Positions 1-43,332 of a stretch of 43,332 nt of DNA are shown piece after piece. The position numbers and the translations under genes were made by a program. A model generated the notes under the pieces. The model was given only the letters and a program-made list of their open reading frames with translations, searched no databases and was not told the DNA's origin. Position 1 is the stretch's first letter; every line of letters begins with the position of its first letter. The stretch lies in the sequence record DRR723986_3396; one strand, given 5' to 3'.

Positions 1-340
1 TGATTATGCCGCGTGCTGGCGGTGATGCAATAAGCGGCCAAAGGGCCTGGCCTGCTGGGTGGCTTTGCTATTTTGTTCTGCGCCATGGTCATTGGCCGGA
101 TCGTCCAGGGCGCCTTTGGTCGTAAATCGTGATGCACACCTCCCTGCGCATTTGCCTCGTGTACTATCGTAGTCGAGGTTTGATTGCACAGGCCGAAGAT
201 CATGCACGCACCGTGTCCAGACCCGACCGGCAAACGTCACTGCATCAATGGCATCAGCTTGAATTCCACCCGGGATGAAGCCAATCGAGGCCCGACGCCT
301 GAATTTGGCCATCCACAAAACACGTGCCTTAGGACGTGAT

Positions 341-385
341 AACAAGAACCCCGCCAGAGTAATGCGAGGGCATACTCTGGCGGGG
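341..385 (-). terminator. Rho-independent terminator downstream of the large repeat protein gene
   Basis: 13-bp stem CCCCGCCAGAGTA (349-361) / TACTCTGGCGGGG (373-385), followed on the minus strand by TTCTTGTT; about 50 bp past the stop at 432. Confidence 0.7.
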
Positions 386-431
386 GTGAGGTCAGACGCA
401 TAAGGCGCTTTTTCCGCCTGACCTGCACGCG

Positions 432-3086
432 TCAACCCAGGCTAAAATCCAACGCAACCAACTGTTGGATAAGCGCCCCATTTGGATCGGTAATCTCGTT
501 CCAATCTTCGGCTGTCAAAGAGGTCAAAGACAGATCTTCGGCCTGCACCCCTTTGAGGGTTGTTATGTTTCCACCGTTTCCAAGCACCTCAATCAGCAAA
601 TCTCCACCTGCTTCGGTGATCAAAACGTTTTCTGCGGCGAGTGAATTGAAATCAATGACATCTTCCTCAGGATCGAACCCAAGAATGGTTGCCTTGGCAC
701 CCCAATCCCAGTTCACTTCAGCACGATCCTGCGTACCATCCACAAACTGGATTTCGTCGCCTGATCCGGGTTCCCCGCCCCCGTTCCCGGGATCGGTTCC
801 GCCATCCGGGTCCCCCGGACCTGCGCCATCTCCCATGTCACCCGTTCGGGTTTGATGCCCATCCGTAGTGTCCCCATCCGGCGCGGCTGGTGTCAAAAGA
901 ACCGTGCGGTCCACAAGTGTCAAATCGTTCTGATCAAATCCAAAAGGCACCTCTAGGTTGTCTTCCATCACCTGATCATGGTGAAACTCAACCCGACCTG
1001 GAACCAATTCAGCAAGCGTTACGCCTGTCAGTGTCACACTTTGACCTGTAGGCAGCGATGAGATGACCAACCCCGCATCCGTATCTTCGACACTCAGCCG
1101 TTCGCGCGTGCCGAAATAGAGAAAGCTGATTTTCTGGGTCGAGGGGTCGAAATCATTCACCACCTCGTGCACACCATATTCATGGCTGCGGATATAAACC
1201 GTGTCCGCATCGCGGGGCCCGACACCCTGTTCCCAGCTCACCACGCCACCCATATCTTGACGCAGGTGTTCGTTGCCAACCACACCAAAGCTGTTGATGG
1301 TGACCGCATCAAATCCGACACCAGTTACGATCTGCAACTGGGCCGACCATGGGCTGTCGATTGCAATTTCCCCTGCAGGCGTTTTGGTCACAATCATACC
1401 GTGGACCGAAGTGCCGCCGAAATCGAGCTGGTCCTGCGCGGGGTCAAATCCGGTAATGTCATCGGCATTCACATCCGCGCGGTATTTCACACCGCCTTCT
1501 GCAGTCTCGCCCGTGGTTGTTGGAGGGTTTGATCCATCATTGTCATACACAACATCGTATCCACGCCCGTCGCCCGGATCAGTGATCGACGCCCCAATCG
1601 CCGAGGCGACTTCATTCAATGCCGACTGCTCCGCGATTGAGAAATTGGACAGCGTCAGATCTGACAGGCCTACGCCTTTCAGAATCGTGGTGGACAAAAT
1701 CGCCCCCGCAGCATCAGTCACGACAATACGGGTGGTAAGCCCCAGCGCGTCGCCGCTTTCCTCGAAAATCTGAAGCCGGTCCGCCGTGATACCGCCTTCG
1801 ATGTGAACCATGTCTTTGGTTTTGTCGAACCCATCGACGGTCTGATCGCCTGAGGTCAAGGTGATCGTGGTCATGGTCCCACCCATCCCCCCGTGACCAT
1901 CTCCACCGCCGTGACCGCCGCCATCTCCGCCACCGCTGCCATCACCGTCTCCGCCATCAGGTTCGGTGGTATTGGTCAGGCTGGCCAACTCTGCTCGCAA
2001 ACCCGCATCCAGCGCATTGATGTTACCCGATACCAGATCTGCGAACGTCACCCCCTGCAACGTCAATGTTTGATTGTTCGATGCCACACTCAGAACCAAC
2101 CCCTGAGCTGTCTCTTCAATGTTCAACTGATCGGTGCTGAACCAATCAATGAATAATGTGTCCTGTGCCGGATCAAAATCGCTTACCACCTGGGCCGCCC
2201 CCCAGGACCAAGTCAACACAACATCAGCGTTCTCCTTGGTGATCGTCCCATTTGAAAACCCATCACCCGCGTCGGGATCGGGGGTCGGTGTTGGATCCGG
2301 ATCAACCGGGTCGGGCACGCTGCCATCGCCTCCGCCAGAACCACCCCCATCAGGTGTACCCAATCCCTCATCCCCTGTTCTCCGGCTGTCAAAAAACTCG
2401 ATGGCCGCATCGACCGTCGGCCCATCGTAACCGCCAAACTGATCAACGTAGCGCAGGATCGACGTACCATATTCATCGTTTGAAACAGCGCCGTTCAGCA
2501 ACAAGTTCAAGGTGCCGTAGGCCCCGCGCAAGTGCGCCGCCGCCAAGATCCCGGTCAGGGTCAGCTCGACCGTAACCTGCGTGCCATTGTCATTGTAAGT
2601 GGTGGTCGTTCCTAGAAAATCGTCCAGGGTTTTACCCTGCTGCGCCAATCCGTTCTGAATGATCTTTAGATTGTGCCCAAAGGCTTCCTGAATGGCGACT
2701 TCCTGTGCAGCTTTGGTTTTGAACTCGTCCAGCGAATTCACCCCGTTCTTACCGGTCCAGGTGCCATCCCATGTGTTGGTGGATTCCCCGTTACCGTAAA
2801 ATTGATCGTCATCGTAATACCCAAGATCAATCAACAAAGCTTCGCCGAATTGGTACCCCACAAACCCAAGCGAATTCGTTGATTGATAGGACATCGCGTC
2901 CCATTCCTGATCCGTCAAATCCCCCCAACTGGTATAATTGGGAAAGAACTCAGTGACTGCCCCCCCTGCCCACTGGGTCAGCTGAGCATCAGAAATATTC
3001 CCACTTTCATAGCGGTCCCGGTCCCAACCAGATTCAAACGCCCGGAGCGCATCGCGAAATTCTACGTAGCTGCCTTTTGATGTCAT
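432..3086 (-). CDS. Large acidic, probably exported protein: N-terminal lysozyme-like domain plus five FDP-type repeats and Gly/Asp/Pro linkers (884 aa)
   Basis: ATG at 3086 follows AGGAAAC RBS. N-terminal motifs AFESG, GYQFGEA, WTGKNG, GILAAAHL and GTSI..Y...FGGYD. Five FD(P/K)..(D/Q)...GV modules. No signal peptide. Confidence 0.7.
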   Translation of the reverse strand: MTSKGSYVEFRDALRAFESGWDRDRYESGNISDAQLTQWAGGAVTEFFPNYTSWGDLTDQEWDAMSYQSTNSLGFVGYQFGEALLIDLGYYDDDQFYGNGESTNTWDGTWTGKNGVNSLDEFKTKAAQEVAIQEAFGHNLKIIQNGLAQQGKTLDDFLGTTTTYNDNGTQVTVELTLTGILAAAHLRGAYGTLNLLLNGAVSNDEYGTSILRYVDQFGGYDGPTVDAAIEFFDSRRTGDEGLGTPDGGGSGGGDGSVPDPVDPDPTPTPDPDAGDGFSNGTITKENADVVLTWSWGAAQVVSDFDPAQDTLFIDWFSTDQLNIEETAQGLVLSVASNNQTLTLQGVTFADLVSGNINALDAGLRAELASLTNTTEPDGGDGDGSGGGDGGGHGGGDGHGGMGGTMTTITLTSGDQTVDGFDKTKDMVHIEGGITADRLQIFEESGDALGLTTRIVVTDAAGAILSTTILKGVGLSDLTLSNFSIAEQSALNEVASAIGASITDPGDGRGYDVVYDNDGSNPPTTTGETAEGGVKYRADVNADDITGFDPAQDQLDFGGTSVHGMIVTKTPAGEIAIDSPWSAQLQIVTGVGFDAVTINSFGVVGNEHLRQDMGGVVSWEQGVGPRDADTVYIRSHEYGVHEVVNDFDPSTQKISFLYFGTRERLSVEDTDAGLVISSLPTGQSVTLTGVTLAELVPGRVEFHHDQVMEDNLEVPFGFDQNDLTLVDRTVLLTPAAPDGDTTDGHQTRTGDMGDGAGPGDPDGGTDPGNGGGEPGSGDEIQFVDGTQDRAEVNWDWGAKATILGFDPEEDVIDFNSLAAENVLITEAGGDLLIEVLGNGGNITTLKGVQAEDLSLTSLTAEDWNEITDPNGALIQQLVALDFSLG

Positions 3087-3257
3087 AATGGTTTCCTGTT
3101 GATCGTGAGTGGGCATGACGAAAAAGCGCCATGCAGGATCTTCAGGTAACACAAGGAACGAACCCTTGTCTTTGGCGCAAGAGCCAAGATTTGGTCAATT
3201 CACGCCACTTTAAAAGTGTGCGAAAATACGCCTATACATTCTAGGGTTGTCAGCGAA

Positions 3258-4295
3258 CTACAGCGCATTTCTATACTTGAAGGGCGTATCCCCGGCCCAC
3301 CTGCGAAAGGCCGTGCCAAAACTGCTTTGATCCGCAAATCCCAGCAGGAACCCGATTTCTGCCAACGGCAGATTGGGATCGGCAAGATAGTGACGCGCCA
3401 GATCGTACCGCAGATCCTCGATCACTTGGCGGAAACTCAACCCCTCGGCAGACAGCCGACGCGACAGGGTCCGCGTACTAAGCCCAAGTAACTGCGCCAC
3501 CGAGATCAGGGTCGGAACACCATGCGACAGACGCGGCAGCACCACGGTGTCAATCGCATCCCGGATCGAGCCCCCATCAACGCGCCGACGTTTGAGCAAA
3601 ATATCTCCATACGCCTGCAAATGCTGCAACAAACGGTTGTCCGCATTGTTCACTGGATGGTGCAACAAATCAGGGCACAATTGAATTTCCAACCGACGCG
3701 CACCCAAACTGACCGGGCACCCCAAGATCTGCGCGATCCCTTCAGCGTCGCTGTCTTGTCCATGGGCCAACCTCAGATGCAAGGCCGGGTTTTGACCAAT
3801 CGTCGTCTGCATCATCTTGATGACGGCCGCCGCCGCGAATTCAGTATGCTGACGATGCTGCTGAATTTTGGGGTCGGTGTTCGCCAAGACGATGGTCGCC
3901 AATCCCGGTGCTTTCTCGATCGACAGTCGCGCCTTTGTGCGCGTGATAGGCAAATAGCGCGCCAGCAGTTCCAATTGATCGCTCAGGGTATCCGCAGCCA
4001 TAGAAATATAGGTCAGGATCGACCCACGACGCGGGTCATGCAACGCCCCTGCTTCGGCCCCAAACAGCGGATGATCCAACCGATCCGCCAATCGATCCAA
4101 TAACGCCGCCTCGTGGTTCTGCGTTACGGCTAATTCATGGGTTGGACTGGTATCAGCAGGCAATCCAAGACCCGCCAAAACGGCAACCCGATCTTGCGCT
4201 TCCACTCTGGGGTGAGCCAATATCGCACTGGTCCAAAAATCAGGCACCAAAGCAGGGTGATCAAGCGGTAACGGGTTGGTATCGAGCAATTTCAT
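3258..4295 (-). CDS. AraC-family transcriptional regulator
   Basis: C-terminal double HTH (VAQLLGLSTRTLSRRL ... LAEIGFLLGFADQSSFGTAFRRW); long N-terminal ligand domain. Confidence 0.92.
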   Translation of the reverse strand: MKLLDTNPLPLDHPALVPDFWTSAILAHPRVEAQDRVAVLAGLGLPADTSPTHELAVTQNHEAALLDRLADRLDHPLFGAEAGALHDPRRGSILTYISMAADTLSDQLELLARYLPITRTKARLSIEKAPGLATIVLANTDPKIQQHRQHTEFAAAAVIKMMQTTIGQNPALHLRLAHGQDSDAEGIAQILGCPVSLGARRLEIQLCPDLLHHPVNNADNRLLQHLQAYGDILLKRRRVDGGSIRDAIDTVVLPRLSHGVPTLISVAQLLGLSTRTLSRRLSAEGLSFRQVIEDLRYDLARHYLADPNLPLAEIGFLLGFADQSSFGTAFRRWAGDTPFKYRNAL

Positions 4296-4390
4296 GAAGA
4301 GGATCTGAACTGGAATAGACTACCCGACTGATCAAACAAACCTGCTGAAATGTCAATTCTGTGCCCGCTCAAAGCCTGCTCAGAGCGGGT

Positions 4391-4798
4391 TCATTCCTTG
4401 CGGCTAAAATCCGGCGTTTGACTGAGACCCTGTAAGATCGGGCAATCTGGCCGCTGATCGCCGGCACATTCCGAGATCAGATGCGACAGGGTGGAATGCA
4501 TCGCCTGCAGGTCACTGATCTTGGCTTCAATCTCTCTGAGGTTTTGTGCTGCGACCTGTTTTACATCCGCACTGGTGCGCGCGTCGTCGTCATACAGCGC
4601 CAACAGGGTCCGGCAATCTTCGATAGAAAACCCCAGCGACCTTGCGCGGCCAATAAACACCAGCTTGTGCAGGTCTTTGTCTTCAAAATCCCGATACCCA
4701 TTCGCCAACCGATGCGGTTTGATAAACCCGATATCCTCGTAATACCGGATAGTTTTGGGTGGAACGCCCGAGCGTTCCGCAACATCGCCTATGTTCAT
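4391..4798 (-). CDS. cueR: Cu(I)-responsive MerR-family regulator CueR
   Basis: Start MNIGDVAERSG after a purine-rich RBS; KTIRYYE and NGYR motifs; C-terminal CAGDQRPDCPIL metal loop; directly downstream of copA. Confidence 0.93.
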   Translation of the reverse strand: MNIGDVAERSGVPPKTIRYYEDIGFIKPHRLANGYRDFEDKDLHKLVFIGRARSLGFSIEDCRTLLALYDDDARTSADVKQVAAQNLREIEAKISDLQAMHSTLSHLISECAGDQRPDCPILQGLSQTPDFSRKE

Positions 4799-4811
4799 TG
4801 TCTCGCCCTTT

Positions 4812-7322
4812 CTATTCTGCCGGTACCGCGTGTGGGGTCTGTTGCGCAGGATCACCCCCCTGCCCCGGTGCCTGCATCGCCGGGCGCACCCACCGCAGGC
4901 GCAGCGCATTGCTCAGGACAAACACACTGGACAAGGCCATCGCGCCCGCCGCCAGAACCGGGGACAGCAACGGACCACCAAACGGATACAACACCCCCGC
5001 CGCAACTGGGATCAACAGGGTGTTATAGCCAAACGCCCAAAACAGGTTTTGCCGGATGTTGCGCATGGTCCGCTGACTGATATCAAAAGCATTCACCACC
5101 CCAACCAAATCCCCGGACATCAGCACCACATCTGCGGCTTCAATCGCCACATCTGTGCCCGTTCCAATCGCAATACCAACATCAGCCGCAGCCAGTGCTG
5201 GCGCATCATTGATACCGTCCCCGACAAAGGTCAGCTTGCCATCTCCGACCCGCAACCCCTCCAGCGCGGCCACCTTGCCTTCTGGCAAAACCTCGGCAAT
5301 CACGTGATCTATGCCCAGTTCACCGGCAATTGCCTGCGCCGTCCGCTGATTGTCACCAGTGATCATCGCCACCTTCAGACCCAGCGCGTGAAACGCAGCA
5401 ATGGCCGCAGGCGTGGTGGGTTTGATCGGATCGGCCACCGCAATGACCGCTGCAATCTGGCCATCAACAGCCGCATAGAGCGGCGTCTTTCCCTTGCGCG
5501 CCAACGCCTCACCCTGCACAGACAACGCGCTTAGATCAACGCCCTCACGTGTCATCAACCGATCCGCACCCACCAGCACAGCATGGCCATCAACCCGCGC
5601 GGACACGCCGTATCCGGTGATCGAGTCAAACCCTTCAACCTCAGGCAGCGCCAGCCCTTTGGCCAAAGCATCCGCCACAATCGCCTCTGCAATCGGGTGT
5701 TCAGATTTACCTTCAACCGCCGCCACAAGACGCAGTACATCCGCCACGTCCCGGCCCGGTGCAACAATCATATCCGTCAACGCAGGTTTCCCTGCGGTCA
5801 GCGTCCCCGTCTTGTCCAAAGCCACAACCGTGCTTTCCTGCAGCAATTGCAGCGCATCGCCCTTGCGGAACAGAACCCCCATTTCAGCGGCCCGCCCCGT
5901 TCCCACCATGATCGAGGTCGGGGTCGCCAGACCCATCGCACAGGGACAGGCGATAATCAGGACAGAAACACCAGCAACCAAGGCCAGACTCAGCGCCGGA
6001 TCAGGGCCAAACAGGAACCAGATCGCGACCGTCAGCGCCGCAACCCCCATCACAGCGGGCACAAACCACTGGGTGATCCGGTCAACCAGCCCCTGAATCG
6101 GCAGTTTGGTCGCCTGCGCTTGTTCCACCATCTGAATGATCTGGGCCAGCATCGTGTCACTGCCCACCTTTTCAGCGCGATAGGTCAATGCACCTGTGCC
6201 ATTTACCGTTGCGCCCACAACCCCGGCCCCATCGGATTTCTCAACCGGAACAGGCTCACCAGTGATCATGCTTTCATCGACATAAGATGACCCGGCTAAT
6301 ACCCGGCCATCCACTGCAATTTTCTCGCCCGGACGCACATGAATGACATCCCCGACCAGAATGTCCTCAATGGCGAGCTCCTGAATACCCCCCGCCCGTT
6401 CAACCCGCGCGGTTTTGGCCTGCAATCCCACAAGTTTGCGAATGGCCTCGCCCGTGCGCCCCTTTGCGCGCGCCTCCAGCAGACGCCCCAACAGGATCAG
6501 CACCACAATCACGGCCGCCGCCTCGTAATACACATTGGCGGTGCCTGCTGGCAGCACACCCGGCGCAAATGTCGCCACCAAAGAAAACCCGTAAGCCGCC
6601 GATGTGCCAAGCGCCACCAACGAGTTCATATCAGGCGCGCCCTTGAACAGCGCCGGAAACCCCTTCGTGTAAAACGGCAATCCCGGACCAATCAGAACCA
6701 AAGAGGTTAGCAGAAACTGCAAATAATAACTGCTCTGCAGGCCAATCGTGCCCATGATCAGGTGGTGCATGCCCGGAATAAGGTGCGAGCCCATTTCAAT
6801 GATGAAAACCGGCAAGGCCAAGACAGCAGCAAACAGAGTGCGCCGCGCTAATTCATCGATTTCATCCGCTTTGCGTTGATCCCTGTCACTTTCCTGCGCG
6901 GATGTGATCGCTGCCGGGTATCCCGCGTCAGTGGCCAACGCCGCGACCCCGGCGGGCGAGTTCGCGCCAGCGACATACCGTACGGTTGCGGTCTCTGTCG
7001 CCAGATTCACCGCCGCCGCCAACACCCCATCGCCTGCGTTCAACGCCCGTTCGACACGCCCCACACAGGATGCACAGGACATGTTCTGAACATCCAACGT
7101 GATCTCTTCGACCTCGGCAGGGTATCCAACATCATCAAGGAGCGTGACCAGATCAGCCACTGACACCGCGGATGTATGGGTGATTTGGGCGCTTTCATTG
7201 GCAAGATTCACCGCCGCCGATTCAAGGCCCGGCACCGCCAACAGCGCACGCTCAACACGCCCCACGCACGAGGCGCAATTCATGCCGGTAATTTGTAGCC
7301 GAACTGAGGCTGTCTCTGTCAT
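4812..7322 (-). CDS. copA: Copper-translocating P1B-type ATPase
   Basis: Two MxCASC heavy-metal domains, TGE, CPC, DKTGT, EHP, GDGIND, YN and MALSS motifs. Confidence 0.96.
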
Positions 7323-7352
7323 GGTGTCACCTTGGTGTTGTCAGATGACACT

Positions 7353-7383
7353 TAAATAGTGCTTCCAGTAACTGGAAGGTCAA
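7353..7383 (-). promoter_or_regulatory. CueR-type promoter/operator of copA
   Basis: Minus strand TTGACC-N19-TATTTA with dyad CTTCCAGT-N-ACTGGAAG (7362-7378); the 19-bp spacer is typical of MerR-family promoters. Confidence 0.88.
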
Positions 7384-7447
7384 GGGCCATTAAAAGTTTT
7401 TCACCTACAATATTGGCCCTGTGCAAATCAGGGTCTGCCCAAGCTCT

Positions 7448-8269
7448 TCACCCGCACAACACGTCGACACAGACCTGATCAACCGGCGTCCCCCGATGCA
7501 CAAACACAATCGACCGGGGTGTCAGATCCTCAATTCTTTGAATGGTGATCCCCGGCATCCCCTCAAGACTGGCCCAAATCGGTAATACCGCCCGCCCCAC
7601 CCCACTGGCAACCAAACTGGCAACCGTTTCGGGCGAGTCCATCTCGCAGAGCACTTTGGGCGCTGTGATTTGCTGCTCGATCCAGCGCCAAGCAATCTCG
7701 CCCCCCCACGAGGTTCTGTCATACACCACCAGCGGCAAATCCTGTGTCGCTGGCTGTGTCGGGGTGATCCAGGCAAAAGGTTGTGTGTTCAGACTCTGAA
7801 TCGCGAGCGCCTTGGGAATCGGAAACTGGGGTTTCACCAAAATCGCCGCATCCAATTCCCCACGGGACACCCCATCATACAAATGCGTGGACGCCCCCGG
7901 CGTAATCATCAGCTCCACATTCGGGGCCAGATCTGGCAACTGCGCCACAAGGGAGGGGATGTAATCAGACAGCCCGGTGGAAATGACCCCCAACCGATAG
8001 GGGCCCGCCAATCCGTCCTCGGCCACATCACTCAGCAACCGACGCGTTTCAGACAAGATCGATTGCAGACGCGGCAGCATCCGTAAACAGGCCGCAGTTG
8101 GACGCACCGTTGCGCCCGACCGCACCACCAGACGGATTCCCAGCTCCTGCTCCAACACTTTCAACCGCTGACCAACTGCCGCCGCCGTTATGTTCTGACG
8201 CCGCGCCGCCTCTGCCAGAGATCCTCCTTCGACCACTGACAACACCGTTTCCAGATAGCGTATATCCAA
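7448..8269 (-). CDS. LysR-family transcriptional regulator
   Basis: N-terminal HTH GSLAEAARRQNITAAAVGQRLKVLE; TTG start; divergent from the VOC gene. Confidence 0.9.
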   Translation of the reverse strand: MDIRYLETVLSVVEGGSLAEAARRQNITAAAVGQRLKVLEQELGIRLVVRSGATVRPTAACLRMLPRLQSILSETRRLLSDVAEDGLAGPYRLGVISTGLSDYIPSLVAQLPDLAPNVELMITPGASTHLYDGVSRGELDAAILVKPQFPIPKALAIQSLNTQPFAWITPTQPATQDLPLVVYDRTSWGGEIAWRWIEQQITAPKVLCEMDSPETVASLVASGVGRAVLPIWASLEGMPGITIQRIEDLTPRSIVFVHRGTPVDQVCVDVLCG

Positions 8270-8361
8270 ACTATTTCTTTCGATTGATCACACATATACT
8301 TATTATTTATTTTTATTCAGCACCGCTACTGTTGTTTCGACACAGATAACGGAGAACACAC

Positions 8362-8775
8362 ATGCCAACGCCCTTCCACCTCGCCTTTAACGTTCAGGAT
8401 CTGGATGCAACCCGCCGTTTCTATGGGAATATCCTCGGCTGCGCCGAGGGTCGCGCGACCGACACTTGGATCGACTATGACTTTTTCGGACACCAACTCT
8501 CGCTGCACCTGGGCGAGCCGTTCAAAACGCAGGCAACCGGAAAGGTTGGCGCGCATCTGGTTCCCATGCCACACTTGGGCGTGGTTCTAGGGATGGCAGA
8601 TTGGACCGCATTGGCAGATCGCCTGCAAGATCACGATATCACCTTTGTCATCCCCCCTAGCCTACGGTTTCAGGGTGAGCCCGGCGAACAGGCAACGATG
8701 TTTTTCCGCGACCCCTCTGGCAACCCGATCGAGGTGAAGGGCTTCACCGATATGACACAGGTGTTCGCAGCATGA
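8362..8775 (+). CDS. VOC/glyoxalase-family protein
   Basis: FHLAF...FYG.ILGC, DFFGHQL, PHLG and DPSGNPIE motifs (His/His/Glu metal ligands); GGAG RBS. Confidence 0.88.
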   Translation: MPTPFHLAFNVQDLDATRRFYGNILGCAEGRATDTWIDYDFFGHQLSLHLGEPFKTQATGKVGAHLVPMPHLGVVLGMADWTALADRLQDHDITFVIPPSLRFQGEPGEQATMFFRDPSGNPIEVKGFTDMTQVFAA

Positions 8776-9701
8776 TCATTCCCTTCGTCAGTGATATCAG
8801 TCCTGCGTCACAACAGGCGTGGCTGGATCACCTGCGCGCCGCACTGCCCGACGCCCACATTCTGCCCGATCCAACACCGGCGCAACTTGAACGGGCGAGC
8901 CTCGCCATTGTCGCCAACCCCGATCCCGCCGATCTGCGGCGAATGCCAAACCTGAAATGGGTGCAAAGCCTTTGGGCAGGTGTCGAACATTTGGTTCCCG
9001 CACTGCCCCAAGACGTTACCATTGTGCGGATGACCGACCCGCAACTTGCCCAAACGATGGCCGAAGCCGTCCTGACCATGACGCTCTACCTGCATCGCGA
9101 TCTTTCCAGATATGTATCCCAACAGAGGGCGGCGATTTGGCACCAACACCCTGTTTCATGCCCCCAAGAGCGCAAAATTGGTGTGCTGGGTCTAGGCGCT
9201 TTGGGCAACGCAGCTTGCGCCGCACTCATACAGCACGGGTTTGATGTGATCGGTTGGAGCCGCACGCCAAAATCCATCCCTAATGTGCACTGCCTGTCCG
9301 GCGATCATGGCTTGGATCAGCTGCTTGAAACTGCTGATATCATCGTTTTATTGCTGCCCTTGACCAATGAAACACACGGCCTTTTGAACCGCACCCGCCT
9401 GTCACAGATGAAGCACGGTGCCTCCCTGATCAACTTTGCTCGACATCATATCGTCGACACCGATGCCCTATTAGACACCCTCAATTCAGGCCACCTTTGT
9501 CATGCCATCTTAGACGTATTCGAATCCGAGCCCCTGCCAAAGAACCACGCGCTCTGGGCGGTTCCCAACCTCACGATCCTGCCCCATGTTGCCGCCCCGA
9601 CAAACATGAAAACGGCCTCTCAACTCGTGACTAGCAACATCCAAACCTTTGTTGAGACAGGCCATATACCACAGGGCATCGACCGGACCCGAGGCTATTG
9701 A
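8772..9701 (+). CDS. D-2-hydroxyacid dehydrogenase, glyoxylate/hydroxypyruvate reductase A-like
   Basis: WAGVE, GVLGLGALG Rossmann motif, WSRT, INFAR, LDVFESEP, PHVAA; ATGA overlap with the VOC gene. Confidence 0.9.
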   Translation: MIIPFVSDISPASQQAWLDHLRAALPDAHILPDPTPAQLERASLAIVANPDPADLRRMPNLKWVQSLWAGVEHLVPALPQDVTIVRMTDPQLAQTMAEAVLTMTLYLHRDLSRYVSQQRAAIWHQHPVSCPQERKIGVLGLGALGNAACAALIQHGFDVIGWSRTPKSIPNVHCLSGDHGLDQLLETADIIVLLLPLTNETHGLLNRTRLSQMKHGASLINFARHHIVDTDALLDTLNSGHLCHAILDVFESEPLPKNHALWAVPNLTILPHVAAPTNMKTASQLVTSNIQTFVETGHIPQGIDRTRGY

Positions 9702-9767
9702 ACAATCAAACGCAACGCCTTTAACAGCTATTTCTTTCGCACCTCGCGCAATTCGTCTCTGGCTTCG

Positions 9768-10134
9768 ATGGCCAAGGCCGTCGCGCTTGACCAAGACGGC
9801 GCACATGTCGCGACCCCTGCCGATAATTATGCGTTTGGGCGCGATGGGGTGACCGCTTTGAAAAGCGCCTGTTTCAATTTCGCGTTCGAAGAAAACACAC
9901 CACAGATTTCATCGCACATGCCCATCGGGTTTACAGGGCGATGTAAGACCTTGAGGGGCGCAAATTCCTGTTTGTGTCCGAGCGAGCCGTGGCAATCCCA
10001 TTGGCATTGCCAAAGCAATGAACCCAGAGCGGTTCGGCATCGCAGCAGCCGAAGATCATCAGGCGATGCAGTCCATGCATCACTTCAAGATCCGGGTCGA
10101 GGATGATGTGGAGTGAGGCATACCCGAGCACGTC
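9768..10134 (+). pseudogene. Two fragments of a branched-chain-amino-acid-type ABC substrate-binding protein
   Basis: Segments VATPADNYAFGRDGV (~9805-9853) and EDHQAMQSMHHFKIRVEDDVE*GIPE (from 10051, TGA at 10114) resemble the middle and C-terminus of this SBP family from memory; the rest is deleted. Confidence 0.55.
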
Positions 10135-10169
10135 CTGCAGGAGGCGGACTTAAAGCTGCCACAGGCGGG

Positions 10170-10530
10170 TGTTCCGTGTTGCTGGGGCGCAATGGGGCCG
10201 GCAAGACAACAACCTCGCGCACGATCATGGGCCTGTGTGGCGAGGCCAAGAGTGAAATGACCTTTGCCAGAGAGCCGTTTATTGGGCTCGGCACGCCACG
10301 GATAGCACAACGCGGGATCACCTTTGTCCCCGAGGATATGGGCATCTTTGGCGACCTGAGCGTGCAGGAAAACATGATCCTTGCCGCCCGCAATGGCCCT
10401 TTTGACCCCAATCGGCTGGGTTGGCTTTTCCAACTGTTCCCGCGGCTCAAGACATTCTGGGATACTCCTGCGAACACATTGTCGGCCGGGCAAATGCTGG
10501 CCGTCGTCCGCGCGGTGATCGAACCCATGA
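10170..10530 (+). pseudogene. LivF-like ABC ATPase fragment
   Basis: Walker A GRNGAGKT (10185-10208), FVPEDMGIF, LFPRL, eroded signature LSAGQ; no Walker B and no proper start. Confidence 0.75.
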
Positions 10531-10554
10531 GCGGCACTTTGGTCGGCCTGAAAG

Positions 10555-10800
10555 AAACCGACACTCTGTTTGTGGGCCGTGAATTCCTTGAGGTCGCGCA
10601 ACAGCCGCCGCCCCTGCCCCACCTGCACACCATCATCGGGCTTGAGAGGTATCACCCTGATTGCACGCCCTTTGAGACATGGCGCGGCAGCCAATGCGGC
10701 GTTGACTCGATGCTGCCGACCCAAGGCAATGACGATATGCTGCAACGCTATACCTCTGGCACGACGGGATTCCCTTAGGCGTGCGCCTGACCAACGACAA
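10555..10800 (+). pseudogene. Acyl-CoA synthetase (AMP-binding) fragment
   Basis: YTSGTTGFP at 10749-10775, then TAG where K of PKG is expected, with a frameshifted VRLTN continuation. Confidence 0.7.
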
Positions 10801-10845
10801 CAGCAGCTATTATATTGCCAGCACCAAATATCTGGAAGCCTGGCA

Positions 10846-11742
10846 CTATGACCCCACACGCGGGGGATCACAAAAGACCGAAGATGCAGTCGTGTCGATG
10901 AAGGCTTTGACCAACCGCAATCTTGCCCGATCTTTCGGCGCGACCACCGCTGTTTCGTGCGTTTTGGACAATTCGGCGACAGGCACTTCGACCAAACCAC
11001 GCGAAATCAAACCGCTGTTTCCAAGGAAAATAGCAATCCCCGCACCCTGAAGCACGGCTTCGCACATCAGTGGAAAGGTAGAGATCGTGATCGTCCGTTG
11101 CAATTGGATACCATGCTTGGCCTGTGCCTCGCGAACCACGCGTTCTGTCAAAGACCCATTTTCGGGCAGAATAACCGTCTCTTGCCTCAAATCCTTGAAA
11201 TGCAACATCTCCCGCTGGGCAAGCGGCGAAGAGGGCAGCAGGTAAGCAACGTAGCGGGTTTTTTGCACCGGCACCCTTTCCCAGTCTTCCATCAGGGGGG
11301 GATCGGTGATGAGCCCCACATCAGCCCGTCTTTCGCGCAGCAATCGCGTGGCTGTGGCCCAACCATACAAAGCAAAGTCGATTTCCACATCTGGATGGGA
11401 CTTTCGAAATTGGCTGATTGCGCGCAACGCCGGAAGCGGGGCATTGGCAATAATCTTGATATACCCGCGCGCCATGGATTCGAACCCCTCCAGCCGTTCG
11501 CTAATCGATGTGTCCAAAGCGACGAGCCGATCTGCAAGATCATAGAATTCCTGCCCCGTCCGGGTCAGAGCCACCCCATCGCGACTGCGCATCAGCAATT
11601 GGGACCCCACCTGTTTTTCCAACTTTGCCACATGCTGTGTAACCGCAGATTGCGTCACCCCCAGGCGGATGGCCGCTGCTGAAAAGCTGCCTTCGCGCAC
11701 GACATAGGCAAAGGCAACAAACTGGTGGTGATTGGCGCGCAT
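10846..11742 (-). CDS. LysR-family transcriptional regulator
   Basis: ATG at 11742 after AGGAG; HTH GSFSAAAIRLGVTQSAVTQHVAKLE; divergent from the ABC operon. Confidence 0.92.
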   Translation of the reverse strand: MRANHHQFVAFAYVVREGSFSAAAIRLGVTQSAVTQHVAKLEKQVGSQLLMRSRDGVALTRTGQEFYDLADRLVALDTSISERLEGFESMARGYIKIIANAPLPALRAISQFRKSHPDVEIDFALYGWATATRLLRERRADVGLITDPPLMEDWERVPVQKTRYVAYLLPSSPLAQREMLHFKDLRQETVILPENGSLTERVVREAQAKHGIQLQRTITISTFPLMCEAVLQGAGIAIFLGNSGLISRGLVEVPVAELSKTHETAVVAPKDRARLRLVKAFIDTTASSVFCDPPRVGS

Positions 11743-11779
11743 GATAATTCTCCTGATCTTTGGCGCAGGCGTAACCTCT

Positions 11780-11794
11780 ATTAGTTTCACTAAT
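11780..11794. promoter_or_regulatory. Candidate LysR binding site
   Basis: Dyad ATTAGT-N3-ACTAAT containing T-N11-A, between the divergent lysR and ABC genes. Confidence 0.6.
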
Positions 11795-11855
11795 GTGACG
11801 TCATAAAAGTGTGTGCTCAGATGCCTAAACCGCCATCGAAAGACGGAGGAATCAG

Positions 11856-13013
11856 ATGGCTGGTTTGAGAATCGAAAACATCAAAAAGCGCTTCGGAGAG
11901 ACAGAAGTGCTCAAAGGCGTGTCCCTTGATATCGCAGACGGTGAATTCGTTTCACTTATCGGCCCATCAGGGTGCGGCAAATCCACATTGTTGCGGATTA
12001 TTGCGGGCCTAGAGGAACAAACCGAAGGCGATATCATCATTGATGCCACGTCAGTCGCAGGGCTGCGCGCGGCGGATCGCAATCTATCGATGGTGTTTCA
12101 ATCCTATGCGCTCTACCCGCACCTCAGCGTGGGGGAAAACATCGCTGTACCGCTCAAGATGCGCCGGATGGGGACATTGCAGCGCTTGCCCGTGCTCGGA
12201 GGCTTCATGCCCGGCGCGCGTACCAAAGCGCAAGATATCGGCAATGAGGTCGCGCACGCCGCCCAGATGCTTGAAATCGGACACCTGCTAGACCGAAAAC
12301 CCGGCCAACTGTCGGGCGGACAACGCCAGCGTGTTGCATTGGGACGGGCTTTGGTGCGTGACCCAGCCGCCTTTCTATTGGATGAGCCTCTCTCCAATCT
12401 GGATGCCAAACTACGGGTTCAGACCCGCGCAGAAATCGCACAGCTCCACCGCCGGCTTAAGGCGACGTTTGTCTACGTCACCCATGACCAAGTCGAAGCG
12501 ATGACAATGTCTGATCGCATTGCTGTCATGATGGGGGGACGTATTTTGCAATGCGCGGCCCCCGACGTTGTGTATGGCGATCCAGATCGGGTCGAAGTGG
12601 CCGAATTTATCGGCTCGCCTAAAATCAACCTCCTCCCGATTGAGATCAAGGAAACCGGTCAGGCCTATCTACTGGATCGCGCCCTGAATCTTGCTGTGCC
12701 GGGACGTGTCCCAGGCGTTGCCTCGCTGGGGCTGCGCCCCGAGGCACTGTTCCTTGCGGGCGACACGGCCCCACTGCGTGGCCATGTTGTGCATAGCGAA
12801 AATCTGGGATCTGAGATGTTTGTTCAGATCGAACTGGCAAGTCTGGGGCAACGCATCACATTCCGGACAACGCCTGACAAACGCGCGACGCTGGGGCTTG
12901 GCACGCCGGTTGGGTTGGATTTCGACACCGCCCAAAGCTTAGTCTTTGATGCCGATGGCGCGCGTGTTCGCAACGCCGTTCCGGCCATGGTCCCCACCCC
13001 TGAGGTGGCATGA
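11856..13013 (+). CDS. CUT1 ABC transporter ATP-binding subunit (UgpC/MalK-like)
   Basis: GPSGCGKS, VFQSYALYPH, LSGGQRQR, LLDEPLSNLD, YVTHDQ; C-terminal TOBE-like region. Confidence 0.95.
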   Translation: MAGLRIENIKKRFGETEVLKGVSLDIADGEFVSLIGPSGCGKSTLLRIIAGLEEQTEGDIIIDATSVAGLRAADRNLSMVFQSYALYPHLSVGENIAVPLKMRRMGTLQRLPVLGGFMPGARTKAQDIGNEVAHAAQMLEIGHLLDRKPGQLSGGQRQRVALGRALVRDPAAFLLDEPLSNLDAKLRVQTRAEIAQLHRRLKATFVYVTHDQVEAMTMSDRIAVMMGGRILQCAAPDVVYGDPDRVEVAEFIGSPKINLLPIEIKETGQAYLLDRALNLAVPGRVPGVASLGLRPEALFLAGDTAPLRGHVVHSENLGSEMFVQIELASLGQRITFRTTPDKRATLGLGTPVGLDFDTAQSLVFDADGARVRNAVPAMVPTPEVA

Positions 13014-13014
13014 A

Positions 13015-13995
13015 ATGGCTTTGACCGAAACCCCGCAACGCAGCACCGTTACCACACCATCCCGATCCCGCGACAGCGCTGAAACCCGTGCAGCATGGGT
13101 TCTGACAGGCCCTGCCATGGTCCTGATGTTTGTCATCCTGCTGGCCCCTATTTTCCTTGCCGGGTTGCTGTCCTTTACCAACTACTCGCTTGGAAACAGC
13201 GGGTTTGACTGGGTTGGAACGCAAAACTACGAAAGACTGTTCACCCGCTCCACTTACGCAAAGATGTTCACTGCCACGCTGACCTATGTGGTGACTGTTG
13301 TGCCAATTTCAGTTGGGCTGGGCCTTGGGGCTGCGCTGCTGATCAACTCACTTGGACGGTTTCGCGAGATCTACAAAACGATCTATTTCCTGCCGGTGAT
13401 GGCAACGCTGCTGGCGATGGCGATTGCATGGGAATTCATGCTGCATCCCTCGATTGGCATGGTCAATCGCACGCTCGAGATGGGCTGTGGCACATTTCTG
13501 GAACGGATCTGGCCCTTTATGGCCCATGGTTGCGCCGAGCATTTCCCAGTTTGGCTGGGCGACAAACGCTATGCCATTTGGGTGATCAGCTTTATCGGCA
13601 TCTGGCAGGGGTTCGGATTCAACATGGTATTGTTCCTTGCAGGTCTGACCAGTGTGCACCGGGAACTGTATCATGCCGCTGAAATGGATGGCGCACGATC
13701 TGCCTGGGATCGGTTTCGGCTCGTGACCTGGCCAGCTTTGGGTCCGACCACGGTTTTTGTCGTCACCATCACCTGCATTCGCGCCTTTCAGGTCTTTGAC
13801 ACCATCGAAGCCTTTTGGCCGCAGGGCGGTGGCCCCAACAAGTCTACCTATGTGATGATGTTCGCCATTTTCGAAAAGGGGGTGCAACAGAACCTGATTG
13901 GGATCGGCTCAGCCATCACCATGGTGTTCCTTGCCTTCGTCATGTTCCTCACCCTGATCCAGCGTTGGCTGGTCGAACGAAAGGTCCACTACTGA
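13015..13995 (+). CDS. CUT1 ABC permease (UgpA/MalF-like)
   Basis: Six hydrophobic helices; EAA-loop variant LYHAAEMDGA; start MALTET immediately after the ATPase stop. Confidence 0.92.
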   Translation: MALTETPQRSTVTTPSRSRDSAETRAAWVLTGPAMVLMFVILLAPIFLAGLLSFTNYSLGNSGFDWVGTQNYERLFTRSTYAKMFTATLTYVVTVVPISVGLGLGAALLINSLGRFREIYKTIYFLPVMATLLAMAIAWEFMLHPSIGMVNRTLEMGCGTFLERIWPFMAHGCAEHFPVWLGDKRYAIWVISFIGIWQGFGFNMVLFLAGLTSVHRELYHAAEMDGARSAWDRFRLVTWPALGPTTVFVVTITCIRAFQVFDTIEAFWPQGGGPNKSTYVMMFAIFEKGVQQNLIGIGSAITMVFLAFVMFLTLIQRWLVERKVHY

Positions 13996-14957
13996 TGACA
14001 CGTGATTGGTGGAAACATCTGTTGTTGATCCTCGGTGTGATTGTCGTCATCGCACCCTTTTACATGATGGTCAGCTATTCGTTCAAATCCCCCGGCGAAA
14101 TTGATCGCGGCGAAGGTGGCTTTTTCGGCCGTCAGGACTTGATGATAGACGAACGCTGTGTGGCGTTGCGCGACCCAAGCCGCGCCGACATCGCCGCCGA
14201 GGCGCATCGCTTCCCGGACCAAAGTGACGGCGATATCCGCGACGCCCTGCTACATGAGGCCAAAGCCGACTGTGCCATGCGTCCGGTGGTGTTCAACTAC
14301 ACCAAAGCCTTCACCGAGGCACCCCTGCTGCGCTATTTGTTGAATGGCATCGTTGTGACGGCCTCGATCTTTTTGATCCAGGTTGTGGTGGCCTTGCCTG
14401 CGGCTTATGCCTTGGCCAAGCTCAAATTCTGGGGCCGCGACACAGTGTTTGCGCTGGTCTTGTTTTGCTTGTTGATCCCCGTCCACGCCATTGCGCTGCC
14501 ACTGTATATCTTTCTGGCAAAGCTGGGCCTAACCAACACCTATGCAGCGCTGGTGGTGCCCTGGACGATCTCGGTCTTTGGCATTTTCCTGATGCGACAG
14601 TTCTTTATGACTGTTCCGGATGATTTGATCGATGCCGCGCGCATGGACGGGATGGGGGAATTTGCCATCGTCTGGCGCGTGATGCTGCCCACGGCAATCC
14701 CTGCACTGTTGGCTTTTGCGATCTTTTCGATCGTGGCGCACTGGAATGACTATTTCTGGCCCCGCATCGTCGTCACCGGCAACCGCGACCTGTTTACACC
14801 GCCCCTTGGATTGCGCGAATTCAAAGGCGGCGGCGATGGGTCGTTTTTCGGACCCATGATGGCAACCGCGACCGTGATCGTCACCCCATTAATCGTGGCC
14901 TTCATGCTTGCGCAAAAGCGTTTCATCGAAGGCATCACCCTCAGCGGCATGAAATGA
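13995..14957 (+). CDS. CUT1 ABC permease (UgpE/MalG-like)
   Basis: TGATG coupling; LIDAARMDG EAA loop; WNDYFWP; FIEGI..SGMK terminus. Confidence 0.92.
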   Translation: MTRDWWKHLLLILGVIVVIAPFYMMVSYSFKSPGEIDRGEGGFFGRQDLMIDERCVALRDPSRADIAAEAHRFPDQSDGDIRDALLHEAKADCAMRPVVFNYTKAFTEAPLLRYLLNGIVVTASIFLIQVVVALPAAYALAKLKFWGRDTVFALVLFCLLIPVHAIALPLYIFLAKLGLTNTYAALVVPWTISVFGIFLMRQFFMTVPDDLIDAARMDGMGEFAIVWRVMLPTAIPALLAFAIFSIVAHWNDYFWPRIVVTGNRDLFTPPLGLREFKGGGDGSFFGPMMATATVIVTPLIVAFMLAQKRFIEGITLSGMK

Positions 14958-15064
14958 ATTTGGGGGCACCCAAAAGCGCCCCCAACCAGAAATCCCGTAA
15001 GGGACAACCCCGGAGCCCCGTCTGCAAACAACGGCTCCAAGACCCGGTAACAAAGGACTATCCC

Positions 15065-16312
15065 ATGAAACTGAATGCCACCGCAATGGCCCTGGCTCTT
15101 AGCGCCACCACCGCTTTCGCCGAAGACGCCGTAACCATCGAATTCGCCTATCCCTATAGCCACCTGTTTGATGTGACCTATGAGGCGATGATGCCGGCCT
15201 TCAAAGAGGCGCACCCAAACATCGACGTGAAATTCCGCGCCACTTATGAATCCTACGAGGATGGCACCAACACAATCCTGCGCGAAGCCGTGTCCGGCAA
15301 TCTACCTGATGTGACCATGCAAGGCCTGAACCGTCAGCAGATCCTGGTGGAAAAAGGTATCGCCAAGTCACTTGAGCCGTTCATCGCCAAAGAAGCGGAC
15401 TTTGCCAAAGACGGTTACCACGATGCCATGTTGTCCCTGTCGACCTTTGATGGTGACGTCCACGGTCTGCCGTTTTCGGTTTCGCTGCCAGTTGGCTATT
15501 ACAACATGGATGTCCTGAACGCCGGTGGTATCGAAGCCATGCCAACCACATGGGACGAGGTGATCGGCGCCTGTGAAACCATGAAAGCCAACGGCGTAGA
15601 CAACCCGGTGTTCTGGGGTTGGAACATCACCGGAAACTGGTTCATGCAAGCCCTGATGTGGTCGCAAGATAAAGCGATTGTCGACAACGGCAAAGTGACC
15701 CTTGATAGCCCCGAAGCACTGGCCGCCCTCGAGCAGATGCAAGAGATCTTTACCAAATGTGAGATGCAAAACCTGGAGTGGAAAGCCGCGCTTTCTTCTT
15801 TCTCTGCCGGTGAAATCGGCATGATGTTCTGGTCAACCTCTGCACTGGGCGCTGTTGAGCGGTCACAAGGGGACTTTGAACTGGTCACCGGTCCTTTCCC
15901 CGGCATGGGCGAAACGCCCAAGGGCCTGCCCGCAGGTGGCAATGCGGCGCTATTGACCTCCACCTCGGATGATCCAGAAGTACAAAAGGCCGCGTGGGCT
16001 TGGCTCAAATTTATCACCTCGGGTGAAGGTGCTGCAGAAGTGGCCAAAACCACCGGCTACATGCCCCCAAACAAAACCGCCAACGAAGTGATCCTCGCGG
16101 ATTTTTATGACCAGAACCCAAACAAGCAAACCGCAGTAGATCAGCTGCCCCTGCTGCGCGATTGGCTGGCCTACCCGGGTGCCAACGGTCTGGCGATCAC
16201 GCAGGTGATCTATGACGGGATCGAACGAATTGTGACCGGTGACGCCACCGACATGAAAGAACTGCAGCAAGAGCTGGTTGAAGAAGTCGCTGACCTTTTG
16301 CCGAACGGTTAA
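15065..16312 (+). CDS. ABC substrate-binding protein (UgpB-like)
   Basis: Signal peptide MKLNATAMALALSATTAFA after AAGGA RBS; GLPFSVS.PV.YYN, PTTWDE, AW.WLKF, TGYMP. Confidence 0.92.
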   Translation: MKLNATAMALALSATTAFAEDAVTIEFAYPYSHLFDVTYEAMMPAFKEAHPNIDVKFRATYESYEDGTNTILREAVSGNLPDVTMQGLNRQQILVEKGIAKSLEPFIAKEADFAKDGYHDAMLSLSTFDGDVHGLPFSVSLPVGYYNMDVLNAGGIEAMPTTWDEVIGACETMKANGVDNPVFWGWNITGNWFMQALMWSQDKAIVDNGKVTLDSPEALAALEQMQEIFTKCEMQNLEWKAALSSFSAGEIGMMFWSTSALGAVERSQGDFELVTGPFPGMGETPKGLPAGGNAALLTSTSDDPEVQKAAWAWLKFITSGEGAAEVAKTTGYMPPNKTANEVILADFYDQNPNKQTAVDQLPLLRDWLAYPGANGLAITQVIYDGIERIVTGDATDMKELQQELVEEVADLLPNG

Positions 16313-16322
16313 TCTTTTACCT

Positions 16323-16354
16323 GGCCGCGTGGGCTCCCTCACGCGGCCGTTTCT
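16323..16354 (+). terminator. Stem-loop after the SBP gene (terminator or mRNA stabiliser)
   Basis: GGCCGCGTG / CACGCGGCC 9-bp stem followed by GTTTCT. Confidence 0.55.
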
Positions 16355-16371
16355 ATCTTGGACAGATACTC

Positions 16372-17202
16372 ATGAAAATCATTCATCTTTCGGACATTCA
16401 TCTGACAATTCCCGGCGAAGAAATGGGTGGCCTGAATCCCCATGCGCGGTTTGCACAGGCTCTGACGCATATCGCAACGCACCACCCGGATGCCGCGCGT
16501 GTCATCATCACGGGGGATTTGGCCCACTGGGGTGAACAGGCCGCATATGAAGCGCTGAAAGTTGCGATTTCTGGGCTGCCTATCTCGGTGCAGTTGATGA
16601 TTGGCAATCACGACGATCGTGCGACGTTTCTTTCCGTATTCGCAGATCATCCAAGGGACGACCACGGGTTTGTAAACCACGCTGAAACCTTGGACGGTGT
16701 CCGTTTCATTTATCTCGACAGTGTCGGGGATCGTACACATGCAGGCCATTTTTGTACGAAACGCCGCGCGTGGCTTAAAGCCGAACTCGAAGGCTGTGAC
16801 CGGGCGCGGATTTTCCTTCATCACAACCCAATGTGTCTGGGTTTGCCCGCAGTTGATGAAATTGGCATGGTCGAACAAGATCGCGGTCCGTTCCACGATC
16901 TGATCCAAACGCATTCAGCCAAGATTGACTATGTCCATTTTGGCCATGTGCACGCGCCAATCCATGGACGCTTTGCCGGGGTACAGTTTTCCAGCGTCCC
17001 CTCGACCGGCAACCAAGCGATCCCGGATCTTCGCGAAACAACGCTGCTGAAAGGCGCCCCAATGGCACCGTCCTATTTTGTGGCGCTGATTGATGGGGCA
17101 GAGACAATTATCCACCAGATCCCCTTTGCTTGGGACGGGCCAGTATCGACCACAGGCACCGGGTGGGAAGATTGGGCAAAGCCCAGTGAAGCCGCCGAAT
17201 GA
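16372..17202 (+). CDS. Metallophosphoesterase (GpdQ/CpdA-like phosphodiesterase), cytoplasmic
   Basis: All five motifs: SDIH, TGDL, GNHD, HHNP, GHVH; no signal peptide. Confidence 0.9.
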   Translation: MKIIHLSDIHLTIPGEEMGGLNPHARFAQALTHIATHHPDAARVIITGDLAHWGEQAAYEALKVAISGLPISVQLMIGNHDDRATFLSVFADHPRDDHGFVNHAETLDGVRFIYLDSVGDRTHAGHFCTKRRAWLKAELEGCDRARIFLHHNPMCLGLPAVDEIGMVEQDRGPFHDLIQTHSAKIDYVHFGHVHAPIHGRFAGVQFSSVPSTGNQAIPDLRETTLLKGAPMAPSYFVALIDGAETIIHQIPFAWDGPVSTTGTGWEDWAKPSEAAE

Positions 17203-17656
17203 TACCCACGAACCGGGTCTGTCAAAAAGCCACCCCACCCTGCACCCCCTGATTGGTGTTGGCAAAAGAGCTGGCCCAAGCCACAGTTGTTTTGCCCGCT
17301 ACCGGTCAAATCTACGCCGCGGACGGTCAACTGCAGTGGCGGGCCAACCAATCTTATAAATAACGGGTGTATGAAGGAAATTCACCCCTGCAAGAAAGGG
17401 TCACCATGGCTGGGCAAGAGATCATATCTCGGCTGGATCTTGAAAACATCCCATCGCCGCAGAAAAGCAGATTTCTGGGCGCGTCCATGGTGTTTGATGC
17501 AGATGCCGGCCCCGCCGACCCCTATCGTGTTCTGGCGATCAAGCTGCCAAAATCGTTTCAGTTACCCACTCAAAGAAACGCGTTATGCACTGTTTCCCCC
17601 TAACCAAAACAGCTGGGGGGGAATGATCTACATCGGGTTGCCAAAACGCGTCTGTG

Positions 17657-19075
17657 TCACGGGGTGACAACCGCGCCCGGGTTCATGATTCCCAATGGGT
17701 CCAGCGCCGATTTAATGGTTTTCAACGCTGAGAGCTTCGCCGGGTCTGCGTAGTGTTCCAAGGCTCGCGCTTTGGCGCGTCCGATCCCGTGCTCGGCACT
17801 GATTGAGCCGTCGAATTGGTGCACTGCGTCATGCACGATGCCTTCAATGGCAGGTTTCAGGTGCATATAGACGTCGCGCGCCTCGTCCTTTTGAGGGAAG
17901 AAATTGAAGTGTAAATTGCCATCACCCAGATGACCAAAACAATTGACCCGCAGCGGCGCAATCGCAAGCACGTTGGCCGTGGCCTGTTCGATAAATTCTG
18001 GAAGGTGGGTCAATGGCAGCGAAACATCGTGACTAGCAACCGCGCCGATCAGTCTATTGGCTTCGGGAATATGCTCGCGCGCGTTCCAAAACTCTGCGCG
18101 CTGGCCATGTGATTGGGCAATCAAGCCATCGTGAACCAGACCTTCTTCCAGCCCATGTTCAAACAGCGCCATCAACATGTCTTCGCCGTTTTGCCCAGCC
18201 TGCAGACCCAGCTCGATGAGGACCGACCATTCGGGGGACGTCTCAAATGGCAACCGCACATCCGGCATGGTTTCCGTAAGGAAATCAAACCCAGAGCGCT
18301 GGATAAGTTCAAACGCCGAAATCGACTCGCCTACGATGTCACGCGCTTGCGACAACAGCGACAGTGCCGCTTGTGGGCTATCAACCGCCATGACCGAACA
18401 CGCATATTCGGACGGACGCGGATACAGCTTGAGCGACGCCGCTGTGATAATCCCCAACGCGCCCTCTGATCCAATCAGCAGATTGCGCAAATCGAAGCCG
18501 GTGTTGTCTTTTCTAAGACGGGTCAGCCCGTTCCAGATCTGACCATCAGGCAGAACCGCCTCGATCCCAATGCACAGATCCCGCATGTTGCCATAGCGCA
18601 GAACATTCACGCCCCCAGCATTGGTGGCCAGATTTCCGCCAATCTGACAGGTGCCTTCGGCTGCCAAGGACAATGGAAACAACAACCCCGCCTCTTCGGC
18701 AGCGTCTTGGACGGACACCAAAGTGGCACCGGCCTCGACCACAATCACACTTTCCAACGGCAGCACCTGACGGACGGCTTTCATGCGTTCAAGAGACAGC
18801 ACAACAGGCGCGGGCCCCTCGGTCATGATCTGCCCCCCAACAAGGCCTGTCCCACCCCCAAACGGGACAAGCGGCACCCTGTTTTCAGCACAGACCCGAA
18901 CGACGGCTGACACCTCGTCAACTGAGCGCGGGGCCACGATCAGCCCGGCAATCCCCTGCATATTGCCGCGTGGATCTTCCAGATAAGATGCGGAAAGCGG
19001 CCGAAAGCAACCTTCGGAGATCTCAGCCGCCAGCTTCGAACGGAACACATCATCCGCTGCTTGTAAGTCAGGCAT
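17657..19075 (-). CDS. FAD-linked oxidoreductase, D-2-hydroxyglutarate dehydrogenase-like
   Basis: GGGTGLVGG, IGGNLATNAGG..VLRYG, LRKDNTG, GSEG.LG, FGHLGDGNLH, SAEHGIG, DP.GIMNPG; start MPDLQ after AAGGGG. Confidence 0.9.
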   Translation of the reverse strand: MPDLQAADDVFRSKLAAEISEGCFRPLSASYLEDPRGNMQGIAGLIVAPRSVDEVSAVVRVCAENRVPLVPFGGGTGLVGGQIMTEGPAPVVLSLERMKAVRQVLPLESVIVVEAGATLVSVQDAAEEAGLLFPLSLAAEGTCQIGGNLATNAGGVNVLRYGNMRDLCIGIEAVLPDGQIWNGLTRLRKDNTGFDLRNLLIGSEGALGIITAASLKLYPRPSEYACSVMAVDSPQAALSLLSQARDIVGESISAFELIQRSGFDFLTETMPDVRLPFETSPEWSVLIELGLQAGQNGEDMLMALFEHGLEEGLVHDGLIAQSHGQRAEFWNAREHIPEANRLIGAVASHDVSLPLTHLPEFIEQATANVLAIAPLRVNCFGHLGDGNLHFNFFPQKDEARDVYMHLKPAIEGIVHDAVHQFDGSISAEHGIGRAKARALEHYADPAKLSALKTIKSALDPLGIMNPGAVVTP

Positions 19076-19502
19076 GAGTGTCCCCTTCTGCGATAATGCG
19101 CGCATCCGGCGCAAACGAAGACCGCAATTGCGCGGCCCAAACACCGTCAATCTTTGCAATCACCCATAGTGAGGGAAACGCGATCATCAAAGAGCCGTCC
19201 GTGGTAAATCGCTGAACCTCCATATCCAAATGCACCTTGGTGGCATTGGCATGCACCACATTTAGATGCCCCCAGGCAGAATGGCTCCACCCCTGTCCTG
19301 CGCGGCTGCGAAAATCAGACAAATAGCTGTCAGGTGTTTCCCACGTCTTCAATCGCCCATCAGTCAGACGAAAGTGCGGGAAATGAAGGGTCGCGGCGAT
19401 GGCCGCCCCATCCCGGGCATTAATGCTATCGATATGCGCCTGCATGACCTGCTTTGCAGCGGTGATGCTGTCTGCGAATGGGTCAAGATTTTCGTGGGTC
19501 AT
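19068..19502 (-). CDS. SnoaL/NTF2-like small protein of unknown function
   Basis: 144 aa; pattern H...IN..D...IA..LHFPH and terminal W.IAK.DG.W; translationally coupled to both neighbours. Confidence 0.7.
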   Translation of the reverse strand: MTHENLDPFADSITAAKQVMQAHIDSINARDGAAIAATLHFPHFRLTDGRLKTWETPDSYLSDFRSRAGQGWSHSAWGHLNVVHANATKVHLDMEVQRFTTDGSLMIAFPSLWVIAKIDGVWAAQLRSSFAPDARIIAEGDTHA

Positions 19503-19505
19503 GGG

Positions 19506-20405
19506 TCACTCCTGGGGGACCGGCAAATCGAACCCATAAAGGCGCGCCGGATTGTCTACGAGAATTTGAGTACGGATGTCTTCAGCCGGGGCCCACGCTG
19601 CCAACATGTCGAGCAAGGCTCCGTCATCTGGCATGGGGGGCCGAATATGCGGGTGCGGCCAGTCACTGGCCCAGACTAATTGATCCGGGTTGGCGCGGAT
19701 CAAAGCGTGGGCAAAAGGGGTGACATCGCTATAGGGCGTCTGATCTTCGGCTGTAATCCGATAGCTGCCCGACAGTTTCACCCAGACCAACCCCTCGCCC
19801 ACCAGCCGCAACAGCGCCTGAAACCCGGGATGATTGATCCCGAAATGGGTGGGGATGTGCCCGAAATGATCAAAGACAACAGGAACAGGAAGCGCCCGGA
19901 TGACCCCCTCCAGATCCTCAAAGGTTGAGACATCGGTAAGCATCTGAAGATGCCAGTTGGCCTCCGAAAGCGTGCGGGCCAATCGTTGCACATCATCCAA
20001 CTGTGCATCGCTTTGAAACAGGGCATTCACGCGCGCGCCCCTTGCCCCTTGATCGTGCAGCTGATGCAGCTCTGCGAGCTTTACATCATCATCAACCACC
20101 ACAACGGCGCGAAACTCTTTCCCCCCCTTGGCAACAGCGGCCAGAGTGGCGCGATTGTCGGTGCCATACACACTGGGCTGCACGATAACACCACGAGACA
20201 AACCAAGGGTCCGCAGCATGTGCTGATAGGCAGCAAAAAGGGCCTCGGGGGGGGTATAAACACGGCTCTGCTCTAGCTGAGAGCCCGTGTTGAACACATG
20301 CGCGTGGCAATCACAGGCCCCCGAGGGCAGCACAAAGCTGGGTTTGTGTGCCTGCACCTTTGCGGCAGCACAAAGCGGGGCTGAAACTGTTGCGACGTTG
20401 GACAT
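19506..20405 (-). CDS. Amidohydrolase_2-family lactonase (LigI-like)
   Basis: CDCHAHVF, VQPSVYGTDN, DHFG, WVKLSGSYR, WASDWPHP, DNPARLYGF. Confidence 0.88.
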   Translation of the reverse strand: MSNVATVSAPLCAAAKVQAHKPSFVLPSGACDCHAHVFNTGSQLEQSRVYTPPEALFAAYQHMLRTLGLSRGVIVQPSVYGTDNRATLAAVAKGGKEFRAVVVVDDDVKLAELHQLHDQGARGARVNALFQSDAQLDDVQRLARTLSEANWHLQMLTDVSTFEDLEGVIRALPVPVVFDHFGHIPTHFGINHPGFQALLRLVGEGLVWVKLSGSYRITAEDQTPYSDVTPFAHALIRANPDQLVWASDWPHPHIRPPMPDDGALLDMLAAWAPAEDIRTQILVDNPARLYGFDLPVPQE

Positions 20406-20589
20406 TGCTTACCCTTCAAGCACTGAAAACCGGTTCAGAACGCTTTCAGGGAACGCCCCCAAAACGACAAGAACCGAGTCTGGAGCTTAGGGTAGGCAGA
20501 TTTTTTGTATCAGAAAAATACAATTACCTGATGCTATCTTCACCTTTTTGAAACACACCATTTCACCCCCTGCCACAGGGTCAGAGGGC

Positions 20590-21483
20590 CTAGGACGCCA
20601 TTTGTTCATCCCAAACCGTCCTGAGACAGTCGAGAAAATCGCCCGTAGCCTCGTGTGGCGTGTGGTTTTGTGGGCTAAACAGCCCCAGCCCGATTTTCAC
20701 TTCGGGTTTCCAGGGAACAAGCACCGTATTCTCCCTGAATCCGGGCTCCAAAACAGTTGGGTCACTGAAGGTAAATCCAACCCCACCCGCCACAAGCCGG
20801 TGGGCGGCTGCGGTCCCTGACAGCTCGTGAAACACCTCTAGCGTCACCCCGGCATGGGCCAAGGCCCGATCCAACGCCTCGCGCGCCATCAGACCCCGCC
20901 TAACCGCCACATATTTCTCGCCCACCATGTCTTTGGGCGTTAGAAAGGGACGGTCGGCAAGGTGATGCCCCTTGGGCAATAAAACCTGTAGCGACATCTC
21001 TCGCATCTCAATGACTTCAACACCTTTGGCCTGCAGCGGCACCACATAGACCCCCAGATCAAACTTGGCCTGTTGAATACGGCGGCTCAGCTCATGGCGG
21101 GGCTGTACGTCCAAGGCTATTCTGACATCCGGAAAGCGTTCGGCGAACCGGACCATGGCTGGAATGACCAACCCATTTGCGGGCCGCAACTGGCACAAGA
21201 TGCGCAACGGCACGAGGGTGTTGTCACGCAGTTGTTGGAAAAATCCCGGAAAGTCATCAACAGCAGATATGACGCGCTGTGCCTCAGGATAAAACAGATC
21301 CGCCTCAGGCGTTGGCGCAAGGCTCTTCTGATCCCGATAGAACAACTTGGCTCCGATTTCCTCTTCGAGCAATTGAATCAAACGACTGACCGCAGGTTGG
21401 CTGAGGTGCATGGTTCTGGACGCAGCGACAAGCGTGCCTTGGTCCATGATATGAAGAAAAGCGCGAAGGGATTTGAGGTTCAT
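20590..21483 (-). CDS. LysR-family transcriptional regulator
   Basis: HTH GTLVAASRTMHLSQPAVSRLIQLLE; divergent from tctC. Confidence 0.92.
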   Translation of the reverse strand: MNLKSLRAFLHIMDQGTLVAASRTMHLSQPAVSRLIQLLEEEIGAKLFYRDQKSLAPTPEADLFYPEAQRVISAVDDFPGFFQQLRDNTLVPLRILCQLRPANGLVIPAMVRFAERFPDVRIALDVQPRHELSRRIQQAKFDLGVYVVPLQAKGVEVIEMREMSLQVLLPKGHHLADRPFLTPKDMVGEKYVAVRRGLMAREALDRALAHAGVTLEVFHELSGTAAAHRLVAGGVGFTFSDPTVLEPGFRENTVLVPWKPEVKIGLGLFSPQNHTPHEATGDFLDCLRTVWDEQMAS

Positions 21484-21598
21484 ATCGAAAATCCTGAAGA
21501 CGGGTTTCGGTAATTCTATTTTTTTTATGATTTTCTGTCGAGTAGCGTAATCTGAACGTAAGGCATCTGGCCTGCATAAGATCAGTTGGGAGGATACT

Positions 21599-22561
21599 AT
21601 GGACCGCAGAACATTTCTTCAGACCACGGCAATGGCAGGGACTGCTTTGGCATTCGCAACACCGGCCCTCGCCGAGTGGAAACCACGACGCCCGCTGAAC
21701 ATCATCGTGCCCTACAAAGCAGGGGGCGGCACAGATGCCTATGCTCGTGCCATTGCGGCTGCGGCGGCTGATCGCCTGCCCGTCCCCGTTGTTGTGGTGA
21801 ACAAGCCGGGTGCCAGCGGCATGACCGGGGCCATCGCCGCCTCTGCCGCGCGTCCTGACGGCAACACCATTTTGATGCACTCGACTGGATCCTTCCTCTT
21901 GGGACACATGTTGAAAGACACTGATCTAGGCCCATTTGACGGGTTCGATATGATTGCGCAGGTTGGCAACCTCAAAGCCTGTCTTGCGGTTCCTGCCGGT
22001 AGCCCGTTCAAATCCGTGCAGGATCTTGTTGATGCGGCCAAGGCTGCACCGGGCAAACTGCGTTGGGCCCACACAGGCAAAGGCGGCACCTATCACGTGT
22101 CTGGCCAAACCTTCCTGAACAGCGTTGGCGTTGAAGCCGTTGATATCCCGTTCAAAGGCGGGTCCGCTGTGCGCGCCGCAGTTCTGGGCGAACAGGTCGA
22201 TTTCGCCTTTATCGGTGTGCAGCAGGGTCGCGGTTTCGAAGAACAGATGCGCCGGTTGGCGGTTCTGGCCGATGAACGGGATGAACTCGCACCGGATGTA
22301 CCAACCTTTGCCGAACAGGGCTTTGATTTCCCAATCGTGAGCTCTCCGATTGTGTTGTACGCCCCCAAAGGTGTCGACCCCGAGATCATTTCTGGCATCG
22401 AAGGGGCCATGGCGGATATCGTTGCCGCGCCTGAGTTTGCAGAACTGGTGAACGCCAAAGGCACCCTACCCCTGTATCGCACAGCCGCCGAAACCGAAGC
22501 TGCAGTGCGCACAATGCAAGACGCGGTCACACCTGTGATCAACGCGCTCAAGGGCAACTAA
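21599..22561 (+). CDS. tctC: Tripartite tricarboxylate transporter substrate-binding protein (TctC/Bug)
   Basis: Tat-like signal DRRTFL; IVPYKAGGGTD, VNKPGASG, PDG.T, IPFKGG, DVPTF.E.G. Confidence 0.93.
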   Translation: MDRRTFLQTTAMAGTALAFATPALAEWKPRRPLNIIVPYKAGGGTDAYARAIAAAAADRLPVPVVVVNKPGASGMTGAIAASAARPDGNTILMHSTGSFLLGHMLKDTDLGPFDGFDMIAQVGNLKACLAVPAGSPFKSVQDLVDAAKAAPGKLRWAHTGKGGTYHVSGQTFLNSVGVEAVDIPFKGGSAVRAAVLGEQVDFAFIGVQQGRGFEEQMRRLAVLADERDELAPDVPTFAEQGFDFPIVSSPIVLYAPKGVDPEIISGIEGAMADIVAAPEFAELVNAKGTLPLYRTAAETEAAVRTMQDAVTPVINALKGN

Positions 22562-22563
22562 AC

Positions 22564-23043
22564 ATGATGTCAGGGCGCTTCAATTCTTCGGTCTGTGTCG
22601 GCGCAGGTTTGGCGCTGCTCGGCCTGCTTGCGGGCTGGTTCGCGTTTCAGATCCCAGCGGACACCGACGGTGGAATTGGCGCCCGCATCTTTCCCTACTT
22701 GGGCGCGGGTGCTTTGGCCCTGCTGGGCGGGCTTGAACTGCGTAAAGGATTAGCAGGGGCGCATAAATCTGCGGCCCTGACGAACCGTCCCATGCCCATT
22801 CTGGGCCTTTTGGCGATGGCCATTCTGTATGTCTGGCTGATCACCAAACTGGGCTATTTAATCGGCACCGGGCTGATTGCCCCCCTCGCGATGTGGGTGT
22901 TTGGCATGCGCAACCCGCTTGGGCTGTTGATCACGGCCATCCTGTGCCCCGCGATCTATCACTACATATTTTTCGAACTGTTGGGTGTGTTCCCACCCTA
23001 TGGCGAATGGTTCGATTTGCTTGATGTTATTCAAGGGGCCTGA
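22564..23043 (+). CDS. tctB: TTT small membrane subunit TctB
   Basis: Four hydrophobic helices, FP motif, F..LLGV..P; lies between tctC and tctA. Confidence 0.88.
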   Translation: MMSGRFNSSVCVGAGLALLGLLAGWFAFQIPADTDGGIGARIFPYLGAGALALLGGLELRKGLAGAHKSAALTNRPMPILGLLAMAILYVWLITKLGYLIGTGLIAPLAMWVFGMRNPLGLLITAILCPAIYHYIFFELLGVFPPYGEWFDLLDVIQGA

Positions 23044-23046
23044 GAC

Positions 23047-24561
23047 ATGGAAATCTTTGCTGGGCTCACCACAGTCCTGACGTCACCAGCCCTGATGGGC
23101 TGGGTTGTTCTTGCAGCTGTCGTTGGCATGGTTGTCGGCGCAATTCCGGGTTTAACGGCCTCGGCCGCCATCGCTATGTTGTTGCCTGTGACCTTTTATA
23201 TGGACCCGCTGGCAGCGCTGGCGTTTTTGTATGTGATTGGCAAGTCCGGCCGCTATGGCGGATCCATTGCCGCCATTCTGTTCAACACACCGGGCACGGC
23301 GGCCTCGGCCGCGACCCAGCTTGACGGCTACCCCCTATCGCAACGAGGCTTATCCTCTAAGGCGATGAAAGTTGCCACTGTTTCGTCCATTATTGGCGAT
23401 TTCACCGGTGAAATCTTGTTGATCCTCGGCGTCGGCGTCATTGCTGCGATCGCTCTGAAACTGGGCCCGCCCGAACTGTTTGCAGTCTATTTCGCAGCCT
23501 TTGTTGTCATCGGCTCGGTCATCGGGAAATCCGTGATCAAAGGCCTGGCCAGCGCCGCCCTTGGTGTTTTGATCAAGATGATCGGCACTGACCCGATTTC
23601 CGCGTCAGAACGCTACACCTTCGGCAGCTTTGAGCTGTTGAACGGGATCGGTCTGGTGCCTTTGATGATCGGCATGTTTGTCTTGGCCGAAGTTTTTTCC
23701 CAGCTCGAAACCCGTGGGGCCAAGGTCGAACAATATGACGACCCGAACACAGACGAAGCCAAAGCCCGCAATCGCCTGACGTGGGAGGAATACAAACCCT
23801 GTATGCCCCATGTTATCCGCTCGTCCTTCATCGGAGCCTTTATCGGTATGCTGCCAGGTCTCGGATCCGCGATTGCTGCCTTTGTGGCCTATGGCGAAGG
23901 CAAACGGCGGGCAAAAAACCCCGAGGAATGGGGCAAAGGCGCGCTGGAAGGCATCGCCGCCCCCGAAGCCGCCAACAACGCCGTATCGGGCCCCTCCATG
24001 GCGCCGCTGCTAACGCTCGGCATTCCGGGATCAACCATCGGGGCCATCTTGGTTGGTGTTTTTCTGATCCATGGCATTCAGATTGGGCCAACCCTGTTTC
24101 TAACCTCGTCCGAGCTGATCTACAGCCTGTTTGCTGCCGGTCTGGTTGGGATCGCCGCCTATGGTCTGATCGGTTTCTATGGCGCCGCTTTTGTGGGACG
24201 GTTCATTGTCAAAATTCCGACCGATATTCTGTATCCGTTGATTTTCCTGACCTCCTTTATCGCGGCCTATTCCGCTCGCGGCAGCTTGTTTGATGTCTGG
24301 ATCATGATCGCTGCTGGTGTGCTGGGCTGGCTGATGAAGAAGCTGGAGTTCAACCCAGCCGCATTTGTCATCGCTTTTGTTCTCGCCGGAGGCGCCGAGG
24401 AAACGTTTAGGCAGTCTCTCTTGTTGTCAGACAATGGGCTGCTGATCTTTGTCACACGTCCGGTCGCCCTTGGGTTCTTGTTGCTTGGGGTTATTACCGT
24501 TGCACTGCGGGCCCGTGCACTGAGCAAAGAAGCACGCGCCATCGCGCTGGAAGATGCTTGA
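23047..24561 (+). CDS. tctA: TTT large membrane subunit TctA
   Basis: GAIPGL, YGGSI.AILFNTPG, DGYPL, APEAANNA, TLGIPGS. Confidence 0.95.
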   Translation: MEIFAGLTTVLTSPALMGWVVLAAVVGMVVGAIPGLTASAAIAMLLPVTFYMDPLAALAFLYVIGKSGRYGGSIAAILFNTPGTAASAATQLDGYPLSQRGLSSKAMKVATVSSIIGDFTGEILLILGVGVIAAIALKLGPPELFAVYFAAFVVIGSVIGKSVIKGLASAALGVLIKMIGTDPISASERYTFGSFELLNGIGLVPLMIGMFVLAEVFSQLETRGAKVEQYDDPNTDEAKARNRLTWEEYKPCMPHVIRSSFIGAFIGMLPGLGSAIAAFVAYGEGKRRAKNPEEWGKGALEGIAAPEAANNAVSGPSMAPLLTLGIPGSTIGAILVGVFLIHGIQIGPTLFLTSSELIYSLFAAGLVGIAAYGLIGFYGAAFVGRFIVKIPTDILYPLIFLTSFIAAYSARGSLFDVWIMIAAGVLGWLMKKLEFNPAAFVIAFVLAGGAEETFRQSLLLSDNGLLIFVTRPVALGFLLLGVITVALRARALSKEARAIALEDA

Positions 24562-24582
24562 TCCCATAGCTGCGGATACAGA

Positions 24583-24620
24583 TTGATTTACACATCTATG
24601 CGCATATATAGTGCGCATAG
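24583..24620 (+). promoter_or_regulatory. ccdAB promoter with palindromic operator
   Basis: Dyad CTATGCGCA-N7-TGCGCATAG (24596-24620) overlapping a possible TTGATT-N18-TATAGT promoter. Confidence 0.6.
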
Positions 24621-24635
24621 ACGAAAGGTATTCTG

Positions 24636-24872
24636 ATGCAGGCCCAACCCCGTTCCAAAAAGCCAACCAACCTCTCCTTGGACCAAAACCTTTTGTCCGA
24701 GGCCAGATCGTTTGGCGTAAACCTATCCCAAGCCGCCGAAGCCGGAGTGCGCCGCGCTGTGACGGACGCAAAAGCCGCCGCATGGAAACGCGACAATGCT
24801 GCGGCGCTTAAGGCTTCGAACCGGTGGGTCGACCAGCATGGTCTACCTTTGGCCAAACACCGGCTCTTTTGA
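24636..24872 (+). CDS. ccdA: CcdA-family antitoxin
   Basis: KKPTNLSLD..LL.EAR..GVNLS.AAE, W..DN..A....N.WV...GLPL...R.F. Confidence 0.9.
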   Translation: MQAQPRSKKPTNLSLDQNLLSEARSFGVNLSQAAEAGVRRAVTDAKAAAWKRDNAAALKASNRWVDQHGLPLAKHRLF

Positions 24873-25171
24873 TGGCGCGCTATGATGTCCACCCTAATCC
24901 AGACAGTCCTGGGTATCTTTTAGATGTCCAAGCGGATCTTTTGGATGATCTGAACACACGCGTTGTGGTCCCGCTGATGCCAGCCACACAGGCCCCTGCC
25001 CCAGCCAAACGTCTGAATCCTGTGTTTGATATCGGATCAGAGCCGCATGTCATGGTCACACAGTTTCTATCTGCTGTGCCCTGCGCGATCCTTTCGCCTG
25101 CTGTGACCAATCTGACCCAACACGACACAAGCATCACCAGCGCGCTTGATATCCTACTGACCGGCGTTTGA
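24872..25171 (+). CDS. ccdB: CcdB-family toxin
   Basis: TGATG overlap with ccdA; YDV..NP, YLLDVQADLL..L.TRVVVPL, RLNPVF, I..ALD.L..G. Confidence 0.9.
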   Translation: MARYDVHPNPDSPGYLLDVQADLLDDLNTRVVVPLMPATQAPAPAKRLNPVFDIGSEPHVMVTQFLSAVPCAILSPAVTNLTQHDTSITSALDILLTGV

Positions 25172-26014
25172 ACGAGCCAACGGCTCTGGGCTCAGGTCAA
25201 CTGACGCCAACCACGGAAACTTTTCCTCTCGGTCTTTGCGCCACGACAAATAGCTCCGTTGACGAAAACTGGCAGCCCCTTCGACCCGAAACAGGATCCC
25301 TTGGGCGATTGGGTCCAACACCATGCTTTCGGGCAAATAGGCTGATCCACCATGGCGCATCAAATGCGCAAACGCCCAATCCGGGTTGCTAAAGGCGATA
25401 GCCGCCGTTTCCCCACTTGGCCATTGCTCTGCATGCTGGGATCGAAACCCCGGACCATAGTCCACATAGACATAATCCGGGTGCCACTGCACAGCAGTAC
25501 GTGGTTTGGTCGACACTTGGATCAATCGACCCACCGAGCACTCCCGATTGACAATATCCGCAGCCGACAGAGGCGCCCCCAACAGCGCCGCGTCGCTCTT
25601 TCCGCTTTGGAGCCACGATAACGCCTCTGCCCCCTGCCCTGCCCAGATTTCAACCGCAATCTCTGGATGATGCGCCCGAACGCGCGCGACCCACTCGCTG
25701 CCCATCGCAGTCCAACGCCCCGGATCACACACCAGACTGAACAACCGCGTCACCCCTTGGGGCAAACTGATGCGGGCCTGTGCATTTTGCCAACTGCGCA
25801 CGATCACCTCGGCCTGTTCCAGAAACGCATACCCCTCTTTGGTCAGCGACGCCCCCTTGCGAGACCGAACAAGCAACCGCGCGCCAAGCGCCTGCTCCAA
25901 TGCATCCAGCCGCGCCGACACAGCCGACTGCGTAATATGCAACTCTTCTGCGGCCCGGTTCAGGTTTCGCGTACGCACAACGCTTAGAAAGGTCTGGATA
26001 GCGGTGATTTTCAT
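25154..26014 (-). CDS. LysR-family transcriptional regulator
   Basis: HTH NLNRAAEELHITQSAVSARLDALE; start taken at MKITAIQTF. Confidence 0.9.
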   Translation of the reverse strand: MKITAIQTFLSVVRTRNLNRAAEELHITQSAVSARLDALEQALGARLLVRSRKGASLTKEGYAFLEQAEVIVRSWQNAQARISLPQGVTRLFSLVCDPGRWTAMGSEWVARVRAHHPEIAVEIWAGQGAEALSWLQSGKSDAALLGAPLSAADIVNRECSVGRLIQVSTKPRTAVQWHPDYVYVDYGPGFRSQHAEQWPSGETAAIAFSNPDWAFAHLMRHGGSAYLPESMVLDPIAQGILFRVEGAASFRQRSYLSWRKDREEKFPWLASVDLSPEPLARSNAGQ

Positions 26015-26030
26015 AAGCAGATAATGCAAT

Positions 26031-26075
26031 TTTCTTGACTTATAAGATAGAATAAATTCGCTTTCTTGACTTATA
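26031..26075. promoter_or_regulatory. 14-bp direct repeat in the divergent lysR/LLM promoter
   Basis: TTTCTTGACTTATA at 26031-26044 and 26062-26075, 31 bp apart. Confidence 0.6.
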
Positions 26076-26118
26076 TTTCCCTGCCACCCTGCCCCGGTCA
26101 CATCAAGGGGAACAGAAT

Positions 26119-27162
26119 ATGGAATTCAGCATTCAGCTTTCGGCGGATTACCCGGACAAATCTTATGGCGGGGACCGGGTCTATGCGGACATGCTTGATC
26201 AGGCCATTCTGGCAGATCGTTTGGGGTTTGACGCGGTGTCGATCACTGAACACCACCTGATCAATTGCCTGATGATGCCCGCACCGCTGCAATTTGCGGT
26301 CAAAATTGCCGCCCACACCAAGCGCGTGAAAATCATGACCTCGATCGTTGTGCTGCCGCTGCACGACATGCGCACCTATGCCGGGGAACTGGTGGTCGCC
26401 GACATCTTTACCGAGGGGCGGCTGATGTTGGGCGTCGGGCGCGGTGCCTTCAAATATGAACTTGAACGGCTCGGCGTCCCGATGGAACAAACCCAAGCCC
26501 GGTTCAATGAATCACTCGCCGTTCTGCAGGCCCTGCTGAGCGAGGAAGAGGTCAGCTGGGACGGTGAGTACTACAAATTCGATCCGATCACCGTGATGCC
26601 CCGCCCCGTGCGCCCCGGTGGACCGCAGATGATGATGGCGGTGCTCAACCCCGAAGGCATCTACCAATGCACCAAACGCGGGTTTCACATCCAGACGACG
26701 CCACTGGCCGGCAACCACCAGCTGCTGCTGGATCAGGTCGACGGGTTTAACCGCGCCAAAGATGAGATGGGCACCGCAGGTCAGGATCTGACCCTGTCCC
26801 TGTCACGCGCGGGTTTCGTGACTAAGAGCGAGGCCAGCCGCCAGCAGAAGATCGAGACCGCGCATCGCTATTTCAGCCGGTTTGACAACGTCTTTACCGG
26901 ACCCGGTATTGTGGACAACGGAATGGTTCGCGAACTGCCCCGCACCCAATCAATCGAAGAGTTGGCTGACATCTTGCTGATTGGCACCCCACAAGAGGTG
27001 ATCGACAAATTGGCACCCTATGCCGAGCTCGGCATCGACCGGGTCATTCTAAATCCAAACTTTGGCTGTGATGCACAGGAAACGCTCGATTCGATCCAAT
27101 GCTTCGCAGAAGAGGTCATGCCTCACTTTACCGGTCGCCCGGCCACACAAGCTGCGGAATGA
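26119..27162 (+). CDS. Luciferase-like (LLM) flavin-dependent monooxygenase
   Basis: AD.LGF......EHH, GRL.LGVGRG, G.YY.F....V.PRP, IGTP.EVI.KL, FAEEVMP.F. Confidence 0.9.
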   Translation: MEFSIQLSADYPDKSYGGDRVYADMLDQAILADRLGFDAVSITEHHLINCLMMPAPLQFAVKIAAHTKRVKIMTSIVVLPLHDMRTYAGELVVADIFTEGRLMLGVGRGAFKYELERLGVPMEQTQARFNESLAVLQALLSEEEVSWDGEYYKFDPITVMPRPVRPGGPQMMMAVLNPEGIYQCTKRGFHIQTTPLAGNHQLLLDQVDGFNRAKDEMGTAGQDLTLSLSRAGFVTKSEASRQQKIETAHRYFSRFDNVFTGPGIVDNGMVRELPRTQSIEELADILLIGTPQEVIDKLAPYAELGIDRVILNPNFGCDAQETLDSIQCFAEEVMPHFTGRPATQAAE

Positions 27163-27196
27163 TCCGTTACAACCACCCCCTCAACAGGAGAGCCCC

Positions 27197-27391
27197 ATGC
27201 CTATCATCCGAGTCGAAATGTTCACCGGCCGCACCAAAGACCAAAAACGCGCGCTGATCAAAGACCTGACCGAAGCCTTTATCAGGTCCGCCGGAGGCAC
27301 CCCCGAAAGCGTGCAAATCGTCCTGACAGACGTCGACAAAGACAACTGGGGGTCGGACAGTCAGCTCTGTTCCGATGAATTCCCAGATTAA
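27197..27391 (+). CDS. 4-oxalocrotonate tautomerase-family protein
   Basis: AGGAG RBS; Pro-1 after Met; GRT.DQKR.L; 64 aa. Confidence 0.92.
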   Translation: MPIIRVEMFTGRTKDQKRALIKDLTEAFIRSAGGTPESVQIVLTDVDKDNWGSDSQLCSDEFPD

Positions 27392-27407
27392 AAAAGGCGA
27401 TCCACAC

Positions 27408-28190
27408 ATGACCACAGCAATTGACTGCGCCTATACGGTTCAAGGAAACGGCCCACCGCTGTTCCTGATCCATGGCATTGGCGCCGCGCGCAACACCTGG
27501 ACCAAGGCCCTGCCCGTCCTGACCAAACATTTCACCGTCGTCGCGTATGACCTGCGCGGCCACGGCGCATCGCCGCTGTCAACGTCAGAGTTCGGATTGG
27601 ATGAGCTGGTTGTAGATCTGGAGCGCGTCCGCGAACAGACCGGTTTCGAAGCAGCCCATTTCGCAGGTCATTCCCTTGGCGGAATGATTGGCCCGGCCTA
27701 TGCGCTGAAATATCCCGACCGCGTTCTGTCCCTTGGACTGCTCTCAACCGCTGCGTTTCGAACGGCCGACGACAGCGCCAAGGTTTGGAACATCGTGCGT
27801 GCGATGGAAGAAAACGGTATCCCAAAGGTGCTTGAAACCCTGACCGCGCGCTGGTTCACAGATGACTTTATTGCCAGCCATCCTGATGTGGTGTCCGGAC
27901 GGCTCAAGCAAGTAATCGACACCAATCCTGATGTCTTTCTAAACGTGTTTCGGATCTATGCAGGCACCGAAATGGCGCCTTGGCTAGACCAAGTCAGCGC
28001 GCCCTCGCTGGTGCTGACTGGCGAAAACGATGGCGGATGCAATCCCCGCCTGAACACGCTGATTGATAAGGCTCTGCCCAACTCAGAGATGGTGATTTTG
28101 CCCGATCTCAAACACTCGATCCTGTTAGAGGCAGGGGACTGTGTTGCCGAACATATCGTCCAGTTCATTGCAGGATTAGATCAAAGGTGA
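27408..28190 (+). CDS. Alpha/beta hydrolase (PcaD/enol-lactone hydrolase-like)
   Basis: LIHGIG, YDLRGHG.S, GHSLGG nucleophile elbow, RWFT, GEND, KHS. Confidence 0.88.
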   Translation: MTTAIDCAYTVQGNGPPLFLIHGIGAARNTWTKALPVLTKHFTVVAYDLRGHGASPLSTSEFGLDELVVDLERVREQTGFEAAHFAGHSLGGMIGPAYALKYPDRVLSLGLLSTAAFRTADDSAKVWNIVRAMEENGIPKVLETLTARWFTDDFIASHPDVVSGRLKQVIDTNPDVFLNVFRIYAGTEMAPWLDQVSAPSLVLTGENDGGCNPRLNTLIDKALPNSEMVILPDLKHSILLEAGDCVAEHIVQFIAGLDQR

Positions 28191-28220
28191 CAGCCTTAGC
28201 ATACTGATTAAGGGAGGTTT

Positions 28221-28313
28221 TCTCAGAAATTGCCAATTGGCAACTTTCTGAGAGGGCGGAGCTGAGAGAGATCGCAAGCAGCCAGATTTCCACAAATTGC
28301 CAATTGGCAATTT
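28221..28313. promoter_or_regulatory. Two palindromic candidate parS sites
   Basis: TTGCCAATTGGCAA at 28230-28243 and 28297-28310, each within a longer palindrome, directly downstream of parB. Confidence 0.7.
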
Positions 28314-29284
28314 TATGATTTATGCCCGAAATGGTCGCGCATAAATATCGCCAAAGCGGCCTGTACCTGGTCTTTGGAGGCGTTGTCTGAAAATTCCAAA
28401 ACAACTTTGCGACCCTTACGGCTGCAGACAACGGCGGGTTCGCCAGTTGCCGGGCGATAGGTGACCGGCTTTGGCTTTGCAGGGGCTTCGGGTCTCATGA
28501 TTGCTTTAAATCGGGCCATCACTTCGACTGCGTCACGCAACACACCATCCGATGCCATACGCCGGGCTTCGGCCAACAGAACATCCCGCTCTTCCGGTCG
28601 TCCTAAATGCGGTTTCAATGTGCGGGCGTGCAATTCGCGAATGTCCCTAATTGATGGAAAGGCGGCAATGATGTCATCCGGCAATTTCGCCAACTGCAGA
28701 TAGCGCGACAACCACGCTTCGCTGACTTCCAACCGGGCGGCCATCGTTTTCTGTTTGCCACCGTAATACAGGGCCACCGCCTCGGCGTAGTCGCGGGCCC
28801 GTTCAAAATCCGAGATATCCTCGCGGTCCCGGTTTTCAATATCAGCCAGACGAAAGGCCTCTTCATCCGACAGTTCCCGCACATCAACCAAATAGCGGAA
28901 CTGCGGATAATTGTTGGCCCGCAACCAGCTGACAGCGAAATGACGACGTGCACCGCAGATCACCTCGTAGGGCTGATCTGCATCATCAGTCTTGCGCACG
29001 ATTGCCGGGAATTCCTGACGCCCCTGACTGCGAATACCGTCAATCAGATCCCGGCAATTGTCTTCGGTCAGCAGATCATAGGCGCGGTTGTGGCGGTCCC
29101 ACATTCGGCAATTCTCTGGGTCGATCCAGCGCAGTGATTTTTCTTCGATGTCACCCGACAACCGTTCCGCCACGCGTGTTGATCTGTTTAAAAACCGAGC
29201 ACCGCCGCGATCAGCTTTGGCCGGGGTGGATTTATCCAGACCGCTCAGAACATCGTCAAAAATCGCATCGTGCTTCTTGCTCAT
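28313..29284 (-). CDS. parB: ParB/RepB/Spo0J partition protein
   Basis: L...I...G.QE.PAIVR, YEVICGARRH CTPase motif, EN..R.D.S..E, HTH MAARLEVSEAWLSRYL. Confidence 0.93.
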   Translation of the reverse strand: MSKKHDAIFDDVLSGLDKSTPAKADRGGARFLNRSTRVAERLSGDIEEKSLRWIDPENCRMWDRHNRAYDLLTEDNCRDLIDGIRSQGRQEFPAIVRKTDDADQPYEVICGARRHFAVSWLRANNYPQFRYLVDVRELSDEEAFRLADIENRDREDISDFERARDYAEAVALYYGGKQKTMAARLEVSEAWLSRYLQLAKLPDDIIAAFPSIRDIRELHARTLKPHLGRPEERDVLLAEARRMASDGVLRDAVEVMARFKAIMRPEAPAKPKPVTYRPATGEPAVVCSRKGRKVVLEFSDNASKDQVQAALAIFMRDHFGHKS

Positions 29285-30483
29285 AACACACCTTCCTTGC
29301 GCAAATCTGCGTGGTGACTGGGCCAGGTTTTCCGCATCAACAGTTCAACTTCTCGACCAACCGCGTCCAAATAGGCACGGCACCGTTTGTGGGTTTCGGT
29401 GCGCGTTGCTGGGCCCGTGATTTCATATACCGTGCTCAGGTTCGCGGTTGCGTTGTCGATTTCCGCACTGTCTTTCAGAACAGCCGATAACATATCCTGC
29501 GGGAACACGGCGTCCATCATTCGTTTAATCGCCACATGCGCAGATTTGTTATCATTCATCTTTGTCGCAAGGATTTTGACAAACGAATAGTCCCGTTCAC
29601 CGCCATGCTGTGCCAGCTCGCCCAATGTTGCGCCCATCATCTTGAGGAAATGCGCAGTCGAGCCAAAATCGATATTGTTGGGTGGGGCAGGGATCACCAT
29701 CGCATTTGCAGCGCGCAACACAGAGAGGGAAATCATACCCAGAGCCGGGGGCGGGTCCAGCAGGATGACGTCAAACTGATCCGAAATCGTGGCGATGCCA
29801 TCGCGGAGCCGATCAAGGATAAAGGTTTGATCACGGACCATGCGCGCGGCAAATTCATATTCAGCATCGTAAAGCCCCAGATTGGCGGGGATCATCGCGA
29901 TGCCGGGCCAATAAGTGGCGCGCAAAGCATAGTGGAGGCTGGAGGGCCCCCCGTGTTGGAAGAACGGATACAGGGTGTCTTCGGTCTCATCCACGTCGAT
30001 ATCGGGGTTCAAACCGAAAATGGATGTGGTTGAAGCCTGACTGTCACAATCAATCACGCAGACCCTATAACCGCGCAGGGCCATGAATTGGGCAAGATGG
30101 GTTGTTACAGTGGATTTTCCGACACCGCCTTTGAAGGACTGAACAGATAAAACCAAGGGGGGATCTTCGGGCGCGCGGTGGGGTAGGGTGCCGAATACCT
30201 CGCGCATGCGATTGACGTCTGCCAATGAATATCCGGTTCTACGCCCCGTTTTAGAGTCTTTTTCTGGCTCAGGAAGACGCCCGTCTGCTTCGGCGTCCCG
30301 GATTAGTTTTTCTGAGCGTCCGACCATTTCAGCGGCAGAGCGGACATTGAACCGCAGCCCAAGTTGTTTGCTGGCGTCAGGGGCAAAGACACGGTCCCGC
30401 AAGCGGTCCATAACAGTGCTGGCGCGATCTGAGAGATGCTCGATCTCATCCAGTCCGATAGGGGGGAGCGGGGTAGGGGTCAT
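29281..30483 (-). CDS. parA: ParA partition ATPase (type Ia, N-terminal HTH)
   Basis: KGGVGKST deviant Walker A, IDCDSQAS, LDPPPALG; ATGA overlap with parB. Confidence 0.95.
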   Translation of the reverse strand: MTPTPLPPIGLDEIEHLSDRASTVMDRLRDRVFAPDASKQLGLRFNVRSAAEMVGRSEKLIRDAEADGRLPEPEKDSKTGRRTGYSLADVNRMREVFGTLPHRAPEDPPLVLSVQSFKGGVGKSTVTTHLAQFMALRGYRVCVIDCDSQASTTSIFGLNPDIDVDETEDTLYPFFQHGGPSSLHYALRATYWPGIAMIPANLGLYDAEYEFAARMVRDQTFILDRLRDGIATISDQFDVILLDPPPALGMISLSVLRAANAMVIPAPPNNIDFGSTAHFLKMMGATLGELAQHGGERDYSFVKILATKMNDNKSAHVAIKRMMDAVFPQDMLSAVLKDSAEIDNATANLSTVYEITGPATRTETHKRCRAYLDAVGREVELLMRKTWPSHHADLRKEGVL

Positions 30484-30808
30484 GTGCCTGATCCTGTTGA
30501 ATTCTGCCTCTGTCGAATCATGACGCTTTTCCGGGGTCTTCTCAAGTGCGGTTTTTTACAGATTCCCTGCAAAAAAAGGGAAATCTGAAATTCATGCGGA
30601 TGAAAAAGGAAATTGGGCGCTGTGGCATAATTTTTCGCACTCTGAGTGCTTGCAGATTGGAAATTCGCCAGAGTTAAAGGCGATGCCTGCTGAGGGTGGT
30701 CCCAAACAAAACTCAAATCAAGAAAAACCTCTGTCTGGTTCTATATTCATAGATTCAGGTGTTCGTGGGGGGATAACATATATTTAACAATGTGTTGCGT
30801 CTTTAATC

Positions 30809-31016
30809 GATACATATTGGGCGCAAACTCATACGTATTGGGGCGTTTGATCTTACAGATCGGGGGGGCAAAACTTACATCTTGGGTGACCTTTAAAACT
30901 TACATATTGGGGTGGCTCATCTGATTCTCTAACCCCCTATTTTAAAGGGGTTTTTGCAGGCGTAACAGAATCAGCAGCCGCTTGCTCACGATTCGAAACC
31001 TTACAATTTGGGTGAT
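30809..31016 (+). repeat. Iterons of the replication origin
   Basis: TAC-N3-T(T/C)GGG cores at 30811, 30832, 30854, 30876, 30901 and 31002 (spacings 21, 22, 22, 25, 101); AT-rich flank at ~30770-30805. Confidence 0.8.
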
Positions 31017-31090
31017 GGACCGGGCGGGGTTATCTGCTTATACTTACATCAATAAAACTACAAAAGTAAGAATTGAGTGTTGGGCAAGAC

Positions 31091-32128
31091 ATGTCAAAGA
31101 AACCTTATCGCACCTTGGACGCGCGACCAAATGCAGAAAGCCTGATCAAACCCGGAGAGCTGGTGGATGTGATCGAGGTGACGCCGCTGACGTTAAATGA
31201 CAGGCGTATCTATAACCAATTGCTGGAAAACGCGTGGGATGCGATCGACAAACCGGTCAGCCATGTGATTTCTAAGTCGATGCTGCGCGGATCACATAAC
31301 TCCAACGATAGGGTAGGGGAGTCGATTGAGCGGCTGATGTCGGCCATTGTAAAGATCGAAGTCACCTGGGATGGGGAACCGGCGGTCGAGCGAGTGCAGC
31401 TATTGGGTGGGAACATCGAAACCACGCGGCAGGACGGGTTGATTGAATATGAAATTCCAGCGCGATTGCGGAAAATCATCTCTAACTCGACCATTTTCGC
31501 CCGTTTGCAGCGCGAGATCATGTTTGCGCTGAGTTCGAAATACGCACTGACGCTGTATGAAATCGTGCAAAAGCGGGGCAATTTGCGCTGGCGGTCGTCT
31601 GAAAAATTCTCAATCGAAGACCTGCGCGGGATTCTGGGCGTGCCTAAAGGCAAGTTGACCAGTTGGAGCAACCTGAACCTGCGCGCGATCACCCCAGCCA
31701 TGGCCGAAGTGAATGCCTTGTCCGATTACATGGTGGCCATCGATCCGATCAAAACCGGGCGGCGGGTGACGCATGTGGAATTGCGGTGGTGGAAAAAAGA
31801 CGGCGAGGGGCAGGGCGCGGCTGAGCGGGCGTTGCAGTTTTCGTCGGTGGGCCGCAAGACGCGCAGTATGGGGCAAGGGGAAGAGGTGATTGCGCCAACG
31901 CCACCCGTGGCCCCACCGGTCAAACCGCGCCCGGCCTGGCTGGACAAACAAGGCACGGCGTTGAAAACGGAAACCTATGAAACGGTGCGGATGCGGCATC
32001 CGGGGTATGACATTTATTATGTCGAAGGGCAGTGGCGGGATTGGGCGGCGGGCAAAGAACCGGCCAAGGATCCAGATCGTGCTTTTTTAGCCTTTTTTCG
32101 TACATATGCCGAAGCGAACCCAATTTAG
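31091..32128 (+). CDS. Plasmid replication initiator, Rep_3 family (RepB-type)
   Basis: LTL.DRR.YN.LL, LSSKYAL.LYE, LR.ILGV..GK...W..L..RAI.PA..EVN, K.GRRV..V; divergent from parAB across the iterons. Confidence 0.9.
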   Translation: MSKKPYRTLDARPNAESLIKPGELVDVIEVTPLTLNDRRIYNQLLENAWDAIDKPVSHVISKSMLRGSHNSNDRVGESIERLMSAIVKIEVTWDGEPAVERVQLLGGNIETTRQDGLIEYEIPARLRKIISNSTIFARLQREIMFALSSKYALTLYEIVQKRGNLRWRSSEKFSIEDLRGILGVPKGKLTSWSNLNLRAITPAMAEVNALSDYMVAIDPIKTGRRVTHVELRWWKKDGEGQGAAERALQFSSVGRKTRSMGQGEEVIAPTPPVAPPVKPRPAWLDKQGTALKTETYETVRMRHPGYDIYYVEGQWRDWAAGKEPAKDPDRAFLAFFRTYAEANPI

Positions 32129-32150
32129 GATCAAGACCGGCGCGTCACCG

Positions 32151-33089
32151 TCAGTTTTGGCTTGGGGCCCACGGCTGTGTGCCTTGCAATGCTTCTAAAA
32201 GTCCGGAAACGGCGCGTGACTTAATAGTGCCGTTTACCAAGGCCGTTTCTGGTGTTTGTTGTGTGATAGCAAAAAAGGAATGCGGTAACGGCAGGCCCAT
32301 TGTGGTGGGAAGGACAAGTTGGTCCGTATCCAGAAGCTCTTGAAACAGTCGTTTGGGAACAAGTGCGATCCCGCCGCCCTGAGCGGCCAACGTGGCAGCG
32401 ACGGCTGATCCACCAACCCGCATGCCCGCGCGCGGATCGGGGTTGCGGATGTTTTCTGCAGCTCGAAACCACGCCGCCCAAGTGGGGTACGAGGCATAGC
32501 TTTCGCCCCAATCGGTGTGGATGAAGTGACTGTCTGAAAGCGATGTTACCCCCCCATCCGCGAGGTGATTTTTGGCGAACTCTTTTGAACACATTGGATA
32601 GGCCACATCGGTAAACAGCGGTGTGGCGGTGAGTTGGGGATACATGTGGCTTTCATAGGTCAGGCGAATGTCCACTTGGGTTCGCACCAGATCAACGGGA
32701 TCAGCTTCGATCCGCAACTCAACCCCGATGTCTGGAAAGCGTTTGCGAAAATGGATCAAGGCGGGCGCGACCCATTGGACGGACAGGGATTGAATGGTGC
32801 TGAGGACAATGCTGGACCGGGCGTCGTTTTCGAGCAGGTGATCTGAGATCGAGGAAATTTCTGTCAGGGCTGTTGAGATCGACGGGTAAAGCTGTCGGCC
32901 CGCGTCGGTCAGGTGCAATTCGTTGTGCGTGCGCAGAAACAGCTTTTTGCCAAAGAATTCCTCGGCCTTGCGCACCTGCATGCTGACGGCTGGCGGGGAA
33001 ACGCCCAGTTCAACGGCGGCGGCGGTAAAGCCACCTAGCCGTACCGTCGCTTCAAAGGCTTTGAGCGGGTTCAAGGGAGGCAGGCGCAT
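32151..33089 (-). CDS. LysR regulator, GcvA-like subfamily
   Basis: MRLPPLNPLKAFEA.VR.G.FT.AA.ELGVS..AVS.QV...E; W..P.L..F; W..WF. Confidence 0.92.
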   Translation of the reverse strand: MRLPPLNPLKAFEATVRLGGFTAAAVELGVSPPAVSMQVRKAEEFFGKKLFLRTHNELHLTDAGRQLYPSISTALTEISSISDHLLENDARSSIVLSTIQSLSVQWVAPALIHFRKRFPDIGVELRIEADPVDLVRTQVDIRLTYESHMYPQLTATPLFTDVAYPMCSKEFAKNHLADGGVTSLSDSHFIHTDWGESYASYPTWAAWFRAAENIRNPDPRAGMRVGGSAVAATLAAQGGGIALVPKRLFQELLDTDQLVLPTTMGLPLPHSFFAITQQTPETALVNGTIKSRAVSGLLEALQGTQPWAPSQN

Positions 33090-33196
33090 CGCATCATCCC
33101 GGTCAGGCAAAGAAAAACTGTGCCGAGACATACAATTTGTGGATTTGAAAAGCCAGCAACCTCGGGCCACTGTCGGGTCAAAGGAAGGGATTGCGC

Positions 33197-34204
33197 ATGG
33201 CTAAGATGGAAATTGAATATCTGGGAAAACCAGAGATCGACAAATTGGCGCTGACCAATGATGAAATTCTGTCAGCGGTGGAACAAGGGCTGATCGCTGC
33301 GGGGCAAGGCAGAACGGTGATCGAGCCACGTATGCATCTGACCCCTGATCCGGCGTTCAACGGGCATTTCAATGTGCTGCGTGGCTATGTGGAGCCTCTG
33401 GGCTATGCTGGGGTCAAAGTTGTTGGGGACTTTGTCGACAATTACAAACGCGGGCTGCCCTCAGAGTTGGCGTTGCTGAACCTGTTCTGTCCCCGGACCG
33501 GTGCGCCGCTCGCAGTGATTGACGCTGCTGGGATTACGGACATGCGCACCGGGGCTTTGACCGCGCTGGGGGCGAAATGGCTGGGGCCAAAGAACCCGAA
33601 AATCCTTGGCCATCTCGGGGCACGTGGAACGTCGTATTGGAATGTGCGCTTGTTGGATCACCTGTTTGATTTCGACGAAATCCGCGTGCATTCCCGCCGT
33701 CCTGAAAGCCGCAATGCCTTTGGCGAGAAGCTGAGCCAGGATCTGGGCAAGAAGGTCATCGTGACGGAGGATTGGGAAAGCTGTCTGTCGGGTGCAGATA
33801 TCATGATTGAAGCCACGCGGCTGAACGAACCAACTCCGATGTTTGACCGCTCTTGGGTGAAAAAAGGTAGCTTTGTTGTACCGTATGGCACCATGAGCGC
33901 CTTGCCGTTGAATTTTGTCGATGGGTTCGACAAGTTTGTGATGGATGATCTGGGACAGATGCGGGCCGGGCACTTAGGGGCACTGCGGCCGCATATTGAT
34001 GCAGGGAAGATCACCGAAGAAAGTTTCTATGCAGAGATCGGAGAGATCGCGTGCGGCGCGAAGCCCGGGCGGGAATCTGACGATGAAACCATCCTGTTCT
34101 GGCATCGGGGCATGTCGACCGGGGACATCGCATTGGGAGCTAAGATTTTGGACAAAGCGCGCGACATGGGGATTACACAGAATCTGCTGTATCGTGATGA
34201 ATGA
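33197..34204 (+). CDS. Ornithine cyclodeaminase/mu-crystallin family protein
   Basis: GVKVV.DF.DN...GLP, TG.PLA, ITDMRTGA, EIGEI..G.KPGR....E..LF...G....D.A; AAGGAAGGGA RBS. Confidence 0.9.
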   Translation: MAKMEIEYLGKPEIDKLALTNDEILSAVEQGLIAAGQGRTVIEPRMHLTPDPAFNGHFNVLRGYVEPLGYAGVKVVGDFVDNYKRGLPSELALLNLFCPRTGAPLAVIDAAGITDMRTGALTALGAKWLGPKNPKILGHLGARGTSYWNVRLLDHLFDFDEIRVHSRRPESRNAFGEKLSQDLGKKVIVTEDWESCLSGADIMIEATRLNEPTPMFDRSWVKKGSFVVPYGTMSALPLNFVDGFDKFVMDDLGQMRAGHLGALRPHIDAGKITEESFYAEIGEIACGAKPGRESDDETILFWHRGMSTGDIALGAKILDKARDMGITQNLLYRDE

Positions 34205-35717
34205 TCCGGTTTTGCATCTGGATGGCAGCTCGCTCGATCTGGGCGTCCTGTACCGCGCCGCGCATGGGACACCGCGGATTGCCCTAAGCCAGAGCGGTCT
34301 GGATGCGATGGCAGAGAGTCACGCTATGGTGCAGCAGGCGATCCGGGACAGGGTACCGGTCTATGGGGTGACAACTGGATTGGGCGCGAGGTCGACCGAA
34401 GTTCTGGATGAAACCGCATTGGCGGATTTCTCAGTTCAGACGCTGCGGGGCAGGGCGCATGCCATCGGACCAGAGGAACGTCGCGAGGTGATACGCGCGG
34501 GTCTGATTGTGCGGTTGAACACCTTGCTGTGCGGGTACAGCGGCGCGCGTCCAGAGTTGGCATTGCATCTTGCCAAATGCCTTGAGGCAGATGTGACACC
34601 TGTCTGTGGCCAAATCGGATCAATTGGCGCGGCGGATCTGGTTTTGAACGCAACTGTGGGCTTGGCTTTGATCGGCGAAGGTCAGATGCGGCATGGGGCG
34701 GGGGCGATTGGTCCAAGTGCGGAGGTGATGGCCGAACAAGGGATCACATCGCTTGTTCTGGCCCCGCGCGAGGGGTTGGCATTGGCCAATCACACAGGCG
34801 CTGTGGCGGGGGCCGCGGCTTTGGCAGTGTATGAGGCGCAAATAACGTTTCAAGCGGCTCAGACAGCCGCTGCGTTGTCTGTTGAGGGGTTTAGGGCCAA
34901 TCTTGGCCCATTGGATGCGGCGATATTGGCGGTTAAACCTCATCCCGGCCAGTTGAAGGCGGCGGCGGGACTGAGAGATCGGTTGGCAGGCAGCGTTTTG
35001 GCTGACACGACGCAGGCCCGGCGGTTGCAGGATCCGCTGAGTTTTCGCAACGTTGTGCAGATCCATGGTACGACGCAGAGCGCTTTGGATCAGGCGGCGG
35101 CGAGTATTGAGATTGAGATCAACAGTGCCAGCGACAATCCGGTGGCGTTGGTTGAAACCGGCAAGATCTTGTCGAGTGGGGCCTATTTCACCTCGGAAAT
35201 CAGCAGTGTTGTGGAAACGCTGAGCCGAAGCTTTGTGGCGCTGGCGTTTGCGCAATTGGCCCGGGTTTCCAAGCTGTTGAATCCTGTTTTCAGTGAATTG
35301 CCAAGCTTTCTAGCCAAACCAAACAGCGCCTCCAACGGGTTTGCGCCGGTGATGAAACCGGCGGAAGCCTTGGTGATGGAATTGGCGCATCAGGCGCAAC
35401 CGGTTCCGATTTGGCCCAGTGTGAACGCCAATGGAGTTGAGGATTGCATGACCGGGTCCCCGGCGGCGGTCAAAGCGTTGATGCAGGTCGTTGACCGGCT
35501 GCGTCGTCTGACGGCGATCGAGATGGTGGTGGCGGGGCAGGCGGTGGCGTTGCGCGAGTGCGAACCGGGTGTGGCGCCATATTTGAACACCGTCCTGGGA
35601 CAGGTGCGCAGCCTGTCACGGGCGTTTGAACAGGACCGGCCTTTGGGCGGCGACATCGAGGCGTTAGCAGATCATATTCGAGACTGGGGTTTGGGCGTAT
35701 TTGAGGTCATGGATTAG
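34197..35717 (+). CDS. Histidine/aromatic ammonia-lyase homologue lacking the MIO triad
   Basis: VYGVTTG.G, GSIGAADL (canonical GSVGASGDL), REGLAL.N, QDPLSFR, NSASDNP, VED; start overlaps the OCD stop. Confidence 0.9.
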   Translation: MNDPVLHLDGSSLDLGVLYRAAHGTPRIALSQSGLDAMAESHAMVQQAIRDRVPVYGVTTGLGARSTEVLDETALADFSVQTLRGRAHAIGPEERREVIRAGLIVRLNTLLCGYSGARPELALHLAKCLEADVTPVCGQIGSIGAADLVLNATVGLALIGEGQMRHGAGAIGPSAEVMAEQGITSLVLAPREGLALANHTGAVAGAAALAVYEAQITFQAAQTAAALSVEGFRANLGPLDAAILAVKPHPGQLKAAAGLRDRLAGSVLADTTQARRLQDPLSFRNVVQIHGTTQSALDQAAASIEIEINSASDNPVALVETGKILSSGAYFTSEISSVVETLSRSFVALAFAQLARVSKLLNPVFSELPSFLAKPNSASNGFAPVMKPAEALVMELAHQAQPVPIWPSVNANGVEDCMTGSPAAVKALMQVVDRLRRLTAIEMVVAGQAVALRECEPGVAPYLNTVLGQVRSLSRAFEQDRPLGGDIEALADHIRDWGLGVFEVMD

Positions 35718-35775
35718 ATTTTATATCTAAAGCATTGTAATATATATGTTAAATTCAGAAATATTTTTGAATTTA
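35714..35775. other. AT-rich island with two palindromes between convergent operons
   Basis: TTAGAT-N5-ATCTAA (35714-35730) and TAAATTCAGAAATATTTTTGAATTTA (35750-35775, one mismatch). Confidence 0.5.
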
Positions 35776-35981
35776 GGTAGGGCAGGGGGCTTTGAGTGGG
35801 GTTTAAGCCGTTATTTGCCGTGGGCCCTTGGTTCATTTGAGAGAACCGCGAAGTTTTGGGTGACCAGAGCGGGCGCATATACGACGCGTCCGCTCTGGAT
35901 CTTTCGTGATGGGGGCTGGGGAGAGTGAGGAGCCGGATCACCACGAAAGAAGGGGAATGCCTTGGGGCATGTATCTTATGT

Positions 35982-37055
35982 TCAGAGGCTGAGGGCCATT
36001 TGTTCGGCGTTTACAGTCAGTTCCGCGATCATTTTCTCTGACCAACTCAGCGCGCCAGAGGTCAGCAGGAAAACCTCGGGGACGACCACCCATTCTGCGA
36101 TCCATACACCGCCCGAACGTTCATGTTGATGCAAGGTCAGTTCCCCGACTTGTTCAGATCGCTGCCGTCCGAGGCGGCCGACGGCTTCGGCGAATTCGCT
36201 GGCCCGTTGGTTCCGCTTGTGATGCATCGACGAGGACACGCCTTTCCCTGTGACATGGCATTCAGACACTTCGGCAATGTCAGAGGACGACAGCAGATTG
36301 ATGTTGTGGGCGATCTTGCAGAGGGTCGCGCAGAGCGCGCCAAGGGCGGTCACAATATCTGACAGGCCGTCGCGTGCGTTTTGCCAATGTGGGTCGATCT
36401 GGCCAAGACCCAGAGCGTCTGCAACGCCGGTTTTGACGGCTTGGCCGGTGTCCCCGTCATATTTTGCCAGATCTCCGAGCGGGCCGCCGATCTGCACATT
36501 CAGGCCGCGTGTGGCGGCGTCTTGCAGGGCCTGTTCCCGGCGCAGCAATTCGGCGCGCCACACGTGCAGTTTCGTGGCCAGCGACATGGGAACCGCGTGC
36601 TGCCCGTTGGTGCGCCCGATCATCTGCGTGTCCTGCTGTTCGCTGATATGGCGATCCAGCTGGGTGATCAGTCGCCCGATGGTGTGGGTGATGTTGTCCA
36701 GGCTCAGCTTCATCTGCATTGCCAGGGCTGTGTCCAGAATGTCCTGTGTGGTGCTGTTGTAGTGAGCATAGGGGGCAAGGTTGGGGCCAATATGGGCGCG
36801 TATCTGGGCGACCAGATCAACGATTGGGCGGCCAACCATCGTCATGGCATCTCGCATCTGGTCTTGGTCCAGATGCGAGGCAGAAAAGGTGGCGATCTTG
36901 TCGGCGGCCTCTTGCGGGATCAGCCCGGCTTGGGCTTGAACCTTCGCAAGGGTTTGTTCGACTTTGATCCAAGCCGAAAGCGTTGAGTTTTCTGACCAGA
37001 TCCGACGCATTTCTACATCGCTAAAGCAATCTTGTGAGAGGTGCCAATTAAGCAT
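35982..37055 (-). CDS. Short fumarase/aspartase-superfamily lyase (PcaB/adenylosuccinate-lyase-like, 357 aa)
   Basis: H..ST.QDILDT, MIGRT..QHA.P, SSSMHHKRN signature, QHERSG..W.AEW; start overlaps the tctA stop. Confidence 0.85.
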   Translation of the reverse strand: MLNWHLSQDCFSDVEMRRIWSENSTLSAWIKVEQTLAKVQAQAGLIPQEAADKIATFSASHLDQDQMRDAMTMVGRPIVDLVAQIRAHIGPNLAPYAHYNSTTQDILDTALAMQMKLSLDNITHTIGRLITQLDRHISEQQDTQMIGRTNGQHAVPMSLATKLHVWRAELLRREQALQDAATRGLNVQIGGPLGDLAKYDGDTGQAVKTGVADALGLGQIDPHWQNARDGLSDIVTALGALCATLCKIAHNINLLSSSDIAEVSECHVTGKGVSSSMHHKRNQRASEFAEAVGRLGRQRSEQVGELTLHQHERSGGVWIAEWVVVPEVFLLTSGALSWSEKMIAELTVNAEQMALSL

Positions 37056-38565
37056 CGCCAAGACCCCCTTGGGCAATCTTTTGCTCGCGCAGGATGGTGC
37101 GAATGCGGAACGCCATGGCAGCAAGGCCAATCGCCAAGAACAGTGCGGCGATGGGGCGTTCGATGAAGACAAGTGCGCCGCCATCAGACATCAGCATGGA
37201 CTGGCGGAATGTTTCTTCGGCGCCTTTGGCGAGCACAAAAGAGATGACAAAGGCCGCGATGTTGAAATCGTATTTGCGCATCAGCCAGCCGACGAACCCG
37301 GCCACTGTCATGACGGTGACGTCAAACATGGACCCACGGGCGGAATAAGCGGCGACAAACGAGGTCAGGAAGATCATCGGGTAAAGCACGTTTGTCGGGA
37401 TTTTCAGAATGATCCGGGCGACTTGTGTTGCACCGAAATACCCGATCAACCCGTAGGCAAGAATGCCCAACATGCCACAAGCAAAGAGTCTGTAGATGAG
37501 TTCTTTGTCGGTCAGGAACAGGGTCGGGCCGACCTGAATGCCGTGGATCAGGAACACGCCCAACAGGATAGCGCCAATGGTCGATCCGGGGATGCCAAGC
37601 GTGAGCAGGGGGGCCATTGAGGGGCCAGAGACCGCGTTGTTGGCGGCTTCGGGCGCGGCGACACCTTCGAGGGCGCCCTTGCCCCATTTTTCGGGGTTTT
37701 TGGCGCGGCGTTTGCCTTCGCCGTAAGAGATGAAGGCGGCAATTGCAGAACCCAGACCGGGCAGGACACCGATAAAGGCCCCGATGACACCACCGCGCAG
37801 GGCGTGGGGCAGGCAGGGTTTGTATTCATCCCATGTCAGGGTGTTGTCGTCGCCTACTTGGTCGTTGACTTCGATCTCTGCGTTCTTGGCTTTTTTGCGC
37901 TCTTCGAGCTGCGCGAAGACTTCGCCCAAGACAAAGACGCCAATCATCAGCGGCACAAGGCCGATGCCGTTGGACAGGTCAAAAGACCCGAAGGTATAGC
38001 GTTCTTGGCTGGAAATTGGATCAAGACCGACCATGGCGACCAGAATACCGATGAAGGCAGAGGCCAGACCTTTCAGGATGGATTTCCCGATCACCGATCC
38101 GATCACCACAAAGGCGGCAAAGTAGATGGCAAAGGTTTCGGGTGGGCCAAGCTTTAACGCCAATGCGGCAATGAAACCAACCCCGACAACCAACATGATA
38201 TCGCCCATGAAATCGCCGATCACCGAGGAAATGGTGGCGACCTTCATCGCTTTGCCAGCCTTGCCGCTTTTGGCGAGGGGATAGCCGTCAAGCTGTGTCG
38301 CGGCAGAGGCGGCGGTGCCGGGTGTGTTGAACAGGATGGCGGCGATTGATCCGCCGTAGCGGCCGGATTTGCCGATCACATAGAGAAAGGCGAGGGCGAA
38401 CAGGGGTTCCATGTAAAAGGTGATGGGCAGCAACATCGCAATCGCGGCTGAGGCCGTTAGACCGGGAATTGCGCCAACAATCATCCCGACAACAGCTGCC
38501 AAAAGGATGGCGGCCAAGAGCATGGGGTCGGAGATGACAGAAAGAAGTGCGGGAAAAATATCCAT
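37048..38565 (-). CDS. tctA: TTT large membrane subunit TctA (second copy)
   Basis: Same TctA motifs as 23047-24561, with long identical peptide stretches. Confidence 0.95.
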   Translation of the reverse strand: MDIFPALLSVISDPMLLAAILLAAVVGMIVGAIPGLTASAAIAMLLPITFYMEPLFALAFLYVIGKSGRYGGSIAAILFNTPGTAASAATQLDGYPLAKSGKAGKAMKVATISSVIGDFMGDIMLVVGVGFIAALALKLGPPETFAIYFAAFVVIGSVIGKSILKGLASAFIGILVAMVGLDPISSQERYTFGSFDLSNGIGLVPLMIGVFVLGEVFAQLEERKKAKNAEIEVNDQVGDDNTLTWDEYKPCLPHALRGGVIGAFIGVLPGLGSAIAAFISYGEGKRRAKNPEKWGKGALEGVAAPEAANNAVSGPSMAPLLTLGIPGSTIGAILLGVFLIHGIQVGPTLFLTDKELIYRLFACGMLGILAYGLIGYFGATQVARIILKIPTNVLYPMIFLTSFVAAYSARGSMFDVTVMTVAGFVGWLMRKYDFNIAAFVISFVLAKGAEETFRQSMLMSDGGALVFIERPIAALFLAIGLAAMAFRIRTILREQKIAQGGLGDA

Positions 38566-38570
38566 GTCTC

Positions 38571-39041
38571 TTACCCCTGGATCGCATCAAGCAGGTCAAA
38601 CACTTCGCCAAATGGCGGAAAGACCCCGAGAAGTTCAAAGAAAATGATGTGATAGATCAGCGGGCAAAGGACGACCGAAACGGCCAGACCAATTTTGCTG
38701 CGCACGCCGAACATATACAGCACAACGGGCGCTGTTATGGCCGTGGGTAGCACATAGCCGAACCAGCGGATGGAGTGTTGATAGAGGAGGGCAATCGCAA
38801 ACAGTGCGAGGATCTCGAGCACCGCGTTGTTCTCCGCGCTCTGCGACTTGTCGTTTGGTGTTGGGCTGCGAAGCCCGCCCATGATCATGAATGCTGCGAT
38901 GATTAACAGCCCAAGCCCGGCGCCAAATGGCACAACCCCAGCCCAGGTTTCATTGTCGGCGGCGGCTGGTACGTTCCAGACCCCGATGATTGCGAATAGG
39001 CCGAGTGCAAAAAGCACCACACCTTCGGATAACGCGCGCAT
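38571..39041 (-). CDS. tctB: TTT small membrane subunit TctB (second copy)
   Basis: Four hydrophobic helices; C-terminus IFFELLGVFPP.GE.FDLLD.IQG shared with the first copy. Confidence 0.88.
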   Translation of the reverse strand: MRALSEGVVLFALGLFAIIGVWNVPAAADNETWAGVVPFGAGLGLLIIAAFMIMGGLRSPTPNDKSQSAENNAVLEILALFAIALLYQHSIRWFGYVLPTAITAPVVLYMFGVRSKIGLAVSVVLCPLIYHIIFFELLGVFPPFGEVFDLLDAIQG

Positions 39042-39105
39042 AATTTGCCCCTCCCACGGTCAAAAAGTTGGGGCCAACGCGGACTGCGCTGACCCCTGTG
39101 AGTGA

Positions 39106-40065
39106 TTATTTGCTCAAGCCTGCAACGAGTGGGGCTGCGTCGGCCTTCATCGCGGTCAGGCCCGCTTTTGCATCTGCGCCATTGGCGTAAACAGGGCCGG
39201 TGCCGCGTTTTGCCAAAAGCTCGGCAAATTCAGGCTTTGCGGCGATCTCTGCCAGCGCGGCTTCCATGGCTGTGATGACCTCGGATGGGGTGCCTTTGGG
39301 GGCAAAGACGATGACGGGTGAGGACACGGCTGCGAAGGGAATGCCCAATTCACCAAATGCGGGAACTTTGGTCATGATGCCATCGCGTTCGGCGCTGTTG
39401 ACGGCGAGCGCGCGCAGGTTGTCTTCGAAGCCAGCTAATTGCTGAACGCCTAAGAAGCCGAAATCAGCTTGCGATCCGATCAATGCTGCCCGTGTTGGGC
39501 CGCCCCCTTTGAACGGAACATCCTGGGCTTCGATGTTGTTGTTGGCCAAGAAGCCGAGGCCACCCACATAGTGGAACCCGCCACGACCTGAATGCGCCCA
39601 ACGCAGTGAGCCGGGGTTGGCCTGTGCCGCATCGATGACATCCTGAACAGTTTGGAAGGGACTGTCTTTGGGCACCATCAGCGAGGTCTGCAGCTTGCCG
39701 ACCTGCGCGACGAACTCGAACGAGTCCAGTGCATCGATTTTGGTGTCCCGTGTCATGGTGGATAGCAGGAATGAGCCACCGGATGTCATCATCATGGTGT
39801 AGCCATCGGGACGTGCGCCAACCACAGAGTTTGCACCGTTCAAGCCGCCGGAACCGGGCTTGTTCACTACAACGACGGGTACATCCAGCACATCCGCTGC
39901 GGCGGCTGAAATGGCGCGGGCATAGGCATCTGTGCCACCGCCAGCTTTGTAGGGCACGACAAGGTTAATGGGGCGCTTTGGCCAATCAGCCGCGATGGAT
40001 GCGGTTGCGGTGACAAGTACTGCAACGCCTGCGATCGCGGCTGAGATGAGTGATCTGCGTTTCAT
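39106..40065 (-). CDS. tctC: TTT substrate-binding protein TctC (second copy)
   Basis: Signal peptide; WP.RPI.LVVPYKAGGGTD, VNKPGSGG, PDGYT, VPFKGG; GGGAGG RBS. Confidence 0.93.
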   Translation of the reverse strand: MKRRSLISAAIAGVAVLVTATASIAADWPKRPINLVVPYKAGGGTDAYARAISAAAADVLDVPVVVVNKPGSGGLNGANSVVGARPDGYTMMMTSGGSFLLSTMTRDTKIDALDSFEFVAQVGKLQTSLMVPKDSPFQTVQDVIDAAQANPGSLRWAHSGRGGFHYVGGLGFLANNNIEAQDVPFKGGGPTRAALIGSQADFGFLGVQQLAGFEDNLRALAVNSAERDGIMTKVPAFGELGIPFAAVSSPVIVFAPKGTPSEVITAMEAALAEIAAKPEFAELLAKRGTGPVYANGADAKAGLTAMKADAAPLVAGLSK

Positions 40066-40114
40066 GGTGGTCCTCCCTGAATATCTTGGGCGCCAAGTTA
40101 ACAGAGCAAATAGG

Positions 40115-40159
40115 TTGCGAAAAATGCAAAGATGTTTAGATTAGTTGCATGATTTGCAA
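40115..40159. promoter_or_regulatory. Pair of candidate LysR sites
   Basis: TTGCG-N5-TGCAA (40115-40129) and TTGCA-N5-TGCAA (40145-40159), both T-N11-A, 30 bp apart in the divergent promoter. Confidence 0.65.
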
Positions 40160-40175
40160 GTGAAGGGGTGTTGTT

Positions 40176-41096
40176 ATGAACATCAAAGCCTTACGGGCCT
40201 TTCGCGCGACCCTGTCAGAGGGATCTTTGGCGGCGGCAGGCAAAATATTGAACTTATCGCAGCCTGCCGTCAGCCGATTGATCTCGGGGCTTGAAGGGGA
40301 ATTGCGCCTGACGCTGTTCGATCGGTCGGGGCGCAATTTGGTGCCGACACCAGAGGGCACCGCCTTTTACCGAGAGGCGGGGCGCATTCTGGACAATCTA
40401 GATGAGGTTCCCAAAATCGCCGCTGAAATTCGTGCGGGGCGCACCGAGAACCTGCGCATTGTTGCGATGCCACGGATTGCGCAGGCGTTGGCCTCGCCTG
40501 CGGTGGCGCGGTTTGTGCAGGAATTCCCCGACGTCGGCGTCAGTCTGGATGTGCGGGCTCGTCGTGAGGCCAGCAAGTGGCTGGCGGGGCGCGAGTATGA
40601 CATCGGTATCGGGGCCTTGCCTGTGGATCACCCCGAAATCCGGACCGAGCTGTTGTTGCGGGTTCGGGCGCAAGCGATTGTTCCAGCCGATCATCCGTTG
40701 GCAGAGGCCGAGGCCCTATCGGTTGATGATCTGGCAGAGGTGCCCATCATCCGTTTGATGCACGGGCTTTTGTTGCGCGATCAGTTGGATGATATGTTCC
40801 AATCTGCTGGCATTGTTCCGAAACATCAATGCGAGGTGGCCTCTTCTTCTTTGGCCTGTGCGCTGGTTGCGGATGGGGGTGGGGTGACGATTGCAGATGA
40901 ATTGGTTGCGGCCCAAGTGGACCAGTCCCGCATTCGTATCATTCCGATTACACCCGAACGCTGGATGTCGTTTGGATTGCTGTTTCCAGTTAATGTCGAG
41001 CCAACGGACGCCTCTGAACGGTTTGTTCGCGCCTTGAAATCGCATATTGCGGCACTGGCGGCGGATAGCACAACAATAACGCTTCGTGTGGATTAA
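40176..41096 (+). CDS. LysR-family transcriptional regulator
   Basis: HTH GSLAAAGKILNLSQPAVSRLISGLE; paralogous to 20590-21483. Confidence 0.92.
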   Translation: MNIKALRAFRATLSEGSLAAAGKILNLSQPAVSRLISGLEGELRLTLFDRSGRNLVPTPEGTAFYREAGRILDNLDEVPKIAAEIRAGRTENLRIVAMPRIAQALASPAVARFVQEFPDVGVSLDVRARREASKWLAGREYDIGIGALPVDHPEIRTELLLRVRAQAIVPADHPLAEAEALSVDDLAEVPIIRLMHGLLLRDQLDDMFQSAGIVPKHQCEVASSSLACALVADGGGVTIADELVAAQVDQSRIRIIPITPERWMSFGLLFPVNVEPTDASERFVRALKSHIAALAADSTTITLRVD

Positions 41097-41099
41097 GGC

Positions 41100-41200
41100 A
41101 CACACGATCTGGTCAAAACCCTGCTGGTTGAACAAGGCCGCCCTCGCATTCAGCACCGCCATACGCTTTTGTTCGCGAACCTTTTCTTGGGTTGGGGCGC
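41100..41200 (-). pseudogene. Possible N-terminal fragment of a TetR-family regulator
   Basis: REQKRMAVLNARAALFNQQGFD resembles TetR helix 1 and the following GF turn; short and truncated. Confidence 0.35.
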
Positions 41201-41256
41201 ACCGGGGGATGTTGGATTTTGAGGGGCTGATTGCCAACAGCACACCGGCACAGGAC

Positions 41257-41680
41257 GGGTATGCCAAGTTGTTTTCGTCGGTGTGTAAGAGGATGAGCTA
41301 CCGCGATTAAGCAACCATTTCATCGGTGCACTCGGCCCGCAGGATGAAGGCATCTGAATGGGCATGTCGGTAAGATGTGGCGGCCAGTGTATAGCCGCGG
41401 GTAGAAAGATGGTATTAATTTCGCCATGAGCTGCAAGGAACTTTTGGGTTTGGCGCGGCGATTTGAACCGCCCCATGATTTTCTAGCGCTTTCGGGTTTG
41501 TCGGTGCGACCTTTCAATCGCACTGTTGAGGCCTTTATGCGCACGATGGTCTGCGCCAGGTGCCAAATCCCGGATTGGTTTGATGTAACTCAGCAGCTTG
41601 TCCGTGATCATAGCAGGAGGTGTGTCGAAGCGGGTAATCAGCCTTTGCCGGAATCGTAGTGCTGCTTTCTTGCGACCAAT
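41257..41680 (-). mobile_element. IS6-family remnant (3' part of the transposase, inactivated)
   Basis: KAALRF..., ITDKL.SY, H...KGLN.AIE.SH...RKR*KIMGRFKS (in-frame TAG at 41483-41485), later frameshift; possible terminal IR near 41257. Confidence 0.8.
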
Positions 41681-42890
41681 GAATGATCTCTGCCGGTGCT
41701 CCCTCGAAGACATAAGGATTCAGGATTGCGCGATTGGCGAGGACAGTGCGGTCGGCCGTGTTCAACCGCGCTTCTTCGGCAACCTCGCCAAAGCCCGCAT
41801 GGATTTCTTCGACCTGTCTGATGATGGTCTCGATCGCATCTTTTTCGGAAATTCCGAAGTTTGGAGCGGCTTCAATGGCCAGTGCCACCCGGCTTTGCCG
41901 TGAATTTCCGCGCACGCGAATGGCCTGGTTCGCCTCGTGACCGAGACGGGGGCGAGGCTCGATGTCATAGGCCGGGGTCAGGGTCAGAAGCTCTCCATCC
42001 CAGAACGCCGCGTGATTGCGCGCATGATCGTCGGTGTTGCCGATGAGGATGTTGAAGACCATCCGCCGAAAAAGCTCTGCCTGAGTTTCTCTGGGGTCTG
42101 TTCCGCCACGCCGCAAAATCCCCGCGAGATCTTCGTAACTGCCGTAATAGCTGCGGGCTTCGTCGAGGCCGAGTAGAGTCAGGGCTGACACCATGTGCCG
42201 ACGTGTCCATCCGCCGGCCTTTGGTTCGCGATCAAAAAGCTCGACCAGCAAGACGTCTTTGTCGCGCACCGACACTAGCTCGGCTTTCGCCACACGAATA
42301 CCGACGCGTGCTGCCAGCCTGAGGCCCAAAAGCTCGGCACCGACAATCTTGTGAGGATCGCGGCTGGACGGAAACTTTGCAATGAGCTTGCGGCGCCCGT
42401 CCGTCAGCTGGGCCTTGGGGCGCGCGCCACCTATCGATGTGCCATGGTTCATTGCTTCGTCGAGATCGGGCGGCAGCGGCGTGCCTTCCTCGATCAACCG
42501 TGCCCCCTCCATCATGGCCGCAAGCGTCGCCTCCTGAGACAGGCGCGGGACATAGGTTGTTGGGGAGGTCTGGAAATCCAGGGCCCCAGTGCGGTCCGAG
42601 CCGGAGAGCAGCATGTAGCTCAGCTCGTCGATGTCCGCGGTGTCCATGTCGGGATCGCGGCGTCCGGTGACATGGGTCAGGATCACCCGGCGGCCCCAAT
42701 TGTCTGGTGCAGCGTCGCGCAGGCATCCCGCGATGGTGTGTGGCGCCGCAGGGAGATGCACGCCTTTCTTGAGCGGAAGCTCAGGCGCGAAAAGCGAAAT
42801 TGCGTCGTCACGCTCGAGATAGCTGCGACCATAGGTGAAACGGTAAATGCCATCCACCAGGTCGATCCTCAGTCTAAATTCACTAGCCAA
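41535..42890 (-). pseudogene. hipA: HipA-family kinase toxin, apparently 5'-truncated, 3' end fused to the IS6 remnant
   Basis: FTYG.SYL, DAAPD.WGR, SIGGARPKA, IAKFP, NTDDHARN, LTPAYD; no hipB upstream; TTG start lies in unrelated AT-richer DNA. Confidence 0.75.
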
Positions 42891-42951
42891 CGACCCTGAG
42901 ACGTTTCTGGATCGTTTTAACTAACTGGAGGTAAGAACTTTGGAGCACGGC

Positions 42952-43332
42952 TGACCTGCTCCCTATTCAGTCCGCTAATCTAGGTTAGTTTTGTTCAGGT
43001 TTTGGTCTTCTTTTGACCGGTTAGCATTTTCCGTTGGTGTCGGGCCAGCGAGGCTGGTCTGCGGGCGGTGATGGTTAAAGTCGTTGCGTCACGCACCGGC
43101 CCTCAAAAGTTTTTCCCAGCAGTTCCTTGAGCGTGGATACATCCATCATCTGCTCAGCCAGCAGCTTCTTCAATTTGGCATTCTCAAGCTCAAGCGCCTT
43201 CAGCTTCTTTGCATCAGACACTTCCATCCCGCCGTATTTGGATCGCCATTTGTAAAACGTCGCATCGCTGATCCCATGCTTGCGGCACAGCTCCTTCGCG
43301 CTAAGCCCGGCCTGAGGTTCTTTCAACATCCC
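42952..43332 (-). mobile_element. Internally deleted IS3-family element (runs off the window)
   Basis: OrfA (ELCRKHGISDATFYKWRSKYGGM...LE.EN.KLKKLLAE) joined almost directly to the OrfB tail (HHRPQTSL...TP.E.ANRSKEDQNLN); end ...GGGAGCAGGTCA at 42952. Confidence 0.82.

Follow-up and report, generated by a model that had tools for sequence, protein, structure and literature searches.

A conserved pair formed by a MIO-less lyase of the Arg86/Lys387 class and an OCD/mu-crystallin-family enzyme

A lyase without the MIO triad is encoded next to an OCD/mu-crystallin-family enzyme in the window, by which we mean the whole 43,332-nucleotide stretch of DNA that was analyzed (record DRR723986_3396). 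The lyase is a member of the Arg86/Lys387 (Arg/Lys) class, a large class that is strictly tied to one OCD/mu-crystallin subfamily. The most likely explanation, to which we give an even chance of being right, is that the lyase breaks a C-N bond without a cofactor in an amino acid that is N-alkylated (probably trimethylated) and has a side chain of acceptor or anionic type, that this reaction is coupled to an NADP-type redox step carried out by the OCD enzyme, and that the two genes form a translationally coupled two-enzyme catabolic unit.

The lyase has the aromatic amino-acid lyase fold with a shortened loop at the MIO position. The gene (34197..35717, plus strand) encodes 506 amino acids (PF00221, 362 bits), starting from an ATG at 34197 that places it in an 8-nt overlap with the OCD stop codon (34202-34204); a longer open reading frame from TTG 33996 was rejected as an artefact of ORF listing. 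The AF2 model of the protein had a pLDDT of 90.3, its top Foldseek match was ergothionase (6s7j; TM 0.92), and no signal peptide was evident. Translation of 34617..34640 on the plus strand gave GSIGAADL (G141-L148), as read in the initial annotation, replacing the MIO-forming GSVGASGDL, and HMMER alignments to the P. putida HutH structures needed a one-residue gap there, in keeping with the claim that the loop is one residue short.

The same alignments agreed with the earlier assignment of the other active-site residues (all on the plus strand): Tyr56 (34362..34364) is the catalytic base (Y53 of P. putida HutH), Arg86 (34452..34454) is at the imidazole-binding His position (H83 in HutH, and His in ergothionase), and Leu281 replaces Tyr280. 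Leu281 is within Q278-D-P-L281-S-F-R284 (35028..35048), whose Gln and Arg bind the carboxylate. Q278 and R284 are kept, as is Glu415 (35439..35441; E414 of HutH), which is conserved across the whole fold family. Lys387 (35355..35357) aligned opposite K384, the essential, thiolate-binding Lys of T. denticola ergothionase.

The lyase does not appear to be a histidase. The loop, R86, L281 and the score against the hutH equivalog TIGR01225 (311.5 bits, below the cut-off of 539.15) all agree with the original proposal that the enzyme lacks the MIO triad and is not a histidase. The window was also said to have no hut genes, and when HutU, HutI, HutF, HutC and a urocanase-like protein from related loci served as tblastn queries, none was detected in it at E <= 1e-3. 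Among related loci, hut genes adjoin the lyase-OCD pair in a few (L036, L067, L069, L079). These neighbors could hint at a histidine-derived substrate, but they are too rare to support that idea, and Arg86 argues against a plain imidazole.

The loop change is not a strain-specific lesion. An eight-residue loop without Ala-Ser-Gly was present in all of the 120 best homologues (48-94% identity; Ala-Ser-Gly in 0/120), and Y56, R86, Q278, R284, K387 and E415 were likewise present in 120/120. The absence of Ser from the loop, noted initially, holds for the lyase in the window and not family-wide: PS and AS variants occur, and it is the two-residue length that is constant. Residue 281 was hydrophobic (L, I, M or V) in 116 of the 120 best homologues. 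The carboxylate-binding Asn (N198) was variable in the clade, with Asn in 82, Ser in 26 and Gly in 12 of the same 120.

Arg86 is the main difference between the Arg/Lys class and a His/Lys class of lyases. Both classes have the two-residue loop, a hydrophobic residue 281, R275 and K387, and MIO enzymes differ from them in these features. R86 was found in 100% of the 67 representatives of the Arg/Lys class and in 0% of the His/Lys class. A quick IQ-TREE analysis of 62 rows, all of them experimentally uncharacterized sequences, separated the MIO enzymes together with a 'GS[AV]GYL' class (98) from the Arg/Lys and His/Lys classes, whose grouping had weak support (75%) at the key branch. In this tree, the His/Lys type arises twice inside Arg/Lys. 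The Arg/Lys class is core in Mesorhizobium and recurs in marine Rhodobacteraceae and in sponge-associated lineages.

The OCD partner belongs to a distinct and highly conserved subfamily. The gene (33197..34204, plus strand) encodes 335 amino acids counted from ATG 33197, although the ORF listing begins at TTG 33191; an AGGAAGG ribosome-binding site precedes the ATG by 8 nt, and PF02423 spans residues 21-325 (157 bits, E 5.4e-46). The protein fell into no characterized equivalog (AlaDH, OCD, EutC, SbnB, BhcD, Pyr2C reductase): all NCBIfam scores were far below the cut-offs, the best being archaeal AlaDH at 160.8 versus 409. The best PDB matches were 1vll/1omo (AlaDH), 6t3e (Pyr2C reductase) and 4m54 (SbnB). 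A His-Ser-Arg-Arg sequence after the second Rossmann strand is invariant; in alignment, S168-R169-R170 is opposite an Asp of A. fulgidus AlaDH, and it did not vary in 32 sequences. Members of the subfamily are 58-99% identical, versus 33-94% for the lyases, and were found almost only with the Arg-type lyase.

The linkage of the OCD and lyase genes, postulated initially, is very strongly conserved. In the lyase's own (marine) clade, an OCD orthologue was found at 47 of 80 loci, at 39 within 150 nt and at 31 directly upstream on the same strand. In the Mesorhizobium sister clade, it was directly upstream of the lyase at 80/80 loci. All 15 genomes without OCD within 8 kb of the lyase encoded a member of the subfamily elsewhere. 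Five of 251 Rhodobacteraceae genomes had the lyase (E <= 1e-100), and exactly the same five had the OCD gene (at least 75% identity). Among 301 sampled Pseudomonadota genomes, 8 had both genes, none had only the lyase, 1 had only OCD and 292 had neither (Fisher p 6e-15, a value that overstates independence, as 6 of the 8 co-occurring genomes appear to be Mesorhizobium). The partnership followed the class of the lyase: OCD was within 3.2 kb of 7/7 Arg-type lyases and within 5 kb of 0/7 His-type or other lyases.

The GcvA-like LysR-family regulator, first taken to be part of the unit, belongs to it only in close Rhodobacteraceae. It is encoded divergently from the operon (32151..33089, minus strand; listed ORF to GTG 33170, probable start ATG 33089, MRLPPLNPLK...), has both the HTH_1 and LysR_substrate domains (PF00126 and PF03466), and scored 189.9 bits against NF008352 GcvA (cut-off 288). 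A regulator at least 45% identical was divergently adjacent at 12 of 80 loci, and it was confined to close Rhodobacteraceae; on this replicon, it would regulate the unit. The 107-bp divergent intergenic region (33090..33196) contains a small ACAA-T-TTGT dyad at about 33132-33140. A scan for consensus promoters and terminators, which covered this region, gave nothing above shuffled expectation.

No third gene was conserved beside the pair, as judged by BLAST clustering of flanking ORFs and by Pfam tallies of two sets of flanking proteins (141, and 143 after three very long proteins were left out). In the same tallies, no betaine transporter, no transporter of any kind and no methylamine-handling gene was conserved. 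The commonest families (first and second set) were LysR (13/141 and 3/143), SDR (2 and 7) and FA_desaturase (4 and 3), followed by amidase (8), class I/II aminotransferase (8) and EamA (6), and more rarely glutaminase (3), class III aminotransferase (3) and urocanase (2). We rejected the FA_desaturase-like membrane protein as a member of the unit, since its occurrence (7/80 loci and Mesorhizobium) was too inconsistent; its sole notable match was a weak one, to the arginine hydroxylase GntB (55.8 bits versus a cut-off of 380). The neighboring pcaB-like lyase and TctABC genes were shared with the closest relative alone; we regard them as a module apart from the unit, one that has a LysR of its own.

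We propose the following mechanism for the lyase. The carboxylate of the substrate would be held by Gln278 and Arg284, the beta-proton would be taken by Tyr56, and a cationic N-alkylated, most likely trimethyl-, ammonium group would leave C-alpha without MIO, giving a 2-enoate and an amine. With Arg86 beside the ergothionase-type Lys387, the side-chain pocket would be unlike that of every characterized member. Because Arg86 stands in place of the imidazole N-H-binding His and is next to Lys387, the side chain of the substrate should offer a hydrogen-bond acceptor or an anionic group (carboxylate, sulfinate/sulfonate or thiolate) and not a plain imidazole. The OCD enzyme probably performs an amine/imine redox reaction that depends on NADP(H), acting on the same molecule before or after elimination. 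Once a simple betaine has lost trimethylamine, however, no role for an OCD-family enzyme is known or obvious, since the 2-enoate has no alpha-nitrogen. This difficulty, the variability of N198 in the clade, the lack of a conserved third gene next to the pair and the 75% support for the Arg/Lys and His/Lys grouping at the key branch all count against the proposed explanation.

If the lyase instead worked by E1cB-type elimination from a dicarboxylic amino acid that is not a betaine (such as a 3- or N-substituted aspartate or glutamate), the OCD enzyme would have a precedented role, but we consider this reading unlikely. Arg86 and Lys387, the two cationic residues of the side-chain pocket that are invariant in the best homologues, would stabilize the aci-carboxylate so that neither MIO nor a quaternary nitrogen would be needed, and OCD would reduce the enamine or imine product, following the logic of beta-hydroxyaspartate dehydratase and iminosuccinate reductase (BhcB/BhcD). 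The relatives of OCD do include imine reductases (6rqa, iminosuccinate reductase; 6t3e, Pyr2C reductase), although the match to NF045643 BhcD (70 bits) was far under the cut-off of 500. The NADP-type Ser-Arg-Arg fits a reductase, and a unit ending in a common amino acid can do without further dedicated genes, in line with the absence of conserved neighbors. However, on its leaving-group side the pocket does not differ from that of the trimethylamine-releasing class, with a hydrophobic residue 281 beside the leaving group as in ergothionase, and no acid is evident that would protonate a hydroxyl or amine leaving group. In addition, we know of no member of the aromatic amino-acid lyase fold that uses an E1cB-type, betaine-free route.

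An opine-type system seems to us improbable. Here the lyase would cleave an opine-like compound with a secondary amine, yielding a 2-enoate and an amino acid, or would make such a compound by adding an amine to an enoate; OCD, as a dehydrogenase like AlaDH or SbnB, would act on the amino acid in its released or linked state. Among solved structures, OCD is nearest to archaeal alanine dehydrogenase (130 bits) and SbnB (94 bits), and the nearest ESM Atlas clusters bear automatic SbnB-type names (a lead only), but every NCBIfam match was far below its cut-off. An amidase and a class I/II aminotransferase flank the lyase at eight loci without adjacent OCD, an arrangement compatible with amino-group handling, but OCD was encoded elsewhere in 5/5 of the aminotransferase-flanked genomes, and the aminotransferase is thus not shown to replace it. 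Moreover, a protonated secondary amine leaves less readily than trimethylamine does, and no acid catalyst is seen in the pocket.

That the lyase is an ordinary ergothionase, converting ergothioneine to thiourocanate and trimethylamine, is very unlikely even though the two-residue loop, QDPLSFR, Lys387, Glu415 and the Tyr base are as in 6s7j, the top fold match. The imidazole-binding His is Arg in 120/120 of the best homologues. The one lyase found inside a canonical ergothioneine-catabolism cluster (urocanase-like, S-Me-THD-like, M20 peptidase, amidohydrolase) was of the His type (L143), and ergothioneine-cluster genes did not flank Arg-type lyases: thiourocanate hydratase, desulfurase, hydantoinase and carbamoyl-glutamate hydrolase were absent from the window and from the flanks of 78 related loci. 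To our knowledge, the published five-step ergothioneine pathway has no place for OCD.

A decayed, non-catalytic HutH paralogue, as the missing cofactor, the loss of two HutH active-site residues and a separate true HutH (601 bits) in the closest relative genome might suggest, is extremely improbable given about 60 invariant positions among 31 sequences at 47-94% identity, intact frames, 463 lyase-encoding stretches in species genomes, a set of the 150 best representatives that gave 67 full-length clusters at 50% identity, and the strict coupling to a partner gene.

We tentatively suggest, with more doubt than confidence, that the Arg/Lys lyase and OCD make up a self-contained two-step pathway for a widespread metabolite not recognized as a bacterial substrate. 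This could be an acidic amino-acid betaine, or an oxidized or 5-thio histidine betaine, and OCD would act on the substrate or product of the lyase in a type of reaction that is new to the OCD family. Our literature search found no paper joining a MIO-less lyase with an OCD enzyme and no description of the pair in print. If such a pathway exists, it would supply trimethylamine, or some other small amine, from a biological source that is new, and would do so in the ocean, in symbioses with sponges and in the rhizosphere of legumes. Discovery of the substrate would give a function to two large orphan subfamilies together and could expose an unrecognized nitrogen or methylamine flux, and Mesorhizobium is a tractable genetic system in which the function of the pair can be studied.

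Compared with known systems, the lyase shares with HutH (P. putida 1b8f; TIGR01225) the fold, the Tyr base, the carboxylate-binding Gln and Arg, and the Glu, and differs in lacking Ala-Ser-Gly and in having Arg for His83 and Leu for Tyr280 (HMMER alignments to 1gkm/1b8f). Its partner shares the PF02423 fold with OCD/mu-crystallin enzymes (1omo, 6t3e, 4m54 and BhcD, 6rqa) and conserves the carboxylate-binding Arg/Lys/Arg positions (alignment to 1vll), but has Ser-Arg-Arg where NAD-dependent relatives have Asp.

Judged by its sequence, the lyase most likely belongs to the already described MIO-less, ergothionase-like branch and does not mark a fresh loss of MIO, because loop length, QDPLSFR and the essential Lys are common to it and ergothionase. 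Ergothionase (ergothioneine trimethylamine-lyase; T. denticola Td_ETL, 6s7j, and S. oneidensis SO_3057) has the same fold and no MIO. Its loop, SSIGEGDI, aligns with GSIGAADL at equal length and without a gap, QDPLSFR is identical, and the two enzymes have in common the Tyr base, a carboxylate clamp made of Gln and Arg, the Glu and the essential Lys, which in T. denticola (K384) is described as binding the thiolate (bioRxiv 10.64898/2026.04.22.720169). In ergothionase, a His and a Glu bind the two nitrogens of the imidazole; the lyase keeps the Glu (Glu415) but has Arg in place of the His, and is about 26-30% identical to ergothionase, no nearer than to HutH (166 versus 165-180 bits). The ergothionase neighborhood (thiourocanate hydratase, hydantoinase) is missing, and an obligate OCD partner is there instead.

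Two further MIO-deficient PF00221 members, Swoo_3913 (histidine betaine, or hercynine, trimethylammonia-lyase) and SO_3299 (N(pi)-methyl-hercynine lyase), are reported to eliminate a trimethylammonium group, to keep the His and have Asn or Gln for the Lys, and to be periplasmic and partnered by flavocytochrome c reductases in anaerobic respiration (bioRxiv 10.1101/2025.08.13.670108; 10.64898/2026.04.22.720169). The authors of the latter state that all characterized MIO-deficient lyases require the trimethylamino group (bioRxiv 10.64898/2026.04.22.720169). MIO-less lyases are a recently opened field with three known substrates (ergothioneine, hercynine and N(pi)-methyl-hercynine), all histidine-type, and Swoo_3913 and SO_3299 show that side-chain specificity has diversified in the branch. 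In contrast to these two enzymes as reported, the lyase in the window keeps the Lys, has Arg for His, has no evident signal peptide and is partnered by OCD. It represents a class larger than those histidine-type lyases, in which the catalytic machinery is kept and the residue that reads the imidazole is changed.

The lyase encoded beside the OCD gene lacks the loop that forms the MIO cofactor. Translation of 34617-34640 gives GSIGAADL, and in HMMER alignments the GSVGASGDL of P. putida HutH (histidine ammonia-lyase) faces a one-residue gap. In the same alignments Y56, R86 and L281 of the lyase are equivalent to Y53, H83 and Y280 of HutH, and Q278, R284 and E415 are retained. The hutH equivalog score was 311.5 bits, compared to a cut-off of 539.15, and a search of the window for hut genes returned none. 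The description in the initial annotation (a short, MIO-less loop, Y56, R86, L281 and no hut genes) was therefore correct. A strain-specific lesion of the loop, which that annotation had named as a point to check, is ruled out: all of the 120 best homologues (48-94% identity) have an eight-residue loop without ASG. The middle residues of the loop vary (AA, AG, VA, PS, GG, AS and others), and Y56, R86, Q278, R284, K387, E415 and D416 are invariant in all 120.

The lyase and OCD genes overlap. The PF00221 lyase gene (34197-35717, plus strand; 506 aa) starts with an ATG that overlaps the stop of the OCD/mu-crystallin-family gene by 8 nt, and the ATG of the latter (33197-34204, plus strand) is preceded by AGGAAGG. 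A 573-aa lyase open reading frame from a TTG at 33996 is only an artefact of ORF listing. The GcvA-like LysR regulator is on the minus strand (ORF 32151-33170, probable ATG start at 33089), and the divergent region between it and the OCD gene is 107 bp.

The pairing of the lyase with the OCD gene is the strongest result of our analysis. Among 80 loci of the window's own clade, an OCD orthologue (at least 55% identity over at least 250 aa) was present in 47; it was within 150 nt in 39 and directly upstream on the same strand in 31. The 33 loci without one comprised 16 with incomplete flanks and 17 with full 8-kb flanks. Fifteen of these 17 were examined, and each of the 15 genomes encoded a member of the OCD subfamily elsewhere (60-74% identity). 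In the sister clade, whose lyases (33-39% identical) are found throughout Mesorhizobium, OCD was directly upstream in 80 of 80 loci. These counts bear out the lyase-OCD linkage that had been proposed.

The same association was found in two genome samples. The lyase (E <= 1e-100) occurred in five of 251 sampled Rhodobacteraceae genomes, and an OCD of at least 75% identity occurred in exactly those five, adjacent to it. Seven further genomes of this sample had a 59-68% identical OCD, which in six was beside a more divergent Arg86/Lys387 lyase. From 301 Pseudomonadota genomes, we fetched all 25 PF00221 matches below 512 bits (the relative's own excluded) and 15 higher-scoring ones. Seven were of the Arg/Lys class (Arg86 and Lys387), and all seven had OCD within 3.2 kb; none of the seven His-type or other lyases tested had OCD within 5 kb. 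Searching these genomes for OCD identified nine, eight of which also carried an Arg/Lys lyase (Fisher p 6e-15 for co-occurrence, with six of the eight apparently Mesorhizobium and not independent). Conservation of the OCD was unusually high, 58-99% identity versus 33-94% for the lyases.

No other neighbor was as constant. The LysR gene, which had been proposed as the third part of the unit, was divergently adjacent (at least 45% identity) in just 12 of the 80 loci, each of them from close Rhodobacteraceae, and its linkage did not hold beyond them. Pfam tallies for 78 loci, taking the two genes on either flank, revealed no recurrent transporter or third enzyme. Hut genes beside the pair in a few loci and an amidase-lyase-aminotransferase arrangement in eight loci were not general. 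Nor was a membrane FA_desaturase-family protein encoded near the pair in distant lineages (L067:7073-8005, L152:8651-9745 and five further loci). Two copies that we compared were only 29% identical, and the marine one had a weak match (55.8 bits; cut-off 380) to the free L-arginine hydroxylase GntB.

The surroundings in the window look like those of a plasmid or chromid, judging from what lies directly upstream of the LysR gene: ParB-like (28313-29284) and ParA-like (29281-30483) partition genes and an initiator of the Rep3 type (31073-32128). In the closest relative (L001; lyase 94% identical) a RepC-type initiator (PF03428/PF11800; L001:4703-5926) takes the place of the Rep3-type, and so the same cargo adjoins different replication modules. 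A HipA-like kinase gene at 41535-42890 (HipA_C and Couple_hipA domains) presumably encodes the toxin of a toxin-antitoxin pair, which fits the plasmid context. A 906-aa open reading frame on the minus strand (432-3152) matched no Pfam family at E <= 1e-5. Downstream of the lyase, and convergent with it, is a separate module (35982-41096) common only to the window and its closest relative. Its minus-strand genes encode a pcaB-like Lyase_1 protein, TctA, TctB and TctC, and a second LysR gene (40176-41096) diverges from them. The pcaB-like protein scored 251.6 bits, under the cut-off of 355.75. Its listed frame shares 137 nt with that of TctA, which makes a start further downstream probable. With another TctA gene (23047-24561, 449.9 bits) at a distance of about 13 kb, the replicon has at least two tripartite tricarboxylate-type transporters.

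The Arg/Lys lyases are a large and distinct class. Relatives were encoded in 463 stretches when one genome per species was scanned, and 6609 of 1.84 billion cluster representatives matched at E <= 0.001 in a full search. Of the best 150, 67 were full-length Arg86/Lys387 sequences with the two-residue loop; the top 41 all belonged to this group. We compared representatives of the Arg/Lys class (67), the His/Lys class (His86 and Lys387; 14) and the MIO enzymes (29). What the first two have in common, unlike the MIO enzymes, is the loop, R275, K387 and a hydrophobic residue at 281. The sole sharp difference between the two is R86 (100% versus 0%); L62, N235 and L335 are minor ones. A quick maximum-likelihood analysis of 62 sequences grouped Arg/Lys with His/Lys lyases on one side (weak support, 75), His/Lys sequences being nested twice within Arg/Lys, and placed the MIO enzymes and a third MIO-less type on the other (98). 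The topology is provisional because the tree includes no experimentally characterized sequence and has some long branches.

The third type (L108, L109, L111, L112, L116 and L130) has a still shorter loop, GSAGYL or GSVGYL, with His86 and Tyr387. It is a well-supported clade beside true HutH, and hutH is often close by (e.g., G469:C4:27280-28653, with hutH at 25639-27018). We know of no characterized member. Separately, the MIO-less lyase of loci L138-L142 (e.g., L140:4956-6548) has His86, Lys387 and Val198 and occurs in genomes that also have a Mesorhizobium-type Arg/Lys lyase. Its neighbors (a Zn-dependent dehydrogenase, class III aminotransferase, aldehyde dehydrogenase and MFS transporter) are not those of an ergothioneine cluster.

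In its active-site features the lyase resembles ergothionase. The loop of the Treponema denticola enzyme (structure 6s7j), SSIGEGDI, pairs with that of the lyase without a gap, a likeness that the initial annotation had overlooked; its QDPLSFR is identical, and its K384 aligns with K387. K384 is described as the essential thiolate-binding Lys (bioRxiv 10.64898/2026.04.22.720169). In Foldseek, the AlphaFold model (pLDDT 90.3) matched 6s7j best, with HutH structures close behind. By these aligned and predicted features, the lyase falls in the already described MIO-less branch. In the published descriptions consulted, the characterized members all remove trimethylammonium, from ergothioneine, hercynine or N(pi)-methyl-hercynine.

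The lyase retains the catalytic Tyr as well as the Gln and Arg that bind the carboxylate. A short loop of small residues and hydrophobic 281 border the space that MIO would occupy, just as they do in the enzymes that release trimethylamine. We favor a 1,2-elimination that needs no MIO, in which the leaving ammonium group would already be cationic and N-alkylated, most likely trimethylated, and the side chain of the substrate would present an acceptor or an anionic function to Arg86 and Lys387. The main weakness of such a betaine lyase is that the need for an OCD partner is unexplained. For this reason, an E1cB mechanism acting on a dicarboxylic amino acid, with the imine product reduced by the OCD by analogy to BhcB/BhcD, is a substantial rival. 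In the OCD, the invariant Ser168-Arg169-Arg170 occupies the alignment position of the Asp typical of NAD-dependent relatives; in a Rossmann fold, such a replacement suggests an NADP(H) cofactor and a reductase-type role. An opine-type system is less likely. So is a plain ergothionase, despite the shared loop, QDPLSFR and Lys: ergothionase, hercynine lyase and HutH have His at the position of Arg86. A dead paralogue is very unlikely.

In the literature searched, we found no publication that connects MIO-less lyases to OCD enzymes. A textbook ergothioneine cluster (urocanase-like, S-Me-THD-like, M20 and amidohydrolase genes) surrounds one His/Lys lyase (L143), which argues, from gene content, that true ergothionases are of the His type and that the Arg type is something else. 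The Arg/Lys specificity class, its obligate OCD pairing and its substrate are not among what was known before; the type of chemistry and the fold already are.
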